Shown here: positions 1 to 64,000 of the stretch, in pieces
How positions within the stretch are numbered: the stretch's first letter is position 1
Layout of the letters: every line of letters starts with the position of its first letter
Assembly: GCA_030697795.1 (NCBI GenBank)
Contig: JAUYOV010000004.1
Location: 211,334 to 275,333 of the forward strand
Length of the DNA: 64,000 nt
Reading direction: 5' to 3'
Source: a bacterium
Lineage (GTDB): Bacteria; Patescibacteriota; Minisyncoccia; JACQLN01
Notes under the pieces: generated by a model
Seen by the model: the letters and a program-made list of their open reading frames with translations, nothing else
The model's database searches: none
Told to the model about the DNA's origin: nothing
Position numbers and translations under genes: made by a program

Positions 1-1
1 C

Positions 2-703
2 AGTCTGTGGCGAAAATTACAGAAATACGATTTTGATTTAGAAAGAATGTACGACCTGGTGGCTCTTAGGGTTATAGTACCCGACATTGTTTCCTGCTAC
101 GAAACACTAGGAATACTTCATAAATATTGGCAACCGCTACCAAATAGAATTAAGGATTTCATTGCCTTGCCCAAACCCAATGGTTATCAATCGCTCCACA
201 CCACAGTTTTTTGCGAAGAAGGAAAAATAACAGAGTTTCAAATAAGAACCGACGAGATGAGTAAAAATGCTGATTATGGTATTGCAGCCCATTGGAGTTA
301 TAAAGAATCAAAAAGCCCGCTGGCTAAAAAATATTCTTGGTTAAAGCAACTGGCCGAATGGCAACAACAAAATTTAACCAGCGAAGATTTTTGGGAAAAT
401 GCCAAAATAGACTTCTTTAAAGACCGTATATTTTTATATACGCCCAAAGGCGATGTTATAGAACTACCCGAAGAAGCCACGCCCCTAGATTTTGCTTATG
501 CGGTGCACAGTGATATTGGCGACAAATGTATTCAAGCTAAAGTAAACGGAAAAATTATGGCTATAACTCATTCGTTAAATGATGGCGATATTGTAGAAAT
601 TGTAACCGCAAAAAACCAGCGCCCTTCGCGCGACTGGTTAAAGTTTATAAAAACTTCAAAGGCGAGAACAAAGATAAAGGAAAGGTTACGATTAGTTAGT
701 TAA
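2..703 (+). CDS. RelA/SpoT-family (p)ppGpp synthetase, C-terminal part, truncated at the 5-prime end by the window edge; synthetase core (YQSLHTTV..GIAAHW) plus TGS domain
   Basis: Reading frame is open from position 2. Motifs YQSLHTTVF, EFQIRT and GIAAHWSYKE match the RelA/SpoT synthetase domain. The TGS-like segment IFLYTPKGDVIELPEEATPLDFAY follows. The gene stops soon after TGS, so the usual C-terminal regulatory domains are absent. Confidence 0.8.
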   Translation, partial: SLWRKLQKYDFDLERMYDLVALRVIVPDIVSCYETLGILHKYWQPLPNRIKDFIALPKPNGYQSLHTTVFCEEGKITEFQIRTDEMSKNADYGIAAHWSYKESKSPLAKKYSWLKQLAEWQQQNLTSEDFWENAKIDFFKDRIFLYTPKGDVIELPEEATPLDFAYAVHSDIGDKCIQAKVNGKIMAITHSLNDGDIVEIVTAKNQRPSRDWLKFIKTSKARTKIKERLRLVS

Positions 704-949
704 TCAATCAGAATGTTTTAAAATGTTCAAAACCAGATAAACATCTTTTTGGATCTGAAAAAAGAACCTATAGTTATCGTCTACTCTTGCCTGCCAAACG
801 TCCCCTAATTCTTCTCGCTTTTTAGATCGTAATGACGGATATCTTATATCTCTAAGAAGGAAAGATAACTGTTTTTTGAATTTTCTTTTTATCTCTGGAG
901 GTAACTTCTCTAAATTTTTATCAAATTGCTCAGCAAACCGAACCTTCAT
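704..949 (-). CDS. RelE/ParE-family type II toxin
   Basis: 81 aa basic protein with a RelE/ParE-like C-terminal pattern. Its start overlaps the stop of the upstream RHH gene by 4 nt, a typical antitoxin-toxin coupling. Confidence 0.5.
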   Translation of the reverse strand: MKVRFAEQFDKNLEKLPPEIKRKFKKQLSFLLRDIRYPSLRSKKREELGDVWQARVDDNYRFFFQIQKDVYLVLNILKHSD

Positions 950-1203
950 AAGCGGCTAAGATATTTCATCGCCTCTCTACTATTAGTAAAAGCTTTTGAA
1001 ACTCGCCCTTCTTTGATATCTTTTAATCCCTCGGCTACGGCCTTTTTTTCTCGTTTTAAAAGTAGTTCTTCTTTAAGTAAATTTTTTCTAACAAGATCGC
1101 GAAAATACTCCGATTTAGAAGCATAACGACCGCTTTTTACCTTTTTCTCTATTTCTAAATTAAGTTCTCTTGGTAACGATATAGAGACAATTACTCTAGG
1201 CAT
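946..1203 (-). CDS. Ribbon-helix-helix (CopG/ParD-like) antitoxin
   Basis: 85 aa. The N-terminus MPRVIVSISLPRELNLEIEKKVKSGRYASKSEYFRDLVR has an RHH-like beta-strand/helix pattern. Translationally coupled to the downstream toxin. Confidence 0.5.
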   Translation of the reverse strand: MPRVIVSISLPRELNLEIEKKVKSGRYASKSEYFRDLVRKNLLKEELLLKREKKAVAEGLKDIKEGRVSKAFTNSREAMKYLSRL

Positions 1204-1275
1204 ATTTTTATAAATTTATCTGTATTACATTGTAATACAGATAGCGTATACCGAGCACATATTAAAATCAACGGG

Positions 1276-2199
1276 TTATAACTGGTTAGTTAATTTTTTA
1301 ATTAGCCTGTCTAGATCCTCTTGAGAATAAAAACTAATAGCGAGCTTGCCCTTTTCGCGGCTACCCGAAAAAGAAACGGGCGTGCCTAAGGTATCTTGGA
1401 TTGTTTTTTTATAATTTTCTAGTTCAGGGTCACTGACTCTTGCGGTTTTGGCTTTATAAGATTCATCTTGGCGAACAATATCTTCTAATTCGCGCACCGA
1501 TAAAGTTTTTTTAATAATTTCGTCGGTTAAAAATATCTGGCGTTCAGAATTTTTAATAGCGAGCAGTACTTTAGCGTGGCCTTCGCTTATTTTCCCATCG
1601 GAAATGCTTCGCTGAACTTCGTAGGGTAAATCTAAAAGCCTAACTCTGTTGGCTATAACCTCGCGGCTTTTGCCAACTTTTTGCGCTACTTGCATTTGAG
1701 TTAACTTAAATTCGGTCATCAAACGTTCGTAAGCCAAAGCTTCTTCTATGGCGTTTAGGTTTTGACGCTGAACATTTTCTATTAAAGCTATTTCTAACCT
1801 TGTAGCATTGTCGGGATTTTTAATGATTACCGGAACTTGTCGAAGCCCCGCAATACCCGCAGCCCTTAAGCGGCGTTCGCCTGCTATTAACTGATATTCC
1901 ACCCTAGTGCCGCTAGAAACAGCCAGCTCAACTTTAGAAACCAGAAGCGGCTGAAGCATGCCGTATTGCTTCATAGAATCGGCCAGGCTGTTAAGTTCGG
2001 TTTCGTTAAATTCTTTTCTGGGCTGGTAAGGATTTGGTTTTATTTTTTCGAGTTCAATATAAAAAACACTTTCTTGCCTGGCGGTGGTGACCACGCTTTT
2101 TGCTGGAACAGAAAAATTAGTTTGTTCTTTGGGAGAAGAAACTTCTTCACCATTCTTTTTTTGAGGAATCAATGATTCCAAGCCTCTACCTAGGGCCAT
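1276..2199 (-). CDS. parB: ParB/Spo0J partition protein
   Basis: ParB box LIAGERRLRAA, HTH region and C-terminal dimerisation region. Adjacent to parA. Confidence 0.85.
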   Translation of the reverse strand: MALGRGLESLIPQKKNGEEVSSPKEQTNFSVPAKSVVTTARQESVFYIELEKIKPNPYQPRKEFNETELNSLADSMKQYGMLQPLLVSKVELAVSSGTRVEYQLIAGERRLRAAGIAGLRQVPVIIKNPDNATRLEIALIENVQRQNLNAIEEALAYERLMTEFKLTQMQVAQKVGKSREVIANRVRLLDLPYEVQRSISDGKISEGHAKVLLAIKNSERQIFLTDEIIKKTLSVRELEDIVRQDESYKAKTARVSDPELENYKKTIQDTLGTPVSFSGSREKGKLAISFYSQEDLDRLIKKLTNQL

Positions 2200-2210
2200 A
2201 TTTTTTTAAA

Positions 2211-3200
2211 TTAAATTTGATTAGTATTTTCTTCTAAAGAAACTTCTGAACTATTTTCTATATTCACTGAAGCTAACGTAGTAACAATTTCTGTATCAAC
2301 AAACTCGTTACTTGCTATAGTCGCCACGACACCACTTTCTGGTTCTAAATTATTAATACTTTCTGTATTTGATATATTTTCTTCAATAGCAGTTTCAGCA
2401 ACGGCTTCTGTGGCAACAGATACTTCTGGCGCACCAACATTCTCTAAACCTAATATTTCTTCGGCTAACTGTCTATATGCTTTGCCCCCTTTGGAATAAA
2501 GATCATATTGTAAAATTGTTTTGCCAAAAGAAGGCGCTTCGGCCAAAGACACACAACGCGGTATAACAGAATTAAAAACTCGCCCCGGAAAATTTCTGTT
2601 CATTTCTTTGACCACATCACGGTTTAACCTGTTGCGCTTATCGTACATGGTTAAGACCGCACCCAACACATTAATATTATGCCCCAGATTATCGCGAATT
2701 AATTCTATAGTTTTTAAAAGATGCCCAATGCCTTCCAAAGCGTAATATTCGCATTGTACAGGAATAACAACGTAATCGGAAGCAACTAAACCATTTATGG
2801 TAAGTAGGCCAAGTGATGGTGGTGAATCAATTAAAACATAATCGTAATTTGTGGAAACTCGGCCTAAGGCTTCGCGCAAACGAAACTCTCTGTTAGGTTG
2901 AGTTACTAATTCTATGCCCGCGCCGGCTAAATTTGTATTGGACGGCAAAAGATCCAAACCCATTACACCGGTTTTTCTTATGGCTTCTTCGGGTAATAAG
3001 CCATTAGTTAAAACATGATACAAATTCCATTCTATTTGATATGGATCCACGCCCAGACCAGAAGTTGTATTAGCTTGTGGGTCTAAATCCACCACCAAAA
3101 CAGACTTGCCATGCGCTGCCAAAAAAGCGCCTACGTTTATAACGCTGGTTGATTTCCCTACACCGCCTTTTTGGTTAACAAAAGAAATGGTTCTAGACAC
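2211..3200 (-). CDS. parA: ParA/Soj partition ATPase with acidic low-complexity C-terminal tail
   Basis: Deviant Walker A KGGVGKST at the N-terminus. ParA-family length plus an extension of about 70 aa. Confidence 0.85.
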   Translation of the reverse strand: MSRTISFVNQKGGVGKSTSVINVGAFLAAHGKSVLVVDLDPQANTTSGLGVDPYQIEWNLYHVLTNGLLPEEAIRKTGVMGLDLLPSNTNLAGAGIELVTQPNREFRLREALGRVSTNYDYVLIDSPPSLGLLTINGLVASDYVVIPVQCEYYALEGIGHLLKTIELIRDNLGHNINVLGAVLTMYDKRNRLNRDVVKEMNRNFPGRVFNSVIPRCVSLAEAPSFGKTILQYDLYSKGGKAYRQLAEEILGLENVGAPEVSVATEAVAETAIEENISNTESINNLEPESGVVATIASNEFVDTEIVTTLASVNIENSSEVSLEENTNQI

Positions 3201-3367
3201 AAAATTACTTAGTTACTTAATTAGGTATTACTTATTTTACCTTAAGAAATCTTCATTGACAATGAAGCGTTTTTACTAGAAAATACCTAAATATTGGGCG
3301 ACCCGCCAAAGGCGGGTAAAGTGGCAGATTTAGTCGCCTTTGGCGACCGCACAAGACTCAAAATCAA

Positions 3368-3604
3368 ATGATATCTGTTTATGTAATTAGAAGTAAAAAT
3401 AAAAACTTTCGATATGTTGGCATAACAAATAACATAAATGAGAGATTGGAAAGACATAATACAGGCAAAAACAAATCGACAAGAAATTATGCTCCTTTTG
3501 TACTGACCTATTCAGAAAAATATAAAGACTATAAAGAAGCAAGGATGAGAGAAAAATTTTTAAAAAGCGGAGTTGGAAGAAAATTTTTAGATAGTTTACA
3601 ATAA
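3368..3604 (+). CDS. GIY-YIG domain protein (UPF0213-like small nuclease)
   Basis: ISVYVIRSKN..FRYVGITNNINERLERHN matches the GIY-YIG signature. 78 aa. Ends 8 nt before the tRNA-Leu gene. Confidence 0.6.
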   Translation: MISVYVIRSKNKNFRYVGITNNINERLERHNTGKNKSTRNYAPFVLTYSEKYKDYKEARMREKFLKSGVGRKFLDSLQ

Positions 3605-3612
3605 ATAACCAT

Positions 3613-3699
3613 GCCCAGGTGGCGGAATTGGCAGACGCACAGGACTCAAAATCCTGCGATGGCAACATCATGAGGGTTCGACCCCCTTCCTGGGCACCA
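3613..3699 (+). tRNA. tRNA-Leu (anticodon CAA)
   Basis: Cloverleaf: 7-bp acceptor stem GCCCAGG/CCTGGGC; anticodon stem CAGGA/TCCTG with loop CTCAAAA, giving anticodon CAA; long variable arm typical of tRNA-Leu; T-loop TTCGACC; discriminator A; CCA is encoded. Confidence 0.85.
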
Positions 3700-3747
3700 C
3701 ATAAAAACAGGCGTCTAACTTGTCTGTTTTTAATTTTAATAAAATCT

Positions 3748-4137
3748 CTAATTAAACTTTATAGAAAAACCATACATCCCCATAGCGCAAGTTCCGTTTA
3801 TAACCGAACCGATCTTTTGGGGTGGCACTTCAATTTCGGTTGTACCCGATGGAGCTAAATTGGCTCTGTAGTTTAAACTTGGAATAACTAAAGCCGAAGT
3901 GCAATCAAAAGTGCCTTGTGTTTTTACTTTAATAACCGTGGGTATATCGGCTTTAGCTAAAATTTTTCGAGGCGTATAACCGCCCTTGGCTTTGATTGCT
4001 ATAATCTGTTTGCCGTCTATAATTTCTGAAACAGCTACGCTATCCACCGCACCGCTAGAATTTCTATTATTGGCAAAAAATATGGTGGCAAAAATAATAC
4101 CGGTCGAAACCACGATGGAAATAATTGTTAACTTCAT
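3748..4137 (-). CDS. Small secreted or membrane-anchored protein, putative metal-binding (CAMGM Cys/Met motif), co-operonic with cop genes
   Basis: N-terminal hydrophobic anchor and beta-rich sequence. Lies directly downstream of the HMA/CopA genes. Family is not recognised with confidence. Confidence 0.3.
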   Translation of the reverse strand: MKLTIISIVVSTGIIFATIFFANNRNSSGAVDSVAVSEIIDGKQIIAIKAKGGYTPRKILAKADIPTVIKVKTQGTFDCTSALVIPSLNYRANLAPSGTTEIEVPPQKIGSVINGTCAMGMYGFSIKFN

Positions 4138-4148
4138 AATCTTTGTTT

Positions 4149-5168
4149 CTAAAAATTAAATACTGGATTTAATAACCCTACTGCGACCAAACTATTAATT
4201 AAATTAAAAATTCCAAAAAATATTACCACCAAACCCGCCGCTTTAAAAAATATTCCTGATTGCGCTTTTTTGTGGATGCCGAGCGAACTAAAACTTAAAA
4301 GCAAAAGCACGGGCAATGTGCCAAGCGCAAACACACCCATAATTAGCGAACCTGCTAAAAAATTTCCGGTAGTTAGTGTATAAATCTGCATAGATTGAGT
4401 GAAACCGCACGGCAAGAAAAAGGTGGCAACGCCTACCAAAAGAGGCGTAAGCGTATGGTTTACACTTTTGAGGCCATGCACCCGCTTCCCAATAAAATTA
4501 GGTATAGTTGGTTGTAATTTTTTGGCCCAAGGGAACACATCCAGAAGATTAATGCCGAGCACAAGAAGCACTAAAGCCACTATAAAACTAAGAACGAATG
4601 TGACGGTTGATCCAAGCTGAAAAGCCGAGCCAAGCAGGCCGATAGCACCACCCAGAATAAAAAACGATACTAACCGTCCTATATGAAACAACACCTGCGG
4701 ACGAATCTTATCTCCTTCTTTGGCAAAGTTTGCGGACATAGAAAGAACTAGTCCACCGACAACTGCCATACACGTAGAAACAGAGGCTATCAGACCAATA
4801 ATAAAAGCCGTGCCCAAGCCAACTTCCGAACTGTTAACCAAATTTACTAAGCCAATCTTTTGTAAAAAAATAAAAAGCAAAATAAAACCTAAAGCTATTG
4901 GACCCGCCATTAAAAAATCTTTCCATTTAACTGAATGTTTTTGTTTTTCCAGAGAAAGTATATAACCGTGCGGTTTTAAGACTTCGTTTAAATCTCTCGC
5001 GATGTGTTCGGGTTCTTTATCACCAAAATCACCAGTCACTTCTATAGTATGATTTGTAAGCGATGACTTTGCTTTTGACACCTCGGTCATATTAGCAAGT
5101 TCGCTTTCTGTGAGCGCCACGCAGGCGTTGCAGTGCATACCGTTAACGTGAAATATGTATGTTTTCAT
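4149..5168 (-). CDS. HMA-domain (GMHCNAC) fused to a DsbD_2/CcdA-like polytopic membrane protein
   Basis: The N-terminal heavy-metal-associated motif GMHCNAC is followed by about 6 TM helices. These carry two membrane-embedded Cys residues (STCMA and FLPCGF), typical of the DsbD_2 family. Confidence 0.5.
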   Translation of the reverse strand: MKTYIFHVNGMHCNACVALTESELANMTEVSKAKSSLTNHTIEVTGDFGDKEPEHIARDLNEVLKPHGYILSLEKQKHSVKWKDFLMAGPIALGFILLFIFLQKIGLVNLVNSSEVGLGTAFIIGLIASVSTCMAVVGGLVLSMSANFAKEGDKIRPQVLFHIGRLVSFFILGGAIGLLGSAFQLGSTVTFVLSFIVALVLLVLGINLLDVFPWAKKLQPTIPNFIGKRVHGLKSVNHTLTPLLVGVATFFLPCGFTQSMQIYTLTTGNFLAGSLIMGVFALGTLPVLLLLSFSSLGIHKKAQSGIFFKAAGLVVIFFGIFNLINSLVAVGLLNPVFNF

Positions 5169-5215
5169 ATTACTTGTAGTGAGTCTGTTGAACTATTTAT
5201 AGTGAGCCCGTCGAA

Positions 5216-7513
5216 CTATAATTTCTTTGTTTTAATCCTCAAAGAATTTGCTACCACCGAAACACTAGAAGCCGCCATAGCAAAACCAGCAAACACTGGG
5301 CTTAAAAGCCAACCCAAAAATGGATAAAATGCGCCCGCCGCCAGAGGTATGCCAACAATGTTATAAATAAACGCCCAGAAAAGATTCTGCTTAATACCGC
5401 GCATTGTTGTTTTAGAGAGCGTTATCGCTTTAACCAGTTTTGAAATATCTCCGTGCAGTAAAGTTATACCAGCCGATTCTATAGCTACATCTGTACCCGT
5501 AGCCATAGCTATACCAATATCGGCTTGAGCCAAAGCTGGAGCATCATTTACACCATCGCCCGCCATAACAACAATCTTACCTTGCGATTGAAGTTCTTTA
5601 ATCTTTTTAAGTTTATCTTCGGGCATAACTTCGGCCACAACTTCATCTATACCAACTTCTTTAGCAATATACAAAGCAGTCTGTTTATTATCGCCTGTTA
5701 GCATAACCACTTTAATACCTAATTTATGCAAACGTTTAACGGCTTCGGCTGATTCTGGTTTTACCGCATCGGCTATCATAACCACACCTAAAACTTTTTC
5801 TTTGGCTGCAATTATTACAGGAGTTTTGCCGTTAGCCGTATCTTTTTCCATCAAGCTAGAATCAAATTGAATATTTAGATCGCGCATAAGTTTAATGTTG
5901 CCAGCATAATATTCTGTATTATTTATTAAACCTTTAACACCTTTACCTTTTATAGCTTCGAAATTATTTATTTGAGCAAAAGAAATATTTTTTTCTTTAG
6001 CATAATTAATAACTGCGTAAGCTATGGGATGCTCGGAATTTTTTTCTAGCGAGGCCAAAATAGAAATTAATTCTTCGTCTTTTTTTTCTGAAAAATTTTT
6101 AACAGAAACTAGCTCCGGCTTGCCTTTGGTTAGAGTTCCCGTTTTATCTACCACCACCACATTAGCTTTATGTAACTTTTCTAGCGTAGCCGCATCTTTT
6201 ACCAAAATACCTTCTTTGGCGCCCTTACCCACGCCGACTATAATCGCGGTGGGCGTAGCCAAACCAAGCGCGCAAGGGCAAGCAATAACCAAAATACCCA
6301 CAAAAGAAACCAGGCCAAATGAAAGCGCTTGCGAAAAATCCATATAACGAGCGCCGACTATAAGCCATAAACCTAAAACCACGAACGATAAAACTAAAAC
6401 CACCGGCACAAAAACAGCAGAAATTTTATCGGCTAAAGCCTGTATCGGCGCTTTACTGCCTTGAGCCTCCTCAACCATTTTAATTATATGCGCCAACATA
6501 GTCTCGGAACCTACTTTAGTGGCCTTAAAAGTAAAAGCACCGCTAGTGTTTATAGTTCCGGCCACAACATTTTCTCCAACGTCTTTTTTAACCGGAATAG
6601 GTTCGCCCGTAATCATAGATTCATCCACGTAAGAAGCTCCTTCGGTTATTACCCCATCAACTGGAATTTTGCCGGCGGGTTTAATCAAAATTAAATCGCC
6701 GTGAATAACTTCGCTTATTGGAATTTCTTGTTCGTGGCCATTTCGAACAACTAAGGCGGTTTTCGCCTGCATATTAATAAGTTTTTCTATGGCATCACCT
6801 GTTTTTATTTTAGAACGCGCTTCTAAATATTTTCCCAGAGTGATAAAAGTGATAACGACTATTGTAACATCATAATATGTATCTTCTGTGTTTATGAAAG
6901 TAGCCAAAACATCTTTAAAAATAGTAATGATTAAGCTATAGGCAAAGGCCACAAAAGTACCGATACCAATAAGCGTATCCATATTAGCTTTGCCATAGCG
7001 CAGAAAACGATAAAAACCCATTAAATAGGGTTGGCCGATATAAAACAAAGTATAGGCCGCTATTAAAGGCAGTAAATTTTGAAAAACATTTTCTACTGCA
7101 TTAGGAATTTCGGAAGCTACACCTAACTTAGAAAAAATTCCCCAAACCATAAAAATAGCGCTAACAATAGCCAAAGGAACTGCTGTTATTAACTTTTTTT
7201 TCATATTAGACAGTTCAGCTAGTTTTTCTTTTTTGCTTTGGTTCAAACCTAGATGTTCAGCGTGTTCGCTTTCCGACATATTCATTTCTTTAGCTGTTGG
7301 CTGAGGTAATGCCAAAGAATAACCTAATGGTTCTATTTTTTTAGAAATGGTTTCTAGGTTTGTTTTAGATTCATCAAAAGAAACTTTGGCCGTTTCTGTT
7401 CCATAGTTAACCTCTACCGATTCCACGCCCTCAACTTTTTTAAATATTTTTTCTATAATGGCCGCGCAGGAAGCACAATGCATCCCCTTGATTCTAGATG
7501 TTTTGGTTATCAT
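5216..7513 (-). CDS. copA: Cu(I)-translocating P1B-type ATPase
   Basis: N-terminal HMA GMHCASC; TM CPC motif CPCALGLATP; phosphorylation site DKTGTLT; hinge GDGVNDAPAL. Confidence 0.9.
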   Translation of the reverse strand: MITKTSRIKGMHCASCAAIIEKIFKKVEGVESVEVNYGTETAKVSFDESKTNLETISKKIEPLGYSLALPQPTAKEMNMSESEHAEHLGLNQSKKEKLAELSNMKKKLITAVPLAIVSAIFMVWGIFSKLGVASEIPNAVENVFQNLLPLIAAYTLFYIGQPYLMGFYRFLRYGKANMDTLIGIGTFVAFAYSLIITIFKDVLATFINTEDTYYDVTIVVITFITLGKYLEARSKIKTGDAIEKLINMQAKTALVVRNGHEQEIPISEVIHGDLILIKPAGKIPVDGVITEGASYVDESMITGEPIPVKKDVGENVVAGTINTSGAFTFKATKVGSETMLAHIIKMVEEAQGSKAPIQALADKISAVFVPVVLVLSFVVLGLWLIVGARYMDFSQALSFGLVSFVGILVIACPCALGLATPTAIIVGVGKGAKEGILVKDAATLEKLHKANVVVVDKTGTLTKGKPELVSVKNFSEKKDEELISILASLEKNSEHPIAYAVINYAKEKNISFAQINNFEAIKGKGVKGLINNTEYYAGNIKLMRDLNIQFDSSLMEKDTANGKTPVIIAAKEKVLGVVMIADAVKPESAEAVKRLHKLGIKVVMLTGDNKQTALYIAKEVGIDEVVAEVMPEDKLKKIKELQSQGKIVVMAGDGVNDAPALAQADIGIAMATGTDVAIESAGITLLHGDISKLVKAITLSKTTMRGIKQNLFWAFIYNIVGIPLAAGAFYPFLGWLLSPVFAGFAMAASSVSVVANSLRIKTKKL

Positions 7514-7514
7514 T

Positions 7515-7778
7515 TTATTTTCGCTTAAGCTTATAAACTTTCAATATCTCCTTTTTGGCTTTATTGTTTTCGCCGGAAGATACCTGTTTTAATACACAGC
7601 TATCCAAATGATTTTCCAAAAGAAGATCTTCGGCATTAGATAGCCCTTGTTTAACGGCCGAAGTTTGAGTAATAACATCTATGCAATAAACATCCTTTTT
7701 AACCATTTCTTGTAAACCTCTAACTTGCCCTTCTATTATTTTTAAGCGATGAATTATTTTATTCTTTGTTGGACTCAT
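7515..7778 (-). CDS. csoR: CsoR/RcnR-family copper-sensing repressor
   Basis: 87 aa four-helix protein with the C...H...C ligand pattern (YCIDV ... HLDSC). Overlaps the copA start. Confidence 0.8.
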   Translation of the reverse strand: MSPTKNKIIHRLKIIEGQVRGLQEMVKKDVYCIDVITQTSAVKQGLSNAEDLLLENHLDSCVLKQVSSGENNKAKKEILKVYKLKRK

Positions 7779-7793
7779 AATGTTTTTAAGTAT

Positions 7794-7810
7794 ATACCCC
7801 TAGGGGGTAT
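7794..7810. promoter_or_regulatory. Putative CsoR operator: GC-rich palindrome ATACCCCTAGGGGGTAT upstream of csoR-copA
   Basis: Perfect 17-bp palindrome 16 bp upstream of the csoR start. Recalled from memory, not checked here: the known CsoR site has the form TACCC-N-GGGTA. Confidence 0.5.
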
Positions 7811-7900
7811 TGGTCAACCCTTCAGTTAAAAATCTCCCCGATATCAATCAAGGAGATTTGTTTTTATCCCGCACCTTTTTTGTTAAAAAGGTGCGGGATT

Positions 7901-8500
7901 TTATTTTTGCGAGGGGAAAAATCTTTCTACATAACCCCATAAACTCAAGAAAGCAAGAACAGCGGAGCTAAACAGAAAAAAGAGAAACATATAATCAAAA
8001 AATGTTTTGCCTAAAACTGGCACAAAGTAACTATCGACAAAAAATAAACCGGCTACAAAAAAATACAAACACATTTTTCTCTTGCCCCAAACGTGAGCGC
8101 TTACATCCAAGTTTCTGCTTACACCAAAAATCCAAGTGCTTATTAAACCCGCTTCAAATACAAGTATGGCTATCAAAAAAGCCGAAGCCCAAACCGAAAC
8201 CGTACCTGACTCATTTATAAGTTGATTTAATTTAAACCCAAAAAGCGTGCAGGCAAAAAGTTTATCCCTAGCCCTATCTAGAGATTTTCCTAGTGTAGAA
8301 ACAATTTTAAAGCTCCGGGCTATTTTACCATCTAGCAAATCCGAAATGCCTATAAACACAACCATAAAAATCATGATCCCGCCTGAATAACCCTTAAACA
8401 AGAGCGTGATAAAAAGTATTACAGCAATTACGCCGATCCCTGTTACCATGTTGGCCAAATTATTCTTCATTTCTCTCCCCCTTTGTGATGAGTTAATCAC
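7901..8500 (-). CDS. CDP-alcohol phosphatidyltransferase family membrane protein
   Basis: Signature DLLDGKIARSFKIVSTLGKSLDRARD (D-G-x2-A-R...G-x3-D-x3-D) in a polytopic membrane protein. Confidence 0.65.
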   Translation of the reverse strand: MINSSQRGREMKNNLANMVTGIGVIAVILFITLLFKGYSGGIMIFMVVFIGISDLLDGKIARSFKIVSTLGKSLDRARDKLFACTLFGFKLNQLINESGTVSVWASAFLIAILVFEAGLISTWIFGVSRNLDVSAHVWGKRKMCLYFFVAGLFFVDSYFVPVLGKTFFDYMFLFFLFSSAVLAFLSLWGYVERFFPSQK

Positions 8501-8623
8501 ACCATCTTTTTAAAGAACGGAAAAGCCAACATATAGTAATACATTGGCTTAAAATAGGCAAAGGCAAGCGCAAGCTAATGGTCACAAATTTATGCTATAG
8601 CATTTTTTAGTGACTATAAAATA

Positions 8624-9169
8624 TTATTTACCAAACCTATTTTTAGTAAGTTCAAAAATAATATAACTTACAACAGCACCTACTGCCCAACCAGCAACAA
8701 TATCGCTCGGCCAGTGAACCCCGGCTGCTACTCTAGCCACACCTATTAAAATAGCCGAAATAAAAAGAAACAAACTAAGTTTGGGTTGCTTAACTAAGAA
8801 AAAATAAACAGCCAGCGCCATAAAAAAAGTGGCGTGGCCCGAAGGAAAAGAAGCTTCTAATGGGTTTTGATTTATAAGAGCATCCAAACCGCCAAAGACA
8901 AACGGCCTTTCACGTGGATAAAAATAACGGATTAGCGAGGTTACACCGAATCTAGCGACTAAAGCCGAAAAAAGAGCAATGCCGGTATGAACTGCTCTAA
9001 TTTTTAAATCGGATTTTCTAAACTTGGGAGTCCACAAATAAAAAAGCAAAACCGCCACCACCACAAACTCCCAATAGGCCGCAAAAAGAATTATGAGCGT
9101 ATCGGTCCAAACATCCTTAAAAGATAAATTATAAATTGAAGCGAAAAAAATATTATCCATTAAAAACAA
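8624..9169 (-). CDS. PAP2-family phosphatase (undecaprenyl-diphosphatase / PgpB-like)
   Basis: PAP2 motifs PSGHA and GVHWPSD within a 6-TM protein. Confidence 0.7.
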   Translation of the reverse strand: MFLMDNIFFASIYNLSFKDVWTDTLIILFAAYWEFVVVAVLLFYLWTPKFRKSDLKIRAVHTGIALFSALVARFGVTSLIRYFYPRERPFVFGGLDALINQNPLEASFPSGHATFFMALAVYFFLVKQPKLSLFLFISAILIGVARVAAGVHWPSDIVAGWAVGAVVSYIIFELTKNRFGK

Positions 9170-10406
9170 ATTTACTAGCTAAACTTTTAACCTCTTCTCT
9201 TATTTTACCTAAATCTTCTTTATTTTGTAAGGTTTTGTGTATAAGTTCAGCTATTTTTTTCATTTCTTCTTCTTTCATACCCCTCGTAGTTACCGCAGGC
9301 ATACCAATTCTTATGCCCGAAGGATCCCACGGCTTACGCGGATCAAATGGAATCATATTTTTATTAACTACAATGCCCACTTCTTCTAGTTTTTTTCCAG
9401 CCTCGTCACCGGTTAATTTTAAAGGCGTAACATCTACCAACATTAAATGATTATCTGTTCCGCCAGATACCACAGAAAAACCTAGATTAGTTAATTCTGA
9501 AGCTAATGCTTTTGAATTTTTAACAACTTGTTCTGCATATTCTTTGAAATTAGATTGACTAGCTTCTTCTAAAGAAATTCCGATAGCTGCGATCGTATGT
9601 AATTGTGGTCCGCCTTGCAAGCCCGGAAAAACTGCCTTGTCTATATTTTCCGATAATTCTTGTTTAGAAATAATTATGGCACCCCTTGGACCGCGCAAAG
9701 TTTTATGTGTAGTTGTAGTAACAATATCGGCATAAGGCAGTGGCGATGGATGCGCGCCGCCAATAACTAAGCCAGCAATGTGTGATAAATCCACCATCAA
9801 CTTTGCACCAACTGCATCGGCAATTTCTTTAAACTTTTTAAAATCTATTATTCTAGGATATGCTGTGGCGCCCGCCACAATTAGTTTAGGCTTAAATTTT
9901 TTAGCCTGATCCAAAATTAGTTCATAATCCAACAAACCATCTTTGCCTACGCCGTAATGTTCAAATTTAAATAATTTTCCGGTAAAGCTTACTTTATGCC
10001 CATGGGTTAAATGTCCGCCATGTTCTAAAGACATAGCCAAAACCTTATCTCCTAGCTCTAAAACCCCTAAATAGGCGGCCAAATTAGCAATGCTACCCGA
10101 ATAAGGTTGAACATTTACACCCCAGTCATTATTGGATATTCCAAAAACTTTATAAACCAAACTTTTTGTTTCATCTTCTATTTTATCTACAATTTTGTTG
10201 CCAAAATAATAACGCTGGTGCGATTTACCCTCGGCATATTTATTAGTTAAAACTGAACCTAAGGCTAATAAAACATTTTTTGAAACTAAATTTTCCGAAG
10301 GGATTAAATTTATAGTTTCATTTTGACGCTGTTCTTCTTCTTTTAAGAATTTGGCTATATTTGAATCCATCTTATGTAAAAATTTGATACTTCTGAGCGA
10401 CTTCAA
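9153..10406 (-). CDS. glyA: Serine hydroxymethyltransferase
   Basis: 417 aa, SHMT-like along its length, including the PLP-lysine region TTTTHKTLRGPRG. Confidence 0.9.
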   Translation of the reverse strand: MKSLRSIKFLHKMDSNIAKFLKEEEQRQNETINLIPSENLVSKNVLLALGSVLTNKYAEGKSHQRYYFGNKIVDKIEDETKSLVYKVFGISNNDWGVNVQPYSGSIANLAAYLGVLELGDKVLAMSLEHGGHLTHGHKVSFTGKLFKFEHYGVGKDGLLDYELILDQAKKFKPKLIVAGATAYPRIIDFKKFKEIADAVGAKLMVDLSHIAGLVIGGAHPSPLPYADIVTTTTHKTLRGPRGAIIISKQELSENIDKAVFPGLQGGPQLHTIAAIGISLEEASQSNFKEYAEQVVKNSKALASELTNLGFSVVSGGTDNHLMLVDVTPLKLTGDEAGKKLEEVGIVVNKNMIPFDPRKPWDPSGIRIGMPAVTTRGMKEEEMKKIAELIHKTLQNKEDLGKIREEVKSLASKFVFNG

Positions 10407-10429
10407 GGAGGTTCAACTTCTTAAAATAG

Positions 10430-10470
10430 GGAGGATGAAGGTGCTCCTCCTTGCCAGGAGCGAAGAAGTA
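10430..10470. repeat. Small palindromic repeat family, intergenic copy (glyA/tsaC intergenic) with hairpin GGAGGATGAAGGTGCTCCTCC
   Basis: Contains ...CCAGGAGCGAAGAAG. Confidence 0.5.
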
Positions 10471-10483
10471 TTAAATTTTGGAG

Positions 10484-11134
10484 TTATTTAATTTGTATTG
10501 TTTTTAAAATATTTAAAAAATTTTCCTTGTTGGTTGGGTTAATTCGAACGATTCTGGCATTATCCGTGGTTAAATCAATTATGGTGGAAGGATCGGATTC
10601 TGGCAAAACCCCGCCATCAATCACTAAATCCGGTTGCGAATTTTCTCGGCTAAAACGCTCTATAATCTCTTGCGGATCTTGAGACGGCTCTTCGCCCGAA
10701 ATATTGGCGGAAGTTGCAGTAATTGGTCCTTCAAAATCTGTTATAACGCTTTGGCAAAAATAATTATCGGGCATTCTCAAGGCTATAGAACTTCTGCCGG
10801 CGGTAAGCAAAAAAGAAATACTAGGTTTTTTCTTTAATATAAAAGTAAACGGGCCTGGCCAAAAGTTTTTTAATATTTTTTCTCTGGGCTTATCTATAAC
10901 CGCCAGGGCTTTAGCCATACTGATGGAATTTACCATAACCGGCAATGGTTTTTTATCGGAACGTTTTTTAATGGCAAAAATTTTTCTAATGGCATCGTTA
11001 TCAAAAGCATTAACTCCCATACCATAAAGTGTATCCGTGGGATAAACTACTACCCGCCCTTTTAACAACGCTAGCGCAGCTTCTTTAGAGGCCAGTTCCG
11101 GAGAAAAATTGTTTCGAATATCTAAAATTTTCAC
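10484..11134 (-). CDS. tsaC: L-threonylcarbamoyladenylate synthase (YrdC/Sua5 family)
   Basis: YrdC-domain motifs VVVYPTDTLYGMGVNAFD. 216 aa. Confidence 0.8.
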   Translation of the reverse strand: MKILDIRNNFSPELASKEAALALLKGRVVVYPTDTLYGMGVNAFDNDAIRKIFAIKKRSDKKPLPVMVNSISMAKALAVIDKPREKILKNFWPGPFTFILKKKPSISFLLTAGRSSIALRMPDNYFCQSVITDFEGPITATSANISGEEPSQDPQEIIERFSRENSQPDLVIDGGVLPESDPSTIIDLTTDNARIVRINPTNKENFLNILKTIQIK

Positions 11135-11145
11135 GTAATACTAAT

Positions 11146-11243
11146 TTACGAATTTATGCGAATGATACGAATACTATATGCGAATATTTTTATTCGTGCA
11201 TCTATTTGTATAATTCGTATGCATTCGTATATTGGCATTGCAC
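11146..11243 (+). repeat. About 95-bp repeat Y, copy 1 (TACGAAT heptamer array; between the leuS stop and the tsaC start)
   Basis: Homologous to 16283-16367. Four ACGAAT/GCGAAT direct repeats at about 10-bp spacing, then inverted ATTCGTAT copies. Confidence 0.8.
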
Positions 11244-13729
11244 TATACCACGAAGTTAATAAACCTGTCTTTAATAAAAATAACTTTTTTTACGGGGGAG
11301 ACAAGATACTTAGAAATATTTTTGTTGTTTTTAGCCGCCGTTTCAACCTCTTTTTGAGAAGAATCTGCTGGCATTTTAATAACCGCGCGCATTCTGGCAT
11401 TAACCTGCACTACTATGTCTACCTCCTTGTCTTTGACCAGTTTAACGTCAAACTTTGGCCAAGGCGCTATATGAATAGATTTTTTATTCTTTAAAATTTC
11501 TCTAAATATTTCCTCGCTCATATGTGGTGCAAAAGGCGCTAAAATCTTAGCAAAAATTTCTAGTTCGCTTTTGCCAACAGATTCTATATTGGCTTCAAAT
11601 TCATTTAACAAAACCATTAAAGCCGAGACCGAAGTATTGTAATTTAAATTTTCTAAATCTTCTGTAACTTTTTTGATTGTCTTGTGTATCTTTGTTTGTA
11701 TATTGGAATTTGCTTGCCCTTCCGAAGCTCTGAAAGAGCGAAGGAGGGTGATTTGTTTAGAAATTAGAAATTGGGAATTAGAAATTTTCCAGATTCTTTC
11801 CAAGAATCTGATTATCCCTTTTATACCACCATCTCTAAAATCACCACCTTGATCGAACGGACCCAAAAACATTAAGTACATTCTTAAAACATCGGCGCCG
11901 TAATTTTTAATATATTCGTCGGGATTAACCACATTCCCCTTGGATTTTGACATTTTAGCGCCATCTTTTATTAACAAACCGTGGGCACGGAATTTTTTAA
12001 ATGGTTCGTCAAAATTAGTTAAACGCAGGTCCTTGAATACCATTGCTAAAAAACGCACATACAATAAATGCAAAACAGAATGCTCCGCGCCACCAATATA
12101 CATATCTACCGGGCACCATTTTTTAGTTACAGATTGATCCCAAGCGTATTTCTTTTCTTTAACAGAAGCATAACGCAAATAATACCAAGCCGAATCTAAG
12201 AAAGTATCGGAAACATCGGTCTCGCGTCTCGCCATACCTTCGCATTTAGGGCATTTAACTTTATAAAATTTTTCATCGGCCGCTAAAGGCGACTGGCTCG
12301 TACCAGTTGGCCTAAAGTTTTTTATGTAAGGCAATCTAACCGGTAAATCTTTTTCGGGCACCACAACCCAACCTGGATTTTCCAACTCTCCCAAATTAAA
12401 TTCTCCCTTATTTTTGAGATTTGATTTTTGAGATTTGATTTTTTCTGCGCAGTTTTCACAGAAAACAAGCGGTATAGGCGCACCCCAATAACGCTGTCTG
12501 GAAATTAGCCAGTCACGAAGCCGGAATTGAATTGTTTTTTTACCTCCACTCTTTTTTATTCCTTCTTCAATAGAGACTAAAGGTGCGCTACTCACTGGTA
12601 ATTTGAATTTTTGGGCAAATTCTAAATCACGCTCATCGTGCGCTGGAACACCCATAACTGCGCCTGTGCCGTAACCTGCTAAAACATAATCCGAAATCCA
12701 AACCGGAACTTTTTCGTTGTTGGCTGGGTTAATGGCCGAGATACCAGAAAAAACTCCTGTTTTTTCTGGACCCCGACCCTCATGAGGCGTCGGGGTTATA
12801 TTATTTTTTATATACTCCCTGACCTCATTCGGCGCTTGCCAGCCGATATCTAACCAAGACTTTGCTTTCTCGGGCGAAATTGCAATAAACGTTACACCAA
12901 AAACTGTATCTGGGCGTGTAGTAAAAACTTCCAAATACGCCGATTCACGCTGATCTGACGCAGATTTACGCAGAAAAATTCCGCGTTGATCCGCGTTAAT
13001 TTCCGCGTTGATCCGCGTAAGGGGAAATTTTATAGAAGCACCTTCCGATTTACCTATCCAATTTTTTTGAGCTATTTTTACTTTTTCGCTCCAATCTATT
13101 TTATCTAAACCTTTTAAAAGTTTATCGGCGTATTTAGTTATTCTAAAAAACCATTGCTCTAATTCTTTTTTAATAACTTTAGTATTACATCTTTCACATT
13201 CACCACTTATTACTTGTTCATCGGCTAAAACTGTTAAACACGAAGGGCACCAATTAACCGCCGATTTTTTGCGGTAAGCCAAACCATTTTTATATAACTG
13301 AATAAAAATCCATTGAGTCCATTTATAATATTCAGGGTCGTAAGTTTCTAGTTTTTCGTGCCAAGCAAAACCATTGCCTATCATTTGCAGTTGGCGATAA
13401 AAATTTTTCTCGGAAACTCTGGCTTGATCCATCGGGTGTTCGCCAATTTTTAAAGCGTAGTTTTCGGAATGTATGCCAAAACCATCTAAACCAATCGGCT
13501 CAAAAACGTTATAGCCCTGCATTCTTTTAAATCGCCCGTAAATATCGCTCCCCACAAAAGCGTACACATTACCCACGTGTAAGCCTTCAGCTGAAGGATA
13601 TGGAAACATCATTAGGTTATAGAAAGGATTCTTAGCGTTTTTAAGATCCGGTTCGTAAACCTTCTCGGCCAGCCATTTTTTGCGCCATTTAGATTCTACT
13701 CTCTTGTGGTTGTATTTAGCCATTTGCAT
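11243..13729 (-). CDS. leuS: Leucyl-tRNA synthetase, carrying several low-complexity or repeat-derived in-frame insertions
   Basis: HIGH-type motif HVGNVYAF; KMSKS; editing-domain TTRPDT. Inserts at about 11717-11750, 12410-12450 and 12979-13023. Confidence 0.9.
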   Translation of the reverse strand: MQMAKYNHKRVESKWRKKWLAEKVYEPDLKNAKNPFYNLMMFPYPSAEGLHVGNVYAFVGSDIYGRFKRMQGYNVFEPIGLDGFGIHSENYALKIGEHPMDQARVSEKNFYRQLQMIGNGFAWHEKLETYDPEYYKWTQWIFIQLYKNGLAYRKKSAVNWCPSCLTVLADEQVISGECERCNTKVIKKELEQWFFRITKYADKLLKGLDKIDWSEKVKIAQKNWIGKSEGASIKFPLTRINAEINADQRGIFLRKSASDQRESAYLEVFTTRPDTVFGVTFIAISPEKAKSWLDIGWQAPNEVREYIKNNITPTPHEGRGPEKTGVFSGISAINPANNEKVPVWISDYVLAGYGTGAVMGVPAHDERDLEFAQKFKLPVSSAPLVSIEEGIKKSGGKKTIQFRLRDWLISRQRYWGAPIPLVFCENCAEKIKSQKSNLKNKGEFNLGELENPGWVVVPEKDLPVRLPYIKNFRPTGTSQSPLAADEKFYKVKCPKCEGMARRETDVSDTFLDSAWYYLRYASVKEKKYAWDQSVTKKWCPVDMYIGGAEHSVLHLLYVRFLAMVFKDLRLTNFDEPFKKFRAHGLLIKDGAKMSKSKGNVVNPDEYIKNYGADVLRMYLMFLGPFDQGGDFRDGGIKGIIRFLERIWKISNSQFLISKQITLLRSFRASEGQANSNIQTKIHKTIKKVTEDLENLNYNTSVSALMVLLNEFEANIESVGKSELEIFAKILAPFAPHMSEEIFREILKNKKSIHIAPWPKFDVKLVKDKEVDIVVQVNARMRAVIKMPADSSQKEVETAAKNNKNISKYLVSPVKKVIFIKDRFINFVV
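11717..11750. repeat. Small palindromic repeat family (core CGAAGCTYTRAGCGAAGGAGG), copy in frame inside leuS
   Basis: Shares the core with copies at 10430-10470, 14263-14293, 35714-35770, 41711-41776 and 53781-53812. Confidence 0.7.
12979..13023. repeat. ATCCGCG-unit GC-rich repeat (TTCCGCGTTGATCCGCGTTAATTTCCGCGTTGATCCGCG) in frame inside leuS
   Basis: Related copies lie in ileS (34941-35009) and polX (48637-48676). All three are in minus-strand genes. Confidence 0.7.
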
Positions 13730-13793
13730 CTACTTAAAATAGCGAAAAAGAAGGTTTAAAGCAAGAAAACCTGCTTAAAAAGCATGCGGCAAA

Positions 13794-14690
13794 TTAAATC
13801 CCAAAAATAGCGCGGGTGTTTTCAACAGTATGATGAGAAACTTCTTCAAAATCAATGCCTTTTATTTCGCCGATTTTTTTGGCTACTTCTATAACATAGG
13901 CGGGCTCGTTGCGTTGCCCGCGATAAGGCGCGGGCGTGACATAAGGCGCATCGGTTTCTAATAAAATTCTATTTACCGGAACTGTTTTTATAATTTCATC
14001 GTAATCGCGAGTAAAGGTTACTACACCGCCAAACGTAAAATAAAAACCCATATCCAAAAGCATGGTCGCTTGTTTTATGTTGCCACTAAAGAAATGGATA
14101 ATACCGGGGATAATTTGTAGCTTGGAGCTATTAGCTTTTAAGGTATCTATCAAATCATCAAAAGCTTCGCGGCAATGAATCATTAAAGGCTTTTTGACTT
14201 CGTGAGCTAATTCTATATGCTTTATAAAAGTTAGTTTTTGTTTTTCCTGGCGTAGCTCAACTGATCCGCCTTCGCTAAAAGCTTCGGCGGATGCTCGATT
14301 TTGCAATCTCTCACTCCGTTCGCGAGCAAAATCGGCATAATAATCTAAACCACATTCACCAATCGCCACAACTTTTGGATGTAAAGCTAATTTTTTATAT
14401 TCTTCGTAATCAAAAACTTCGCCTCTACTAGTAAATTCCATTCCTCCTTCACCAAGCTCAGCTTGGTCGTGGAAAGATTTATCGGTATGCACCGGATGCA
14501 AACCGACCGTGGCATAAACACCTTCGTTATATTTTTCGGCAAGTTTGATTGCTTCAAGAGAAGTATCTAGCTGTGTGCCAACATTTACCAGCCAAATTCC
14601 AGCATCTAAAGATCTTTTAATAACTTCGTCTCTATCGTCTTTATAGGCTGCAAATTGAATATGGGTATGTGCGTCTATTAGTTTTGGCAT
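13794..14690 (-). CDS. tatD: TatD-family metal-dependent hydrolase/DNase, with an in-frame repeat insertion
   Basis: N-terminus IDAHTHIQF and conserved TatD His/Asp/Glu ligands. Insert of about 45 aa (SERLQNRASAEAFSEGG...) contains a copy of the small palindromic repeat. Confidence 0.8.
   Translation of the reverse strand: MPKLIDAHTHIQFAAYKDDRDEVIKRSLDAGIWLVNVGTQLDTSLEAIKLAEKYNEGVYATVGLHPVHTDKSFHDQAELGEGGMEFTSRGEVFDYEEYKKLALHPKVVAIGECGLDYYADFARERSERLQNRASAEAFSEGGSVELRQEKQKLTFIKHIELAHEVKKPLMIHCREAFDDLIDTLKANSSKLQIIPGIIHFFSGNIKQATMLLDMGFYFTFGGVVTFTRDYDEIIKTVPVNRILLETDAPYVTPAPYRGQRNEPAYVIEVAKKIGEIKGIDFEEVSHHTVENTRAIFGI
14263..14293. repeat. Small palindromic repeat family, copy in frame inside tatD (reverse orientation CTTCGCTAAAAGCTTCGG)
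   Basis: Reverse complement of the CGAAGCTTTAGCGAAG core. Confidence 0.6.
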
Positions 14691-14707
14691 GTTTTTGAGA
14701 AAAAAAT

Positions 14708-14785
14708 ATCATTCCGAACAGCATTATGGAGAAGACTAATTTATAAATAAAGAGGCTCCATATCGTCTGTGAGGAATGATATTTT
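14708..14785 (+). repeat. About 78-bp structured repeat X, copy 1 (upstream of tatD)
   Basis: About 90% identical to 29077-29157. Nested inverted repeats (TCATTCC/GGAATGA; ATGGAG/CTCCAT). Confidence 0.8.
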
Positions 14786-14787
14786 TA

Positions 14788-16269
14788 CTAGTTTAATCTA
14801 GGAAACAAATTCTCGCCTTTCTTAAAGTTTATTGCGGATTCTGTAAACCAGATTTGTTTTCTAATTTTTTCGCCTGTTTCTGGTAAAAATGGTTCAACCA
14901 AATTTAGTATAACACCTAGCAAGTAGCCAGAATTAGCCATAACTTTCCTAAGATTTTCAGTTGAAACCACGTTTGACGTGGCGTCTTTAATTTCCCAAGG
15001 TTTTTTATCGTTAATATATTTATCGGCAAAAGAAACCAAACCCCAAACATTTATTAAAGCTTCGTGTAATTTAATTTCGTCTAAAGAAGATTCATATGCT
15101 TTATAAAAATCGTTGCAAGCTTTTTTAACTTCTGGTTCTATATCCGTAGCAAAATCAAACTTTACCGGGTTTATTTTTTCGCCCAAAGTAACTGTGCGCG
15201 CTACCAAATTTCCTAAACCATTAGCTAAGTCTGCGGAATATCTATCTTCAAACTTTCTTAAACTAAAATCTCCGTCATCGTAAGAAGGAATTTCTCGTAA
15301 AAGATAGTAACGTAACGCATCTGTGCCATATTTTTGAACCAGTGGCACAGGATCCACAATATTACCCAAACTTTTAGACATCTTTTGCCCTTCCACCGAA
15401 ATAAAACCATGAACAAAAATAGCTTGGGGTAATGGCAAACTAGCCGATAAAAGTATACCCGGCCAAATAGCCGCATGAAAACGTAAAATATCTTTGCCTA
15501 CAACTTGAAGATCGGCTGGCCAAAGTTTTTTAAATTGCTCGGTTTCATCGCCATAGCCAATAGCTGTAATGTAATTAGCTAAAGCATCACACCAGACGTA
15601 TATAACTTGGTCGGGATCGCCAGGCACCGGTACGCCCCACGGCAAATCTTTTTTAGGCCTAGAAAAGCTAACATCCTCTAAACCAGATTCTATAAAAGAT
15701 AAAATTTCATTTTTACGAGATTCGGGAATTATTTTTAATTCGTCATTTTTAATTTTAGAAGCAATCTGGCTTTGATATTTTGAAAGCCTAAAAAACCAGT
15801 TTTCTTGTTCTACTGTTTCTGGTGCTTTTTGGTGATCGGGGCATTTACCATCCACCAAATCTTTTTCTGTTTTAAAAGATTCGCAACCCACGCAATAAAG
15901 CCCGTTGTATTTTTTCTTATAGATATCACCGGCTTCCGAAAGTTCCTGCCATAATTTTTGAACACCTGGCCAATGAACTTCTTGATCGGTTGTTCTAATA
16001 AACCCATCCCAAGAAAGATTTAAAACATTTTTTAACTGTTTAAAATATTCTGCGTTTTCGTTTACAAATTCCTGTGCATTTTTATTCTCTCTTTCGGCTG
16101 CGCGAAAAATCTTAACACCGTGTTCGTCGGTACCCGTTAAAAAGAAAACTTCATCACCTTTTATTCTGTGATAACGCGCCAAAACATCCGCTTGAATCTT
16201 TTCTAAAGCGTGTCCAATGTGCGGTTTCGCATTAACATAATCAATGGCGGTTGTAATATAAAACTTCAT
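14788..16269 (-). CDS. metG: Methionyl-tRNA synthetase (short form, no C-terminal tRNA-binding domain)
   Basis: HIGH motif PHIGHALE and KMSKS; Met-RS catalytic core. 493 aa. Confidence 0.9.
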   Translation of the reverse strand: MKFYITTAIDYVNAKPHIGHALEKIQADVLARYHRIKGDEVFFLTGTDEHGVKIFRAAERENKNAQEFVNENAEYFKQLKNVLNLSWDGFIRTTDQEVHWPGVQKLWQELSEAGDIYKKKYNGLYCVGCESFKTEKDLVDGKCPDHQKAPETVEQENWFFRLSKYQSQIASKIKNDELKIIPESRKNEILSFIESGLEDVSFSRPKKDLPWGVPVPGDPDQVIYVWCDALANYITAIGYGDETEQFKKLWPADLQVVGKDILRFHAAIWPGILLSASLPLPQAIFVHGFISVEGQKMSKSLGNIVDPVPLVQKYGTDALRYYLLREIPSYDDGDFSLRKFEDRYSADLANGLGNLVARTVTLGEKINPVKFDFATDIEPEVKKACNDFYKAYESSLDEIKLHEALINVWGLVSFADKYINDKKPWEIKDATSNVVSTENLRKVMANSGYLLGVILNLVEPFLPETGEKIRKQIWFTESAINFKKGENLFPRLN

Positions 16270-16282
16270 AAGTATACTAATC

Positions 16283-16367
16283 TACGAATCTATGCGAATT
16301 ATACGAATGGATTTAACGAATATTTGTAACTTATTTGTATCATTCGTATCCATTTGTATATTGGCAT
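16283..16367 (+). repeat. About 85-bp repeat Y, copy 2 (immediately upstream of the metG start)
   Basis: See copy 1. Confidence 0.8.
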
Positions 16368-16369
16368 AT

Positions 16370-17410
16370 TTAATTTTCTTCGTGATGATGTCCAAAATCT
16401 TTTATAATTTCCACTAAAACTACAGCTACCGGCACCGCAAGAATTATGCCCGGTATGCCAAAAAGTTCACCACCCACCAGCAAAGAAATTATAACGATAA
16501 CCGGGTTAAGACCGATAACTCGGTTCATTATATTAGGCACAAAAACATGATTTTCTAACTGGTGCACAATAGTGTAAACAAGAAGCACCCAAAGGGCTAC
16601 TATGGGCGATTTTAATAAACCCAAAATTACAGCAGGCACCGCGGCCAGTACCGGCCCAAATATTGGAATAATTTCCATAATACCTGCCACCAAAGCCAAG
16701 AGAACTCTGTGATTAATTCCAAAAATCAAAAGCCCAATATAAATTAAAACGCCAACTATTAAACTAAGCACCAACTGCGCTTGCAACCAACGGCCCAGTT
16801 TGTATTGAGCGCGAGACCATAAACCCAAAACATAGGGCTGTTTTTCTTTGGGTGTAACCGCACGCAAAAACATACTAATACCGTGTTCTTGGGCCGCTAA
16901 ATAAAAAGAAATAACAATAACAAAACCTGCAGAAATAAATCCGCCAAAAATTCCGCTGGTAGCTCCAAAAATATTTCCAGAAACATGCGCCAGATCGTTA
17001 CTGATAGCCACCAGATTATCTTGGACCTTGTTTAACAATTGTTCATACTGTGGCGCAGAATCTCTTATGACCTTAAAAAAACCATTCACCTTATCAAAGT
17101 AAACCGGCACAGTTAAAGAAAGATTGCCTAATTCGTCCGACAAAGGAGAAATTATAAAATAAAGTATTGTGCCCAGTACCAAGAATGCTAAAAGGTAAAT
17201 AACAAAAACACCCAAGGTTCTGGGAATGCCTTTGCCCTGAAAATAATTAGCCAGAGGTGTCACCGCCGCCGCAATTATTATAGAAAACAAAAGCACCGCT
17301 ATGACGTCGCGGATTAAATAAACTAAGGCTAAACCCAGCACAATAGCAAAACCACGGAGTAGGGTTTCCGTGTTTATGCTGATATCGGTATGAGCTAACG
17401 GAGATTTCAA
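16370..17410 (-). CDS. AI-2E family (UPF0118/PerM-like) transporter
   Basis: 346 aa, about 8 TM helices. Topology and length fit the AI-2E family. Confidence 0.6.
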   Translation of the reverse strand: MKSPLAHTDISINTETLLRGFAIVLGLALVYLIRDVIAVLLFSIIIAAAVTPLANYFQGKGIPRTLGVFVIYLLAFLVLGTILYFIISPLSDELGNLSLTVPVYFDKVNGFFKVIRDSAPQYEQLLNKVQDNLVAISNDLAHVSGNIFGATSGIFGGFISAGFVIVISFYLAAQEHGISMFLRAVTPKEKQPYVLGLWSRAQYKLGRWLQAQLVLSLIVGVLIYIGLLIFGINHRVLLALVAGIMEIIPIFGPVLAAVPAVILGLLKSPIVALWVLLVYTIVHQLENHVFVPNIMNRVIGLNPVIVIISLLVGGELFGIPGIILAVPVAVVLVEIIKDFGHHHEEN

Positions 17411-18678
17411 AATTTTAATATCCCTTCAAAGCCTGTCTTGTCCTTAAGCGGGCCAATTACGGCCAAGTTGAGATTCTTGTTTTGGAAGATATCTTCGGCG
17501 ACATTTTTTACATCAGCCAAAGTAACCTTGTCCATCATACTGAACTTTTGTTCAACTGTCAATATATCGTTGGTTAGTACCTCCTGAAGGCCGAAAAATG
17601 AGGCTAAATCATCGGAAGCTTCTAGCCCCAACAAAGTTCCGCCTCTTATAAAATCCTTAGCCTTTTGGAGCTCTTTTTCTTCTACTCCATTGGCTTTTAC
17701 CTTTTTAAGTTCGGCCATTATGGCTTCTACAGCTTCGTATACTCTAGTCGTATCAACTCCAGAACTTACTTCGAAGTAACCATGATCCAAAGAAAGTGTG
17801 GACGAGGCGCGAATGTAATAACCCAAACCAAGTTCGTCGCGAATTCTAATAAATAATCTAGAAGACATGCCTCCGCCCAAAATTGTAGCGAGCAACCCCA
17901 AAGCCCAACGGCGCGGATCAAACATATTATAAGCCCGCACGCCTAAAATCAAATGGCATTGATCGGTGTCCTTATAAAAAACTTTTATTTGGGGCGCATC
18001 TTGAGATTCCACGCAGGGCAATGGTTTGGGCACATCGCCTTCTTTTACCGCACTAAAATATTTTTGCACTTTGGTTTTGGCGTCTTCCGCGGTAATGTTA
18101 CCTGCCACCACCACGACCACGCCTTTGGAACGATAATGCTTAGCCATATAATCTATAAAGTGCTGGCGGTTAATGGAACGAATAACTTCTTTTCGGCCGG
18201 CAATATCCCAACCCGCCGGCTGATCGCCATATAATAATTCTTCAAATAAGTCACCGACTTTACGCGTCGGCGTATCCTCGTACATATCTATTTCGCCAAT
18301 AATTACACCTCGTTCTTTTTCTATTTCTTCTTGCGGAATTTTAGAATTTAAAAATATATCGCTTACCACATCAAAGGCGAGATCGGAATGTTTTGAATCA
18401 ACTTTGACCCAGTAACCCGTTAATTCTTTATCTGTAAAAGCATTGTAAGCCGCGCCCACCGCATCCAGTTCGTGCGCAATATCCGATTTGCCCGGACGCT
18501 TGGTCGTGCCTTTAAAAAACATATGTTCTAAAAAGTGCGAGATGCCGTTTATATCTTTAGTTTCGTACCTAGAACCTGTGCCGGCTAAAACCAGCAAGGT
18601 TAAAGTTTGCGTGCCTTGCATTGGCACATAAATCGCTCTTAAGCCATTCGGCCAAACATCTTTTATAAAGTTATGCAT
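17407..18678 (-). CDS. M16-family (pitrilysin-like) zinc peptidase
   Basis: Inverted zinc motif HFLEH...E in GISHFLEHMFFKGT. Confidence 0.8.
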   Translation of the reverse strand: MHNFIKDVWPNGLRAIYVPMQGTQTLTLLVLAGTGSRYETKDINGISHFLEHMFFKGTTKRPGKSDIAHELDAVGAAYNAFTDKELTGYWVKVDSKHSDLAFDVVSDIFLNSKIPQEEIEKERGVIIGEIDMYEDTPTRKVGDLFEELLYGDQPAGWDIAGRKEVIRSINRQHFIDYMAKHYRSKGVVVVVAGNITAEDAKTKVQKYFSAVKEGDVPKPLPCVESQDAPQIKVFYKDTDQCHLILGVRAYNMFDPRRWALGLLATILGGGMSSRLFIRIRDELGLGYYIRASSTLSLDHGYFEVSSGVDTTRVYEAVEAIMAELKKVKANGVEEKELQKAKDFIRGGTLLGLEASDDLASFFGLQEVLTNDILTVEQKFSMMDKVTLADVKNVAEDIFQNKNLNLAVIGPLKDKTGFEGILKF

Positions 18679-18712
18679 AATTTGTTTTTTAAAATTATAT
18701 TTAAACTATATC

Positions 18713-19621
18713 TTAAAAATAGAATAGCAGTTTTTGTTTTATATTAAAACCCTTACAATGCCTCAAAACTCCCAAATACGAATCTACATTTTTCTCATTA
18801 ATCTTTCTTAACATCCTTCTTTTTGTTTTAGTCCTCAAAACCCTATGGTTAGGCAAAACCACATAACCCAGAAAATCTATACCCTGCCTGTATTTACGAA
18901 TAATTATTTTGTCTGGATGCAAAAATAGCTTTAGATTCTCAAAAAGAAAAGTATTAATTTTGTAAGACAGATTTAATAAATAATATTTATTACTTCCTAA
19001 AATAACAAAATCATCGCAGTAACGAATATAATACTTTTCTTTTAAGTTATGTTTAACAAATTGGTCTAATTCGTTTAAATAAATATTGGCAAATAACTGG
19101 CTGGTTACATTGCCTAAGGGTAACCCTTTGTTAAAACTACCTATTATTTTCTCAACCAACCATACAGCATTATCGTCTTTGATCTTTAGTTGAATCAATT
19201 TAATTAGAGCATCTTGATCTATGGAATCAAAAAACTTTTTAATATCACACTTTAAAGCAAAAATAGTTTGGCTATTGTTTTGGCTTAACTTACGACAAAA
19301 AGTTTCTAGTCTTGTTACTGCTTTGTGTGTTCCTTTGCCTATTCGGCAAGAATAAGAATCAAACATAAAATGTCTATCGAATATTGGATATAAAACTCTA
19401 AAAACAGCTTGATGTAAAACCCTGTCGCGTACACAAGCTTTATGGATATGACGCAATTTTGGGTCGGTAACATAAAAAGGAATATACTGGCTGTGTTTAT
19501 ATGTTTTATTTTTTAATTCGCTATGCAGTTGAAACAGATTATCTTCTAGGTTAAAATCAAATTCTTGAACATCCAACCTTTTTCTTTTGCCTTTTTTAAA
19601 TTCGCGCCAAGCTAAAAACAA
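18713..19621 (-). CDS. DGR reverse transcriptase (RT1)
   Basis: Matches DGR RTs along its length. N-terminal LAWREFKKGKR. Motif 4 is LGNVTSQLFANIYL, the I/LGxxxSQ DGR hallmark. YxDD motif is YCDD. Confidence 0.85.
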   Translation of the reverse strand: MFLAWREFKKGKRKRLDVQEFDFNLEDNLFQLHSELKNKTYKHSQYIPFYVTDPKLRHIHKACVRDRVLHQAVFRVLYPIFDRHFMFDSYSCRIGKGTHKAVTRLETFCRKLSQNNSQTIFALKCDIKKFFDSIDQDALIKLIQLKIKDDNAVWLVEKIIGSFNKGLPLGNVTSQLFANIYLNELDQFVKHNLKEKYYIRYCDDFVILGSNKYYLLNLSYKINTFLFENLKLFLHPDKIIIRKYRQGIDFLGYVVLPNHRVLRTKTKRRMLRKINEKNVDSYLGVLRHCKGFNIKQKLLFYF

Positions 19622-20024
19622 GTTTTCTAAGCTAATAATTTTTTTAAAAATATTATGGAAAATTTCTCCATTAAAGCCCCCCCCCTACGGAGTTGAAATA
19701 TCGCTGGTGCATAAAATTTGTGAATTGTATAAATTATTCCACGAATGTTTGAAAATATTTCCCAAGACGGAACGATTTACTTTGGGCCAAAAAATTGAGA
19801 ACACCATTCTAGAAATTTTAGAACTAATCCTTTCAGCCAGTTACCAATCAAAATATGGAAAAAGTGAAACCTTAATAAGAGGTAGCGATAAAAATGACCT
19901 TCTAAAGTATCTTATCCGTCTTGCTCACGATACCAAATCAATCAATATAAAAAAATATCTATTAGTTGAGGAAAAGGTTTTAGAAATAGGTCGTATGTTA
20001 GGTGGCTGGATAAAATCCAACTAA
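19587..20024 (+). CDS. avd: Avd-like accessory variability determinant (four-helix-bundle family); true start probably near 19709-19718
   Basis: Paralogous to the two other Avd-like ORFs and shares the C-terminal IGRMLGGWI motif. Alignment to those paralogs places the N-terminus near VHKICELYK. Confidence 0.7.
   Translation: MPFLNSRQAKNKFSKLIIFLKILWKISPLKPPPYGVEISLVHKICELYKLFHECLKIFPKTERFTLGQKIENTILEILELILSASYQSKYGKSETLIRGSDKNDLLKYLIRLAHDTKSINIKKYLLVEEKVLEIGRMLGGWIKSN
19677..19686. repeat. Homopolymer C10 in the divergent RT1/avd1 promoter region
   Basis: 10 consecutive C, 56 bp upstream of the RT1 start codon and about 25-30 bp upstream of the likely avd1 start. Confidence 0.9.
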
Positions 20025-20055
20025 ACTTTGCAAAGAGCGCCTAAAAAATAAGGCG
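20024..20055 (+). terminator. Intrinsic terminator after avd1 (AGAGCGCC-loop-GGCGCTCT followed by a T-run)
   Basis: 9-bp GC stem and U-tract. Lies between avd1 and TR1. Confidence 0.5.
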
Positions 20056-20180
20056 CTCTTTTGTTTGGAAACTACCAGAGGACGACCAGCTATGTTGTCG
20101 TTGCGATTGCTAGACCAATTGTAGTTGACGTTGGCTAGACCACCGTTCTCACGGTTACCACCGTAAAGCCGGCTGGAGTC
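20054..20180 (-). repeat. DGR template repeat TR1 (AAC-rich on the minus strand)
   Basis: About 127 nt, nearly identical to 20491-20618. All 8 differences are A in TR1 versus C/T/G in VR1. TR1 encodes GGNRENGGLANVNYNWSSNRNDNIAGRPLV. Confidence 0.85.
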
Positions 20181-20431
20181 CTCAAATTTTTGCTTTAAAC
20201 CGTCCATAATCACCGAAAATCTAAATATAAATTTTCTGAAATCCGCATCCCACGGATAGTTTTTTACTCGGCAACTCTTAAATAATCTAAGAATACCCGA
20301 TCTAGTTTAAAGCAAGGAGTTTCGTTATTTCCTGTTTTAAACAGGAGAGTAAATGCGAGAATAAACCTTAGTCTATTCTTCATTAGCTTTACTCAAGGAA
20401 AATTTTACCAAATTTGTGAAAATAAAAAAAT

Positions 20432-20451
20432 CCCCCAACTTACGTTGGGGG
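20432..20451 (-). promoter_or_regulatory. GC-rich hairpin (CCCCCAAC-GTAA-GTTGGGGG) about 40 bp downstream of VR1
   Basis: 8-bp stem with a GNRA-type loop on the target strand. Confidence 0.4.
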
Positions 20452-20486
20452 AAAATCCAAGGGCCAAAGCCCAAGGGGAAAAGAAC

Positions 20487-21320
20487 CTACTTTGCGAAAC
20501 TCACCAGAGGACGACCAGCTATGCTGCCGCTGCGATTGCTAGACCAATCGTAGTTGACGTAGGCTAGACCACCGTACTCACGGTGACCACCGTAAAGCCG
20601 GCTGGAGTCCTCAAACTTATCGTCGAACCACTCCCACATATTGAATCGGCCGCGATTGCTGTCGTAGAGATTGCCAATGGCATTGGACTCTACAGCCCGC
20701 TCCAACCGAACCTGTTCGGGTTTGAAACCGAATGCTTCGGCGATAGCAGGACAAACCACATCTCGCCATTCATCGTTGGTAATGGCAAAACGAGAGCCCG
20801 AAGGAGTATTATCGTGTTTGCCGATTTTTCCTTCTTCGCGCAATTTACTGATGATTAGCGCGAGAGGGTCATTGGAAAATACTTGCGTGCCGTCGGTGTA
20901 ATTCACACCGACGGTGAAATCAGCTAGATACCAACCTCTGTAGAGTTTGGCACTGTCGGGGGCGAGCTTGCCTTCCCCGATTTTCTGGTAGAACCATTTT
21001 TCAGGTTTTACCCAATTCTTGAGCTTGCAATTCTCGCCAATTCCTTCCATCGGCAGATATACCGGCCTGAAGTCGAACCCAGCCCACTTGGCCAAGTTCT
21101 CTTCGGTGAATTCGGGAGGCAGAGGATCAACATCCACACGGAAGAACTTTTGAAGCTTCTTCTGTGTTGCCTCCACTAAAGCTACCAGCAAAGACACTAT
21201 GCGATGTTCGTTGAAAGCTTTAACACTTTCCAAAGTGTGACTGCCGTCATCTATCTGACGGAAAAAATCTTTGAGCACGCCGGACCACGCCGACATCTCA
21301 CCGACTGGGGCATTAGCCAT
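20487..21320 (-). CDS. DGR target protein 1 (FGE/C-type-lectin-like C-terminal variable domain); GC-rich
   Basis: VR1 lies at the C-terminus. The pattern WEWFDD...RLYGG...GRPLV resembles FGE-type CLec folds. Strong SD AGGAGA upstream. Confidence 0.75.
   Translation of the reverse strand: MANAPVGEMSAWSGVLKDFFRQIDDGSHTLESVKAFNEHRIVSLLVALVEATQKKLQKFFRVDVDPLPPEFTEENLAKWAGFDFRPVYLPMEGIGENCKLKNWVKPEKWFYQKIGEGKLAPDSAKLYRGWYLADFTVGVNYTDGTQVFSNDPLALIISKLREEGKIGKHDNTPSGSRFAITNDEWRDVVCPAIAEAFGFKPEQVRLERAVESNAIGNLYDSNRGRFNMWEWFDDKFEDSSRLYGGHREYGGLAYVNYDWSSNRSGSIAGRPLVSFAK
20491..20618 (-). repeat. DGR variable repeat VR1 (3-prime end of target 1)
   Basis: Encodes GGHREYGGLAYVNYDWSSNRSGSIAGRPLV at the C-terminus of the 277-aa ORF. 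Confidence 0.85.
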
Positions 21321-21478
21321 AGCCAGTTTCTCCTGTGATTAAAAGGTTTTAAGAGTACAATTTAGGCTCTATTTGAGCTTGATAACATAATAGCAGTTAT
21401 TGTATCTTGTGTCAAATTGACTTGGTTGTAAACAAACTAAGAATATACTACTATTCAGTTACTAGTCCTTAGGGTTCC

Positions 21479-21511
21479 GAGATCCCGCTCCGTTATGGAG
21501 CGGGATCGAGT
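21479..21511 (-). terminator. Hairpin terminator downstream of glyQS (GATCCCGCTCC-loop-GGAGCGGGATC)
   Basis: 11-bp GC stem 20 bp after the glyQS stop. Confidence 0.5.
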
Positions 21512-21530
21512 CTTTTGTGCGAGATTGTTT

Positions 21531-22931
21531 TTAACTATAAATTTTGTCTGAAAGATAATTTTGTAATTCCGAAATTTTTATTCTTTCTTGTGTAGTGGTA
21601 TCCCTATCCCGAACCGTTACTGTTTCATCTTCCAAAGTTTGAAAATCTACAGTTATACAGTAAGGTGTACCAATTTCATCTTGGCTGTAATAACGTTTAC
21701 CAACATTACCGCGATCATCCCAAGCTACCACAAATTCTTTTTTCAAACCCACATAAACTTTTCTAGCCGCCTCCACAAGTTCTGGTTTATTTTTCATTAA
21801 AGGAAACACCGCAACTTTGTAAGGCGCTATTTTTGGGCTTAATTTTAAAACAGTGCGAGATGAATCAGTATCGTCGTAAGCGCTACATAGAATAGCAAGT
21901 AACGATCTATCTACTCCCCACGTTGGCTCTATAACATGTGGCCAATATTCTTCGCCGCTAGATGTACCATCTCCTTGTTCACGATATTTTAAATTTTGCC
22001 CAGAGCCTTTTTCATGATTTTTTAAATCAAAATCGGTGCGGTAAGCCAAACCATAAAGTTCTTTTCGGCCAAAAGGGAAATCAAATTCAAAATCTATGGT
22101 GCGTTTAGAATAATGAGCCCTGTCTTCGGCTGGAATTTCTATTTCGTGCACGTGTTTTAAATCTATGCCGACATCTTCCATCCAACCTAGCATTTCTTTC
22201 CGCCAATGTTCAAAATTTTCTTGCCAAGTATCTTTTTTAATAAAATATTCAATTTCCATTTGTTCAAATTCGCGCGTTCTAAAAATAAAGTTCCCTGGTG
22301 TAATTTCATTTCTAAAAGCTTTACCAATTTGAGCAATACCAAACGGAATTGTTTTACGGGTTGTATCTAAAACATTTTTAAAGTTAACGAACATGGCTTG
22401 CGCCGTTTCGGGCCGAAAGTAAACCGTATTAGAGCTATCTTCGGCTGGACCAAGAAAAGTTTTTAACATCAAATTAAATTGCTTAGGTTCAGCAAGATTT
22501 CCTCCACAGTTTGAACATTTATTTTTGTTTTGTAATTTGGTATTTGTTTCGGATTTCGAATTTCGTGCTTCGGATTTATCATGTTCATCTACCCTAAACC
22601 TTGAGTGACACTTAACACATTCTGCTAATGGATCGTTAAAATTTGAAAGATGCCCACTAGCCTCCCAAACTTTCGGATTCATTATTAAAGCAGCATCTAA
22701 ACCAACCATATCGTCGCGACCATGCACAAATTTTTTCCACCACAACTGTTTTATATTATTTTTTAATTCCACGCCTAAAGGCCCGTAATCCCAGCTATTA
22801 GCCAAACCACCATAAATTTCGCTCCCAGGATAAACAAATCCTCGGCGCTTACATAAAGATACAATTTTATCTATAGAATCTACCATAAGAATACTATAAC
22901 AATTTGATAGCTTGTGAGCAAAAAAAATCAC
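21531..22931 (-). CDS. glyQS: Glycyl-tRNA synthetase (dimeric GlyQS type) with Cys-rich insertion
   Basis: Class II motifs and the GlyRS N-terminus GFVYPGSEIYGGLANSWDYGPLG. Insertion containing CVKCH...CSNCGG. Confidence 0.9.
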   Translation of the reverse strand: MIFFAHKLSNCYSILMVDSIDKIVSLCKRRGFVYPGSEIYGGLANSWDYGPLGVELKNNIKQLWWKKFVHGRDDMVGLDAALIMNPKVWEASGHLSNFNDPLAECVKCHSRFRVDEHDKSEARNSKSETNTKLQNKNKCSNCGGNLAEPKQFNLMLKTFLGPAEDSSNTVYFRPETAQAMFVNFKNVLDTTRKTIPFGIAQIGKAFRNEITPGNFIFRTREFEQMEIEYFIKKDTWQENFEHWRKEMLGWMEDVGIDLKHVHEIEIPAEDRAHYSKRTIDFEFDFPFGRKELYGLAYRTDFDLKNHEKGSGQNLKYREQGDGTSSGEEYWPHVIEPTWGVDRSLLAILCSAYDDTDSSRTVLKLSPKIAPYKVAVFPLMKNKPELVEAARKVYVGLKKEFVVAWDDRGNVGKRYYSQDEIGTPYCITVDFQTLEDETVTVRDRDTTTQERIKISELQNYLSDKIYS

Positions 22932-22953
22932 CCGATATTCTTTCGGGTGATAG

Positions 22954-23418
22954 CTATATAGTCGATACTTCTACTATTTGGCTTTCTAAAACTATGTTTA
23001 TATCCTTAAAAAGAACATGCCCTTTAAATTTCTTACCTTCTAAAAATATAGGAAACCATAACTTATCGGCAGGCCACATAGATTCAAATGGAATTTTATT
23101 TATATTAAACCATTCTGGCTTCATCTCATCACTTTCAACCATTTCCCCGCTAAAATCTTTTACACAGAAAATATGAACCTCGAGAGTTTCTGGATTACCT
23201 TCGAATTCAAAATCCATAATACCAACTTTTTCCAAGGCACCAACAACAATTCCCGATTCTTCTTGCATTTCTCTTTGAGCTGCAACTTCGATAGTTTCTC
23301 CTTCCTTAACCTTTCCACCAAACCCATTCCATCTGCCAGCACCAAAACCTCGCTTTTTCATGCCGAGTAAAACCTGCTGATTTTTATAAGGAACACATAA
23401 AGTATAAATCTTCTTCAT
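22954..23418 (-). CDS. NUDIX hydrolase (MutT-like)
   Basis: Nudix box GGKVKEGETIEVAAQREMQEESGI. Confidence 0.75.
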   Translation of the reverse strand: MKKIYTLCVPYKNQQVLLGMKKRGFGAGRWNGFGGKVKEGETIEVAAQREMQEESGIVVGALEKVGIMDFEFEGNPETLEVHIFCVKDFSGEMVESDEMKPEWFNINKIPFESMWPADKLWFPIFLEGKKFKGHVLFKDINIVLESQIVEVSTI

Positions 23419-23458
23419 ATTTCACTCTCCTCTATAAAAAGTACACCGTATAAATTTT

Positions 23459-23911
23459 TTATCCCAAAAACAAACCATCGATAACTTTACTTCCCCGCTT
23501 TACTTCTATAAAAGCGGACCTATGCTTAGATTCATCAAACACTACACCAAAGCGCGGAAAAATACCTTCTCTGCCCAGGATCCTAGGGATGGCGGGGTTA
23601 TCCATTACAATCGCTGGCGCCTTGAATAATAAATTGTCAATCTTAAATTTAATATAGCAACGGTGACCCATAAGTGTCTCGTCTCCGATTCCTCTAACCA
23701 TAATCCTTTCACTATCGCTCAAATCCAAGCCTAGCGCGGCGGCGTCGCCAGAAGGGATAACAGTTGTAGTAGCTCCAGAATCAATATAAAAAATAGCGCG
23801 TAGGCACATTGTCCCAGACCCGCAAATTGAAAGTTCCACCGCAGGAAATGCCTCAATTCGCCCATTCTCGCGGAAACGAACCCCATAAGGAAAGACATGC
23901 AGAGATTTCAT
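23459..23911 (-). CDS. Retropepsin-like (clan AA) aspartic protease
   Basis: Active-site motif IDSGATTTVIP (D-S-G-A). 150 aa. Confidence 0.55.
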   Translation of the reverse strand: MKSLHVFPYGVRFRENGRIEAFPAVELSICGSGTMCLRAIFYIDSGATTTVIPSGDAAALGLDLSDSERIMVRGIGDETLMGHRCYIKFKIDNLLFKAPAIVMDNPAIPRILGREGIFPRFGVVFDESKHRSAFIEVKRGSKVIDGLFLG

Positions 23912-24114
23912 AAGCGATACACCACCATCAAACTTTTGGGTACACTGACAAGAAGAATGTCCTGAATACGAACCTTAGGCAATTGCTGTCTAGCCTTTTC
24001 TATAACCTCACTTGTATTGATACCGGAGGCAACTATTTTACCTCCAAAAATAGCCACTTGCTGTCCGCCATATTTTTTAATATCTATAACAGGCAATTTT
24101 GTCGATTTTCTCAT
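23908..24114 (-). CDS. Small hypothetical protein coupled to the aspartic protease gene
   Basis: 68 aa, 4-nt overlap with the downstream gene. No recognised family. Confidence 0.3.
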   Translation of the reverse strand: MRKSTKLPVIDIKKYGGQQVAIFGGKIVASGINTSEVIEKARQQLPKVRIQDILLVSVPKSLMVVYRL

Positions 24115-24156
24115 AAGTTTTATTATTGCTTATTATTGCATAGATATGATAAAAAA

Positions 24157-25542
24157 TCAATCTCCACCTTTAGTCTCTAAGATCAAACTTTGACTAGAAA
24201 ATATTCTGTCAACCGCCAGGCCTTCGGGTTTAGTAGTAGATTCTATAGTAACCGTGACTGGTAACTTAGCGCCACTAGACACACTATCTTTTACTTTAAT
24301 TTTTAGCGTTATTTCTTTTTTTTCCAGGGGCTCTAGGCCAAAAAGATTGGAAGTGTTATCGCGGTTTAAAATTACGGTTTTAGAAGCAGAATCTAAACCA
24401 GTGCTTGGTTGCACCGAAGTTAAATTAAAACTATCACTATCAAACTTAACTTTTAAGGTTAAATTAGCCAGTGGAATATCTAAATTATTTTGATAACCAA
24501 TTTTATATGTAATCGTCTCACTCGCGCGCGCTGAAGTTATGCCGTCGGGGCTAGTATTTATAAACAAAGCCAAAGGCGCCATAATAAGTTTAACTGTGCC
24601 GCTGGCTTCTTTATATGTTTTCCAACTTGTGCCCTCCGCGCCTTCAACCAAAGCCCTAAAAACCTTGCCTTCACCTTCTAAACCCGTAACCACGCCTTTA
24701 ATAGTTAGGGTTTTTTCTTCTTGAGGCAAAACAGAATCTAGTCTCCAAACATTATTAAATTCAGAAAGTTTTTCCGAAGATTCTATTAGCCTAAAACCGG
24801 CTGGTGACTCCAAACGCAGTCTTAAGTTATTAAAAGCAACTTCGCCTTCGTTTTTTAATTTAAATTTAACCTCTACGTTTTCGCCCGAAATGGTCTCGGC
24901 GGAGGATTCCACGTTTAAACTTACTGGAAAAGAAGAAATTTTTATAGAGGCCGTAGCCATAGATTGAAAAACAATGGTGCCGGCCGAAGGCTTAAAATTA
25001 AAAACTGCCTGTGCCTTTCTTTCAAAATTATCACCGCCAAAAACAACTGCTTTGAACTCTCTTTCATAAAGACCGCTGGGCTTAAGTTCGGGAATATTGA
25101 TAGTTTGCTTTAAAATACTTTGTTTAAATTGATCAGCTTCAGCGGTAGAAATTACCGGCTGCGAAAAATCTGGAAACTGAAAAGTTAAAATACCATCTTT
25201 TAATTCGGTTTCGTTTTTATTAACCAATCGCAATTTCCAAGTAACAGTTTCGCCCGCACTAACTTCGGCCGGTGCATTTATTTTAATTTCTATACGATCT
25301 TTTCTAAAAGCATAAAAACCACGAAAGAAAACATAAACTGCCACAGTTACTGCCAGCAAAAAGAAAACACCCGCGCCTAGAAATATTTTTTTCCAAATAG
25401 CCGGCGAAGGAGTTGTATCTTCTACTGTTGGCGGAGGCACAATAGGCTCTTCTATAGGAATAGCGATATTTTCAACCGGTGGTAAAGTCGGTTTTTCTTC
25501 GGTATAAAGCTTTTTTTGTAGTTCTTCTAAATTATCTGCCAT
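24157..25542 (-). CDS. Single-pass membrane-anchored protein with extracytoplasmic beta-sandwich (DUF11/CARDB-like) repeats
   Basis: Pro-rich N-terminus, one TM (IFLGAGVFFLLAVTVAVYVFF), then about 380 aa of beta-rich repeats. Confidence 0.4.
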   Translation of the reverse strand: MADNLEELQKKLYTEEKPTLPPVENIAIPIEEPIVPPPTVEDTTPSPAIWKKIFLGAGVFFLLAVTVAVYVFFRGFYAFRKDRIEIKINAPAEVSAGETVTWKLRLVNKNETELKDGILTFQFPDFSQPVISTAEADQFKQSILKQTINIPELKPSGLYEREFKAVVFGGDNFERKAQAVFNFKPSAGTIVFQSMATASIKISSFPVSLNVESSAETISGENVEVKFKLKNEGEVAFNNLRLRLESPAGFRLIESSEKLSEFNNVWRLDSVLPQEEKTLTIKGVVTGLEGEGKVFRALVEGAEGTSWKTYKEASGTVKLIMAPLALFINTSPDGITSARASETITYKIGYQNNLDIPLANLTLKVKFDSDSFNLTSVQPSTGLDSASKTVILNRDNTSNLFGLEPLEKKEITLKIKVKDSVSSGAKLPVTVTIESTTKPEGLAVDRIFSSQSLILETKGGD

Positions 25543-25870
25543 ATAGATGAATTGTATCGTAACAAGAGAAAAATATCACGCTAAAGGAATGTTATAATAT
25601 TCATATCCTGCTAATGCAGTTTGAACCATGGTTCAAACTCGCGGGATATCTCATTTTTGCCTTTCCGCCAAAGCTTTACGGGCGGTAAAAGAATCGCCAG
25701 AGTATTAAACCTTACGGGGTTTAATAGCGTGCGAACTAAAATGGAGATGGAACTTCTTGCTTGTTTTTGGTGGAGATTCCGCCAAAGGCGGATGCTCCCA
25801 AGTAAAATTCAGGAAAGAAGAAACATAAATTTCATACTTTCCGGTGATATTGGATGGAAACAAGCAAAAT

Positions 25871-25992
25871 CTTGACTCCGATGGCAACCGCGTTAGCGTC
25901 GGCAACTTCGATCAGAACGGCCTCAACATCAACAACAACTGGGACGATAACCGCAACGACAATCTTGGCCTGGCCTCCTCTCGAACTTCCAT
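25871..25992 (+). repeat. DGR template repeat TR2 (AAC-rich on the plus strand, non-coding location)
   Basis: Matches the reverse complement of 27629-27749. Encodes VGNFDQNGLNINNNWDDNRNDNLGLASSR, versus VR2 VGDFDRFGLYFDYDHDDNRYDSLGLASSR. Confidence 0.75.
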
Positions 25993-26002
25993 CTGCAACC
26001 AT

Positions 26003-26026
26003 AAAACCCTCCTTTAGGAGGGTTTT
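26003..26026. terminator. Bidirectional hairpin AAAACCCTCC-TTTA-GGAGGGTTTT between TR2 and the avd2 stop
   Basis: 10-bp stem flanked by A/T runs on both sides. Confidence 0.5.
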
Positions 26027-26037
26027 ATGGTTTTGCA

Positions 26038-26388
26038 TCAATGAGTTTTTGACGAGCGGATCCAACCGCCTAACATCCGCCCTATCTCATTAACCATTTC
26101 CTGAATTAAAATATATTTTTTATTCTCTAAAACACCAATATCTTTAGCCAAGCGGACATAAACCCTAAAAAGATTGAGCTTAACACTAACTCTTTCTAAG
26201 TATGTTACTCTTTTGAGCTTATCCAAACTGCTTATTTCCAACAAATAGCCCAATATCTCAATCAAAATCAAATTGCATTTCTCGCCTAAAGAATACTTGT
26301 CTTGCTTGGGAAAACCTTTCAAACAAGCATAAAATTCTTTATATAAATCGTAGGTTTTTTTAAATAGCGGAATATCAAAACTATCCAT
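26038..26388 (-). CDS. avd: Avd-like accessory variability determinant (avd2)
   Basis: 116 aa. C-terminus EIGRMLGGWIRS. Paralog of avd1 and avd3. Start diverges from RT2 with a 2-nt overlap. Confidence 0.75.
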   Translation of the reverse strand: MDSFDIPLFKKTYDLYKEFYACLKGFPKQDKYSLGEKCNLILIEILGYLLEISSLDKLKRVTYLERVSVKLNLFRVYVRLAKDIGVLENKKYILIQEMVNEIGRMLGGWIRSSKTH

Positions 26389-27382
26389 GAAAATTTATCA
26401 AAATATATACGAACAAATAATCTCTGCCGAAAATTTGTTTCTAGCTTGGGCAGAATTCAAAAAAGATAAACAAAAAAGAAAAGACGTTATGCAATTTGAA
26501 TACAGGCTGGAAAAAAATATTTTAGGCTTGTGCCAAGAACTAAAAAATCAAACATATAAGCATAGTCCTTATAGTAATTTTTATATAACCGACCCCAAAC
26601 CCAGGCACATTCACAAAGCATTGGTTAGAGACAGAGTGGTGCACCATTCAGTTTTTAATATCCTTAATCCTGTTTTTGAAAAAACTTTTATCTTTAATTC
26701 TTATTCCTGCAGAAAAAACAAAGGCACTCACAAGGGCATAAACCAATTACACAAAATTTTAAGAAAAATAAGCCAAAACAATCATAAACCATGCTTTATA
26801 TTAAAATGCGATATTAAAAAATTCTTTCAATCAGTTAATCACGGTATTTTGTTAAATATTATTGATCGAAAAATATACGATGAAAAAGCATTGGCCTTAA
26901 TTAAAGAAATTGTAGAGAGTTTTAAACCCGGGTTGCCCATAGGCAACCTAACCAGCCAATTATTTGCCAATATTTATTTAAATAATCTGGACCAATATAT
27001 AAAGCACCATTTAAAAATTCCCTTTTATATAAGATATACCGATGATTTTGTGATTATTTATAACGATTTGGAAAAACTAAAACAGTGGCTTAGCCAGATT
27101 CAGGAATTTTTAAATGTAAACCTAAAACTACGTCTGCATCCCAATAAAGTTATTCTGCGCAAATATCATCAAGGAACTGATTTTTTGGGCTATGTGCAAT
27201 TTCCCCATTATTGTATTTTGCGCCCTAGAACCGAAAGAAGAATAATGAAAAGGATACAGCAGGGAGTTTCTGAACAATCGCTAAATTCATATCTAGGTGT
27301 GCTTTCTCATGCTAATAGTTATAAATTATCGGAAAAAATCAAAAACTTGTTTTGGTTTAATAAAAAAGAAAACCCGTCTTGA
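26387..27382 (+). CDS. DGR reverse transcriptase (RT2)
   Basis: IGNLTSQLFANIYLN (SQ motif); IRYTDDFV. Matches RT1 and RT3 along its length. Confidence 0.85.
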   Translation: MKIYQNIYEQIISAENLFLAWAEFKKDKQKRKDVMQFEYRLEKNILGLCQELKNQTYKHSPYSNFYITDPKPRHIHKALVRDRVVHHSVFNILNPVFEKTFIFNSYSCRKNKGTHKGINQLHKILRKISQNNHKPCFILKCDIKKFFQSVNHGILLNIIDRKIYDEKALALIKEIVESFKPGLPIGNLTSQLFANIYLNNLDQYIKHHLKIPFYIRYTDDFVIIYNDLEKLKQWLSQIQEFLNVNLKLRLHPNKVILRKYHQGTDFLGYVQFPHYCILRPRTERRIMKRIQQGVSEQSLNSYLGVLSHANSYKLSEKIKNLFWFNKKENPS

Positions 27383-27427
27383 TGGACGAGTTAAAAAATA
27401 ATTATAATTCCACAATTAAAAATTACG

Positions 27428-27463
27428 TTGGTTGGTTGGTTGGTTGGTTGGTTGGTTGGTTGG
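27428..27463. repeat. Microsatellite (TTGG)9
   Basis: Perfect tetranucleotide tandem repeat between the RT2 stop and the target 2 stop. Confidence 0.9.
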
Positions 27464-27567
27464 AATTGGAACTCTCTTTCATTATAAATTTAGTATAACA
27501 TAATTGGTTATAAAAAATTGAACCCTCGGATTTTCCGAAGGTTCAAGAAACAAAATTCAAAAGCCTG

Positions 27568-27597
27568 CCCCGCACCGAGCTACGCTCTGGTGCGGGG
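27568..27597 (-). promoter_or_regulatory. GC-rich hairpin (CCCCGCACC...GGTGCGGGG) about 30 bp downstream of VR2
   Basis: 9-bp perfect GC stem. Position is analogous to the hairpins after VR1 and VR3. Confidence 0.4.
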
Positions 27598-27622
27598 ATT
27601 CAATACTTCAAAACTCAACTCC

Positions 27623-28396
27623 CTATTTGGAACTTCGAGAGGAGGCCAGGCCAAGACTGTCGTAGCGGTTATCGTCATGGTCGTAGTCGAAGTAGAGGCC
27701 GAACCGATCGAAATCGCCGACGCCAACGCGGCTGCCATCGGAGTCAAGAGACGAAGTTCGGACATAGGTGTGTTCGAACAGTCGCTCACCAGTAGCCATG
27801 AAGTGGCCAATGATGGCGTAGACCACCACTTGCGCCTTCGGTGTTTCCTCGTCTTTGCCGAGTAGCTTCTGCTGATCATCCCAAGTCTTGGACGTGGAAT
27901 CCATAACCGGAGTTTTGCGGACGAGATGCCATCCGACTTCGCCCTTGTATTTGGCAAAAGTCTCCTTGTTGTACCAATCCTGTTCATAAAACAGGCGCTG
28001 ACCGTTGTTAGCGACCTTGCCTCGGATGTCCAGGATTGAGAGAGGAAAAATGGCGACAAGGGTATGCGTGTCTCTTGCCTCGGTAAGCTCGGCTTCAGTG
28101 AACGGAACTTCGGCCAAAGCCGAGATCTGCGCTCGCGTGGGCTTTACACCGAGATACTGAATCGCTTCCTCTACCCCAAACATGTTGCGCCCCATTATCT
28201 GATGGGCCGTTTTCTGCGAAGTGGTGGCTTCATAGCCGCCGTTGCTGATAAGCCTAACCACTTTCGTGGCAAGGTCATTGCCCTTGGAGCCTATGACTCT
28301 CTGGGCAAGTTCATCGTTGAGGCCAGCGGCCTCAAGTTTTAGGAGCACTTCATGCTCTTTGTGCACCGACAGAGTACGGCTCACGATGGTTTCCAT
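27623..28396 (-). CDS. DGR target protein 2 (C-terminal variable domain); GC-rich
   Basis: 257 aa. VR2 at the C-terminus. Strong SD GGAGGT upstream. Confidence 0.75.
   Translation of the reverse strand: METIVSRTLSVHKEHEVLLKLEAAGLNDELAQRVIGSKGNDLATKVVRLISNGGYEATTSQKTAHQIMGRNMFGVEEAIQYLGVKPTRAQISALAEVPFTEAELTEARDTHTLVAIFPLSILDIRGKVANNGQRLFYEQDWYNKETFAKYKGEVGWHLVRKTPVMDSTSKTWDDQQKLLGKDEETPKAQVVVYAIIGHFMATGERLFEHTYVRTSSLDSDGSRVGVGDFDRFGLYFDYDHDDNRYDSLGLASSRSSK
27629..27749 (-). repeat. DGR variable repeat VR2 (3-prime end of target 2)
   Basis: See TR2. About 13 mismatches at TR adenines. In addition, one codon differs at all three positions (TGG in TR, CAT in VR) and there is one C/T difference. 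Confidence 0.75.
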
Positions 28397-28492
28397 CGCG
28401 TACCTCCTATAGGAATGAGTTATCCCGAAATCGTCGGGACCGCGGTTTTTACTAACTTTTAAGTACTAATAACCATACTATCATATTGACAA

Positions 28493-29038
28493 CTATAAGT
28501 CAATAGTAACCCCAAAATTATTTAAAAACATATCTTTTATCTTTGTTCTAAGAATAGTGGAATCAGCTAATTTAAAATCTGGTGCTCTGGGGTTTAAGCC
28601 ATTGGAATCTAAAATATGATAACACCATAAATAAGCCGACTCCTTTAAGCCTTCTCTAGTAGCATATTTATTATTTAAAATAGAAAAGAAGTTTGCGGTT
28701 TGTTGCCAAATTTTTTCTTCGCCCATACCTGGTTCAAAGATTCTAAATATAATTTGCGTAGCAAAATGCGCCAACTTTAGGCAGTATAAATCATTCTTTA
28801 AAATTAAATGCGAATCCTTAATTTTAAAATCTGTAATTATCGGTATATGTTTTGATGGCACAAAAAAAACTTCGGCATGATTAAACATATCTAGGCCATG
28901 CCTAAGTTTGCCGGTATATTTGCGCACACTTTTAGCCTGCAGTTCCATTAAGCCAAACTCTTTGGTATAAAGTGTAAAAACCGCATCAGCTTCACGGCGA
29001 GGTGTGTTTTTTAAAATAATGCCTTCTATAGATTTCAT
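28493..29038 (-). CDS. RecO-like recombination mediator (short, N-terminal OB-fold type)
   Basis: N-terminus IEGIILKNTPRREADAVFTLYTKEFGLMELQAKSVRK resembles the RecO N-domain. No C-terminal zinc finger. Confidence 0.45.
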   Translation of the reverse strand: MKSIEGIILKNTPRREADAVFTLYTKEFGLMELQAKSVRKYTGKLRHGLDMFNHAEVFFVPSKHIPIITDFKIKDSHLILKNDLYCLKLAHFATQIIFRIFEPGMGEEKIWQQTANFFSILNNKYATREGLKESAYLWCYHILDSNGLNPRAPDFKLADSTILRTKIKDMFLNNFGVTIDL

Positions 29039-29076
29039 AAACGGTAAAAGTATAACATGTATCCTAAATTAAAATT

Positions 29077-29157
29077 ATCATCCCGAACAGCATTATGGAG
29101 AAGACTATCTTATATAAATAAAGAGGCTCCATATCGTCTGTGAGGGGTGATAATTTT
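29077..29157 (+). repeat. About 80-bp structured repeat X, copy 2 (upstream of recO-like, divergent from the GT39 gene)
   Basis: See copy 1. The outer stem shows a compensatory change (TT/AA to CC/GG). Confidence 0.8.
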
Positions 29158-29211
29158 TCTTAAAAACTTGCTGGCGAGCGAAAGAGCAATTTTTAAGCTA
29201 AACTATTAAAC

Positions 29212-30906
29212 ATGAGTAGGAATAGTAAAATTTTAATAGCAATTATGGCTCTGGCGGGTATTTTGCGCTTATGGGGTTTGGGTTCGGCCGAACTCCTTTT
29301 TGATGAATCTTTTTATTCTTTTAGATCCATCGGCTGGCTGGACTACCTAGAAAGCCCATACCAAACCACGCCGGTACAGTGGTTTATCCCGAGCGAAGTC
29401 GAGGGACTCATGGATGGCGAGAGTAACCGAACCATGAGTGGTACAAATATGCCATGGTGGCTTAAACTATCTTTCCACGACCACCCGCCTTTATTCTTTT
29501 TAATTCAAAAAGTATTTTTTAATTTATTCGGTGATTCACTTTTTATCTCACGCTTACCCTCGGCAATTTTCGGCTTGGGTTTTGTTTATTTAATTTATTT
29601 AATTGGCAAAAAACTTTTTAAAAAAGAATCGGCCGGTTTAATTTCCGCTTTTATTGCCGCCATAAGTTTTGCCCATATTTCGCTTTCGCGACTCGCCATG
29701 CTGGAATCTGTTTTGTTCTTTTTTATACTTTTAAATATTTATTACTTTTTAAAACTGCTTGAGATGGATTCGGCAAGCTCACCGCAAGCTAAAAAATATT
29801 GGTGGCAGTTTGGCTTAACGTTTGGCATGGCTATGTTAACCAAATATATCGCCGTTTTTTTGATTCCAACTTACCTTGTCTTTCTTGTCATTAAGAAGGT
29901 TCAACCTTCCTGGAAGGTTGAACCTTCTAGGATTTCCTGGCGATCTATCTGCCTAGCTATCGTTTTGGCTATAATAATTTTCTCGCCGGTTATTGTTTAT
30001 AACATTTATTCTTACAAAACCTTTGGGCATTTTGATCTGCAGTTGGCTTATCTTCTAAAACAAGATACCCCTTGGCCCATTGAAGCTTTCGGTGGCAAAA
30101 CCCAGGATCCTTTTTCTAAAATTGGCGAAAATTTGCCCGCAGTGTTTTCTATGCCATTCCTAGTAATAGTCTTGATTAGTTTAGTTTTCGCCACCATAAA
30201 ACAAAGAAAAGAATTGTCTTTAGTGTTAATTTCTTTTGTTTTTATAATTTTACTTTTAACCCAAACTGGTTCAGCCATTCGTTTTGTTTCTTTACTTGTA
30301 ATTCCTGCCATATTTTTTATAACTGCGTTTATTTTATTTTTATGGCAAAAACCGTATAGATTCTTAAGTGTTGGTTTAATATTTACTGCCATAATTTGCA
30401 GCGAACTTTACTTTTTTGCTTTTTCTAAACCCGATTACGGCGTAGTAAAACTAGATAAATATTTCGATTCTGTTTTTAACGGTAACAGACCCGAGAATTT
30501 ACCTACACATCTCAATCCTTATTTAAATAAAGTTATACAAGATTATTCACAAAAATACCCCGCCACACTGGCGCCAACCGGCATAATTTACGACGACAAT
30601 ATTGCTTTGCAAGCTCAACTTTGGCTTTTTTCGCGAAGGCAATATTACCACGGTATACCTGTTATGACGGCGAGTAACTTTGAAAATATTATAGAAAAAA
30701 ACGGCGTCTCGGCTTTTAAAGACTTTACACTTTACTTTGTAAAGGCCGAAGAAGCTTCACCTTTAAAACCAACCATCTCAACAGAATATGCCAAAAATAT
30801 TGAAGCCCTGTTACAAAAAAACAACCAAAAACCGGTTATAACAATAACCGGCTATGGAACGAACGCTATTCCTGCTTTTAAAGTTTATAAATTCTCGCTT
30901 AACTAA
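29212..30906 (+). CDS. Glycosyltransferase family 39 / ArnT-PMT-like integral membrane glycosyltransferase
   Basis: N-terminus LRLWGLG...DESFY and a 564-aa polytopic architecture typical of the PMT_2/ArnT family. Confidence 0.7.
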   Translation: MSRNSKILIAIMALAGILRLWGLGSAELLFDESFYSFRSIGWLDYLESPYQTTPVQWFIPSEVEGLMDGESNRTMSGTNMPWWLKLSFHDHPPLFFLIQKVFFNLFGDSLFISRLPSAIFGLGFVYLIYLIGKKLFKKESAGLISAFIAAISFAHISLSRLAMLESVLFFFILLNIYYFLKLLEMDSASSPQAKKYWWQFGLTFGMAMLTKYIAVFLIPTYLVFLVIKKVQPSWKVEPSRISWRSICLAIVLAIIIFSPVIVYNIYSYKTFGHFDLQLAYLLKQDTPWPIEAFGGKTQDPFSKIGENLPAVFSMPFLVIVLISLVFATIKQRKELSLVLISFVFIILLLTQTGSAIRFVSLLVIPAIFFITAFILFLWQKPYRFLSVGLIFTAIICSELYFFAFSKPDYGVVKLDKYFDSVFNGNRPENLPTHLNPYLNKVIQDYSQKYPATLAPTGIIYDDNIALQAQLWLFSRRQYYHGIPVMTASNFENIIEKNGVSAFKDFTLYFVKAEEASPLKPTISTEYAKNIEALLQKNNQKPVITITGYGTNAIPAFKVYKFSLN

Positions 30907-31175
30907 TCTCGGCCGTGCCCTTTGTTCCAAATGAAAGCAAAAACAAAACCTATTACATAACCCATTACGGCCGTAAATACAATCAATTTTACAGCGTTAA
31001 CCATCATAAACGCCGAAACAGTATGGGGATTGTTTAAGAAGTGAAGTCCATAAACCATGTCTAAAAACCTTTGGGCAAAATCAGCAGAAACCAAAAGTGA
31101 CCAAACCGCATGCCATAAACCCATAAACAAACCCACCGCCAAACCCGTCTTATTTTTATTTAATTTAATTGCCAT
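30903..31175 (-). CDS. Small membrane protein (hypothetical)
   Basis: 90 aa, 2-3 TM helices. Confidence 0.3.
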   Translation of the reverse strand: MAIKLNKNKTGLAVGLFMGLWHAVWSLLVSADFAQRFLDMVYGLHFLNNPHTVSAFMMVNAVKLIVFTAVMGYVIGFVFAFIWNKGHGRD

Positions 31176-31243
31176 AGTATTAATTTTAATTACTATTTTC
31201 GACTTTTATTAAAGTTATATTTTAATTTTAACACTGAAGCGTC

Positions 31244-31813
31244 CTAATAAAAAGCAATACCGCCGTGTTTTAGTTCTTTTCTTATAGACAAATAATCTGG
31301 AATTGTTTTGGCCACTAAATTCCAAAAATTATGCGAATGATTAAATTCGCCCAAGTGGCAAAGTTCGTGAACAATAATATAGTCGGCAAAACTTGGCGAC
31401 AAAAGCGCAATTTTGTAGTTAAAATTTAAATTACCCTTTTTAGAACAACTGCCCCAGCGAGTTTTCTGGTTTCTTATATTAATTTTATTAAATTTAAAAT
31501 TATACAACTTATTAAAATATTCTACCCTGCTTTGAGCCAACGCCAATGCTTGGGTTTTGTGTTTAATAAATTCTTTTCTGGTATTTTTTACAGGCACCCT
31601 TGGAACAAAAGGCTTAAAACCTTCTAACTTTTTTAAAATCCAGTTTTTGTTTTTATTAACAAACTGGTTTATAAAATTCTGGTTAGCCGAATGAGGCGCG
31701 GTTAACACCACCGCGCCGTCGCAATAAATAGCCAGCCTTAATCTTCTGGCTTTCTTACTTATTTTTAGAGTGTATTTAATTTTTTCCATTTTAGAACATA
31801 CCAACATTCTCAA
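31244..31813 (-). CDS. M48/DUF45 (YgjP-like) metal-dependent hydrolase; likely real start at about 31789
   Basis: HEXXH motif in IIVHELCHLGEFNHSH. Layout matches the DUF45 family. Confidence 0.6.
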   Translation of the reverse strand: MRMLVCSKMEKIKYTLKISKKARRLRLAIYCDGAVVLTAPHSANQNFINQFVNKNKNWILKKLEGFKPFVPRVPVKNTRKEFIKHKTQALALAQSRVEYFNKLYNFKFNKINIRNQKTRWGSCSKKGNLNFNYKIALLSPSFADYIIVHELCHLGEFNHSHNFWNLVAKTIPDYLSIRKELKHGGIAFY

Positions 31814-31823
31814 GTATGTTGGG
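31801..31823. promoter_or_regulatory. Palindrome CCAACAT-N7-ATGTTGG, copy 1
   Basis: Near-identical inverted copy at 32244-32267. Both sit 12-15 bp upstream of minus-strand gene starts. Confidence 0.4.
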
Positions 31824-31968
31824 TTGTCGTTTGTGCCAATTTATGATATTTAAAAATCTTCTCCCCACATTTGCATTCAACGGTCACAGATGTAATTCGC
31901 GGCATAAAATTATCACATTCTGGCAAGGATGGTCCTTGCTAGTTGGTAGGGGTCATTGGATAAGAGTC

Positions 31969-32229
31969 TTATATGAAAAAACCCACTCTATCTCCATCAT
32001 TAAGAAGTTCGTGCTCTGATGGTCGTTGACCATTTAGCGTCATTATTAGTTTGCCCGGCGGGTACCGTCTTTGGATTTCAGGATAAGAAGCAAAAATACT
32101 ATGCAAGAGAAAAATAAATGGTGCGTCATGACTCATAATAATTTTCATTTCTGTCTGACCAGTAATTGCTTCCATAACTGGATCAAATTTAACAAATACA
32201 TTAATTGATTTTAATACTTCTTTACTCAT
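31969..32229 (-). CDS. MoaD/ThiS-like beta-grasp small protein lacking C-terminal Gly-Gly
   Basis: C-terminal LLNDGDRVGFFI resembles the MoaD/ThiS LKDGDEVAI segment. No GG terminus. Confidence 0.3.
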   Translation of the reverse strand: MSKEVLKSINVFVKFDPVMEAITGQTEMKIIMSHDAPFIFLLHSIFASYPEIQRRYPPGKLIMTLNGQRPSEHELLNDGDRVGFFI

Positions 32230-32243
32230 CTTATTTACAACAT

Positions 32244-32267
32244 CCCAACATACTTGAGAATGTCAGG
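32244..32267. promoter_or_regulatory. Palindrome CCCAACAT-N7-ATGTCAGG, copy 2
   Basis: See copy 1. Confidence 0.4.
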
Positions 32268-32447
32268 CTGTTATTAGCCGATTCTTATTAGTTTAATCCG
32301 TTCTTGATTTAATTTTACCGCAACTTTCCCACTCCTGTAAAATATTTTTATAACCTTATAGAAACATGAAATTATCTGCACTTGAATTATATCGGTTGTG
32401 GATAACTTTCGGTTAATTTTCGGTATTGAAAATAGTATAATTAAGTT

Positions 32448-33794
32448 ATGAATAATCTAACTCCTAGGCAAAAACAAATCCTTGATTTTGTAACTAAATA
32501 TAGCAATAAGAAAGGCTATGCTCCTTCCCATAAAGAAATCGGGAAATATTTTAAACTTACTTCCTCTGCCACCATTAATGAGCACCTAGATGCCATTGCA
32601 AGTAAGGGTTATATAAATAAAGAAAAACATCAAAAAAGAAATATAGAAATTAAATCTTTAGAAACATTGGTTTCCGTACCCCTTGTTGGAACCATCACGG
32701 CTGGTGAACCAATAGAAACATATGAAATCCCAGAAAAAATATCAGTACCAAAAAACCTTTTATCTCAACAGGGTGAACACTTTGCTTTAACAGTTAATGG
32801 TAATAGTATGATTGGCGAAGGAATTTTTAGTGGAGATACAGTGATTGTTCGTAAGCAAGATACTGCAAAAGACGGAGATAGTATAGTTGCACTTATAAAT
32901 GGAAGTGAAACAACATTAAAAAAGATATATAAAGAAAAAAATGGCTTTAGGCTTCAACCAGCTAATCCAGAACTCAAACCAATATTTGTAAAACAACTTG
33001 AAATACAAGGCAGGGTTATAAGTGTCATTCGTAATCTAGAAACCTTAGTAAATAAAATTAACTGTGGCGATGTTTTGGAAACAATTAAAAAAATACCAGA
33101 AAGTTCAGTACACCTAGCAATAACTTCCCCGCCATATAACGTTGGAAAAAGCTATGATAATCATAACGATAAAATGGAGTATTCTGACTATCTTGATTGG
33201 TTGTATAAAGTTTGGCAGGAAACAAAAAGAGTTTTAGTTCCTGGTGGAAGATTTGCTATAAATATTGCTCCAACTGGTATAAAAGATTTTGTACCAATAC
33301 ATCACGATTTTATAGCTCAACTCAGGAAACTCGGAATGAAATTTCGAACAGAAATTATATGGTACAAACAAACAATGCTAAAACGAACTGCGTGGGGAAG
33401 TTTTAAAAGCCCAGCCAACCCACATATTGTTCCGTCTTGGGAATATGTTTTGATTTTCTCTAAAGATCAAGATCGTTTAGATGGAGATAGTAAAATGGCT
33501 GATATTACCAAAGATGAGTTTATGAAATTTTCCGATGGATTTTGGCAGATTTGGCCAGAAAGACAAAGAAAAGGACATCCAGCTCCATTTCCCGAAGATT
33601 TAATATATAGATTAGTAAAATTCTATTCCTATAAAGATAGTACTATTTTGGATATGTTTGGAGGAACAGGCACAGTAGCAACTGTAGCCGCCAAAACTGG
33701 TAGAAATTTTATACACATAGATGTTTCTCCTCAATACTGTAAAATCGCTAAAGACAGACTAGAAAAAGAAATTAACCAAGGAAAGTTAGTTTAA
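32448..33794 (+). CDS. Fusion protein: LexA-like repressor (wHTH plus S24 self-cleaving peptidase) fused to a beta-class amino (N4/N6) DNA methyltransferase
   Basis: Residues 1-200 match LexA (HTH; Ser in VNGNSM; catalytic Lys in TLKKI; C-terminal QGRVISVIR). Residues 200-448 carry MTase motif IV SPPY (LAITSPPYNVGKSYD) and an AdoMet motif (DMFGGTGT). Confidence 0.7.
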   Translation: MNNLTPRQKQILDFVTKYSNKKGYAPSHKEIGKYFKLTSSATINEHLDAIASKGYINKEKHQKRNIEIKSLETLVSVPLVGTITAGEPIETYEIPEKISVPKNLLSQQGEHFALTVNGNSMIGEGIFSGDTVIVRKQDTAKDGDSIVALINGSETTLKKIYKEKNGFRLQPANPELKPIFVKQLEIQGRVISVIRNLETLVNKINCGDVLETIKKIPESSVHLAITSPPYNVGKSYDNHNDKMEYSDYLDWLYKVWQETKRVLVPGGRFAINIAPTGIKDFVPIHHDFIAQLRKLGMKFRTEIIWYKQTMLKRTAWGSFKSPANPHIVPSWEYVLIFSKDQDRLDGDSKMADITKDEFMKFSDGFWQIWPERQRKGHPAPFPEDLIYRLVKFYSYKDSTILDMFGGTGTVATVAAKTGRNFIHIDVSPQYCKIAKDRLEKEINQGKLV

Positions 33795-34364
33795 TTTGTT
33801 TGAATACCAATTAACAAGGTCTTTGGCTAAACTACTTAATGCTTTTAACTTGCCTCCTAATTTAGTTTTGTTGTTTTCAATATATATTCCGTCTGTATAA
33901 TGGGAACCTAGTTGTCTATCTTTTGTTGGACTTTCTTCACTACCCCATTCTGACTGCCAAGACCGCCCACTTTGCTGTCTTCCTTTGTCAGGAGTAGAGA
34001 AAACAAATTTTAAACTTGGAATCATATCTTTTAAAACAACAGCATAAAATAATGATTCTGAAAGTCTTCCGTGTAAACTAGTTTTACAACTTATAATTGC
34101 AACGGGATTGTTGTTTCCATCAACTACAACAAGATCTATATCGCCCCAAATTCTTTGATTAGAATTAATTTTGCCAACGGGAATACTAAGTTTTTTCCAT
34201 AAACTACTATCATTTCTAGCATCATCACCTCTTATGACTTTTAATTTAGATTTAAGAGAAATCAAATCTTGATTTACTTTATCTCTGACAAAATGCTCCC
34301 AAGCTCTACCGCTTTTTTGGACATATCTTTGTCTTTGACTATTTGTTTCGTAGTTATTAGGCAT
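33786..34364 (-). CDS. Putative PD-(D/E)xK restriction endonuclease, convergent with and overlapping the methyltransferase by 9 nt
   Basis: Core GDIDLVVVDGNNNPVAIISCKTS fits the D...(D/E)xK pattern. 192 aa. Confidence 0.4.
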   Translation of the reverse strand: MPNNYETNSQRQRYVQKSGRAWEHFVRDKVNQDLISLKSKLKVIRGDDARNDSSLWKKLSIPVGKINSNQRIWGDIDLVVVDGNNNPVAIISCKTSLHGRLSESLFYAVVLKDMIPSLKFVFSTPDKGRQQSGRSWQSEWGSEESPTKDRQLGSHYTDGIYIENNKTKLGGKLKALSSLAKDLVNWYSNKLN

Positions 34365-34370
34365 ATTATT

Positions 34371-37300
34371 TTAAATATTTTTAATCCCCACCCCGATTTC
34401 AAATCCTTCATAATTCCAAACTTTGTGGACCAAGAAATTTTCGTGTTCGGTTATGCCAAAGTTAATTTGTGTAGAACGAGTTTCGGCTTTTATAACTTGT
34501 TCCCAACGAGTTAATAATTCTTTAAAGTTGGCGTTTTGGTTAAGTTCGTAATGTAAAATTATTTTATCTTCTGGTGTTAATTTGGCTTCTTTTCGCATTT
34601 CGTTTATATTGCGAATCATTTCACGAACCATTCCTTCTTCCTTAAGCTCCGCCGTAAGTTCGGTATCCAAATTAACGTTGTTCTTTTCTATTTTTCTATC
34701 ACTTAAAACTTTTTTAACATTGAGTTCTTCGGCAACTATATATAGAACATCGCCAATTAAATTGTAATCAGCCGGTGAAACATATAAAGCATTTAAGGGC
34801 TGGCGTACGCGCAAACCCGCTTGAGCGCGCTCGGCAAGCCCCAGCGCCACAATTTCGCGGGCTCTATCCATGACTTTCGTAATATCGGAAGCCTTAACAG
34901 TTTTGGTATTTGGCCATTTTTCCAAATGAACCGACTCCCCAAACGCCGATAAACGCCGATTTTTATCCGCGCTGATCCGCGCTGATCCTTGCGTTAATCC
35001 GCGTAATTCTTGATAGAGCCATTCCGATATAAACGGCGCAAATGGCCCCATAACAACAGATACGCGTTTTAAAACTTCGGTTAAAGTATTTTGAGCCGAT
35101 AGTTTTTCGGCATCTATATTTTGCTTTTGGAACTTACGGCGGCTACGGCGTATATACCAATTAGAAAGTTCGTCTATAAAAGCTTCTATAGCACGCGAAG
35201 CGGAAGTAATGTCGTAGCTTTCTAAAAATTTATTTACTTCGAACTCCAACATTTCTGTTTTAATCAAAACCCATTTATCTAAAATATCTGTTTTGGCTAG
35301 TAAAGATTTCGGAGCTTCGGTGTAATAAGTTTCTAAAAACAAAAACGAATTAATTAAAGTATCGGCGAATCTACGTTTTTTAGATTCTATATCGCGCAAA
35401 CTAAAAAGTTTATTATCGCCCGGCGCGTTTACAGTGTAAAAATACCAACGCATCATATCGAACCCAACTTTCTCACCCACCAGCCAAGGGTCTACAATGT
35501 TCCCTTTAGACTTCGACATCTTCTCGCCCTTTTCATCTAGAACATGGTTTAAACTAATTACATTCTTATACGGATTACCTTCGCCTAAAGCGGTAGATAC
35601 CGCCATTAAAGTATAAAACCAGCCCCGGGTTTGATCGATCGCTTCGCAAATATAATCTGCTGGAAAATGGTCTTTCGGTAAATTTTTATTTTTTATATTT
35701 AAATTTTTCTTGTCCTTCGAAGCCTTGCTGTGCCACTCCGTAGCTTTGAGCGAAGGGTGGGCGTAGGAGGAAACTTGAGACGCCCACGGCATTGCACCCG
35801 AATCAAACCAAACATCGGCCAAGTCTTTTATACGTTCCATCTTCGAGGAACACATAGAACACTTAAGGAACACGCTATCGGCATAGGGGCGATGCAGGTT
35901 TAAATTGCCTTCTTCATCGTGGGGCCAGTTATTTGTTTCTACAAAAGTAAATTCGGCAGGGGACAAAGCTAGTTTAGAATCTTTAACTGCGTTTTGATAC
36001 AAAAGTTTTGTTTCGTCTTCGCCATAAATTCCATTAGATAATTGCATTAAAAATAAGGGGTCCATATGGCTTACCACAACCACCTTCTTGCCAGCGTGTT
36101 CTCTAGAAACATCCATCATAAATTCGCGCACCCGTTTGGCCACATCCAACCACGATTCGCCTGCCGGCGCGGGGCGAATAAATTTATCTTTAAAAGAATT
36201 AAAATATTTTTCATATTCCAAAAATGGCCCGCCATTAAACTCGCCAGTGTTTATTTCGCGTAAGCGTTCATCAAAAATTACTTCTTTTATTTTAAGTTCG
36301 TCCGCCAATATTTGAGCCGTCTCTCTGGCTCTTAATAGATCCGATGAATATATGGCCGATACCTTATTAGCCGCCAAAAGTTTTTTTATATTTTGGGCGG
36401 ATGCCTCTGCTTGTTTTCTACCCTTTTCGGTTAGGGGGTTTAAAATCTTTTCAGGGTAAGCACTGCAAATACCTTTAGCGTTAGATTCTGCTTCGCCATG
36501 GCGCATTAAAATTAAAGTGGTTGGAGAATCTAGGCGGTGTTCGTTAAGCTCGGCTAAAGAACCAATAACAGTTTTGTGTTCGCATTTGGTGCATGCCCAA
36601 ATTGGCAAGGGTGTTCCCCAATAGCGTTCGCGGCTTATAGCCCAGTCTTTAACCTCGCGTAACCATTCGCCAAACCGGCCATCTTTAATGTGTTCGGGCA
36701 CCCAATTAACTTTTTCGTTATTTTTAATTAGATCGTTTCTTAACGCCGACATTTTTATAAACCAACTTTCTTGGGCGTAATATAGTAAGGGCGATTTACA
36801 CCTCCAGCAAAAAGGATATTCGTGCTTATAGCTTGACTCATTAAACAGCAAATTTTGTTTTTTTAAGTAAAACAAAATCGTTTTTTCGGTTATGGGGTCT
36901 TTTTTGTTTTCACTAACAACAGCAAGCCCGCCTACTATAGGAACAGATTTTACAAAAACTCCTTCACGATTAACCGTGTGGAATTTAGGCAAATTTAATT
37001 TGGAACCGAGTTCAAAATCGTCGACGCCATACATTACGGCTGTATGCACAATGCCCGTACCATCTGCGGTAGTTACAAAATCGGCTTCGTAAACTCTGTA
37101 CGAATTTTCGGATTCCAACTCTTTAACAGCAAAAAGTGGTTCGTAAGAAAGTCTAGTAAGCTCGCTAGAAGTTAGTTCTTTATTTATTTTGTATTCTACT
37201 TTAGCCTCGCCAAAAACTTTAGGCGCTAAATCGCGAGCCAAAATATATTTTTCACCATTAGCTTCGACTTCTACATAGGTAACTTTCGGGCCAACAGCTA

Positions 37301-38003
37301 ACGCAACATTTCCCGGTAACGTCCAAGGCGTCGTGGTCCAAGCCAAAAGAAAAGTGTTTTCTCCGCCAGCTGGCGGATTTTTAACTTTAAATTTTATTAT
37401 GACCGACTTATCTGTAACTGTTTCGTAACCCTGCGCCACTTCGTGGCTGGAGATGGGCGTACCACACCTAACACAAAAAGGCACAACTTTATAATCTTTA
37501 ACTAAAAGTTTTTTATCGTAAATTCTTTTTATAATATTCCACAAACTTTCTATGTATTGCGGTTCGTAGGTTATGTATGGGTTTTTAAGGTCGAGCCAGT
37601 AACCCATGCGGCGCGTTAGCTTTTCCCATTCATCTTTATACTGCCAGACTGATATTTGGCATTCTTTATTAAATTGAGCGATGCCGTATTTTTCTACTTC
37701 GCGCTTATTTTTTAAACCTAATTTTTTTTCGACTTCAATTTCTACCGGCAAACCGTGTGTATCCCAACCAGCCCGACGCAAAACATAGCGCCCTTTCATT
37801 GTTTGAAAACGGCAAACAATATCTTTAAACGATCTAGCTAAAACATGATGGAGCCCTGGTTTACCGTTGGCCGTAGGCGGGCCTTCGTAAAATACGAAAG
37901 GTTTACCATCTTTAGTGGCTTTTAAAGTCTTTTCAAAAACATCGTTATCGTGCCAATGTTTTAAAACTTTTTCTTCTTCTTGGGGTAAATCAACGTGACG
38001 CAT
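34371..38003 (-). CDS. ileS: Isoleucyl-tRNA synthetase with an inserted histidine-phosphatase (PGAM-like) domain and repeat-derived in-frame inserts
   Basis: HIGH-type motif PPTANGKPGLHHV; KMSKS; editing domain. The insert LILMRHGEAESN...VVVSHMD (RHG and second His motifs) sits between WACTKCEH and LHRPYAD. Confidence 0.9.
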   Translation of the reverse strand: MRHVDLPQEEEKVLKHWHDNDVFEKTLKATKDGKPFVFYEGPPTANGKPGLHHVLARSFKDIVCRFQTMKGRYVLRRAGWDTHGLPVEIEVEKKLGLKNKREVEKYGIAQFNKECQISVWQYKDEWEKLTRRMGYWLDLKNPYITYEPQYIESLWNIIKRIYDKKLLVKDYKVVPFCVRCGTPISSHEVAQGYETVTDKSVIIKFKVKNPPAGGENTFLLAWTTTPWTLPGNVALAVGPKVTYVEVEANGEKYILARDLAPKVFGEAKVEYKINKELTSSELTRLSYEPLFAVKELESENSYRVYEADFVTTADGTGIVHTAVMYGVDDFELGSKLNLPKFHTVNREGVFVKSVPIVGGLAVVSENKKDPITEKTILFYLKKQNLLFNESSYKHEYPFCWRCKSPLLYYAQESWFIKMSALRNDLIKNNEKVNWVPEHIKDGRFGEWLREVKDWAISRERYWGTPLPIWACTKCEHKTVIGSLAELNEHRLDSPTTLILMRHGEAESNAKGICSAYPEKILNPLTEKGRKQAEASAQNIKKLLAANKVSAIYSSDLLRARETAQILADELKIKEVIFDERLREINTGEFNGGPFLEYEKYFNSFKDKFIRPAPAGESWLDVAKRVREFMMDVSREHAGKKVVVVSHMDPLFLMQLSNGIYGEDETKLLYQNAVKDSKLALSPAEFTFVETNNWPHDEEGNLNLHRPYADSVFLKCSMCSSKMERIKDLADVWFDSGAMPWASQVSSYAHPSLKATEWHSKASKDKKNLNIKNKNLPKDHFPADYICEAIDQTRGWFYTLMAVSTALGEGNPYKNVISLNHVLDEKGEKMSKSKGNIVDPWLVGEKVGFDMMRWYFYTVNAPGDNKLFSLRDIESKKRRFADTLINSFLFLETYYTEAPKSLLAKTDILDKWVLIKTEMLEFEVNKFLESYDITSASRAIEAFIDELSNWYIRRSRRKFQKQNIDAEKLSAQNTLTEVLKRVSVVMGPFAPFISEWLYQELRGLTQGSARISADKNRRLSAFGESVHLEKWPNTKTVKASDITKVMDRAREIVALGLAERAQAGLRVRQPLNALYVSPADYNLIGDVLYIVAEELNVKKVLSDRKIEKNNVNLDTELTAELKEEGMVREMIRNINEMRKEAKLTPEDKIILHYELNQNANFKELLTRWEQVIKAETRSTQINFGITEHENFLVHKVWNYEGFEIGVGIKNI
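34941..35009. repeat. ATCCGCG-unit repeat in frame inside ileS
   Basis: AAACGCCGATAAACGCCGAT...ATCCGCGCTGATCCGCGCTGATCC..TAATCCGCG. Confidence 0.7.
35714..35770. repeat. Small palindromic repeat family, copy in frame inside ileS
   Basis: CCTTCGAAGCC...CCGTAGCTTTGAGCGAAGGGTGGGCGTAGGAGG. Confidence 0.7.
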
Positions 38004-38022
38004 AGTGATTTAAATATATCAT

Positions 38023-39018
38023 TTAAGCTAGCGGAAAATAAGACATTAGTAAAATATCGGTAATTCCATAAGTATTCCCATGCTTCAACAACCCCAAATA
38101 AGAACTTACCGTTTCTGGCTCTGGGTTCTCTCCAATTCTTTTCATCATCCGTTTTTTAGTAACTGTTCTTAAAACTTTATGATCTGTAAAATGAACCCAA
38201 CCCAAAAAATCCGCACCCGAAGCTAGAGTTTTGATAAAAACTTTGTCGGGGTGGAGTGTGAGTTTGAGATTTTTAATTAAAAATTCTTGAATCTTTGGGA
38301 TTAAGTTCTCTAACCATTCTTTGTCTTGCGATAAAACCACAAAATCATCGGGGTATCTAATGTAATACTTAACTTTTAATTTATGTTTAACAAACTGGTC
38401 AAACTTGTTCATATAGATATTCACCAAAAGCTGGGAGGTTAAATTGCCCAAGGGCAAACCAATATTGGGTTTTGTTTTAAAACTGGACACAACATTATTG
38501 AGTAACCAAATAATATTTTTGTCTGGTATATATTCAGTTAGTATCTCTAGCAAAACTTTGTGATGAATACTGGAAAAGAATTTTTTAATGTCGCATTTTA
38601 AGACCCAGCAAGTTTTAGTGTTATTTTGACCAACTTTGTAAGCAAAAGACTGAAAACGATTCAGGGCTTTATGCGTGCCTTTGTTCTTTCGGCAAGAAAA
38701 AGAATCGGCTATGAATGTTTTATCAAAGAAAGGGTAAAGAATATGATAAATTGCGTGGTGAAGTAGCCTATCCCGAACTGTGGCTTTATGTATGTTTCGG
38801 GGTTTGGGGTCGGAAATATTGAAAGCTTGGTAAATGCCATGCCGATAAGTGAAATTGACCAAGTCTTGGTTAAGTTGAAAAATATTATCCATTAAATTAA
38901 AGCCAAATTCCTGCACATCTTTTCTTTTTCTCTTGCCTTTGATAAACTCCTGCCAAGCCAATAACAAATTATCAACGCTAATAACATCTTCAAAACTATG
39001 GATCAATTGAGTTTTCAT
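38023..39018 (-). CDS. DGR reverse transcriptase (RT3)
   Basis: LGNLTSQLLVNIYMN (SQ motif); IRYPDDFV. Paralog of RT1 and RT2. Confidence 0.85.
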   Translation of the reverse strand: MKTQLIHSFEDVISVDNLLLAWQEFIKGKRKRKDVQEFGFNLMDNIFQLNQDLVNFTYRHGIYQAFNISDPKPRNIHKATVRDRLLHHAIYHILYPFFDKTFIADSFSCRKNKGTHKALNRFQSFAYKVGQNNTKTCWVLKCDIKKFFSSIHHKVLLEILTEYIPDKNIIWLLNNVVSSFKTKPNIGLPLGNLTSQLLVNIYMNKFDQFVKHKLKVKYYIRYPDDFVVLSQDKEWLENLIPKIQEFLIKNLKLTLHPDKVFIKTLASGADFLGWVHFTDHKVLRTVTKKRMMKRIGENPEPETVSSYLGLLKHGNTYGITDILLMSYFPLA

Positions 39019-39035
39019 AATTCTACATTAAGTAA

Positions 39036-39046
39036 CCCCCCCCCCC
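39036..39046. repeat. Homopolymer C11 in the 53-bp divergent RT3/avd3 intergenic region
   Basis: 11 consecutive C. A similar C10 tract at 19677-19686 sits between RT1 and avd1. Confidence 0.9.
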
Positions 39047-39071
39047 GAGACTTCCACCGCTGATTGATAAA

Positions 39072-39443
39072 ATGAAAAATCTCTATTTTATCTGGTTTCA
39101 ATACTACCAGATTTTACCCAAAGCGCATCGCTACACGCTTGGCCGCAGAATTGACTCTATGTTTATTGAAATAGTTGAAGCGATAGTTACAGCGTCTTTT
39201 CTAACGCAAGAAAAGAAGCTCCCGTTTGTTCAGCACGCCCTTCGCAAAACAGACACGCTTAAAATCCTATTACAAGTATTATGGGAAACTAAATCTTTAG
39301 ATGATAAAAAATATATAGCCGTATCAAAACCTTTAGAAGAAATCGGCAAAATGCTGGGTGGCTGGAATGGCCAGCTTCAAAAACCCCTCGACATAGCTCG
39401 GGATAAAGAAAACTCTCCCCACAAAAAGCAGAGAGAGAAATAA
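39072..39443 (+). CDS. avd: Avd-like accessory variability determinant (avd3)
   Basis: 123 aa. C-terminal EEIGKMLGGW motif. Confidence 0.75.
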   Translation: MKNLYFIWFQYYQILPKAHRYTLGRRIDSMFIEIVEAIVTASFLTQEKKLPFVQHALRKTDTLKILLQVLWETKSLDDKKYIAVSKPLEEIGKMLGGWNGQLQKPLDIARDKENSPHKKQREK

Positions 39444-39447
39444 AGAA

Positions 39448-39573
39448 AGTTGCGAGCACGGCCGAAGGATTGTTGGCATTCCAGTCGTTCTCAAGCCAGT
39501 TGTAGTTCCAGTCCCACTCACCATCGTTCCAGTAGAGATAAAGAACGTTGCGGTTGCCATTCGGACTGCGAAT
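39448..39573 (-). repeat. DGR template repeat TR3
   Basis: Encodes RSPNGNRNVLYLYWNDGEWDWNYNWLENDWNANNPSAVLA. Begins 5 nt after the avd3 stop. Confidence 0.85.
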
Positions 39574-39824
39574 ATATTGTATAAAGCGCCACCTATGCCA
39601 CCACCCCTTGAATACTCTTAGGGTTGTATCGTATTTGGTATCTAAAATACCCTAGCGCTATATACCGAGTATCTTCATTTTTTTAAGCTTCCATAAACCA
39701 CCCTATTCCCAACCGTAATCGGGAATACTCTCGATTTATGGTTACTGGCTTCGGTAGCAGGCAACCTTAATCGCCCGCGTATTCACCTAATACCATTTGC
39801 ATAATAACATTTTGCAAAAGAAAA

Positions 39825-39851
39825 TTCCCTACGACATTACGTCGTAGGGAA
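39825..39851 (-). promoter_or_regulatory. Hairpin TTCCCTACGAC-loop-GTCGTAGGGAA about 54 bp downstream of VR3
   Basis: 11-bp stem. Confidence 0.4.
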
Positions 39852-39902
39852 TTTAGAGTACAAAGTCCAAAGGATCTAAAAGTTCTAGAATTCTAAGGAC
39901 TA

Positions 39903-40547
39903 TTAACTCGCGAGCACGGCCGAAGGATCGTAGGCACTCCAGCCGCCCTCAAGCCAGCGGCAGTACCAGCCCCACCCACCACCGCCCCAGCAGAGACAAA
40001 GAACGTAGCGGCGGCCAAGCGGACCGCGAAGGGTGGTGCCGTCAAAGGAAATGAAGGTGGTATTGCTGTTCGTTTTTTCTTTCCAACTTTCGGGAATAAG
40101 ACTCTTGTTTTCCCAGAGAGTTTGGAAGATTTTGGCATCTAGGCGGACGTAATTTTTGGCTTTGAGGCGCTTCAGTTTCTCTTCACCTTTGATGACACTC
40201 TCGTCTTCTTTGAGGCAAGTGACTAACTGGATGTTGGAGAGGTCTAGCTCGGTGAGGTTGAGAGAGCGCTCATCCTGTTCTTCCTCGCCCGAGAGACCAT
40301 CGCCATCTGCTGGACCTTTCCAGATGCTCCAACCTTCGCCCAAAAACTGGGCGGGGTTGAAGGGTTGGGTGCGGTTGATTTTTAAGACCGTATCTCCAAA
40401 ACGCCCCTCCACCGCATTCTGCAAATAGCGTTGGAGTTTTGCCGGATCGTAGGGATAACCCTTGGGCTGACGAAGCTGTCGGCCAATTTCAAAAAGCTGG
40501 CCAGTGATGCTTTCGTACAGTTCGCCTGCGACACTAGGATGTGCCAT
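39903..40547 (-). CDS. DGR target protein 3 (C-terminal variable domain); GC-rich
   Basis: 214 aa. VR3 at the C-terminus. Confidence 0.8.
   Translation of the reverse strand: MAHPSVAGELYESITGQLFEIGRQLRQPKGYPYDPAKLQRYLQNAVEGRFGDTVLKINRTQPFNPAQFLGEGWSIWKGPADGDGLSGEEEQDERSLNLTELDLSNIQLVTCLKEDESVIKGEEKLKRLKAKNYVRLDAKIFQTLWENKSLIPESWKEKTNSNTTFISFDGTTLRGPLGRRYVLCLCWGGGGWGWYCRWLEGGWSAYDPSAVLAS
39905..40030 (-). repeat. DGR variable repeat VR3 (3-prime end of target 3)
   Basis: Encodes RGPLGRRYVLCLCWGGGGWGWYCRWLEGGWSAYDPSAVLA. 24 substitutions relative to TR3, all at TR adenines. Confidence 0.85.
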
Positions 40548-40754
40548 GACGATAATCCTTTCTTTATTTGGCTATCTAAGATGCCGGACATCTGCCGGAG
40601 CCCCAGATAAACCAGTTATTAAGGTACAATACAAGTGTAGCAGATAGTCAAATGGAAGTCAAGAGTGCACTATTGGAAGGATTCGTGAGCATTTTTTCAG
40701 CTTAATTTTAAATACAAATAATACCCAACGGTAACCTGTGTTAAACTAAAATCA

Positions 40755-41195
40755 ATGGAGGCCAAAACAAACAAAAAGGCGTTTTTTAATTACGAAATCC
40801 TAGAAAAGTTCGAGGCGGGTTTGGTGTTGCTTGGAGGCGAAGTTAAATCTATAAGAAATAATCATTACAGTTTACAAGGCGCATACATAACAGTAGAAGA
40901 TGAAGAGGCTTGGTTAGTGAAAGCCATGATCGCCCCTTACCAGCCTAAAAATATGAGCGGGCAGTATAACCCCGAACGCAAGCGCAAACTTTTACTTAAC
41001 AAAAAAGAACTCCAGTATTTACAAGGAAAAACAAAGGAAAAAGGCTTGACTATTGTGCCTCTAAAAGTTTACAATAAGCACGGTCAAATCAAGTTAGAAA
41101 TTGCTTTAGCCAAAGGTAAAAGCAAGGGCGATAAGAGAGAAGTTCTTAAAAAACGTATCGCCGACCGAGATATCGCCAGAGAACTTAAATCTTGA
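40755..41195 (+). CDS. smpB: SsrA-binding protein
   Basis: Matches SmpB along its length (FFNYEILEKFEAGLVLLGGEVKSIR...). Confidence 0.9.
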   Translation: MEAKTNKKAFFNYEILEKFEAGLVLLGGEVKSIRNNHYSLQGAYITVEDEEAWLVKAMIAPYQPKNMSGQYNPERKRKLLLNKKELQYLQGKTKEKGLTIVPLKVYNKHGQIKLEIALAKGKSKGDKREVLKKRIADRDIARELKS

Positions 41196-41260
41196 AACTT
41201 GTAACCTGAAACTTCAGAAAAAAGATACGAGCTACAAGTTGCGAGTTACAAGATTAACAT

Positions 41261-41620
41261 CGGGGATGACATGAATCGACAAGGAACGTATCGATAAGAA
41301 TTCGAAGCTGAGGTAGACCACAAACTCATAAAACTGGTTACAAATAGTAAGTGCAAACTTATTTAGCGCTAATAAACCAGCGTTTGCTGTAGCTTAAAAT
41401 CTATCAGCCATCGCCCTGTTTTCGCCCGAGTAAACAGTGTGCGGTGCCAACCTTTCGGGCCGCTCTTTCAGGCCAGGCGAACTTGAAAGCTAAGACAACG
41501 CCAAAAGTTTAATTTTTTTCACCATTCTTTAAGGGTTAAACTTAAATTAAGAATGGTTAGGCTTCGTACTAGTTCAATCGAGAAATTTTTTGTACGCGGG
41601 TTCAATTCCCGCCATCTCCA
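41261..41620 (+). ncRNA. ssrA: tmRNA (ssrA)
   Basis: 5-prime end GGGGATGACATGAATCGACAAGG matches the canonical GGGGnTGAnnnnGAnTCGACnGG. 3-prime tRNA-like end GTACGCGGGTTCAATTCCCGCCATCTCCA has a T-arm and a 7-bp acceptor stem pairing with the 5-prime end. Immediately downstream of smpB. Tag ORF ends ...PAFAVA-stop. Confidence 0.8.
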
Positions 41621-41710
41621 CTGCTACGCCAAGGCTACGCAGTGCACGCACCAATCTAAACAAGACATGCTATATTAATTGAACGATCTTGTTAGATTAG
41701 AATAGTAGCA

Positions 41711-41776
41711 GTGTCCTTCGTAGCTTTACCGTGTCCTCCGTAGTCTTTGACGAAGGAGGAGCGAAGTAGGACAACC
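41711..41776. repeat. Small palindromic repeat family, intergenic copy (between tmRNA and the GIY-YIG gene)
   Basis: CCTTCGTAGCTTTACCG...GACGAAGGAGGAGCGAAGTAGG. Confidence 0.7.
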
Positions 41777-42019
41777 TTTATGTATTACGTATATGTCTTA
41801 AAAAGTTTAAGAGATAACAGTTTTTATAAAGGTGTTACTGCTGATTTAAAAAAGAGAATCTTGGAGCATAATTCTGGATTAGCTAAATATTCTTCTTTTA
41901 AAAAACCTTTTAAACTAGTCTGGTACTCTGCGTTTTCAAACAAAGAAAAGGCTTATAAATTTGAAAAGTATATAAAATCTGGATCTGGTTTCGCTTTCGT
42001 TAACAAACACCTAATTTGA
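41747..42019 (+). CDS. GIY-YIG domain protein (paralog of 3368-3604); probable start at 41780
   Basis: YYVYVLKSLRDNSFYKGVTADLKKRILEHN matches the GIY-YIG signature. Overlaps the infC start by 4 nt. Confidence 0.55.
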   Translation: MTKEERSRTTFMYYVYVLKSLRDNSFYKGVTADLKKRILEHNSGLAKYSSFKKPFKLVWYSAFSNKEKAYKFEKYIKSGSGFAFVNKHLI

Positions 42020-42507
42020 AAATAAACAACCAAATACGTTCCGAAAAGTTAGTAGTTATAGATGAAACCGGCAAAAACTTGGGCGTTTTAACTTTGCAGG
42101 AAGCTTTAAAAATGGCCAAAGAAAAAGGCCTAGATTTAGCCGAAGTTAACCCTACTGCTACCCCGCCAGTTGCCAAAATCATAGATTATGGTAAATTTGA
42201 ATACCGCCAAAGGAAAGCCGAACAGAAAATGAAAGCCTCCAACAAGAGGCAGGAGCTTAAAACGGTACGTATTGGGCTTAAAACATCTGTGCACGATACC
42301 GAGGTAAAAGCTGGTTTAGCTGATAAATTCTTAAAAAAGGGTGATCAAGTTAGGTTAGAAATATTCCTAAGAGGCAGAGAAAAAGCCTTCAGAGACTTAG
42401 CTAGAACCAAGCTTATAGCTTTTGAGAAGATGATTGCCGAGACTCACAAAACAGATGGTTCGCCTACTAGCTCGCCTTCCGGTTGGTCTATAACTATACA
42501 TAAATAA
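42016..42507 (+). CDS. infC: Translation initiation factor IF-3
   Basis: Conserved IF-3 N and C domains (VRLIDE-like VVIDETGKNLGV; LEIFLRGRE). Confidence 0.85.
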   Translation: MKINNQIRSEKLVVIDETGKNLGVLTLQEALKMAKEKGLDLAEVNPTATPPVAKIIDYGKFEYRQRKAEQKMKASNKRQELKTVRIGLKTSVHDTEVKAGLADKFLKKGDQVRLEIFLRGREKAFRDLARTKLIAFEKMIAETHKTDGSPTSSPSGWSITIHK

Positions 42508-42527
42508 ATATTGATTCATAGAAAAAT

Positions 42528-42731
42528 ATGGGTGCAAAAACAAACAAATCGATGGCGAAAAGATTCCGTGTAACCAAGAACGGAAAGCTTATGCACAGAA
42601 CCCCAAACCAGAATCACTTTAGAGCTAAAAAATCTAGTAATAGAAAAAGAAACATAGGAAAAGGTTCAGCTATGGCTAAACCCGAAGTTAAAAATATTTT
42701 AGAAAGAATGCCGTTTGCAAGATTAAGTTAA
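42528..42731 (+). CDS. rpmI: 50S ribosomal protein L35
   Basis: 67 aa, basic. Position between infC and rplT, and KRFRVTKNGK match L35. Confidence 0.8.
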   Translation: MGAKTNKSMAKRFRVTKNGKLMHRTPNQNHFRAKKSSNRKRNIGKGSAMAKPEVKNILERMPFARLS

Positions 42732-42737
42732 AAAAAT

Positions 42738-43088
42738 ATGGCACGCGTAAAAAGAGGAACAATTGCGTCTAAACGCAGAAAAAATTTATTAAAATATACC
42801 AAAGGCTTTAAGTGGTCACGTAATACGCATTACCGAGCGGCTAAAGAAGCTTTGTTGCATGCCTGGAGCAAAGCTTATCACGATCGCAAAAAGAAAAAGG
42901 GTGACTTTAGAACTTTTTGGCAGATTAAAGTTGGTGCCGCGGCTAAACAAAATGGAATTTCTTACAGCCGTTTTATAAACGCCCTTAAAAAAGCCAACGT
43001 GGAGTTAGACCGAAAAATTTTGGCCGACATCGCCGAAAACAATCCCGAGGTTTTTGCTAAAATTGTAGAAAAAGTAAAAGTTAAATAA
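42738..43088 (+). CDS. rplT: 50S ribosomal protein L20
   Basis: MARVKRGTIASKRRKNLLKYTKGF matches the L20 N-terminus. Confidence 0.9.
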   Translation: MARVKRGTIASKRRKNLLKYTKGFKWSRNTHYRAAKEALLHAWSKAYHDRKKKKGDFRTFWQIKVGAAAKQNGISYSRFINALKKANVELDRKILADIAENNPEVFAKIVEKVKVK

Positions 43089-43104
43089 TATAACTTAAAT
43101 AAAA

Positions 43105-43133
43105 ATACCCCCAAGCTTGGGGGTATTTTTATT
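43105..43133. terminator. Bidirectional intrinsic terminator ATACCCCC-AAGCTT-GGGGGTAT plus T-run
   Basis: 8-bp GC stem with flanking A- and T-runs, between the rplT and racemase 3-prime ends. Confidence 0.6.
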
Positions 43134-43830
43134 TGTAGCTAAGCCTAACCACTTCTTTAGCTAATACTTCTAAGGGGTCAACGATTGGAATCTTAACAAA
43201 TTTTCTTACCTTTTCGGCGTACAAAGAAAATTCCGTACAAGCAAAAATAACAGCTTCGGAATTTTCATCAAATTTTTTTATTACGCTAACAATATTTTCT
43301 AAAATATTTTTCTCGCATCCAGCTTTTATGCTGTAAATAATCTTAGAGACTTTCTGCTGCGTTCTTTTATCCGGACAGATCCAGTTGATTTTATTAGAAT
43401 CATTTTTTGATTGATAAATCTTTTCTCTTACAGTAGCCTCGGTGGCTAAAATAAGCACACTGCCAAAATTACTGGCGACATTATTTACCGTAAGATCGAT
43501 CATATCTAATATCGGTAGTGAAGTATTTTTTTGTATTTCTTTAAGTTTGGCATGGGCAGTATTACAAGTGATAGCCACTAAACTTGCACCGGATTTAGCA
43601 AGAACATTAAGCGATTTACAAACCTCTTTTACATAATTTTTACCACCATCTTGAGTCAAAGATATTGTTCTATCTGGAATTTTAGGGTTGGTAAAACAGA
43701 TCACTTGAATATGGTCTTGATCTTTTTTGGCTGGCGTTGAGTCTATTATAAGTTTTTGAAACCAGATACCCGCCATTGGCCCCATACCACCTAGAACACC
43801 CAAACGAAATAACTTTTTCTTTTTATCCAT
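43129..43830 (-). CDS. Asp/Glu/hydantoin racemase family protein (aspartate racemase-like)
   Basis: Motifs LGGMGPMAG and the two active-site Cys regions (CFTNP... and ITCNTAH). Confidence 0.7.
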   Translation of the reverse strand: MDKKKKLFRLGVLGGMGPMAGIWFQKLIIDSTPAKKDQDHIQVICFTNPKIPDRTISLTQDGGKNYVKEVCKSLNVLAKSGASLVAITCNTAHAKLKEIQKNTSLPILDMIDLTVNNVASNFGSVLILATEATVREKIYQSKNDSNKINWICPDKRTQQKVSKIIYSIKAGCEKNILENIVSVIKKFDENSEAVIFACTEFSLYAEKVRKFVKIPIVDPLEVLAKEVVRLSYK

Positions 43831-44893
43831 TTTTATTTTTTATTATTTCAATAACTTGGTCTTTAGGGATAGATTTTAAAGTATTACCTCCTCGACCAGT
43901 AGTGGTTTTGGCAGCAAATAAAGCATCGTAAACACTCTCTTCCACCGCCTCAACGGCTCCCAAGAAAAACTGCGTTAAATCTGCATCGAGCAAACATTTA
44001 GACAAATCTCCTTCGCCCTCTATACCATTTCTGTTAGTACTAAAAGCTATAATATAATCTCCGCTACCATGCGCCATCACAGAACCTGTTTTAGCCAAAC
44101 CCAATACCGCTCTTTTAGCTATTCTTTTTAGCTGGCGAGCTGAAAATGGAGCGTCCGTTGCTAAAACAACCACACAAGATCCATCGCCTGTTTTAATAAA
44201 ATTATCAAAATCGGTTTCGCCTAGAATTTTTCCTATGGGTAATCCTAAAATATTTAATGCTCCACCAAAATTTGTTTGAACCAAAGCACCCAATGTATAT
44301 TTTTTATTTCCAATTTTTATTAAACGCGAAGACGAGCCAATACCACCCTTCCAAGAAAATACTCGCGTGCCAACACCTGCTCCCACACAACCCGCCCCTG
44401 TATTAGTCGATAAATTTTTAAAAGCCTTAAACACATCGTCTGCACCGATTGAATTTTTATGAATGTTATTTAACCAACCATCGTTAGTTTCGCCAACTAC
44501 AGTATTTATAGTTTCTATTGGTTTAATATCTGGTGAATTTTTTATAACCCAATCTACTACACCGCGCATTACCGGCCCCACCGCCAAAGTATTGGTTAGG
44601 GCAATTGGTGTTTCCAAAGTACCTAATTCTTCTACTTGAGTTATGCCAGTCAACTTTCCAAAACCGTTACCCACATAAATTGCCGCCGGAATTTTTTTTC
44701 TAAATAAATTTTTTATTCCAGGATCAATTATAGTTATTCCAGTTCTAATATCGCGACCAGATATTTTATTAAAGTGACCAACTCTTACACCTAAAACATC
44801 GGCTATAGAATTTTTTTTGCCGCATGGCAAAAAACCGACTTTAAAGCCATAATCTTTGAATCTTTTTATTAATATATTTTCTTTGTTTTTCAT
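43823..44893 (-). CDS. P1/S58 family (DmpA-like) aminopeptidase / D-aminopeptidase
   Basis: Motifs FSWKGGIGSSSR, VQTNFG and VVLATDAPFSARQLKRIAKRAVLGLAKTGS...HGSGDYIIAFST match the DmpA family. Confidence 0.6.
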   Translation of the reverse strand: MKNKENILIKRFKDYGFKVGFLPCGKKNSIADVLGVRVGHFNKISGRDIRTGITIIDPGIKNLFRKKIPAAIYVGNGFGKLTGITQVEELGTLETPIALTNTLAVGPVMRGVVDWVIKNSPDIKPIETINTVVGETNDGWLNNIHKNSIGADDVFKAFKNLSTNTGAGCVGAGVGTRVFSWKGGIGSSSRLIKIGNKKYTLGALVQTNFGGALNILGLPIGKILGETDFDNFIKTGDGSCVVVLATDAPFSARQLKRIAKRAVLGLAKTGSVMAHGSGDYIIAFSTNRNGIEGEGDLSKCLLDADLTQFFLGAVEAVEESVYDALFAAKTTTGRGGNTLKSIPKDQVIEIIKNKNG

Positions 44894-44948
44894 TTATTAA
44901 AATTGGCGCGTGCTTGAAGTTTTATTCCACCTCAAGCCCGCGCACTTT

Positions 44949-46718
44949 TTATCCAAACACTACCGGAGCAACCGCCATATCTACCATGCCGTGAACCCTA
45001 AAAGTATTTGAGGGTACAGCACAAGCAGAAACAGAGACGAGCTCCCCACCAACCATCCACGGACGCAACAAAATGCGACAACTAAAGGCTTCGCCACAAT
45101 TTCGGCGAGTATTCATAACCGGTATACGCACAACGCCGCTCTCCAAACGACGCTGAACTATAAATGGCTGGTTTAAACCCAAGCGCTCTTTGATCCAGTC
45201 TGACCAAGTATCGCTAGTTAAACCATGACCAATCAAAACACCATAGGATCTGGCCGATAGAGTATTCGCTCCACAGACCTTAAGCACCAATCGGTTTCTC
45301 TCCTCTTCCTCTAAATGTATAAGCTGGAGAATACCTACAATGTGTAATCCAGCCACAGAACACGGAAAAGATTTATGAACACTGTGAGGACGAACCAAGT
45401 GAGAATCTGGCAGAATCGTATCTAGAACAGAAAAAGATTCTAGAGAAAGTTCACGACGGAAAAAATCTGCTCGGCTCCTAAAAATAGAAAACCAAGCTTT
45501 GTTTCCGAAATGAGCAAACTCTGGCACCATACGCACAAAACCGTCTCTGGCCGCACAAACCAAATCACCTAACTTGTTACCTTCGGTTTCAAAGATTGGG
45601 AATTGTCGCCAAATAGTACCGATCTTTTTCTCACCCAAATAAACTCCATGAGAATTAATAGTGAGACAATCTAGGTGTTCGGTAGAAAGAAAAAAAGCTG
45701 GGTAACCGCGTCTCCGTAAGTCTTCTACCAACCACTTAATTTCGGGCATGTAGCATAGACTCCACTTATGCGACACAAGAAAAAGTATTGGCCCAGATTC
45801 TACTAACCAATCAAAACATCTTCTCCACCTATCCTGATTAACTCCGTAGGCTTGATCCAAATGAACCAGCTCCGCAAAACCACCTGGCATCTCGTCATTT
45901 TCTGAAGCGAATACACCATCGCCTGTAAAATGTAAATCGGGACGACGCACCGAAAATGTTTTTTTGGTAGGAAAAAGATAAATATCCTTAAGCGCTCCAT
46001 TAAGATCAACACCGGAAAAAAGCATTTCAGGAACACTGCTATCAAGAGAGGTTAATTTACAACTCGATTCTTCAAACTCATCAAATGCCATCATTATCTG
46101 TTTTAAGCTAGTTTCATCACAAACCAGAGGTTCGGGAGGAATTCTTATCCAGCTTATTTTAGAATCCTTGGGTAATTCTAAAACCTTTTCTTGATCAGCT
46201 ATGGCTTGGGCGAAATCCGGACCACTGTTTAGCCTACCAATTACTTTAGATACATCGCCTAAATTTACACTCATCGGAGGTTTTTCATTGAGACGAGGCT
46301 TGCCCCATGGATAATAACCAATACCAATACGATCTTGGAAATTGCGAACAAAATCGGCACGCAATTGGCGAGCGCAGCCCTCAATTCTTCTACAACTTCT
46401 ACCAACTCTAACGCACCATTGCGCACCATATGCCCAACTAGGAATATTTGAAGATTCACCGGGACGAAGTTGTGTCGTTGGGCTAAACTGCTTAATCATA
46501 CCGCTGTCAAAAAGAACCACCGCTGAATCTGGCGAAATTCCGCTTTCAAACATAGCCTTAACTTCATTGGCGTCTGTGAAAACAATGCACTCCTGTTCAC
46601 TGCCAAGCATCGATTTAAGTTCACCAATAACCTGCTCGCTTACCGAATTACCCTTTAAGGTAAAAAACAATCTCGGCGTATTAAAGAGCGCCTGAAAAGT
46701 ATTGTTAATGCGTAACAT
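44949..46718 (-). CDS. Hypothetical 589-aa protein; compositionally atypical (about 48-50% GC; Cys/Trp/Arg-rich); possibly ATP-grasp-like
   Basis: Long ORF with a strong SD (AAGGAGGA). The fold is not confidently recognised. GC is clearly above the flanking genes. Confidence 0.3.
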   Translation of the reverse strand: MLRINNTFQALFNTPRLFFTLKGNSVSEQVIGELKSMLGSEQECIVFTDANEVKAMFESGISPDSAVVLFDSGMIKQFSPTTQLRPGESSNIPSWAYGAQWCVRVGRSCRRIEGCARQLRADFVRNFQDRIGIGYYPWGKPRLNEKPPMSVNLGDVSKVIGRLNSGPDFAQAIADQEKVLELPKDSKISWIRIPPEPLVCDETSLKQIMMAFDEFEESSCKLTSLDSSVPEMLFSGVDLNGALKDIYLFPTKKTFSVRRPDLHFTGDGVFASENDEMPGGFAELVHLDQAYGVNQDRWRRCFDWLVESGPILFLVSHKWSLCYMPEIKWLVEDLRRRGYPAFFLSTEHLDCLTINSHGVYLGEKKIGTIWRQFPIFETEGNKLGDLVCAARDGFVRMVPEFAHFGNKAWFSIFRSRADFFRRELSLESFSVLDTILPDSHLVRPHSVHKSFPCSVAGLHIVGILQLIHLEEEERNRLVLKVCGANTLSARSYGVLIGHGLTSDTWSDWIKERLGLNQPFIVQRRLESGVVRIPVMNTRRNCGEAFSCRILLRPWMVGGELVSVSACAVPSNTFRVHGMVDMAVAPVVFG

Positions 46719-46837
46719 ATTATCCTCCTTAGGATAAAAGTAGTGTTAGGATTTTAAGGAACTTCCAGTGGCCTAAATTTTAGGACACTGGTTTGAACAT
46801 CCAGTTTAGATGCTCAAACCAATTTCCAAAACTTAAA

Positions 46838-46857
46838 AAACCTCCGGAAGGAGGTTT
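46838..46857 (-). terminator. Hairpin AAACCTCC-GGAA-GGAGGTTT downstream of the MGMT-NUDIX-PolX cluster
   Basis: 8-bp stem plus a T-run on the minus strand. Confidence 0.5.
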
Positions 46858-47073
46858 TGATGATTATCTTTATAAAATATATCGGATTAGACCATGTAGA
46901 CTGCTATATTTTTATCAAAACCTCCTTGGTTTCTAACTTTAAGTAAGCGCAAAGTAAACCAGTTAATTGTTCTGGTCTTTGGCATATATGTATAATGCGT
47001 GGCTTTGATAAAACTCATAGTATATGAGTATACTATATTAACTATATTCTTAAGTCAACTAGGCTGAGCTTGG

Positions 47074-47361
47074 TCAAATAGTATGCAGTAAGTCAACTTT
47101 ACCGTTTTTTACGCCAACTCCTTCTACTTGAAGGAGTTTTGCTTTTTGGGCTGGGCCGCCGCGGTTATAACCGCCCAAAGAACCATCAGATCTAACCACG
47201 CGATGGCAGGGAATTTTAGGATCAAAATTTTTAGATAGCACCACCGCAACCCCTCGACTAGCTCGAGGCGAACCAATAGAAATCGCAACCGATTTGTAAG
47301 TGGCTATTTTCCCTTTTGGAATTTTTTGTGTAAATTTATAAACTTTATCCTTAAAATTCAT
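47074..47361 (-). CDS. MGMT-family protein (methylated-DNA-protein-cysteine methyltransferase DNA-binding/active-site domain)
   Basis: Active-site PCHRVV motif. 95-aa single-domain form. Confidence 0.75.
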   Translation of the reverse strand: MNFKDKVYKFTQKIPKGKIATYKSVAISIGSPRASRGVAVVLSKNFDPKIPCHRVVRSDGSLGGYNRGGPAQKAKLLQVEGVGVKNGKVDLLHTI

Positions 47362-47773
47362 TTATATTTTTTAAGAAAAATTCTTTATCCTTATAGTGAG
47401 TCAATAAATTAGCGACTTCATTTTTAGATACCCATCTCGCCTCTGGGTTATCTGGATCTACAGGTTTTAAATCCTTTTCTATAGTTTTAAACAAAAACAT
47501 GTAAATTGTTTTAAGTTCAGAAATATCATCTTCTCCATCGGCGTTAATTCTATGGCGCTTATAACTACCTAGATCTCTGATCAATTCCAAACTAGATACT
47601 CCGGACTCTTCATTAATCTCCCTTTTTGCCGCAGTCAAACCATCTTCCCCTGTTTCAATGTGGCCTTTTGGCAAAGACCAAGATTGATTTAGGTCGGGCC
47701 TTTTTTGACTTACAACCAAAACCTCACCTTTTTCGTTTATCACAATACCGCCAGCGCTTTCTGTGTGTTTCAT
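47351..47773 (-). CDS. NUDIX hydrolase (start taken at the internal Met to avoid a 70-nt overlap with polX)
   Basis: Nudix box GHIETGEDGLTAAKREINEESGV. Confidence 0.75.
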   Translation of the reverse strand: MKHTESAGGIVINEKGEVLVVSQKRPDLNQSWSLPKGHIETGEDGLTAAKREINEESGVSSLELIRDLGSYKRHRINADGEDDISELKTIYMFLFKTIEKDLKPVDPDNPEARWVSKNEVANLLTHYKDKEFFLKNINEF

Positions 47774-49536
47774 TTTTTTAAAAATCCCAACATCTTCTCT
47801 AATGGCCAAGCATTCACGATGTCCGACTTCGTGGTCCAAGCACGCCTGGCTTGCGCAATGCCAAGTTCTAAATATTTAAAGTGATCCGTATGATGCGCAT
47901 CAGAATCTATAGACAATTTTACCCCTTCTGCTAAAGCCATTCTTATATGCTCATCTTTTAAATCCAGCCTATCGGCAAAAGCGTCTATTTCTAAAACTGT
48001 GCCCGTTCTTTTAGCGGCCTTGACGATCTCCACCATATCAACTTCGTAAGCTGGGCGTTTATTAATAATTCGGCCTGTTGGATGAAAAAGAATATCTACA
48101 TTTGGGTTTTCCATCGCCTTAATTATTCTTTTGGTTTGCTCGGCTTTTGGTAGGTTAAATAACGAATGCACCGCCACACCAACAATATCTAACTTGGCTA
48201 AAGTTTTGTCGTCTATATCCAGCGAACCGTCTTTTAATATATTAACCTCTGCTCCCTTTAGAACTCGTAGCTTACGACTTTTAGCTTTTAGCTTATAGTT
48301 AATTTCGTCAATCGCAGACATTTGCTTTTCTAATTTTTTCTCGTCTGATCCGCCTGTCATAGCAAGGGATTTTGTATGATCGGTTATTAAAATATATTCT
48401 AAACCCATCTTCATAGCCGCTTCTGCCATTTCTTCTATTGTGTTTTCGCCATCGGTCCAAGTAGTTTGAATCTGCAAGTCTCCCTTCAAGTCATTGTACC
48501 CAATGAGTTTTGGTAATATATGATTTTGAGCGGCTTCAATCTCGCCTGATAATGTTCGGAGTTCAGGTTCAATATAATCCAAGCCAAGTTTATTATATAT
48601 TTCCTCCTCGGTTTTACCAGCAATCATAACCTCTTTCCGCGTAAATCCGCGTTTTGATCCGCGCCTTTCCGCGACCTTAAAGAGGCCGTATTCGTTTAAT
48701 TTATATCCTTTATCTATAGCAATCTTTCGCAATTCAACATTATGGTTTTTGTCTCCGGTAAAATACTGGGCGGCCGCCCCAAAACTTTCGGGGACCACCA
48801 CGCGTAAATCCATTTCTAAACCATTTCTTAATTTAACCACACTTTTAGTTTCGCCTTTCGCCACCACTCGCCCAACTTCGGGCATTTTAATAAAAAGATC
48901 CATAACTTCTTTTGGTTTTTTAGAAGTTATTAAAATATCTATATCGCCCACAGTTTCCTGCATTCGGCGGGCCGAACCGCATAATAAAACTTTTTCTGTA
49001 TATTGGCTTTTTTCTAAGCGTGAAATTATTTCCCTAATTTCCGGCAAAACAAAACCCAAAACATAGCGGTAGATATGTTTTTTAACAAATTCTAAACCTT
49101 TTAAAATTTTCTCTTCGGACTTTTCGCCAAACCCCTCTAGACTTTTTATTAAACCCGCCTTCGCCGCCTTCTCTAAATCGCCTAATGTCCTAATTCCTAG
49201 CTTCTTATATAGCTTATAAACTCCTTTCGGCCCAACACCCTCCACACTGGTTAAACCTTCTATATCTACCGGAATTTTCTTTTTTAAAGCTAAGTGTTCC
49301 TTTATTTTTTTTGTTTTTATATATTCCTCTATCATTTCCGACATGCTTTTGCCTACACCCTGAATTTCTTCTAAAGCTTTGGTTCCGCCTCTTTTGTATA
49401 TATCTTTTAAGTCTTCGCCTAGGTTTTCTATATTCGTGGCCGCGCGTTCAAAAGCCTGTGGCTTAAAAGCCACCTCTTGCATAGCAAACAATATAGAGAT
49501 TTCTTTAAATATCTTGGCGATTTCTTGGTTTATCAT
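47770..49536 (-). CDS. polX: DNA polymerase X family protein with C-terminal PHP phosphoesterase domain
   Basis: HhH N-terminus; Pol-beta nucleotidyltransferase motif LCGSARR...GDIDILI; PHP His/Asp motifs (HTDHT, HH). Confidence 0.85.
   Translation of the reverse strand: MINQEIAKIFKEISILFAMQEVAFKPQAFERAATNIENLGEDLKDIYKRGGTKALEEIQGVGKSMSEMIEEYIKTKKIKEHLALKKKIPVDIEGLTSVEGVGPKGVYKLYKKLGIRTLGDLEKAAKAGLIKSLEGFGEKSEEKILKGLEFVKKHIYRYVLGFVLPEIREIISRLEKSQYTEKVLLCGSARRMQETVGDIDILITSKKPKEVMDLFIKMPEVGRVVAKGETKSVVKLRNGLEMDLRVVVPESFGAAAQYFTGDKNHNVELRKIAIDKGYKLNEYGLFKVAERRGSKRGFTRKEVMIAGKTEEEIYNKLGLDYIEPELRTLSGEIEAAQNHILPKLIGYNDLKGDLQIQTTWTDGENTIEEMAEAAMKMGLEYILITDHTKSLAMTGGSDEKKLEKQMSAIDEINYKLKAKSRKLRVLKGAEVNILKDGSLDIDDKTLAKLDIVGVAVHSLFNLPKAEQTKRIIKAMENPNVDILFHPTGRIINKRPAYEVDMVEIVKAAKRTGTVLEIDAFADRLDLKDEHIRMALAEGVKLSIDSDAHHTDHFKYLELGIAQARRAWTTKSDIVNAWPLEKMLGFLKK
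48637..48676. repeat. ATCCGCG-unit repeat in frame inside polX
   Basis: CCGCGTAAATCCGCGTTTTGATCCGCGCCTTTCCGCG. Confidence 0.7.
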
Positions 49537-49668
49537 CTTTTATATCTTAGCAAGCCCACCTAAATTTTGCTAAGCAAAACTTTGGCGGGCAAGTCGCGTA
49601 ACAAATATAAAACGGCTCAACATCATTGAGCCGTTTGGCAGTTCCAAAAGGACCGCCCTTTTTGAAGT

Positions 49669-49950
49669 TTAAAGATGAACGAACCTACGCCATCGCGATA
49701 GTGGCCGCGTAACTTCTTCTGGTTTTGGATCATCTGGCAAAAGCATTTCCCAGCTACCTTCGTCATGTGGCATTGTTGGAACAACTTCAGAGCCAAGTTC
49801 AGGGCAGTATTCTTCCATATCTTTGGCGATTTGTTCGTCGGGAGTCTCGGAAAAATATTCGTCTAAAATCTGGAAAGATTTTTCTTTTGAAGCGGCCATG
49901 GAAACCTCCTTTTTTAAAAGAACTATGGCGTAAAGCCATGTGATGGCCAC
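49669..49950 (-). CDS. Hypothetical acidic protein
   Basis: ORF only. Confidence 0.25.
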   Translation of the reverse strand: MAITWLYAIVLLKKEVSMAASKEKSFQILDEYFSETPDEQIAKDMEEYCPELGSEVVPTMPHDEGSWEMLLPDDPKPEEVTRPLSRWRRFVHL

Positions 49951-49956
49951 GCCATT

Positions 49957-50169
49957 TTACATGGCTAGAGCATTTTTAAGCTCTTTTATATCCAATTCCA
50001 ATTTCTCTATTCGGCGTTTGTGATCAATCAAGATAATATTTTCTACCTTATCAAAACGTCTGTTCATTTCCAAACGCAAATCACCGAGATCTTTCTTAGT
50101 AGCGGTTTCTTCAAATCCTTTAGCCACCATTCTAGCTAGATCTTCAATTGTAGTTTTCTTCTTTGGCAT
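49957..50169 (-). CDS. Hypothetical coiled-coil small protein
   Basis: ORF only. 70 aa. Confidence 0.25.
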   Translation of the reverse strand: MPKKKTTIEDLARMVAKGFEETATKKDLGDLRLEMNRRFDKVENIILIDHKRRIEKLELDIKELKNALAM

Positions 50170-50276
50170 ATCTTAAAAATATACCTTATCAGATTGTCCG
50201 TCAAATAAAAAGCCCGATGGATTTTCCATCAGGCCTGTGGTTTCGGAAGGATTGACCTTTTTGGATTGTTACAAGA

Positions 50277-50501
50277 TTATGTTTTTGCCTTTGGCCCTCC
50301 AGAAAACAACTTACCTAAAAACTTTAAAACGAAGATCAAAACGTCAATAAACAAAAGAACTGGCCATATTACCAAACACACCAAAAAAAATATACCTCGC
50401 GGAACAAAGTATCCTTTCCTGTATTCGGACGGTGTCTTCTCTTTTACATAAAACCAGCTATACACTGAACCAACCACCAAATACAGTAAAACTTCAGACA
50501 T
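50277..50501 (-). CDS. Small membrane protein (hypothetical)
   Basis: ORF with 2 TM helices. Confidence 0.2.
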   Translation of the reverse strand: MSEVLLYLVVGSVYSWFYVKEKTPSEYRKGYFVPRGIFFLVCLVIWPVLLFIDVLIFVLKFLGKLFSGGPKAKT

Positions 50502-50686
50502 GACCCACCTCCTTTTTGGTTTGCGGAAGGACTGCCCTTCCTGGATTTATTTCCTAAGGTATCCCAATTTTACGATCGGGCGGATCCAGTTTAGAGCATA
50601 ACCACGAATCAAACCCCAGCCCAAACAAAGAACAAGACCGACCAGTACGGCAACCAGCTCGCCGATGCTTTTTAAAATTCTCATAA

Positions 50687-50944
50687 CTACACCACCTTTC
50701 TTAGGCAGGCCAACATTTTTGTTATAGCTTCTTCGCCTTCCCAAAAACTCCCCGAGGGAGAAACTAACCTAGTCACTTTACAATCCAGAGAAATTTCGTG
50801 GTCAACTACATTAATTTTATTTCGCAATTCTTTGTGTAATTCAACAGGAATATCCCTATTACTTGTGACGATTTTCCATTTTCCGTGAAAAAGTTTGAAT
50901 TTACGTGCAATTCCTTTCCTTTTAGGTAACTTCATAAACACCAT
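50687..50944 (-). CDS. Hypothetical basic small protein
   Basis: ORF only. 85 aa. Confidence 0.2.
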   Translation of the reverse strand: MVFMKLPKRKGIARKFKLFHGKWKIVTSNRDIPVELHKELRNKINVVDHEISLDCKVTRLVSPSGSFWEGEEAITKMLACLRKVV

Positions 50945-51008
50945 CCTTTTTTAAAAGAACATTAAACCTTCATATACGCCAAAATCTACCAAATATACAA
51001 AAATAAGT

Positions 51009-51647
51009 CTACTGAACTATACGGCGGTGGCGTTCGGGTATGATTCTATCTTGGTAGCGTTTTTTAGGGCTAAGATGGCTAAGCAAACCAAGCAAAAGCA
51101 ATGAAGCCAAAAGAGATATGGCGCTAGCCGAAAGGAAAAGCGTAACAAAGCCATATTTATCGGCCACATAACCACCTACTGCTGTAGCCACCGAGGCGGC
51201 CAGCCCAACTGAAAACACGCTATCCAAACTCCATTCAAAACTTATGCGCCATTTATCTACATGGCGCGTAAAAATGGAATACCAAGCCGGTACCGCCCAC
51301 GCCATTATAAAACCATAAAAACCTTGCACAATATATAAGTGCATCGGCGTTGTAACAAAAATATAAGCTATGGGAATAAGTGAGCTCAAAAAATAACCCA
51401 AAAATAACGCCCAAAAATCATCGCGTTCGCCATCGGTTTTATCTAAAAAACGCGCGATGGGCAGTTGGAAAATAGATTTTACTATCCAAAAAATTGAAGC
51501 GGCAAAACCAGCCACCTTAGCCGAACCGCCTTCAATTTGATTTGTTAAAAAAATTGCGAACACCGGACCAAAAGAAGCAAAAGCCGAATTATAAAAAAAG
51601 TCGGCTGCCACTATTACTTTTATAATGCGATTTACGCCAGTGAACAT
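51009..51647 (-). CDS. 6-TM membrane protein resembling the C-terminal half of an MFS transporter
   Basis: Hydrophobicity pattern. 212 aa. Confidence 0.35.
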   Translation of the reverse strand: MFTGVNRIIKVIVAADFFYNSAFASFGPVFAIFLTNQIEGGSAKVAGFAASIFWIVKSIFQLPIARFLDKTDGERDDFWALFLGYFLSSLIPIAYIFVTTPMHLYIVQGFYGFIMAWAVPAWYSIFTRHVDKWRISFEWSLDSVFSVGLAASVATAVGGYVADKYGFVTLFLSASAISLLASLLLLGLLSHLSPKKRYQDRIIPERHRRIVQ

Positions 51648-51718
51648 TCTTATAGTATAACAAAAAATCCCGCTAAATAGTCGGGATAAGTTTACGCCTT
51701 AGTTTTTTATTTTACTTT

Positions 51719-53026
51719 TTAGGGTAATAAAAACACAGGAGGAGTTTCTACCTTGCTTCTTGGTAAAACAATTACCCCAAAGCCCGTGGCATTATCATCG
51801 CCTATTAAACCAACGTCGCGGCTCAATTCTTCTAAATTAGTCATTGTGTTCGTAGCCGAACCATTCCATATTTTAGCCGCAAGACCAGAAACAAAAGCCG
51901 CAGACATAGAAGTACCAGAAAGAAACCTATAACCACCATCAACCCAAGTTGATTCTATATTTACACCAGGGGCAATAAAAGAAACTTCTCTCTCCTCTTT
52001 TATATAGTCCCCATCGTTTACGCCCCGGCTAGACCAAGTAGCTGTTATCTTATCTTCAGTTAAAGCACCCACGGCCACAGAATTTTTATAAGCGGCTGGC
52101 CAATCTATAGAAGCTTTATCCGGACCATCGTTACCAGCGCCCGTAATAATTAAAATATTTTTATTCCAAGCCGAATTTATAGAATTTTTTAAAACAGAAC
52201 TTTCACTATTTCCACCCAAACCCATAAAGGCAATATCGGCCTTACCTATGTTGGCTGCGTAATCTAGGGCTGAAGCCACATCGTCCGCCCAACAGGTGCC
52301 GTCGTTGCGGCAAACTTTGTAGACCAATAAATTAGCCTCGCTCGCCACGCCCCAAATACCTTTAGCATCAAAACCGCCATCGCCCGCGATTATTCCAGCC
52401 ACATGCGTACCGTGACCATTTTTATCTTCACAGGCAGAACGAGGGACTGATCCGCGCGTAAAATCTTTACAGTCTTTTATGTCGCTAACTAAATCTGGAT
52501 GAGAAACATTAACACCTGTATCCAAAACAGCAACATTAACTCCTTTACCGCCAGAAGTAGAAGTTACAAAATCGTCGTTGTATACAGTAGCCACCCCCCA
52601 AGAAATTCCAGCTGTAGGCAAAATATCTCTATCTTTTATTTTTTGAGCGTCTTTTTGCAAAGAAGCTACAGTCTCAGAAACAACACCGTCCACATTGGCC
52701 GAAACAGTATCAACCACCTCTATACTATTTATTTTATACAAAGGCACAGGCACAACATTAATTTTAAATATTTTTTCTAGTGTCCAAACTTCGCCCGAAG
52801 TTAGGTCGGCCGTAAAACCAGAATCAAATTCGTGCTGAACGCCAAAAAGAGACTTTATAAAGTAGCTTTTAGTTGAAATTAAATATCGGCCGTTTTCTAA
52901 ATTGGAGTTTTTAGAAACAGCCAAGGCTATATTTGAGGAAACCAGAAAAACAGCTAAAAAAGCTGTTAAAACAAGAAAAAACCTAAGTTGTGGTTTTTTA
53001 TACATTAAAAGCAGATTGTTCGTCAA
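51719..53026 (-). CDS. Subtilisin-like (S8) serine protease, secreted or membrane-anchored
   Basis: Catalytic triad motifs VAVLDTGV (Asp), HGTHVAGIIAG (His) and GTSMSAAFVSG (Ser). N-terminal signal anchor. Confidence 0.85.
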   Translation of the reverse strand: MTNNLLLMYKKPQLRFFLVLTAFLAVFLVSSNIALAVSKNSNLENGRYLISTKSYFIKSLFGVQHEFDSGFTADLTSGEVWTLEKIFKINVVPVPLYKINSIEVVDTVSANVDGVVSETVASLQKDAQKIKDRDILPTAGISWGVATVYNDDFVTSTSGGKGVNVAVLDTGVNVSHPDLVSDIKDCKDFTRGSVPRSACEDKNGHGTHVAGIIAGDGGFDAKGIWGVASEANLLVYKVCRNDGTCWADDVASALDYAANIGKADIAFMGLGGNSESSVLKNSINSAWNKNILIITGAGNDGPDKASIDWPAAYKNSVAVGALTEDKITATWSSRGVNDGDYIKEEREVSFIAPGVNIESTWVDGGYRFLSGTSMSAAFVSGLAAKIWNGSATNTMTNLEELSRDVGLIGDDNATGFGVIVLPRSKVETPPVFLLP

Positions 53027-53134
53027 TTGTACCCTTTTGGGGTGACAGAAGTCAAGCCTACAGCCCTATGCAAAAACAGGCATAAAATGGGCTTATTTTC
53101 GGTGTAAAAACCATATTTTCCACAGAGCTTACTA

Positions 53135-53698
53135 CTAAAGTAGAGACTCGCACTTTTTGAGTATCTTGGGGATTCTTTTAAAAGCTGCCTTTAAAGCCTC
53201 CATATTTTGCGTAGATCTAAGAGCGGCCGCCGGATGAAAAACTGGGGCTATAAACCTACTGTCCAACTTAAAAACCTTGCCTTGATCTCGGCTAATTTTT
53301 GCTGTAGGTAAAAAATAGTTCATAGAAAAACGCCCTAGAGTTACGATGAGTTTTGGATTTATAATTTCTATCTGACGAGTCAGATATGGTTTATAAGCTT
53401 CTATCTCTTGGGGTAGTGGATCACGATTTTCCGGTGGTCTTCTTTTTACAATATTAGTTATATAAACTTCTGCCCTCTGCCAACCCACGCCTTCTATCAA
53501 AGTATTTAAAAGTTGGCCGGCTCTGCCCACAAAAGGTCGGCGCTGTTCGTTTTCGTTAAAGCCCGGCGCTTCACCTATAAACATAACTTTGCAATTTATA
53601 TCACCTTCACCAAAAACCAAATTGGATTCACGCAGAGGCAACAAACTGTTTTCTTCTAATTCTTCTTTGAGTTTTTGTAGTTCTAACTTTTTATCCAC
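53135..53698 (-). CDS. Uracil-DNA glycosylase, family 4
   Basis: Motif A GEAPG in FIGEAPGFNEN, and the family-4 C-terminal motif HPAAALR. Confidence 0.8.
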   Translation of the reverse strand: MDKKLELQKLKEELEENSLLPLRESNLVFGEGDINCKVMFIGEAPGFNENEQRRPFVGRAGQLLNTLIEGVGWQRAEVYITNIVKRRPPENRDPLPQEIEAYKPYLTRQIEIINPKLIVTLGRFSMNYFLPTAKISRDQGKVFKLDSRFIAPVFHPAAALRSTQNMEALKAAFKRIPKILKKCESLL

Positions 53699-53780
53699 GG
53701 TTTTAATGACTAATGACTAAACTTTTTTATCATTTTGATTTAGACATTAGGTTTTGATTAGAAATTAGGCATTAGATATT

Positions 53781-53812
53781 GCTCGCCCTGCGAAGCTTTA
53801 GCGAAGTAGGGG
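53781..53812. repeat. Small palindromic repeat family, intergenic copy (between the UDG and permease genes)
   Basis: GCTCGCCCTGCGAAGCTTTAGCGAAGTAGGGG. Confidence 0.7.
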
Positions 53813-53817
53813 AAATT

Positions 53818-54963
53818 TTAAAGTGTATATATAATTTCGTAGGCAACGCCTAATGCAAACATTAGCGCTAAAAGAAAAACAAGACCAGTTTTTAAAGATA
53901 AAGAATATTCTGGCGATTGATTACCTTTTTTTCTGGCTCTCGTCCAAAGCAGAATTATAAGCAAAGCTTCTAGCCCGCCCATAACACCCCCAGCCAAAGA
54001 AATTAGTTTAATAAAATCGGAAAAACCAGAGAAAAACAAATACATAGGCACACCTACAGTTAAAACAAAGCTTGCCAAGACGGGCAGTTTAAAATCTAAC
54101 TGAAAAGAATTTTTTAAATTTAAACCTATAGTAAAAAAAGAAGTTATGACAGCCAAAAACCCAACTAGAGCGCCATATTTTACAAAACCTTTACCCAGAA
54201 AATCGCTTAAACCAGCTATAGCCTCTCTGGATGTAGAAACACCGCTTATACTTACCACTGCCACTGTAAAAACCGCGTAAACTAAAATAGGAATAACTGT
54301 GCCCCAAACAATGGCTCGGCCATAGTTTTTGGCGTTTGATTTAAAAAAAGATCTAATTTCTGGTATGGCCGAACCTCCAGCCAAAGCAAAAAGAACTATG
54401 CCATAAGGAAAAAACAGTGAATCAACAGTAGAAAAATTTATTAAATTTTCTGGCCGAGCCATATCAAAAGCGTAAAAAACAAACCCCCCAATTAATAAAA
54501 TCATCGCCCCCACCAGAAAAAAATCTGTCCAGCCAGCTAAGCGCATGCCCTTAAAAACAACTGTAAAACCGATAATAGCTAAGGCGATAGAACCAGCTTG
54601 CGAAGAAAAATTTAAAAAACCAGAAAAAATAATCCTTAAAAATTCTCCGCCTACCACCAAATAGGCTAAAAGAGCTAAGTATAAATTTATAAAAAATATA
54701 ATGCTGGCAATTGTTTTCCCTGATGAACCAAAGTAAACCTCGGCGTAACCCGCCAACCTATGTTTGGTAGATGTTCTTAAAACAACTTCGCCATACATTA
54801 AATGAAGCAAGATGACTAAAATACCCAAAATAAATAAATAAAATAACACTGGTCCAATCCCAGAAATGGCGGCCGTGTAAGGCAAACCAAACATACCCAC
54901 GCCAATTATGGTTCCGACCAGAGTGGAAACTGCTAAAGTAAAATTGCTTAATGTTTTTAGCAC
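53818..54963 (-). CDS. Amino-acid permease-like polytopic membrane transporter (APC superfamily-like)
   Basis: 381 aa, about 11 TM helices. N-terminus resembles Trp/Tyr permease-type transporters. Confidence 0.45.
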   Translation of the reverse strand: MLKTLSNFTLAVSTLVGTIIGVGMFGLPYTAAISGIGPVLFYLFILGILVILLHLMYGEVVLRTSTKHRLAGYAEVYFGSSGKTIASIIFFINLYLALLAYLVVGGEFLRIIFSGFLNFSSQAGSIALAIIGFTVVFKGMRLAGWTDFFLVGAMILLIGGFVFYAFDMARPENLINFSTVDSLFFPYGIVLFALAGGSAIPEIRSFFKSNAKNYGRAIVWGTVIPILVYAVFTVAVVSISGVSTSREAIAGLSDFLGKGFVKYGALVGFLAVITSFFTIGLNLKNSFQLDFKLPVLASFVLTVGVPMYLFFSGFSDFIKLISLAGGVMGGLEALLIILLWTRARKKGNQSPEYSLSLKTGLVFLLALMFALGVAYEIIYTL

Positions 54964-54967
54964 AATT

Positions 54968-55204
54968 CTATATAGTGCTTACCGGTAAATATTTAGAAGT
55001 TAGCCAAAAAGCTATCGCGCCCCAAATTGCAGCGAGAGGCAAAATAATACGACCGTATTTTTTTAAACCCGGTTCGGTTGTGTATAAAGCACCCAAAATT
55101 ACACCCGAAAAAATTGGGTTAAGCGCAGTGATGATTAAACCAGCCCACAGCCATTTTTTAGACCTGAGCCCGTCGATAGGTTTTGAAAAATTTTGTTCAA
55201 TCAT
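54968..55204 (-). CDS. Small membrane protein (hypothetical)
   Basis: ORF with 2 TM helices. Confidence 0.2.
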   Translation of the reverse strand: MIEQNFSKPIDGLRSKKWLWAGLIITALNPIFSGVILGALYTTEPGLKKYGRIILPLAAIWGAIAFWLTSKYLPVSTI

Positions 55205-55209
55205 TACAC

Positions 55210-55632
55210 TTAATAGTGACTTTCTCTTATCGCAACAACATAAAAAACCCTATCAATAAGAAAAAAGAAAAGACGGCCTTTGTCATAATCAATTTTTGCT
55301 TCTTTTATTTCAGCATCGGGTAAATCAAACAACCCTTTATATAATTTCCTGTAGTTTCCACTATTATTAATAGGGGTAATTTCTAATTTTGGTAAACATT
55401 TTTTAAAATCATCTTCGGCTTTTATATTCACCCCTACATCACGCACTACACGAAGTGCTTTTTTTGCCATTTTAGGATTCATTCCATCAAGTTGGCACTC
55501 GCCACGATTATAGCGTTCAAATGAAATGAGTAGAGGTTTTGCCTCCGGAGCTTCTTCTGGTTGAGGAATTTCAGTTACCCTCTGGGGTATTGAACTTATC
55601 GATTGTTCTTCTTCGGGTTTTGGAATTGTCAT
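55210..55632 (-). CDS. Putative toxin partner of the Panacea-domain protein; RelE/ParE-like C-terminus with Pro/Glu-rich N-terminal extension
   Basis: C-terminal GRLFFFLIDRVFYVVAIRESHY resembles the RelE/ParE C-terminus. Immediately downstream of the DUF4065 gene. Confidence 0.35.
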   Translation of the reverse strand: MTIPKPEEEQSISSIPQRVTEIPQPEEAPEAKPLLISFERYNRGECQLDGMNPKMAKKALRVVRDVGVNIKAEDDFKKCLPKLEITPINNSGNYRKLYKGLFDLPDAEIKEAKIDYDKGRLFFFLIDRVFYVVAIRESHY

Positions 55633-55647
55633 AGCTCAAAAACATTT

Positions 55648-56118
55648 TTATTGCTTGAGCTTAGCGGCATAAAACTCTTTCATGTCTTTGAGTGAAATCT
55701 CGTTTTCTGAACCAACGCTTGATTCAATTCCCTCGCGTGCTTTTTGCCACGGTATCTCAGAATGAGAAAGATACTCTAAGTAAGCTGCGTCTTTTTTACC
55801 ATACACTGACCACACTTGATCTAGAAAGTTCTTTATCTCCTGTGAAATCATCGCAATATCCTCACTACTCACGTTTTTAACAATTGGTCCAAAGCCAAAA
55901 TTTTTATATTCAAAATATACATCACGCACAGCAGGGCCGTGTACCCACGCCTCAATTTTTTCATTAAAAAGTTTTTTGTCACGCAAGACAAGAGACCACG
56001 CCTGTGCATAGTAAAGTAGTTTTTGCAGTTTCTTATTTGTAATTGCCTTTTTTTCATTACTTGCTTTCCAGAGAAAATAGTCAGCAATTTTTTGTGCCCT
56101 CAAAATTCCGCGAATCAT
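55648..56118 (-). CDS. Panacea-domain (DUF4065, SocA/PanA-like) antitoxin-type protein
   Basis: Signature KLQKLLYYAQAWSLVL...WVHGPAVRDVY, typical of DUF4065. Confidence 0.6.
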   Translation of the reverse strand: MIRGILRAQKIADYFLWKASNEKKAITNKKLQKLLYYAQAWSLVLRDKKLFNEKIEAWVHGPAVRDVYFEYKNFGFGPIVKNVSSEDIAMISQEIKNFLDQVWSVYGKKDAAYLEYLSHSEIPWQKAREGIESSVGSENEISLKDMKEFYAAKLKQ

Positions 56119-56229
56119 AATAAATTAAGTATAGCAAACAGCAAGCGGGTGGCAAAGCTATCGCCCGATATTACACTAAATTTACTCAACCTACTTTTGG
56201 ACGGACGGATTTTGCGGCGGAACTAAATT

Positions 56230-59200
56230 TTAATAAGATCGTGTTCCTTTACAATAAGGAAATTTTGAACAACCATAAAATTTACCGCGTCTACCATTTC
56301 TTAAAATCATTTTTGCTCCGCATCGTGGGCAGATTTTATTGCTCGTTACCGTTGTAACTCTTTTTGTCGTTCCCATAACCCTGTACGATGAACTATGTCC
56401 CTTACAATACTTACAGAACCTACCATATTTGGTAAGCAATGAGGAATCCCTGAAATCATTGGCAGTTCTTATCTCTTTGCATTTGGAGCACTCTTTCATA
56501 TCCCCATTTTGCAAGCCCTCAATCGTCTCATGAATATGATTTATTCTGCTATGTCTGCTCACTCCGTTTTTGATCAGATTTCCAATTCTCTCATTGAGCG
56601 TTGCAACGGGATCATCACCGACATTGAATTTATTGATTCGTAAAAACTTATAACCGTAACTTTCTAGAACCTTTTCTCGATAAACATGAGCTTCGGTGTG
56701 ATAATCCTCATAATTAAACTCATTTATCTCGTCAATGTTTGTAAAGTGTTCCCTAAATCCGTCATATTCAATGATTATTTTGTGTTCTTTATGGCCTTCA
56801 TCTTTATAAACTAGAAGGAAATCAACTATGTAGTTTGGGTGGTTATAAGTTTTTTCTAACTGCTTCAAGTACTTCCCTAATTCAAATTGGGGGATAAATT
56901 CAATGTCGTCTTTGTGCTTCTTCCAAAAGTCGGTTTTGTAAAACCAATCCATGACTTTTGGCTCCATCTTTGATTTCACATCGGTTTCGCTGATACTCCG
57001 TTCTTTCCTCGCTTCGGCAAGCACAAAGTAGTAATGTCGCAACGCTTCTCCGATTGAGCCATTATATTTTTCAATTGGCTTGCTCAACACAAAGTACATA
57101 CACTCTTTAGCGCGACTCAACCCAACATTTAATCTTTGGGCTTTTATTTTTCCATCCTCTTCAATATCAACATTGCTCAAATCTTTAATAAACACGCCCC
57201 AAAGATGGTCGTCTTCTTCAGTGGCAACCAACGAGTAATAAATAATGTCTCTTTCCTCGCCCTGACAAGTGTCAAAAGTCATTATTTTCAGATTCAATTT
57301 GTCGTAGAAATAATCCTTTTCGAGTAACTTGCTAATCATCTCTACAAGAAGTTTCTGCTGATTGGTGTGCGGGGTGATTATTCCAACGCTTGAATTACTA
57401 TCAGCCTTTTTTAGCCTTTGTAATTCCGAGATAATAAATTCCGCTTCAAGAGAATTGGTATTTTGGGTTAATTCTTTTTTACCATCATGCTTGATAAAGG
57501 AGAAACGCAAAACTTCATCAATTGCTTTTCCTCTTATTTTCATCACCTGCAAGCTGTCTTGATAAAAGTACTTATTTGAATAGGAGATAATCTCTTTATA
57601 ACCCCTGAAGTGTTTGAGGAGTTGAGTATTGTAGTTAGTGATGAAAGAGCAAAACTCAAGAATAGATGTTTTGATGTTGAATTTACCAAGCTTAACCATA
57701 TTGGTTTCCTCATCAGAAACACACTCAAGGAAAGTAGCTTTAAGATCGTTAAGATATTCTCTATTTGTTTCAGTGCGCGCCTGTGCCGACTTGACGTTGC
57801 TGAACTGTTTCTTATCACCAAGAATGAGAACTTTCTTGGCCCGTAATAATGCCGGAAATGCCTGAGCGATGCTAACCTGCGACGCCTCATCAATGATTAC
57901 CAAATCAAATATCTCCGGCTCTAGCGGGATGTACTCTGCATAATCCCGTATACCAGCTAAAATACACGGAAATGCCTCTTTCAGTTTTAGAAATTTATCT
58001 CTCGGAAATCTTCGTTTTTGTCTGATAATGTCTCGCAACGCTGTGGCCGTTGTGCGGTTATTATCGTAGAAGTCAATCAACCTGTTATCCAAAAGATGGG
58101 TCATTTGAGCCGTTACTAACTCCTCTATACTTCGTTTTTGTCCCGCATAATTTAGTGGTGGAATATCTGCAAAATTCTTTTTTATTTTGTGTTGAAGTCC
58201 CAAGTATCTAATAAGTTTTGAGTATTCGAGATCGCCTACCTTCAAAAGCTCATTATCAATAAATGTGCTGATATTCGTTTCATCTATTTTTGTTTGCTTA
58301 GAAAATTTTGGATAACGATTGAGTAGAGAAACAATATAGGTTAAGTCTTCAAAACTGTCCGTAATAATCTCCAAGAAACTAGAGTATTCTTTCAAAGATT
58401 CTATTTCCGCTAAGAAATTATCGTCGTTTAGAAATTTCTCTATACCATCAACGCTTGTCTTATAGTTTTTGTTGCTAATCGCTTTATATTTGGTGAAAAC
58501 AGAAACGGCACTCCCTGCGATCTCAAGCTTCCTTAGTTCCTCAATATCTTTTGGAGCGAATGATTTATACCAATCAGTTTTTTGAAGTTGAGCGATTGCA
58601 GATTGATATTTATTTGTCGAAGTAAATAAGGCCTTGAATTTTTCTTGAAGCTCGCTGTCTTTGATAAGAGTGGTAAGGGATTCGATCAAATCAATCGTTC
58701 TGATAGTTGTGGGAAGGTCTTTTTTATAGTCAAAAATTTGTTCGGCAACCAGTTTAATCTCTTTCAATTTCTCGGTTAGTTTTTGAGGGGCGTTCAATTC
58801 TTCCGCTTTGAATGTCTTTTTAAATTTTGCGTTTAGTTCCTCAACCTGCTTGCCACGGAACAGATAGCCAAGGATAGGGAGTTTTAAACTCTCGTATTGT
58901 TCTATGAACCATTGAATTTGCTTGTAATTAAAATCAGAAAAAGTTGCTGATATTGATAATTCTGACAATCTCGGTCCAAAAGTTGAATTGAGATTTTCTA
59001 TACAATTTTTTATGAAAAACAAAACTTTCAACAAACTATCTACGTCTGCGAATTGTCTCGGCTTTTCAGTGCCGAGTAAGTTATATATAGTATCGTGTGA
59101 AGAAAGTTCGTTTCTGTAATTTTCAATTTCTAAAAACGACTCACCGCTCAAAGTGAAATCGGTTTTATCTTTATGTAAGCGAGTCGCTTTGTCCCGAATA

Positions 59201-61272
59201 TCAGCAACTTGAAAATATTTATCATAGTCGGTTTGAAATTTTTTCAAGAGAGATAATGCCGACTTTATGTTATTAATAAGTAACTCTGACGGTTTTGCTT
59301 TGGGGTCAAAATCATAATCATAATCTTTCAATTTTACTTTCAAATCTACAAGAATAGATCGTAGTTCTTCTAACTCGCCTGCTGATTCCGGATTCTTTAT
59401 CGCCTCATCAATATCAAGCGGAAACCCCTTTTCTTCAAAATAAGTTTCGAGGTCAATCAACTCGTGAATTTCTTTAAGATCAATTTCTCCGTAGGCCAAA
59501 ATCTCCGCTTGTAAATCTTCTTTAAGAGTATTTCCAACTTTTTCAATATCTGACTCAAGCGCGTCATGATTTTTCTTTACTGCCCGCAGATTGGTTCTGA
59601 TATTCTCAATTGCTGTTGTTGCCAAAATTTTACTGTAAGTACTCCCTGTTTTGCCAAGCCGTAAAATTGGATTTTGGAAATTCTTATCATACCGTACTGT
59701 GTTTAGTGTTTCGGTTATCTTATCCTCAACAACATCAAGAGCTTCTTTTTTATCAGAAAGAACCAAGACGGATTGATCCTTCAAAATATGATCAAAGGCA
59801 ATCGCGGTAATTGTATGACTTTTTCCTGTCCCCGGAGGTCCCTCTACGATGATATATTTACAATCGTCTTTTTTGATGGCTGACAAAATTTGACGTTGCT
59901 CACTATTGAGCGGAATTGGACTGTTGAAAACAAGGCGTTCGCTTGTTTCGGTTTCGTCCCACTCATCGTCTATAACTTTTTTGAAGGACTTGGGCTCGCT
60001 ATAAATGAAATCATCAATGAGTTGATTAAATGCTCCCGCCAAAATACTATCTCCAGAGGCAAGAAGTTTTAGAATTTCTTCATAGTCATTAACCAACGCC
60101 TCGTCCGACTTATCAAACAGGGCAATATAGCGGGCGTTTGACGCTCTCACCCAAAGACTTTTTGCAATTTGGTGCTCTGTGTCTGTTATGCTAATTTTCT
60201 TATCAAGTTTAAAAAAGTTGGTAATCTCATTCATTATCTCGCCAACCAATTCTCCAAAATTTTCTTTATATTGGGCAAGATAAATTATTCGATCCGTTAT
60301 GCTTTGTAGATTTCCGTGATGATTAGTTTCTTTGTTATATTCTTGTGTAATATATTCAAGTGCTTTCTTGTTTATATAAACTTGCGAATCAAATTCGACG
60401 GTCAGTGCGTCGCTCTGTTTGCTGACAGAAAACGGGATATAGAAAATTGGGTATTTAGCATTGTTGAAAGTTATATCGCAAAAGTAAAGATAAAATTCTT
60501 GCTTATCTAAAATCGTCCTATTTCTTTCCATCTCGTATATTTCGGCAAATAGATCGCCGACTTGGAAATTCTCGAAGAAAGAAACAATACTTGATTTAAC
60601 ATCTTTGACTTCAAAAACTTCTTTTACTTGCTTTGCAACATCAACTTCTGTCTTCGCCAAAATCAGTTTTACAATTTCAGAAATTTTGTTTTCTAATGGC
60701 GCTACAAGAACAGCGGTTAGTTCTTCTTCCATGAGATAGATACTGTTTTCATCGCCTAAATTCAAATTTTCCAGCGACTTTTCAAGGTTGCTGATAAACG
60801 GCAATACGAGTTCGGCTTTGATTACTTTTTCTGTTACTTCAAGAGAGGTCGTAAGAGCTTGATCATATTCTTTTAGGTGAGGTGCAGTCGATTTTTCTAT
60901 TTCCTCGGCTAACTTATCAATTATTTCCGAAATTTGCTTGGGCTTGATTTTGCCTAATTGTAGCCCAATAAGACCAAGGAGATTTTTAGGGATATTTGTT
61001 CTATAAACTCCCGCTTGAATGGTATTCAAAACATTAAAATCGAAGCCGCGAGTAACGGCTTTCCATGCGAGCGTATTGAAAGATGGGTATTTGTTAAGAT
61101 TAAGACCAATGAGCAAATTTGAACTATTGCGTAATTGGATGCTTCTTTTTGGGTTCCGCCGTTTATGGAAATCTGTTTCCAAGAAATCCATAAAATACTT
61201 GGCAACTTCTTTGATAAAAGCCAAGCCGTTATTTTGATTTTGTTCCGTTTTGTTACCTATTTTGTTTGCCAT
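56230..61272 (-). CDS. Giant (1680 aa) Upf1-like SF1 helicase with C-terminal DUF559/Vsr-like endonuclease fold and topoisomerase-type C4 zinc ribbons
   Basis: Walker A IIVEGPPGTGKSHTI with an AAA_11/AAA_12-like core. C-terminal IIIEYDGFREHF resembles DUF559. Final CPRCGAKMILRNGRRGKFYGCSKFPYCKGTR matches a Topo-type zinc ribbon. Confidence 0.75.
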   Translation of the reverse strand: MANKIGNKTEQNQNNGLAFIKEVAKYFMDFLETDFHKRRNPKRSIQLRNSSNLLIGLNLNKYPSFNTLAWKAVTRGFDFNVLNTIQAGVYRTNIPKNLLGLIGLQLGKIKPKQISEIIDKLAEEIEKSTAPHLKEYDQALTTSLEVTEKVIKAELVLPFISNLEKSLENLNLGDENSIYLMEEELTAVLVAPLENKISEIVKLILAKTEVDVAKQVKEVFEVKDVKSSIVSFFENFQVGDLFAEIYEMERNRTILDKQEFYLYFCDITFNNAKYPIFYIPFSVSKQSDALTVEFDSQVYINKKALEYITQEYNKETNHHGNLQSITDRIIYLAQYKENFGELVGEIMNEITNFFKLDKKISITDTEHQIAKSLWVRASNARYIALFDKSDEALVNDYEEILKLLASGDSILAGAFNQLIDDFIYSEPKSFKKVIDDEWDETETSERLVFNSPIPLNSEQRQILSAIKKDDCKYIIVEGPPGTGKSHTITAIAFDHILKDQSVLVLSDKKEALDVVEDKITETLNTVRYDKNFQNPILRLGKTGSTYSKILATTAIENIRTNLRAVKKNHDALESDIEKVGNTLKEDLQAEILAYGEIDLKEIHELIDLETYFEEKGFPLDIDEAIKNPESAGELEELRSILVDLKVKLKDYDYDFDPKAKPSELLINNIKSALSLLKKFQTDYDKYFQVADIRDKATRLHKDKTDFTLSGESFLEIENYRNELSSHDTIYNLLGTEKPRQFADVDSLLKVLFFIKNCIENLNSTFGPRLSELSISATFSDFNYKQIQWFIEQYESLKLPILGYLFRGKQVEELNAKFKKTFKAEELNAPQKLTEKLKEIKLVAEQIFDYKKDLPTTIRTIDLIESLTTLIKDSELQEKFKALFTSTNKYQSAIAQLQKTDWYKSFAPKDIEELRKLEIAGSAVSVFTKYKAISNKNYKTSVDGIEKFLNDDNFLAEIESLKEYSSFLEIITDSFEDLTYIVSLLNRYPKFSKQTKIDETNISTFIDNELLKVGDLEYSKLIRYLGLQHKIKKNFADIPPLNYAGQKRSIEELVTAQMTHLLDNRLIDFYDNNRTTATALRDIIRQKRRFPRDKFLKLKEAFPCILAGIRDYAEYIPLEPEIFDLVIIDEASQVSIAQAFPALLRAKKVLILGDKKQFSNVKSAQARTETNREYLNDLKATFLECVSDEETNMVKLGKFNIKTSILEFCSFITNYNTQLLKHFRGYKEIISYSNKYFYQDSLQVMKIRGKAIDEVLRFSFIKHDGKKELTQNTNSLEAEFIISELQRLKKADSNSSVGIITPHTNQQKLLVEMISKLLEKDYFYDKLNLKIMTFDTCQGEERDIIYYSLVATEEDDHLWGVFIKDLSNVDIEEDGKIKAQRLNVGLSRAKECMYFVLSKPIEKYNGSIGEALRHYYFVLAEARKERSISETDVKSKMEPKVMDWFYKTDFWKKHKDDIEFIPQFELGKYLKQLEKTYNHPNYIVDFLLVYKDEGHKEHKIIIEYDGFREHFTNIDEINEFNYEDYHTEAHVYREKVLESYGYKFLRINKFNVGDDPVATLNERIGNLIKNGVSRHSRINHIHETIEGLQNGDMKECSKCKEIRTANDFRDSSLLTKYGRFCKYCKGHSSSYRVMGTTKRVTTVTSNKICPRCGAKMILRNGRRGKFYGCSKFPYCKGTRSY

Positions 61273-61306
61273 ATAGCTACTTTATTAATCATCAATATTA
61301 GCACTA

Positions 61307-62692
61307 TTATGTCAAATCATGAATCTGACCTACTTGAGGAACCATTGCTTCCACCCCTAGATCGTTTTTGATTTTACCAGCTAGCACTGAAGCCGGGCCT
61401 TCTTCGCCTTGGACCACAAAAACTTTTTTAACACCTTTAATAGCACTTACCCATTTTAAAAGACCAATTTGGTCGGCGTGGGCCGAGTAACCGCCGATAG
61501 CTTTAACTTCGGCGCGCACTGGAATAACCTCGCCAAACATTTTTACTTCTTGCGCACCATCCAAAAGGCGCCGACCCAAGGTATTTTGAGTTTGATAACC
61601 GATTATCAAAAGTGTGGATTTGGGATCGGGTAAATATCGGCGTTCGTGATGCAATATTCGCCCGCCTTCCGACATACCCGAACCCGCTATTACAATTTTT
61701 GGCGGCAAAACTTCGTTTATGGCTTTAGAAGACTCTGTGGTTAAAGAAAACTGTAAGCCCGGGAAATTAAAAAGATCATCGCCCGACTTTATTAAATAAC
61801 CAGCCTCTTTATTAAAATAATCCGGATATTTTTGATATATGGCCGTGGCTTTTATAGCTAAGGGGCTGTCTATAAAAATCGGCATTCTTTTTATTCGGCC
61901 GGATTCCACTAGATCATTTAATTCAAAAAGCAATTCCTGCGTTCTTTCTAAAGCAAAGGCTGGAATCATTAACGTGCCGCCATTTTTTACTACAGATTCA
62001 ATTATAGCTTTTAATTTTTCTTTTCTGCGCGAACGATCTTCATGAGTTCTATCGCCATAGGCCGATTCCACTAAAACATAATCGGCTTCGGTTATAATTT
62101 CTGTGTTTTTTAAAAGCGGGGTGGGCGAATTGCCTAAGTCGCCCGAAAAAACAATTTTAGTTTTTCGGGACGTCCCGAGCGTAGTCGAGGGATTACTTTC
62201 ATTTAGATAAAATTCTATTATAGATGAGCCTAAAATGTGGCCGGCGTCTCTAAAAAAAGCTTTAATATTTTTATTTACCTTAACCTCTTCGCCGTAAGAA
62301 CGCCCATGCGTTAATTTCCAAATTTCTATAAGATCATTTTCGTCAAATAATGGTTCTAAACCAGTTTCTTCGGCTTCTCTTTTTAACAAATGCAGGGAAT
62401 CGTCCAAGTTAACGCGGGCCAAATCCAAGGTGGCATGCGTAGCAAAAATTTTCCCCCTAAAACCTTCTTTGTAAAGTTTGGGTATGCGCCCCACATGATC
62501 TAAATGCGCGTGGGTTATAAAAACAGCATCTATGGTTGAAGGATCGTAAGCAAATTTTTCGTAGTTTTCTTTTTCAGCCATTCGGCCGCCTTGCTGTAAA
62601 CCGCAGTCAATTAAAACTCTGGTGTCGCCACATTCCAATAAATAATTTGCGCCAGTAACCACACCGGCCCCGCCGTAGAAATATAATTTCAT
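61307..62692 (-). CDS. MBL-fold beta-CASP ribonuclease (RNase J / CPSF-like)
   Basis: HAHLDHVGRIP (HxHxDH) plus downstream beta-CASP motifs. 461 aa. Contains an in-frame GC palindrome insert at about 62163-62192. Confidence 0.7.
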   Translation of the reverse strand: MKLYFYGGAGVVTGANYLLECGDTRVLIDCGLQQGGRMAEKENYEKFAYDPSTIDAVFITHAHLDHVGRIPKLYKEGFRGKIFATHATLDLARVNLDDSLHLLKREAEETGLEPLFDENDLIEIWKLTHGRSYGEEVKVNKNIKAFFRDAGHILGSSIIEFYLNESNPSTTLGTSRKTKIVFSGDLGNSPTPLLKNTEIITEADYVLVESAYGDRTHEDRSRRKEKLKAIIESVVKNGGTLMIPAFALERTQELLFELNDLVESGRIKRMPIFIDSPLAIKATAIYQKYPDYFNKEAGYLIKSGDDLFNFPGLQFSLTTESSKAINEVLPPKIVIAGSGMSEGGRILHHERRYLPDPKSTLLIIGYQTQNTLGRRLLDGAQEVKMFGEVIPVRAEVKAIGGYSAHADQIGLLKWVSAIKGVKKVFVVQGEEGPASVLAGKIKNDLGVEAMVPQVGQIHDLT

Positions 62693-62801
62693 GAAATTTC
62701 TAATTACTAATACCTAATTTCTAATCAAATCCTAATAACCAATGACAAAATTATTTAGACATTCAGACATTAGAAATTAATTAGATATTAGTAATTGGAT
62801 A

Positions 62802-63443
62802 TTAGATATTTTCTAAAGTTGCCCACTTCTTCCTCACTATATTCGGCCACTCCGCATGTGATTTCTGCCAATCCTTAAGCCATTTTATTGTTACAGGATC
62901 CGAAGGATAGCCCGAACCAAAATCACCATACGTCTTTTTTAAAATTTTAACATATTTTTCACGTTCCGACTTAGCCAAAATAGAAGCCGCCGCTACGGCA
63001 ATATTAGAGCTATCCATTTTATTAGCGCCGATTATTTTATGATCTTGATTCAAACAGAGCGAGCTAATATTTTTGCAATAGTTTTTAATACCAGTTCCAG
63101 ACACAGGCGCGTCCAGATAAACCCTGTGGGGCAAAAAATGATTTATGAGTTTAGCCGAAAATTTAATTTCTAAGTCATTTATGGAATATTTATCTATATC
63201 GGCTGGGCTAATTTTAATAACTTTATAACCGTGGGCTATTTTTTTAATTTCTTTTGCTATCTCTTCCCTTTTTTTAGCCACCAGTAATTTTGAGTCTGTA
63301 ACGCCAAGATCGTTTAATTTATCTATTAAATGATCTTCTTCGGAAATTAAAAAACCGCCCAAAAAAAGCGGACCAATAACACAACCCTTACCAGCTTCGT
63401 CTATGCCTAAAACTAAATCGTGCATGAATGGATTATAGCGCAA
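62802..63443 (-). CDS. rnhB: Ribonuclease HII
   Basis: LGIDEAGKGCVIGPL and downstream RNase HII motifs. Confidence 0.85.
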   Translation of the reverse strand: MRYNPFMHDLVLGIDEAGKGCVIGPLFLGGFLISEEDHLIDKLNDLGVTDSKLLVAKKREEIAKEIKKIAHGYKVIKISPADIDKYSINDLEIKFSAKLINHFLPHRVYLDAPVSGTGIKNYCKNISSLCLNQDHKIIGANKMDSSNIAVAAASILAKSEREKYVKILKKTYGDFGSGYPSDPVTIKWLKDWQKSHAEWPNIVRKKWATLENI

Positions 63444-63494
63444 AGAATTAAATCAGCCCCGACGATGTTACGTCGGGGCTGAAAGGTGTTGATA

Positions 63495-63671
63495 TTAGTG
63501 CTGGGTTTCGCCTAGCCGATAGTCGGGTAGAAGACCAATACGCCTCATGGCGTAGTGCATCTCCCGATCGCTGGCATCGCGAATCGTGTGACCCGCCACC
63601 GAGTGACGGATATCTTCGCCGTCTCTGCGAATGGCTTCCATGACTCTGACTTGAATCTGATCGCCTTCCAT
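63495..63671 (-). CDS. Possible small ORF (58 aa, Arg-rich) in a GC-rich segment; below the ORF-track size cutoff
   Basis: Open frame MEGDQIQVRVMEAIRRDGEDIRHSVAGHTIRDASDREMHYAMRRIGLLPDYRLGETQH, followed by hairpin 63458-63486. No homology recognised. Confidence 0.15.
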   Translation of the reverse strand: MEGDQIQVRVMEAIRRDGEDIRHSVAGHTIRDASDREMHYAMRRIGLLPDYRLGETQH

Positions 63672-63747
63672 ATGCCCCTCCGCATATGAAATGTTTGGAA
63701 TCCTTTCCGTAGGATTTATAAGAGCCTCCCGCTCTTATGGTTTTGAT

Positions 63748-64000
63748 CTAGTTGGTAATATACGCAACGGTCACAATCACCACCCATGAGAGAATGGATC
63801 CGATGCCGACCCCTCTAAAAATGGGGCCGGGTTTTTCTGGGTATTCGGCGCTTCCGCCATCGTATCCCATGAAAAGGCCCATCTTTGTGAATAACGGGGT
63901 CAAATAGGCCTTTCCCGATTCTTCTCGCAGATAAAACGAGATGATCAGGATAGAAACCAACATCACCCCAGCACCAATCAAAGTCGGTGCAATGAAGGGC
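63748..64000 (-). CDS. Membrane protein, 3-prime part (ORF stays open to the window edge)
   Basis: Reading frame continues upstream of 63981 (PFIAPTLIGAGVM...). Hydrophobic. Confidence 0.3.
   Translation of the reverse strand, partial: PFIAPTLIGAGVMLVSILIISFYLREESGKAYLTPLFTKMGLFMGYDGGSAEYPEKPGPIFRGVGIGSILSWVVIVTVAYITN

What the first reader, a model, noticed from the sequence alone, without database searches (positions are those of the whole stretch)
36400..36720. IleS carries an inserted histidine-phosphatase (PGAM-like) domain
Between the conserved segments ...PIWACTKCEH and LHRPYAD..., where class-I IleS normally has only a short linker, this protein contains about 190 aa beginning LILMRHGEAESN (RHGE catalytic motif) and later VVVSHMD (second His). 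These are hallmarks of the histidine phosphatase / phosphoglycerate-mutase superfamily. A phosphatase or phosphotransferase module inside an aminoacyl-tRNA synthetase is not a standard architecture.
Basis: partly seen in the sequence, partly recalled or inferred. Interest (0 to 1): 0.7.

Follow-up and report, generated by a model that had tools for sequence, protein, structure and literature searches.

The report
Phosphatase domain nested inside isoleucyl-tRNA synthetase
The isoleucyl-tRNA synthetase of this ultra-small (Patescibacteria/CPR) bacterium really does carry a complete, apparently active histidine-phosphatase enzyme inside its catalytic region; this layout is shared by hundreds of related bacteria, came from the neighbouring gene, was not found in the papers searched, and has an unknown purpose.

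Summary
The ORF at window 34371-38003 (minus strand, 1210 aa) is a type-2 IleRS. A 206-aa insert (aa 491-696, window 35916-36533) matches Pfam His_Phos_1 at E=5e-35. It replaces 3 residues at the tip of a Cys4 zinc hairpin, compared with the solved Priestia IleRS2 structure.

It is not an assembly chimera. More than 190 IleRS proteins from independent assemblies carry the insert at the same site. The catalytic residues R-H-R-E/D-E-H are kept in 320 of 337 domain copies. dN/dS in the insert (0.09) equals that of the flanks. AlphaFold folds it confidently as a PhoE/PspA-like phosphatase, not a true phosphoglycerate mutase.

New finding: in sister lineages the same phosphatase is a separate gene between argS and ileS (52 of 80 genomes), or nested in IleRS (27 of 80), within the same SmpB...RecO syntenic block. 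Rare variants carry extra copies at other IleRS sites, in tandem, or fused to ArgRS or TsaC. More distant relatives have no phosphatase at this locus.

Function is unresolved. My best reading is an autonomous phosphomonoesterase captured from the operon neighbour. A direct role in aminoacylation is possible (about 0.35). I found no paper describing it.

The parts
34371..38003 (-). ileS gene: type-2 IleRS with a nested histidine phosphatase, 1210 aa
   Evidence: One ORF. TIGR00392 scores 837.7 bits; Pfam finds tRNA-synt_1, His_Phos_1, Anticodon_1 and DUF5915. A 100% identical protein occurs in an NCBI MAG (P0119).
36534..38003 (-). IleRS N-terminal part (aa 1-490): first half of the catalytic fold, the CP1/editing domain, and the first half of the zinc hairpin
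   Evidence: Aligns to 8c8w residues 12-478. The editing-domain motifs WTTTPWT and GTGIVHTA are invariant or nearly invariant in 119 homologues.
37845..37856 (-). GLHH (aa 50-53): non-canonical G/AXHH version of the class-I HIGH signature
   Evidence: H52 is present in 117/119 and H53 in 119/119 homologues. The motif is described in PMC10485003 as conferring mupirocin hyper-resistance.
36582..36593 (-). First cysteine pair of the zinc hairpin (C471-x-x-C474)
   Evidence: C471 is present in 119/119 and C474 in 116/119 homologues; translation checked.
35916..36533 (-). Inserted histidine phosphatase domain with its linkers (aa 491-696)
   Evidence: Boundaries come from the alignment to 8c8w. AlphaFold pLDDT is mostly above 85 within the full-length model and 90.4 when modelled alone. 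Foldseek finds PspA, PhoE, TIGAR, Rv2419c and CobC at TM about 0.7. dN/dS is 0.089.
36054..36515 (-). Pfam His_Phos_1 match (aa 497-650)
   Evidence: E=5.3e-35, profile positions 1-151 of 194.
36495..36503 (-). RHG motif (R501, H502 as the predicted phospho-acceptor, G503)
   Evidence: R501 and H502 are present in 119/119 homologues; translation checked.
36330..36332 (-). R558, phosphate-binding arginine
   Evidence: Present in 119/119 homologues.
36255..36257 (-). E583, predicted proton donor (aligns with the Glu of the PhoE motif LREIHLGDWEG)
   Evidence: 107 homologues have E and 12 have D, of 119; alignment to PhoE.
36066..36068 (-). H646, second catalytic histidine
   Evidence: Present in 119/119 homologues.
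35850..35861 (-). Second cysteine pair of the zinc hairpin (C715-x-x-C718)
   Evidence: Both present in 119/119 homologues.
34374..35915 (-). IleRS C-terminal part (aa 697-1210): second half of the catalytic fold, KMSKS, the anticodon-binding domains and DUF5915
   Evidence: Aligns to 8c8w residues 482-887 and beyond; Pfam Anticodon_1 at 909-1071 and DUF5915 at 1073-1185.
35508..35522 (-). KMSKS loop (aa 828-832)
   Evidence: Invariant or nearly invariant in 119 homologues.
35670..35780 (-). Lineage-specific, probably disordered loop (aa 742-778), at the position where some relatives carry a second phosphatase domain (site S2)
   Evidence: Most homologues have a gap here; pLDDT is below 50 for aa 747-768; site-S2 inserts occur in P0265 and P0358.
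40755..41195 (+). smpB, an anchor of the conserved syntenic block (context only)
   Evidence: Pfam SmpB. It holds the same relative position in 60-plus related loci.
28493..29038 (-). recO-like gene, the other synteny anchor (context only)
   Evidence: Pfam RecO_N; it lies downstream of ileS in related loci.

Best explanation
The protein is a genuine two-enzyme polypeptide. The host is a type-2 IleRS with an intact editing domain, KMSKS loop and zinc-hairpin cysteines, and with the known non-canonical GLHH signature. The guest is a complete histidine phosphatase of about 195 aa of the small PhoE/PspA type, whose N- and C-termini leave and re-enter IleRS at the tip of the Cys4 hairpin. That hairpin lies in the connective-peptide region, probably CP2. 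The guest derives from the phosphatase cistron that sits between argS and ileS in sister Patescibacteria; a rearrangement inside this operon placed the whole reading frame, end to end, into ileS. I infer that the two modules fold and catalyse independently. IleRS would perform normal two-step aminoacylation. The phosphatase would use the family mechanism: H502 attacks a phosphomonoester, R501, R558 and H646 hold the phosphate, E583 protonates the leaving group, and water then releases phosphate from phospho-His. On this reading the phosphatase acts on a small soluble phosphoester in parallel with the aminoacylation cycle, not within it. Nesting would mainly guarantee 1:1 co-production with IleRS and would be hard to reverse. 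Shown here: the architecture, its recurrence, residue conservation, purifying selection, the fold, and the origin from the neighbouring gene. Inferred: enzymatic activity, independence of the two modules, and the type of substrate.
For: Architecture and identity rest. Recurrence: all 120 best full-length homologues (45-83% identity; NCBI, ENA, JGI and Logan assemblies) carry PF00300. Of the 150 best 50%-identity representatives, 82 are IleRS with the insert. In an IleRS-seeded metagenome scan, 44 of 80 loci have it embedded, plus one truncated locus with the phosphatase directly ahead of the IleRS C-terminal part; these include every complete locus at 52% identity or more. Activity is plausible because R501, H502, R558, E616 and H646 are invariant in 119 sequences and E583 is E or D in all, and the hexad is kept in 320 of 337 domain copies, with most exceptions being truncated fragments. 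Selection: dN/dS is 0.089 in the insert against 0.085 and 0.094 in the flanks, measured against an 83%-identical homologue. Fold: full-length model pLDDT 90.5 and pTM 0.88; insert alone 90.4 and 0.88; nearest structures are PspA, PhoE, TIGAR, Rv2419c and CobC. Origin: in 79 of 80 GTDB genomes the phosphatase is either a separate ORF between argS and ileS (52 genomes, often less than 30 bp from ileS) or embedded in IleRS (27 genomes), always within SmpB|ArgRS...IleRS-RecO. The window has the same smpB...ileS...recO block. The embedded copy spans the free-standing protein from about residue 3 to its last residue. Independence from IleRS geometry is suggested by extra copies at other IleRS sites (just before the anticodon domain; after DSGxMP), by tandem copies, and by ArgRS and TsaC fusions. 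Caution against reading function from fusion: CPR TsaC is commonly fused to unrelated DNA-repair domains. More distant GXHH IleRS in the same syntenic block have no phosphatase within 5 kb.
Against: No activity or substrate has been tested. A purely passive capture does not easily explain three observations. None of 52 adjacent gene pairs is a simple end-to-end fusion, while internal nesting is common. Several lineages have added further intact copies inside IleRS. The phosphatase stays next to ileS in a different gene context as a TsaC fusion whose start overlaps the ileS stop. These points favour a functional tie to IleRS.
Confidence: 0.5

Rival explanations
1. The phosphatase is mechanistically coupled to aminoacylation or adenylate chemistry. 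It would remove a phosphate-bearing product or inhibitor made at class-I aaRS and TsaC active sites (AMP, pyrophosphate, adenylate-derived side products), or it would repair a phosphorylated macromolecule (a 3'-phosphorylated tRNA end, or a phosphorylated synthetase loop). Tethering would put it where the substrate arises.
For: Every fusion partner found is an ATP-to-AMP+PPi enzyme acting on or for tRNA: IleRS (82 of 150 representatives), ArgRS (1) and TsaC (2). There were several independent captures, at different IleRS sites and in tandem, all with intact catalytic residues. The operon argS-hp-ileS has gaps of a few bases. The phosphatase accompanies ileS in a non-syntenic context as TsaC::HP. 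A HIT nucleotide hydrolase lies between the phosphatase and ileS in one lineage. Simple end-to-end fusions to IleRS are absent despite adjacency.
Against: All partners are also physical neighbours, so proximity alone can explain who gets fused. CPR TsaC is widely fused to functionally unrelated domains. The insertion sites are spread over the enzyme, including one next to the anticodon domain, which argues against a defined geometry toward the CCA end. Related GXHH IleRS in the same synteny lack any nearby phosphatase, and ArgRS::HP and free HP also occur where ileS has left the locus. From my own knowledge, no branch-1 histidine phosphatase is known to act on pyrophosphate or RNA ends. HIT was not found in any of the 80 GTDB loci. 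Some CPR have canonical pyrophosphatases (PMC5220378, PMC4736985).
Confidence: 0.35
2. The insert is the organism's glycolytic cofactor-dependent phosphoglycerate mutase, riding inside IleRS.
For: The best-scoring specific NCBIfam model is the short archaeal dPGM family (NF038349, 99 bits). Some source pipelines name free-standing relatives 'probable phosphoglycerate mutase'.
Against: The score of 99 bits is far below the 225-bit cutoff, and other dPGM models score 37-53 bits against cutoffs of 261-316. The segment after the catalytic Glu reads E-I-N-T-G, like the PhoE and PspA phosphatases, rather than the E-R-H-Y-G of mutases (from my own knowledge). The nearest structures are phosphatases. 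A Parcubacterium is reported to use a cofactor-independent mutase (PMC5220378).
Confidence: 0.05
3. The domain is catalytically silent and serves as a structural, tRNA-binding or metabolite-sensing appendage.
For: aaRS often acquire non-catalytic appended domains (general knowledge). The insert evolves about 1.7 times faster at the protein level than the flanks (dN 0.146 against 0.074-0.091).
Against: The nucleophile His, both Arg, both Glu and the second His are invariant or nearly invariant across sequences as little as about 35% identical, in free, nested and fused copies alike. This is the pattern expected of an active enzyme.
Confidence: 0.05
4. The feature is an artefact or a selfish element: an assembly chimera, an intein, or a mobile insertion.
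For: None beyond the unusual architecture.
Against: The junction recurs at the same site in more than 190 proteins from independent projects, some seen on up to 21 contigs. There are no intein or endonuclease domains. The insert boundaries have no flanking direct or inverted repeats. Composition is similar to the flanks. Purifying selection acts on the insert.
Confidence: 0.01

Closest known systems
Type-2 IleRS with the non-canonical G/AXHH signature (Deinococcus radiodurans IleRS2; GVHH mutants of Priestia megaterium IleRS2, PDB 8c8w; PMC10485003)
   Same: Best sequence and fold match for the host enzyme. It shares the GxHH motif, the CP1 editing domain, the Cys4 hairpin, KMSKS and the type-2 C-terminal domains, including DUF5915.
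   Different: The solved enzymes have 3 residues where this protein has a 206-aa phosphatase. Neither that paper nor a 2026 preprint on IleRS domain evolution mentions a phosphatase or Patescibacteria.
Small broad-specificity branch-1 histidine phosphatases: Geobacillus PhoE (1ebb, 1h2e) and Hydrogenobacter phosphoserine phosphatase PspA (4ij5)
   Same: Closest solved relatives of the insert by sequence (E about 1e-14) and by fold (TM about 0.7). Same size and same catalytic residues.
   Different: Those are free-standing enzymes with known substrates. The insert scores below the PspA equivalog cutoff (78.8 against 350), and its substrate is unknown.
Free-standing Patescibacteria histidine phosphatase encoded between argS and ileS (for example P0240, P0009)
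   Same: 41-46% identical to the window's insert. Between some free and nested copies identity reaches 73% (L049 against L051). Same invariant residues and same syntenic block.
   Different: It is a separate cistron; the IleRS in those genomes has the short hairpin.
Bifunctional RNase H / acid phosphatase (Rv2228c type, NCBIfam PRK07238)
   Same: Another nucleic-acid enzyme joined to a CobC/PhoE-like histidine phosphatase. It is the second-best NCBIfam hit for the insert (95.5 bits), and RNase H fusions appear among more distant relatives.
   Different: That is an end-to-end fusion with a different partner. The score is below the cutoff of 326.
IleRS with an added N-acetyltransferase domain (NCBIfam NF040702, ileS_w_GNAT)
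   Same: A precedent for an IleRS that carries an extra catalytic domain.
   Different: The domain family is different. The window protein scores 288 bits against a cutoff of 1999, so it is not a member.

Membership tests
Isoleucyl-tRNA synthetase (TIGR00392 ileS) | Whole-protein score above the curated cutoff | tested here: met
   837.7 bits against 621.4.
Isoleucyl-tRNA synthetase | Class-I signature motifs (HIGH-type and KMSKS) and the CP1 editing-domain motifs | tested here: met
   GLHH at aa 50-53 (the known G/AXHH variant), KMSKS at 828-832, and WTTTPWT and GTG.VH conserved.
Isoleucyl-tRNA synthetase | Aminoacylation of tRNA-Ile | not testable with these tools
   Needs biochemistry.
Type-2 IleRS, G/AXHH subclass (PMC10485003) | Gly/Ala at motif position 1 and His at position 3; type-2 C-terminal domains | tested here: met
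   GLHH; best matches are IleRS2 structures and MupA/MupB-like models; DUF5915 is present.
Type-2 IleRS, G/AXHH subclass | Mupirocin hyper-resistance | not testable with these tools
   Predicted from the motif only.
Histidine phosphatase superfamily, branch 1 (Pfam PF00300) | Profile score above the gathering threshold | tested here: met
   121.3 bits against 21.7, E=5.3e-35.
Histidine phosphatase superfamily, branch 1 | Catalytic core: RHG, a second Arg, an acidic proton donor and a second His | tested here: met
   R501, H502, R558 and H646 are invariant in 119 sequences and E583 is E or D in all; E616 is also invariant. The hexad including E616 is kept in 320 of 337 copies.
Histidine phosphatase superfamily, branch 1 | Alpha/beta/alpha fold of the family | tested here: met
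   AlphaFold pLDDT 90.4; Foldseek probability 1.00 to PspA, PhoE, TIGAR and CobC.
Histidine phosphatase superfamily, branch 1 | Phosphatase or mutase activity through a phospho-His intermediate | not testable with these tools
   Needs an enzyme assay.
Cofactor-dependent phosphoglycerate mutase (dPGM proper) | Score above the equivalog cutoffs | tested here: not met
   NF038349 99.2 against 225; PRK03482 52.7 against 261; PRK01295 37.4 against 316.
Alpha-ribazole phosphatase CobC, phosphoserine phosphatase PspA, phosphohistidine phosphatase SixA | Score above the equivalog cutoffs | tested here: not met
   84.4 against 162.9; 78.8 against 350; 37.6 against 74.5.
Intein or mobile insertion | Splicing or endonuclease domains; terminal repeats or target-site duplication | tested here: not met
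   No such Pfam hits; only short chance repeats and none at the boundaries.

The most novel reading that the evidence does not exclude
The phosphatase is a dedicated accessory enzyme of class-I aminoacyl-tRNA synthesis in Patescibacteria. It would be a previously unrecognised activity that services IleRS and ArgRS, for example by destroying a phosphate-bearing by-product or inhibitor, or by repairing phosphorylated tRNA ends or synthetase loops. Evolution would have repeatedly tethered it to the synthetase: as an operon neighbour, nested at several sites, multiplied, or fused to ArgRS or TsaC.
Probability: 0.35. Interest if true: 0.8.

Novelty: new variant of a known kind. Interest (0 to 1): 0.6.

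Why it matters
aaRS are among the most conserved and best-studied enzymes, so a second, apparently active catalytic centre nested in the catalytic region of an essential synthetase is unusual. Here it is maintained across a major bacterial radiation and repeatedly re-invented at other sites. If the phosphatase serves aminoacylation, it would reveal an unknown requirement of translation in these minimal, symbiotic cells. If it does not, it is a clear natural example of how an operon neighbour becomes an internal domain, with the free, nested and multiplied forms all still extant for comparison. There is also a practical consequence: annotation pipelines label these proteins only as 'class I tRNA ligase', so the phosphatase is invisible in metabolic reconstructions of CPR genomes.

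Tried and rejected
Chimera, intein or mobile element: rejected on recurrence, the absence of relevant domains and repeats, and purifying selection.

True phosphoglycerate mutase: rejected as a family assignment, because every specific model is far below its cutoff.

HIT hydrolase as a conserved partner: it appears only in the lineage of L001-L004 and is absent from the 80 GTDB loci.

Second phosphatase copy in the window: none found.

All of these loci cover the same genomic region, so the result is uninformative.

Literature: eight full-text searches for a description of this architecture (IleRS or tRNA synthetase with histidine phosphatase, His_Phos_1, phosphoglycerate mutase, Patescibacteria or CPR) returned nothing relevant. 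Two further searches on pyrophosphatases in CPR returned only passing mentions.

Direction of the free-to-nested change: I tried to infer it from a neighbour-joining tree of IleRS with the insert removed. The two states are interleaved, and the closest phosphatase pair crosses states (73% identity). The tree has no support values and at least one IleRS looks recombinant, so I draw no conclusion on the number or direction of events.

The '4-copy' IleRS P0239: discounted. It has an in-frame stop in the last copy and sits on a 2x-coverage contig.

Scan with a broad alignment of free phosphatases: the first attempt failed for lack of a conserved stretch; a narrower alignment worked.

Source contig of the exact window protein: not on record in the contig index.
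Full report
WHAT IS THERE. The interval lies in one uninterrupted ORF on the minus strand, window 34371-38003, 1210 aa. NCBIfam calls it IleRS (TIGR00392, 837.7 bits, cutoff 621.4). Pfam finds tRNA-synt_1, Anticodon_1 and DUF5915, and also His_Phos_1 at aa 497-650 (E=5.3e-35). Against the solved type-2 IleRS of Priestia megaterium (8c8w), residues 8-490 and 697-1134 align to chain residues 12-478 and 482-887. So 206 residues (aa 491-696, window 35916-36533) stand where the solved enzyme has three. The insert lies between two conserved cysteine pairs (C471/C474 and C715/C718), at the tip of a Cys4 hairpin. By position this hairpin falls outside the catalytic-core segments delimited in PMC10485003 (residues 40-168 and 513-632 of PmIleRS2), in the connective-peptide region and probably CP2 (this is an inference).

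IS IT REAL? Yes.
- A 100% identical protein exists in an NCBI MAG.
- All 120 best full-length homologues (45-83% identity; NCBI, ENA, JGI and Logan; labelled Jorgensen-, Wildermuth-, Sung-, Azam-, Pace-bacteria and Minisyncoccia) carry PF00300.
- In an exhaustive search of 1.84 billion representatives with the insert alone, 82 of the best 150 are IleRS with the domain inside.
- In a metagenome scan seeded with the IleRS body from which the insert had been removed, 44 of 80 loci have it embedded, plus one truncated locus where the phosphatase runs straight into the IleRS C-terminal part. These include every complete locus at 52% identity or more.
- There are no intein or endonuclease domains, no terminal repeats at the boundaries and no composition break.

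IS THE PHOSPHATASE INTACT? R501, H502, R558, E616 and H646 are invariant in 119 sequences, and E583 is Glu or Asp in all of them. Across 337 domain copies (nested, free or fused) the hexad is kept in 320, and most exceptions are truncated fragments. Against an 83%-identical homologue (L096), dN/dS is 0.089 in the insert and 0.085 and 0.094 in the N- and C-terminal IleRS parts. The insert changes about 1.7 times faster at the protein level, and synonymous sites are near saturation. AlphaFold models the first 1075 residues with pLDDT 90.5 and pTM 0.88, with the insert well ordered. The insert alone gives 90.4 and 0.88. Foldseek places the host next to IleRS2 structures. It places the insert next to PspA, PhoE, TIGAR, Rv2419c and CobC at TM about 0.7. 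Every specific NCBIfam model (dPGM, GpmB, CobC, PspA, SixA) is far below its cutoff. So the domain is a generic small branch-1 phosphatase, and 'PGAM-like' is true only at superfamily level.

WHERE IT CAME FROM. The closest free-standing relatives (about 190 aa, 41-46% identical) are Patescibacteria proteins. Their genes lie immediately upstream of an IleRS gene that lacks the insert, downstream of argS, in a block smpB(-) | argS - hp - ileS - recO. A scan of GTDB species genomes returned 80 loci:
- in 52 the phosphatase is a separate ORF between argS and ileS, and in 28 of these the phosphatase and IleRS matches lie 32 bp or less apart;
- in 27 it is embedded in IleRS at the same hairpin;
- one locus ends at a contig edge.

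The window shows the same block: L20, IF3 and smpB at 40.7-43.1 kb, ileS, and recO at 28.5-29.0 kb. So does its 83%-identical relative. The nested copy corresponds to the free protein from about residue 3 to its last residue, joined by short conserved linkers. Some free and nested copies are 73% identical. A rough neighbour-joining tree interleaves the two states. It has no support values and recombination is likely, so I do not count events.

OTHER ARRANGEMENTS. Several IleRS carry further copies, and all copies keep the catalytic residues:
- a second domain just before the anticodon-binding domain (P0258, P0319, P0357);
- one after the DSGxMP strand (P0265, P0358);
- tandem pairs at the hairpin (P0276, P0252, P0290).

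The same subfamily is also found in three other forms:
- fused to the C-terminus of ArgRS, where ileS has left the locus (P0316, L008);
- fused to TsaC, directly downstream of and overlapping an insert-less ileS in a different gene context (P0353, L009-L011);
- as tandem double phosphatases.

Two findings limit how much function can be read from this. First, CPR TsaC is very often fused to unrelated domains (Ogt-like, TruB, a DNA glycosylase), and the TsaC-phosphatase fusion forms only 5 clusters. Second, more distant GXHH IleRS in the same synteny have other genes, or nothing related, between argS and ileS, and no phosphatase within 5 kb.

HOW IT PROBABLY WORKS. The IleRS part has all the elements of a working, editing-competent type-2 enzyme. 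Its GLHH motif is the known G/AXHH variant linked to mupirocin hyper-resistance (PMC10485003). The phosphatase part has everything needed for the family's phospho-histidine mechanism.

I consider it most likely (0.5) that the two act independently. On this reading a small-molecule phosphomonoesterase was captured from the neighbouring cistron. It is now co-produced 1:1 with IleRS, and it is locked in because precise excision from an essential gene is improbable.

The main rival (0.35) is real coupling to adenylate or tRNA chemistry: removal of AMP, PPi or adenylate side-products, or repair of phosphorylated tRNA ends or synthetase loops. Supporting it, internal captures recur, end-to-end IleRS fusions are absent despite adjacency, further copies have been added, and the ArgRS and TsaC partners are also adenylate-forming tRNA enzymes. 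Against it, all partners are physical neighbours, the insertion sites are scattered, some lineages lack the phosphatase at this locus, and I know of no precedent for such substrates in this branch of the family. Some CPR do have canonical pyrophosphatases and a cofactor-independent mutase.

The other readings are unlikely: a true mutase (0.05), a silent structural domain (0.05) and an artefact (0.01).

NOVELTY. Both domain families and the GXHH IleRS2 are known, and the fused proteins sit in public databases labelled only 'class I tRNA ligase family protein'. Eight full-text searches for a description of the architecture, and two recent papers on IleRS2 evolution and structure, gave none. I rate it a new variant of a known kind: an aaRS with an extra catalytic domain, here nested, widespread, and evolutionarily mobile between cistron and domain.

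Noticed in passing
window 38023-40547: A diversity-generating retroelement lies directly next to ileS, between ileS and smpB. It comprises a reverse transcriptase (38023-39018, minus strand), a bAvd-like accessory gene (39072-39443, plus strand) and a 126-nt repeat pair at 80% identity (39447-39572 and 39905-40030). The second repeat copy lies at the 3' end of a GC-rich ORF (39903-40547, minus strand), the likely variable target. The 83%-identical relative L096 lacks this cassette.
   Followed up: partly
window 26387-27382: A second reverse transcriptase gene (331 aa, RVT_1) lies near a DUF11/CLIPPER-like surface protein (24157-25542). No template/variable repeat pair was detected within 23.8-27.6 kb.
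   Followed up: partly
window 32448-34364: One 448-aa ORF combines a LexA DNA-binding domain, an S24 peptidase domain and an N6/N4 DNA methylase. It overlaps a BsaWI-like restriction endonuclease gene (33786-34364, minus strand). This would be a restriction-modification pair whose methylase is fused to a LexA-type repressor. It sits immediately downstream of ileS and is absent from the relative L096.
   Followed up: no
window 37845-37856: The IleRS signature motif is GLHH rather than HxGH. This is the G/AXHH variant shown experimentally to give mupirocin hyper-resistance in type-2 IleRS. It is near-universal in the 119 homologues, whereas the Moranbacteria-like loci L005 and L006 have the canonical HYGH.
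   Followed up: partly
window 35670-35780 (aa 742-778): A lineage-specific, lysine- and asparagine-rich loop that is predicted to be disordered. It lies exactly where some relatives (P0265, P0358) carry a second phosphatase domain.
   Followed up: partly
L001 7347-10421: This insert-less IleRS looks recombinant. Its N-terminal half is of the GLHH type, like the window's. Its C-terminal half is nearly identical to that of the HYGH-type IleRS in L005 and L006.
   Followed up: no
L001 5833-5988, L005 5844-5993, L006 5845-5991: A conserved ORF of 48-51 aa with a hydrophobic C-terminal half lies immediately upstream of the free-standing phosphatase gene in Moranbacteria-like loci. Its function is unknown.
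   Followed up: no
L098 366-3947 (P0239): An IleRS fragment with three to four phosphatase copies, one of them at yet another site (after aa 418). It has an in-frame TAA inside the last copy, and the phosphatase reading frame continues after the stop. The contig has 2x coverage, so this may be a sequencing error or a pseudogene.
   Followed up: partly
proteins P0391-P0505: Patescibacteria TsaC (t6A synthesis) is very commonly fused to an Ogt-like DNA-binding domain (PF01035), and sometimes to TruB or a 3-methyladenine glycosylase. This shows that gene fusions in these genomes need not join related functions.
   Followed up: no
window 10487-13729: A plain TsaC gene (218 aa) lies directly next to LeuRS (828 aa). 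Neither carries a phosphatase domain.
   Followed up: partly

Follow-up and report, generated by a model that had tools for sequence, protein, structure and literature searches.

What does an uninterrupted run of eleven cytosines do between the divergently annotated genes of a DGR reverse transcriptase (RT) and of its accessory protein, Avd? The question is raised by a 64,000-nt stretch of a patescibacterial contig, hereafter the window, which holds three DGR cassettes, two of them with such a run. To our knowledge, the regulation of DGRs is essentially unknown, and uncontrolled mutagenic retrohoming should be costly. An earlier note on this DNA had proposed that slippage in the runs switches diversification on and off, either through the spacing of promoter elements or, possibly for one cassette, through the reading frame of avd. 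Here we compare the window with related loci, and we favour a switch that would act on the reading frame of Avd.

Three DGR cassettes and their parts

The three cassettes are genuine DGRs. Their RTs match RVT_1 (E from 6e-26 to 2e-20), the Avd genes match the bAvd family (PF22296) above its cut-off, and each cassette has a TR/VR pair in which all mismatches fall at TR adenines, read on the RT strand (3/3 pairs). The VRs occupy the 3′ ends of target ORFs 39903-40547, 20487-21320 and 27623-28396. The nearest relatives of the RTs are DGR-type RTs from Patescibacteria with the same gene neighbourhood, the closest being 84% identical in a genome collection and 81% identical in metagenomes; exact-protein look-ups with avd3 and RT3 returned no second contig, the database entries P0001 and P0121 each being found on one NCBI MAG contig. 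The parts that matter here are the following.

38023..39018, minus strand: RT3, DGR reverse transcriptase of 331 aa (RVT_1; identical to P0121)
38998..39063, plus strand: ORF opened by the conserved, putative avd3 start, ATG 38998-39000 (opposite CAT, codon 7 of RT3), by frame arithmetic
39036..39046, plus strand: C11 tract of DGR3, read directly; homologous tract in 133/152 relatives
39072..39443, plus strand: avd3 four-helix-bundle body as annotated, 123 aa (Pfam bAvd; 100% identical to NCBI protein P0001)
39447..39572, minus strand: TR3, template repeat; mismatches to VR3 all at TR adenines on the minus strand
39905..40030, minus strand: VR3, at the 3′ end of target ORF 39903-40547 (214 aa), by TR/VR pairing
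18713..19671, minus strand: RT1 (RVT_1), with the body frame at 18713-19621
19655..19696, plus strand: upstream ATG 19655-19657 reading into the DGR1 tract, by frame arithmetic
19677..19685, plus strand: C9 tract of DGR1, read directly
19707..20024, plus strand: avd1 body; the Pfam bAvd match begins at GTG 19707
20074..20189, minus strand: TR1, by TR/VR pairing
20503..20618, minus strand: VR1, at the 3′ end of target ORF 20487-21320, by TR/VR pairing
26038..26388, minus strand: avd2 of DGR2, without tract and in frame; its ATG overlaps the RT2 ATG (26387) by 2 nt

The first 7 codons of RT3 overlap the putative avd3 start in antisense. The sense strand of TR3 is that of the RT, and a TR-RT transcript would run antisense through avd3. 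In DGR1, the homologous RT1 ATG (19671-19669) lies 1 nt out of frame with the RT1 body.

Two C tracts in the window

The earlier note had the C11 run of DGR3 exactly right, whereas the run of ten that it placed at 19677-19686 in DGR1 is a C9, base 19686 being a T; on the RT strand they read G11 and G9. It was also right that such runs are rare in this DNA (GC 38%): these two are the only C or G runs of at least 7 nt in the 64 kb, the next longest being two C6, and arithmetic from the window base frequencies predicts about 0.06 runs of at least 9 nt against the two observed. Two tracts at homologous positions of two cassettes are far beyond chance. Both exceed the length of about 7 nt from which homopolymers are capable of slippage, and both lie inside an ORF near its 5′ end. 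Each sits between the annotated RT and avd starts (RT3 ATG 39018 and avd3 ATG 39072; RT1 and avd1 GTG 19707), the C11, 17 nt upstream of the RT3 ATG, within a predicted N-terminal coding extension of avd3, and the C9 5 nt upstream of the RT1 start. DGR2 has no tract, as also noted before, and its avd2 is always in frame, which makes it an internal control without a switch.

An Rfam scan gave no match near the tracts. Its matches in the window were one tmRNA and one tRNA, both away from them.

A repeat kept across Patescibacteria

We assembled 160 related RT loci from Patescibacteria, 152 of them with upstream sequence. Between the RT and the divergent avd, a run of G6 to G14 on the RT strand occurs in 133/152 loci, a (GT)n, (GA)n or (CT)n repeat stands at the same site in another 11, and only 8 have nothing, so that 144 of the 152 (about 95%) carry some repeat at this position. 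On the RT strand the homopolymer is G in every case, and the tract is kept across RT lineages that are only 52-84% identical. In 700 kb of non-redundant flanks, 114 junction tracts of at least 8 nt were counted against 2 other G/C runs of that length, and 11 junction dinucleotide repeats against 1 elsewhere. Several contigs break off within the repeat, and in one scaffold it is bordered by an N-gap. That other types of repeat can stand in for the homopolymer here points to mutability, and not sequence, as what has been kept.

This replacement speaks against two further candidates. A Shine-Dalgarno role for the G-run was rejected because the spacing between run and RT start differs greatly among loci and because (GT)n, (CT)n or (GA)n can take the place of the run; for the latter reason a sequence-specific RNA or DNA element, such as a G-quadruplex or part of the TR-RNA spacer, was rejected as well.

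The tract within the avd coding sequence

The tracts had been placed in short divergent intergenic regions holding the promoters. They do lie between the annotated starts of RT and avd, but in the relatives this stretch codes for the N-terminal end of Avd. All 120/120 non-redundant loci with a tract have, on the avd strand, an ATG from which a frame without stops reads into the tract; the ATG usually lies opposite RT codon 7. The same test at control positions in RT antisense gave 58%. The loci without a run of at least 6 nt (L077, L100, L116, L135, L192 and DGR2 of the window) are all in frame from the upstream ATG (6/6), with Avd ORFs of 116-147 aa, for which the chance expectation is (1/3)^6, about 0.001. 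The N-terminus of many database Avd proteins, 134-154 aa long, is M-x-Q-L-N-F-H...PP(P)(P)...LLPLLQK, with the tract at about codon 13-17. All four synonymous codons are in use for the proline that follows the tract. In an AlphaFold model of an Avd homologue the four helices begin at residue 21, residues 1-20, prolines included, being disordered. If this reading is right, the Avd genes of this clade are systematically mis-annotated, and their true start lies upstream, overlapping the RT gene in antisense.

The reading-frame effect suspected for avd1 was thus the right kind of mechanism, one that would hold for both cassettes, although the relevant starts are the conserved ATGs (38998 for avd3, 19655 for avd1) and not the long ORF from TTG-19587 invoked for avd1. 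That ORF was discarded: it has no counterpart in the relatives, many of which have stops in the avd frame just upstream of the tract.

Frame states set by tract length

With the tract read as coding, its length fixes the frame in which the Avd bundle would be entered. At C11, the avd3 ORF from 38998 reads MDQLSFHNSTLSNPPPRDFHR and stops at TGA 39061-39063, and C12 or C9 would bring avd3 into frame (39072-38998 = 74). At C9, the avd1 ORF from 19655 reads MENFSIKAPPLRS and stops at TGA 19694-19696; C8 or C11 would restore its frame (19707-19655 = 52; state ‘need-1’). By these translations, both tract-bearing cassettes of the window are OFF in the present assembly. Among the 120 loci, 27 are ON and 93 OFF, the latter being too long by one nt in 64 cases and too short by one nt in 29; 33 loci have G10 but would need G9 to be in frame. 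A simple unbiased switch would predict neither an OFF share of 78% nor the skew towards alleles one nt too long.

Two features of these loci also count against a switch. The first conserved residue of the bundle is encoded by TTG, ATG or GTG in about 40% of loci, and TTG makes up 47% of the Leu codons there against 18.5% in the gene body. A start-like codon at the bundle (ATG 39072 and GTG 19707 in the window) means that a shorter Avd could be made in the OFF state. For DGR1, the upstream ATG of avd1 lies away from the usual position at RT codon 7 and RT1 is frameshifted, so this cassette may simply be decaying.

Natural length polymorphism

A comparison of tract length among strains, which the earlier note had called for, found homologous loci that are polymorphic between otherwise identical contigs. 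L092 (G10, OFF) and L093 (G9, ON) are identical across the rest of 5969 nt, and four contigs with an identical RT protein (the P0155 set) comprise one G9 (ON, Avd of 130 aa) and three G10 (OFF, 33 aa); such one-nt G9/G10 differences between Illumina assemblies could be consensus error. The eight identical-RT contigs of the P0167 set carry (TG)10, 11, 13, 13, 14, 14, 14 and 18, among which only (TG)18 is in frame, giving 140 aa, the other repeat numbers giving 25-66 aa. The remaining differences between these contigs cluster in the VR, at 23 variable positions. In translations of the window genes and of the P0155 and P0167 sets alike, a change in repeat number toggles the predicted product between full-length and truncated.

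Other sets are uniform. Of the six G-tract sets with a common RT protein, four show a single tract length over 7-15 contigs, all OFF, which means that switching is not rapid at the consensus level. Where the OFF frame is fixed, in three sets, every assembly has the same VR; set beside the diversified VR of the polymorphic P0167 contigs, this is indirect evidence of a link between switching and DGR activity.

A proposed slipped-strand switch of Avd and its alternatives

We consider slipped-strand phase variation of Avd, gating DGR mutagenesis, to be the probable explanation of the tract. The hypermutable repeat would lie within the 5′ part of the coding sequence of avd, which specifies the accessory protein of the DGR RT. 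The avd ORF would start at an ATG opposite the first RT codons and encode a short disordered N-terminal tail, in which the C-run gives 2-4 prolines, followed by the four-helix bundle. Slipped-strand mispairing at replication would lengthen or shorten the run by 1 nt, or by one unit in the dinucleotide repeats; with the bundle in frame full-length Avd would be made (ON), and out of frame translation would stop after about 13-30 codons (OFF). DGR RTs of this type require Avd for cDNA synthesis, as in the bRT-Avd complex of the Bordetella phage, and the repeat would thus act as a heritable and reversible on/off switch of mutagenic retrohoming in subpopulations. This reading draws, at the level of sequence, on the place of the tract in a conserved ORF, the frame consequences of its length, its recurrence throughout the clade and the differences in its length between contigs identical in all else; from these we infer frequent, reversible switching within a lineage, a loss of Avd function in the OFF frame and a consequent silencing of diversification. 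The core of the earlier proposal, an on/off switch by slippage that gates diversification, is backed by these comparative data (repeats in 144/152 loci, polymorphic length, frame toggling), but its main mechanism, promoter spacing, is not.

The skew in frame states bears on a different idea, constitutive recoding, in which the C-run is a slippery site for ribosomal frameshifting or RNA polymerase stuttering and the tract an attenuator of expression. A +1 slip of tRNA-Pro on CCC-C at a poly-proline stall, for example, would yield a small fixed fraction of Avd from ‘out-of-frame’ alleles. In its favour, CCC-C is known to be prone to +1 shifts, the state seen most often, one nt too long (64/120, including the 33 loci with G10 for G9), could be corrected by a +1 ribosomal shift, and several populations show nothing but an OFF frame over many assemblies. 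Against it, the dinucleotide repeats at the tract site of 11 loci could not support the same recoding, 29 loci are in the other OFF frame and 27 in frame, so that the loci do not keep to any one frame, the sets fixed OFF show no VR variation, and real length alleles exist in the DNA. We regard it as unlikely. Slightly less likely again is a combined version, with a programmed recoding site whose ‘one-too-long’ alleles are the designed state, Avd being made only upon a +1 slip at CCC-C during a poly-proline stall, and with DNA slippage as a second, heritable layer of control; DGR hypermutation would then depend on how the cell is translating, through EF-P or the modification status of tRNA-Pro.

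The tract could instead belong to overlapping divergent promoters or to the RT 5′ leader, its length tuning transcription of RT, avd or both through -35/-10 spacing, as the earlier note had it, or through leader structure. It precedes the RT start by 17 nt in RT3 and by 5 nt in RT1, homopolymers at the site are without exception G-runs on the RT strand, and any change in length necessarily alters the RT upstream region too. In a subset of relatives, moreover, the G-run is followed by a TAnAAT hexamer with an ATG 7 nt on, resembling a leaderless promoter, and a weak YTTAAAAGG consensus lies at +1 to +9 past the tract. Yet this last motif is also the antisense of a conserved Avd tail peptide (...S-x-F-N...) and need not be a promoter, and the distances from tract to landmark range from 3 to 62 nt with no compensation by the flanking linker for tract length (rho about -0.1). 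No consensus sigma-70-like -35/-10 pair straddles either window tract, and promoter and terminator scans gave background-level matches, none of them straddling a tract, although this is a weak negative, CPR promoters being poorly known. Nor would a promoter role predict an ORF into the tract in 120/120 loci or the 6/6 in-frame tract-less loci, both of them expected of a switch in the coding region, and we think it improbable.

Just as improbable, in our judgement, is that the tract decides only between isoforms, Avd being always made from an internal TTG, GTG or ATG at or just after the first conserved residue, with or without a disordered tail of roughly 20 residues. The TTG enrichment at the first conserved bundle codon, the ATG 39072 and GTG 19707 of the window, the 123-aa form annotated by NCBI and the predicted disorder of the tail would all fit. 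However, the enrichment is equal in ON and OFF loci, in 42 of the 93 OFF loci the stretch from the tract to the conserved region offers no ATG, GTG or TTG, and a dispensable tail would hardly account for an upstream ATG with an open frame in every locus.

An insulator of non-B DNA or of supercoiling, set between divergent promoters, is possible but would leave the frame regularities unexplained; a leader peptide (uORF) with poly-proline stalling coupled to a downstream start is disfavoured by the tract-less loci, in which the upstream ORF is fused to avd in frame. That the tract is an artefact or neutral by-product (homopolymer miscalls, assembly errors or a functionless mutational hotspot) is scarcely credible, for although G/C homopolymers are error-prone on Illumina and contigs break at the site, 133/152 loci, drawn from many independent projects and assemblers, agree in the position and strand of the tract, which is near-absent elsewhere in the flanks, is kept across RTs 52-84% identical, and includes (TG)10-18 alleles that cannot be miscalls.

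Comparison with known systems

The closest parallels to the proposed frame switch of Avd are the intragenic poly-G/poly-C contingency loci of Neisseria, Campylobacter and Haemophilus (for example hmbR/hpuAB, and capsule or LOS genes of Campylobacter). There, G/C homopolymers of about 8-11 nt lie near the 5′ end of the ORF, slippage by 1 nt shifts the frame, and natural populations have mixed ON and OFF alleles (PMC3786947, PMC8355987). In contrast with those loci, the hosts here are free-living or episymbiotic groundwater Patescibacteria and not mucosal pathogens, the product of the gene that would be gated is neither a surface antigen nor a restriction-modification enzyme but a cofactor of targeted hypermutation, the 5′ leader of a divergently overlapping gene contains the tract as well, and the repeat is conserved across a whole retroelement clade instead of being strain-specific.

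Repeats between divergent genes are known to act on -35/-10 spacing, as the (TA)n in the overlapping divergent promoters of hifA/hifB of Haemophilus influenzae and the poly-C promoter tracts of the Bordetella fim genes do. As in hifA/hifB, a single repeat between two divergent genes could here affect both, but the evidence points to a translational frame effect on one of them, a promoter role being unsupported. The DGR of Bordetella phage BPP-1 (avd-TR-brt) shares with the present ones the RT, the four-helix-bundle Avd and a TR/VR pair with adenine-specific mismatches; there, however, avd is co-directional with TR and brt, and we know of no repeat.

In gene order and orientation, the three window cassettes and 148/152 relatives are identical to architecture B3, TR-(avd)-RT, of CPR bacteria. 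The Avd starts are annotated downstream of the tract. DGR surveys report CPR as the lineage richest in DGRs, and one survey gives this architecture for 90% of CPR DGRs (Wu et al. 2018, PMC5758913). Neither that paper nor the other DGR surveys examined mention a homopolymer, a repeat, an overlap of avd and RT starts or frame switching, and in the literature searched we found no report linking DGRs, Avd or Patescibacteria to repeat-mediated phase variation.

If phase variation of Avd is the true role of the tract, most DGRs of Patescibacteria (CPR) would carry a built-in stochastic switch, in which a repeat that is itself hypermutable gates a cofactor needed for hypermutation, and at any time no more than a subpopulation would diversify its target protein. 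The ON or OFF state could then be read from tract length in metagenomes, which would give a testable predictor of active natural DGRs.

Poly-C tracts in two of the three cassettes

The window carries a run of eleven cytosines in DGR3 (C11, 39036-39046) and one of nine in DGR1 (C9, 19677-19685), each located between the reverse transcriptase (RT) gene and the divergent avd gene of these diversity-generating retroelements (DGRs). The earlier note had placed the first run exactly and made the second one base too long (C10, 19677-19686). Its remark that such runs are rare in these AT-rich surroundings was borne out: the two tracts are the only C or G runs of at least 7 nt in 64 kb with a GC content of 38%, and ~0.06 runs of at least 9 nt are calculated for the window from base composition. 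As it had also pointed out, DGR2 lacks a tract; the start codons of avd2 and RT2 share 2 nt (26387-26388, in a CATG context), the repeat is absent and the tail of Avd2 is shorter (MDSFDIPLFKK). This genome would therefore combine a single cassette without the switch and two that can be switched.

Features of the three cassettes
18713-19621 and upstream, minus strand: RT1 (DGR1)
19707-20024, plus strand: avd1 (DGR1)
20074-20189: TR1 (DGR1)
20503-20618: VR1, within the ORF 20487-21320 on the minus strand (DGR1)
25870-25991: TR2 (DGR2)
26038-26388, minus strand: avd2 (DGR2)
26387-27382, plus strand: RT2 (DGR2)
27628-27749: VR2, within the ORF 27623-28396 on the minus strand (DGR2)
38023-39018, minus strand: RT3 (DGR3)
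39072-39443, plus strand: avd3 (DGR3)
39447-39572: TR3 (DGR3)
39905-40030: VR3, at the 3′ end of the ORF 39903-40547 on the minus strand (DGR3)

In all three TR/VR alignments of the window, mismatches fall exclusively at TR adenines in the RT-strand reading of TR, and therefore the order on this strand is target/VR, TR, inverted avd, tract and RT. Pairwise identity among RT1, RT2 and RT3 is only 52-55%, so the shared position of the tract in DGR1 and DGR3 is not the result of a recent duplication. Because the TR sense strand is the RT strand (39072-39572 and 19707-20189), any TR-RT co-transcript would run antisense through the entire avd, and the full complementarity of avd mRNA and TR RNA over ~350 nt suggests a possible mutual interference.

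The RT1 body frame has no canonical start (19621-19671, minus strand). Counted in codons, an ATG at 19671-19669 is as far from the conserved IIS motif as the homologous starts are, yet it lies 1 nt out of the RT1 frame and its own frame runs for only 14 codons before a stop. Between this ATG and the RT1 body sits a T5-A7 run (19650-19639, minus strand); an additional A, or a -1 slip on A_AAA_AAA, would bring the body back into frame. Decay of DGR1 could explain this break, as could a sequencing error or a second switch.

Conservation of the repeat in the clade

A total of 160 related loci were retrieved with the RT, 80 each from metagenomes and from species-representative genomes, all of them from Patescibacteria/CPR and with RT identities to RT3 of 61-84%. 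Among the 152 loci having upstream sequence, avd is divergent in 148, and 133 have a G6-G14 run on the RT strand directly ahead of the RT start (G10 in 49, G9 in 40, G8 in 18, G11 in 13). The homopolymer on this strand is invariably G; (GT)n, (GA)n/(AG)n or (CT)n replace it at the same site in 11 of the 152 loci, and 8 show no repeat at the junction. Over 700 kb of non-redundant locus sequence, G/C runs of at least 8 nt occur 114 times at the junction versus only 2 elsewhere, and dinucleotide repeats 11 times versus 1, thus the repeat is strongly and specifically maintained at this site. Since other slippage-prone repeats can substitute for the G run, what is conserved seems to be the repetitive character and not a motif specific to G. 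The sole other long repeats, (AG)7 and C9 in locus L034 (~+1613 and +1868 from the RT start) and G8 in L082 (+3367), may mark additional genes that can be switched, or a second cassette.

The tract lies within the 5′ coding end of avd

Although the tracts do stand between RT and a divergent avd, as first described, the stretch taken for intergenic is the 5′ coding end of avd. In avd-strand translations of the relatives, the conserved Avd N-terminus L-P-(V/I)-(L/I)-Q-K begins 3-30 nt past the tract, its proline encoded by all four synonymous codons. All 120 non-redundant loci that bear a tract have an upstream avd-strand ATG with a stop-free frame into it, compared with 58% at control positions antisense to RT. 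It is usually RT codon 7 (CAT) that provides this ATG on the opposite strand, so that one 21-nt stretch encodes M-K-I-Q-L-x-H (RT) on one strand and M-x-Q-L-N-F-H (Avd) on the other, codon for codon. This antisense overlap of the two gene starts (38998-39018 in the window) is general in the related loci L001-L193; public annotations, including the NCBI 123-aa avd3, place the avd start downstream and miss it.

All six loci without a run of at least 6 nt (L077, L100, L116, L135, L192 and DGR2) are in frame from the upstream ATG, with ORFs of 116-147 aa and a chance expectation of (1/3)^6. A protein database query with a hypothetical in-frame avd3 returned many predicted Avd proteins of 134-154 aa, which follow the layout M-x-Q-L-N-F-H, short variable linker, PP/PPP/PPPP and LLPLLQK. 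The AlphaFold model of one of them (34-sequence alignment, mean pLDDT 83.5) has four helices at residues 21-37, 42-67, 71-97 and 103-130, preceded by a low-confidence tail (residues 1-20) that includes the prolines. The N-terminal sequences and the model together indicate that the tract encodes poly-proline in a disordered N-terminal tail, a position predicted to tolerate whole-codon changes.

Frame states and natural length alleles

We call an allele ON when the conserved ATG is in frame with the four-helix-bundle body of Avd, and OFF when it is not. The 120 loci are spread unevenly over the frames (p = 2e-5 in a chi-square test against uniformity): 27 are in frame, 64 are one nt too long and 29 one nt too short. 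The most frequent state, seen in 33 loci, is G10 in place of an in-frame G9. The ATG at 38998 of the window encodes MDQLSFHNSTLSNPPPRDFHR up to a stop at 39061-39063, and C12 or C9 would be needed for it to join avd3; ATG 19655 encodes MENFSIKAPPLRS, with a stop at 19694-19696, and would need C8 or C11 to join avd1. This assembly thus has both of its switchable cassettes OFF, and the tract-less DGR2 is constitutively in frame.

Comparison across close relatives, as the earlier note had proposed, uncovered length alleles. Loci L092 and L093, from two samples, differ over 5969 nt solely by G10 (OFF) versus G9 (ON). Among sets of contigs encoding exactly the same RT protein, P0155 comprises one G9 (ON, 130-aa Avd) and three G10 (OFF, 33 aa), and the eight contigs of P0167 carry (TG)n with n = 10, 11, 13, 13, 14, 14, 14 and 18, in frame only at n = 18 (140 aa), the repeat being the sole difference from the reference in two contigs. 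Four sets are monomorphic OFF: P0199 (G9, 15 contigs), P0181 (G8, 7), P0203 (G10, 9) and P0153 (G9, 7). Nine contigs break off 1-38 nt before the RT start, some of them within the repeat, versus only one ending within 60 nt past RT; contig ends at the repeat are seen in L013, L050, L102, L151 and L172, several beginning inside the G run or dinucleotide repeat, and an N-gap abuts G10 in one scaffold (L009, around 2940-2990). Such breaks are the expected effect of heterogeneous or poorly covered repeats.

A probable translational switch and its alternatives

Where the tract lies, what its length does to the frame, its conservation and its natural alleles are direct observations, and their best-supported reading is that avd probably undergoes classical slipped-strand translational phase variation. 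Slippage would change tract length and shift avd between ON and OFF, with a rate and a reversibility that we infer. OFF alleles would lose Avd function and retrohoming would be silenced, a step that builds on the established dependence of the Bordetella phage RT on Avd. Within the (TG)n-polymorphic set, the remaining differences of four long contigs cluster at 23 VR positions (L165-L168, 548-621), and in three fixed-OFF sets (L161-164, L173-175, L176-179) the VR, within the compared stretch, is identical across assemblies. This pattern is consistent with silent OFF alleles, in a few populations of which some are possibly re-assemblies of related samples.

Alternatively, Avd could be made through +1 ribosomal slippage on CCC-C or transcriptional stuttering. 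The excess of one-too-long alleles (64/120) and the populations fixed OFF fit this idea, which as a general design clashes with the dinucleotide variants at the same site and the fact that no one frame is conserved, and which we consider unlikely. The slippage switch of the earlier note is supported by way of the avd frame and the natural alleles, whereas promoter spacing, the mechanism it had favoured, is improbable: the tract does precede the RT start by 17 nt in DGR3 and by 5 nt in DGR1, and in some relatives is followed by a TAnAAT hexamer and, 7 nt further, the ATG, but no consensus promoter straddles either window tract, linkers vary from 3 to 62 nt with no compensation in tract length, and the frame regularities are left unexplained. 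A secondary effect on RT expression is possible. At the first residue of the bundle 47% of Leu codons are TTG, versus 18.5% across the gene body, and the window offers starts at ATG 39072 and GTG 19707, so a short Avd might be made regardless of tract state; this isoform switch is doubtful, given that 42 of 93 OFF loci lack an ATG, GTG or TTG between the tract and the conserved region. Conservation across independent projects and the (TG)n alleles make an artefactual tract barely credible.

Other features of the window

Directly downstream of RT3, a 1210-aa isoleucyl/class-I tRNA synthetase-like ORF (34371-38003, minus strand) bears a His_Phos_1 histidine-phosphatase domain (residues 497-650) inserted between the halves of its catalytic domain. 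Two intergenic copies of a ~88-nt element (14702-14789 and 29071-29160; 85-92% identical, 14.4 kb apart), with no Rfam match at the gathering threshold, may represent a small RNA or a regulatory/terminator element. The DGR3 target gene has a tmRNA gene (41262-41623, plus strand) ~700 nt away; a tRNA-Leu(CAA) is found at 3613-3699 (plus strand).

Comparison with known systems

The cassettes of the window have the “B3, TR-(avd)-RT” architecture reported for 90% of CPR DGRs (Wu et al., PMC5758913). Among the papers covered by full-text searches and in the DGR surveys consulted, none mentions a repeat switch in DGRs, Avd or Patescibacteria. The avd tract would work like the intragenic poly-G/C contingency loci of Neisseria and Campylobacter, whose defining features it shares at the sequence level. 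A probable clade-conserved repeat switch of a retroelement, gating a hypermutation machinery in environmental CPR bacteria and combined with a 21-nt antisense gene overlap, appears to be new, and VR diversity is a possible natural read-out of its state.

Follow-up and report, generated by a model that had tools for sequence, protein, structure and literature searches.

Two neighbouring genes on a contig from an uncultured, ultra-small bacterium of the Patescibacteriota probably form a self-contained, mobile two-gene toxin-antitoxin cassette of the PanA-PanT (type II-like) kind. They lie in a window of 64,000 nt (the whole stretch of DNA that was analysed), corresponding to positions 211,334-275,333 of the forward strand of contig JAUYOV010000004.1 in assembly GCA_030697795.1, whose GTDB lineage is Bacteria; Patescibacteriota; Minisyncoccia; JACQLN01. 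A PanA-PanT module had been proposed at this position in an earlier, sequence-only reading of the window, and the proposal is now supported by the Panacea match of the first protein, by the predicted RelE fold of the second and by the co-conservation of the two genes in 13/13 other contexts. The combination of a Panacea protein with a RelE-fold toxin is a kind of system already known; Panacea antitoxins occur with dozens of unrelated toxins, RelE/ParE-like ones included, and the architecture is not new. The toxin family itself is unannotated, and what is added here is a family of predicted RelE fold that comprises at least 270 clusters (50% identity) and is always found with one PanA clade. 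All of its named sources are ultra-small CPR bacteria, a group under-sampled by RefSeq-based Panacea surveys. In terms of annotation, the 140-aa "hypothetical protein" of the window becomes a putative RelE-superfamily PanT toxin.

The gene pair and its conservation

The cassette runs on the minus strand from a promoter-like site to the stop codon of panT (~56160..55210, in window coordinates). The first gene, panA (55648..56118, minus strand, ATG start), encodes a putative antitoxin of 156 aa, a stand-alone Panacea (DUF4065) protein, and the second, panT (55210..55632, minus strand, ATG start), encodes the candidate toxin of 140 aa; the sequence-only reading had described open reading frames of these lengths 15 bp apart, and both were recovered at the coordinates it gave. 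The 15 nt between the stop codon of panA and the ATG of panT (55633..55647, minus strand) read AAAATGTTTTTGAGC and contain a weak GAG Shine-Dalgarno-like element.

The assignment of PanA to the DUF4065/Panacea group had been made from a motif, KLQKLLYYAQAWSLVL...WVHGPAVRDVY, which is indeed found in the 156-aa protein. In profile searches the assignment holds far above chance: residues 31-125 of PanA match Pfam PF13274 (SocA_Panacea) with an E-value of 2.2e-19 and 70.9 bits (gathering score 25.7), the match extending over positions 1-113 of the 113 in the model, and PanA also matches phrog_1281 of PHROGs with an E-value of 6e-47. The sole NCBIfam model matched is SocA_antitoxin, at 67.2 bits (E 1.4e-18) against an equivalog cut-off of 190. 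Since the PF13274 and phrog_1281 matches are strong and the SocA score falls far under its cut-off, PanA is a Panacea protein and not an orthologue of SocA. The protein is basic (pI 9.2), and no accessory HTH, PAD1 or ZBD domain was found in it.

A Panacea gene and a PanT-family gene are adjacent, and in the same order, in all 13 of the other contexts examined, whether these were reached from the one gene or from the other; the sequence-only reading had counted a lack of co-conservation among the things that would speak against it. From the toxin side, the Panacea gene lies directly upstream at loci L001-L006, L008-L010, L011-12, L014-16, L017-18, L019 and L020. Their sources are a Vogelbacteria genome (L001/L007), five metagenome contigs with P0007 (L002-L006) and genomes of Zambryskiibacteriota (L008), Saccharibacteria (L009) and Kazan (L010), while the remainder (L011-L020) represent five distant members of the PanT family (profile E 5e-26 to 2e-9). 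From the PanA side, three homologues of 61-68% identity on long contigs (L021, L022 and L023) each have directly downstream a gene that matches the PanT family (hmmsearch E 1e-56, 9e-43 and 1e-27, respectively), the third of which is frameshifted. Besides the Vogelbacteria, Zambryskiibacteriota, Saccharibacteria and Kazan genomes the pair is present in nine metagenome contexts, and every organism-named source belongs to the CPR/Patescibacteria.

At these other loci the two genes are separated by a spacer of 2-11 nt or overlap by 4-32 nt. Pairwise identities of PanA and of PanT correlate with each other (r=0.90, 11 loci). Compared with the window copies, PanA is the more conserved, at 46-80% identity in 10 other loci, and PanT has 29-72%. 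The flanking genes differ from locus to locus (ribosomal-protein genes, a serine recombinase, tRNA synthetases, MreB), and no third conserved gene was found across the loci. Furthermore, the stretch of DNA homology with L001, L002 and L008 reaches from the promoter-like element, about 45 nt ahead of panA, to the panT stop codon.

The strict gene order and the short spacers or overlaps, kept in proteins down to 29% identity, argue against the two genes being no toxin-antitoxin pair at all, that is, against a non-toxic RelE-fold protein (such as a regulatory partner or one that binds RNA) encoded beside a Panacea protein that is phage-associated and has some other function. This highly unlikely explanation would fit the JGI names of the PanA homologues, which are just "uncharacterized phage-associated protein", the finding that around half of DUF4065 proteins lie outside TA-like loci (PMC8832971) and the lack in the window PanT of a conserved C-terminal tail that is described below. 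Nevertheless, all three in-silico features by which Kurata et al. recognise PanAT systems are present here (a partner within 100 nt, an architecture shared by two or more species and no conservation of a longer operon), the conserved catalytic-type residues of PanT favour an enzyme, and a frameshifted toxin gene beside an intact panA, as at L023, is what would be expected if the toxin is costly.

The promoter-like site consists of TTGCCA, 16 nt and TG-n-TATACT, an extended -10 element (56128..56155, minus strand), and was located by a consensus scan; it has 10/12 consensus matches in addition to the TG extension, and the -10 element ends 9 nt before the ATG of panA. When the locus is aligned with L001, L002 and L008, conservation of the DNA sets in with the sequence TTGCC-N16-TGcTAtAaT, and in 8 of 11 loci a TG-n-TAnnnT box precedes the start of panA by 6-10 nt. 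Judged from its sequence and position, the extended -10 element probably acts as the promoter of the pair and, as the box lies so close to the panA start, the mRNA would be leaderless or nearly so. A 13-nt inverted repeat (56121-56133 / 56172-56184, 85% complementary) brackets this site and was considered as an operator; as six related loci lack it, it was treated as chance. Comparison of the locus with these six relatives revealed no operator-like inverted repeat that is conserved, and a search of Rfam found no regulatory RNA at the locus.

Family and predicted fold of PanT

The 140-aa PanT has no match in Pfam or NCBIfam (E<=1), PADLOC or PHROGs. Searches against PDB sequences with phmmer and with two profiles gave just chance matches (Mcl-1, ribosomal proteins), and comparison with E. 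coli YoeB was negative by BLASTP and gave an hhalign probability of 0.1. The protein does, however, have a large family of its own. There are 37 close homologues of at least 51% identity, mostly 147 aa long, and a profile search of 1.84 billion representatives found at least 270 clusters (50% identity) at E<=1e-3, with 132 at E<=1e-10, nearly all of them 135-190 aa in length and aligned over their full length; the open reading frame is therefore a genuine conserved gene. A profile made from the 144-sequence alignment of the family (A2), when searched against a set of 5.8 billion proteins, gained almost no new or named members. With tblastn nothing was found in 50,697 phage records, and the one match in 72,556 plasmid records was a chance one.

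Within the 144 sequences of A2, Y94 and H139 are invariant, and conservation is 90% or higher at M1, Y41, C46, E111, R120 and F122 (94% or higher at E111 and R120); all of these residues are present in the window PanT. When each family member was scanned against Pfam the sole recurrent weak match was to Gp49, in 5/144 sequences, below threshold and with a best E-value of 0.0066; we take Gp49 to be a family of the RelE/ParE clan. The C-terminal motif on which the sequence-only reading had relied, GRLFFFLIDRVFYVVAIRESHY, is found where it had been placed. The likeness of the end of PanT ("...AIRESHY") to that of YoeB ("...ACRYHY") was considered, and BLASTP and hhalign gave it no support at sequence level; as the Tyr that follows H139 varies across the family, this resemblance should not be over-read.

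The family seems to be uncatalogued, since the survey of Kurata et al. is RefSeq-based, the part of its dataset covered here holds no Parcubacteria-type CPR entries, and the Saccharibacteria entries in that part fall into another cluster, whose PanA is an HTH-PanA (PMC8832971). No paper dealing with Panacea systems in CPR or with the structure of Txp40 came up in a literature search.

In structure prediction the relationship of PanT becomes much clearer. A first AlphaFold model, based on 22 close homologues, was mediocre (pLDDT 66.7), and its Foldseek matches were almost exclusively to RelE/ParE-superfamily toxins. A second model, made from the 144-sequence alignment, was confident (pLDDT 86.3, pTM 0.73), with residues 31-140 above 90 and the N-terminal ~30-33 residues at about 57-63. 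When the confident model was compared with known folds, the highest score was to the insecticidal toxin Txp40 (8.4), followed by archaeal RelE (7.8), YafQ (7.5), HP0894 (7.5), HigB (7.4, 7.1), YoeB (7.1, 6.8), RelE (6.3-5.7) and ParE (5.8-5.1), with barnase-type RNases (about 3.4-4.1) and MqsR (3.1) below these; Foldseek on the same model was in agreement. In the predicted structure a strand at the N-terminus, a helical hairpin and, towards the C-terminus, an antiparallel sheet of three strands are all present, as expected of a RelE-type fold. None of the curated sequence models of the clan (ParE_toxin, YoeB, YafQ, HigB, Gp49 and similar) is matched by the window PanT. The RelE/ParE-like C-terminus that had been read from the sequence thus stands as regards the predicted fold, whereas it was not borne out by the curated sequence models.

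The RNase branch scored consistently above ParE in this comparison. PanT could in principle be a ParE-type poison of DNA gyrase and not an RNase, having the same fold and the same neutralisation by PanA with another target; this we consider unlikely.

The predicted RelE-superfamily-fold core of PanT comprises residues 34-140 (55210..55533 with the stop codon, minus strand) and has a pI of 9.1. In the model, H139 directly follows the last strand, which is the position that we take to hold the catalytic His of YoeB, YafQ and HigB, and R120 starts the penultimate strand. In YoeB, for example, the catalytic acid/base residues are E46/R65/H83/Y84. By secondary-structure position only, H139, R120 and E111 of the modelled PanT may be the equivalents of the catalytic residues of YoeB, YafQ and HigB. 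The core also differs from the RelE/YoeB/YafQ/HigB mRNA interferases, to which PanT has no detectable sequence similarity, in being longer (~107 aa as against 85-95 aa) and in having two additions, a loop (residues 38-52) with the near-invariant residues Y41 and C46 and a helix (residues 92-98) with the invariant Y94. Further differences from these interferases are the N-terminal extension of PanT and the identity of the antitoxin, which is a Panacea protein and not RelB, YefM, DinJ or HigA.

This extension, residues 1-33 (55534..55632, minus strand), is acidic (pI 4.4) and predicted to be disordered; the Pro/Glu-rich character that had been noticed in the sequence is confirmed and is conserved in the family. 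It contains the motifs M-x-I-P, I-P and P-E, with the commonest residue at each position accounting for 97% of sequences in A2 at M1, 67% at I3, 78% at P4, 71% at I15, 76% at P16 and 79% at E30; the motifs are thus kept in 67-79% of members despite an overall identity of only ~30%. At the other end of the protein, most members (about 90%) carry a tail and have a C-terminus of the form H-x-E-T-x-K-x-R-R. The window PanT is among the ~9% that end no more than 2 residues past the invariant His; it stops right after H139-Y140, at a spot where its relatives have GAA (Glu). Because the E-T-x-K-x-R-R tail is missing, the window PanT, to judge from its sequence, may be attenuated.

Proposed mechanism

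In the mechanism that we propose, the cassette would be transcribed from its own extended -10 promoter as a bicistronic, probably leaderless mRNA, the first gene of which would give the stand-alone Panacea antitoxin and the second a toxin with the microbial-RNase fold of the RelE/YoeB/YafQ/HigB type. Free PanT would act as a ribosome-dependent mRNA endonuclease and so arrest translation; its catalytic residues would be Tyr94, Glu111, Arg120 and the invariant His139, located where the last beta-strand ends, and PanA would neutralise PanT through direct protein-protein binding. This specific chemistry, with PanT as a RelE-type and probably ribosome-dependent mRNA endonuclease, is slightly more likely than not. 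The toxicity and RNase activity of PanT, its neutralisation by PanA and the role of the N-terminal extension are what we infer from the features described above. Some points are at odds with the proposal: PanA is basic, not acidic, and is devoid of a DNA-binding domain; a conserved operator was looked for and not found; the window PanT lacks the tail of its family; and none of the sequence methods ties it to any RelE/ParE family.

As PanA has no accessory neutralisation domain, either the Panacea domain itself or the conserved C-terminal segment of PanA would have to contact PanT. The acidic, disordered N-terminal extension of PanT would be the best candidate handle for PanA, and is the most plausible one since stand-alone Panacea proteins have been found to neutralise directly, in one case via the unstructured N-terminus of the toxin (Ernits et al. 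2023, PMC10440598).

The locus resembles the PanAT systems defined by Kurata et al. (2022), who validated nine pairs as complex-forming and type II-like and listed 88 toxin clusters, ParE-domain toxins among them (PMC8832971). As in those systems, the Panacea gene comes first, the small partner lies less than 100 nt downstream and the two-gene cassette recurs across lineages with changing neighbours; stand-alone ("noNTD") PanA proteins are also known there. Their list also contains T28, an untested proteobacterial cluster of PanA-linked toxins with weak similarity to YoeB, ParE and RelE (HHpred probabilities of 77-89%; PMC8832971). Unlike the partners in those systems, the present one is without a model in Pfam, NCBIfam or PHROGs, was found only in CPR/Patescibacteria MAGs and metagenomes, and has the ~33-aa Pro/Glu-rich disordered extension and, mostly, the basic E-T-x-K-x-R-R tail.

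Alternatively, PanA might act not by sequestration but in the manner of the type VI system SocAB of Caulobacter, as a proteolytic adaptor handing PanT over to ClpXP, with the disordered N-terminus or the basic C-terminal tail of PanT serving as the degron. SocA, the founding member of the Panacea group, is an adaptor for toxin proteolysis. Its domain is the same DUF4065/Panacea domain as that of PanA, whose best, and only, NCBIfam match is the SocA model, and the termini of PanT are disordered, conserved and furnished with short linear motifs. PanA nevertheless reaches only 67 of the 190 bits of the equivalog cut-off, PanT has a RelE-like predicted fold, as opposed to the DnaN-binding SocB, and matches no family that would tie it to SocB, so that neither a SocA equivalog nor a SocB-like toxin is found in the pair. 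Furthermore, all of the PanAT pairs tested by Kurata et al. gave stable complexes typical of type II systems (PMC8832971), and adaptor-mediated proteolysis of PanT is very improbable.

A broader view can be put forward tentatively, as a minority possibility: PanT may represent a branch of the RelE superfamily that had not been catalogued and seems to be restricted to CPR/Patescibacteria, obligately paired with one minimal clade of stand-alone PanA, in which the acidic N-terminal extension is a dedicated handle for a basic Panacea domain that either sequesters the toxin or, SocA-like, delivers it to a protease. If true, the pair would be a minimal natural model for the recognition of toxins by the "hyperpromiscuous" Panacea domain, and the Candidate Phyla Radiation would have provided a TA system that is experimentally tractable. 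The conserved extension of PanT and the lack of an accessory domain in PanA in any case make a compact test case for Panacea-toxin recognition.

Surroundings of the cassette

In the Vogelbacteria contig JAZDGA010000019.1 (L001, 3751-8444) the ribosomal-protein (spc) operon harbours the PanAT pair between its genes for L5 and S14, accompanied by a gene of the His-Me/Endonuclease_7 type, one for an N6/N4 DNA methyltransferase and two open reading frames of unknown kind; together these form a ~4.8-kb insertion that interrupts an operon which is normally invariant. At L002 the pair has a gene for a large serine recombinase (51-1613) 1.3 kb upstream and, about 5.5 kb downstream, a second pair with a weak match to ParE_toxin (9334-9817), surroundings that are consistent with a mobile or accessory region. 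At L023 the PanT homologue (690-1082) is frameshifted after about residue 90 and the upstream PanA is intact, which looks like toxin decay.

In the window itself, an open reading frame for a 78-aa protein with two TM segments (54968..55204, minus strand) begins 6 nt past the panT stop codon; it was considered as a component and rejected, as downstream genes are unconserved across the loci. On the other side, the pair adjoins a giant helicase gene, as the sequence-only reading had noted: a gene for an SF1 helicase (AAA_11/AAA_12) of 1680 aa with a C-terminal topoisomerase-type zinc ribbon (56230..61272, minus strand) ends 111 nt upstream of panA. A functional link between the two was considered and rejected; the helicase is a neighbour in 0/13 other contexts and the pair has its own conserved promoter-like element, and since the proximity recurs at no other locus it appears to be incidental. 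The helicase matches several PADLOC defence models, MkoC (2e-41), PDC-S37 (4e-40), MkoA (1e-37) and Hhe (1e-15), and could be a defence-type helicase.
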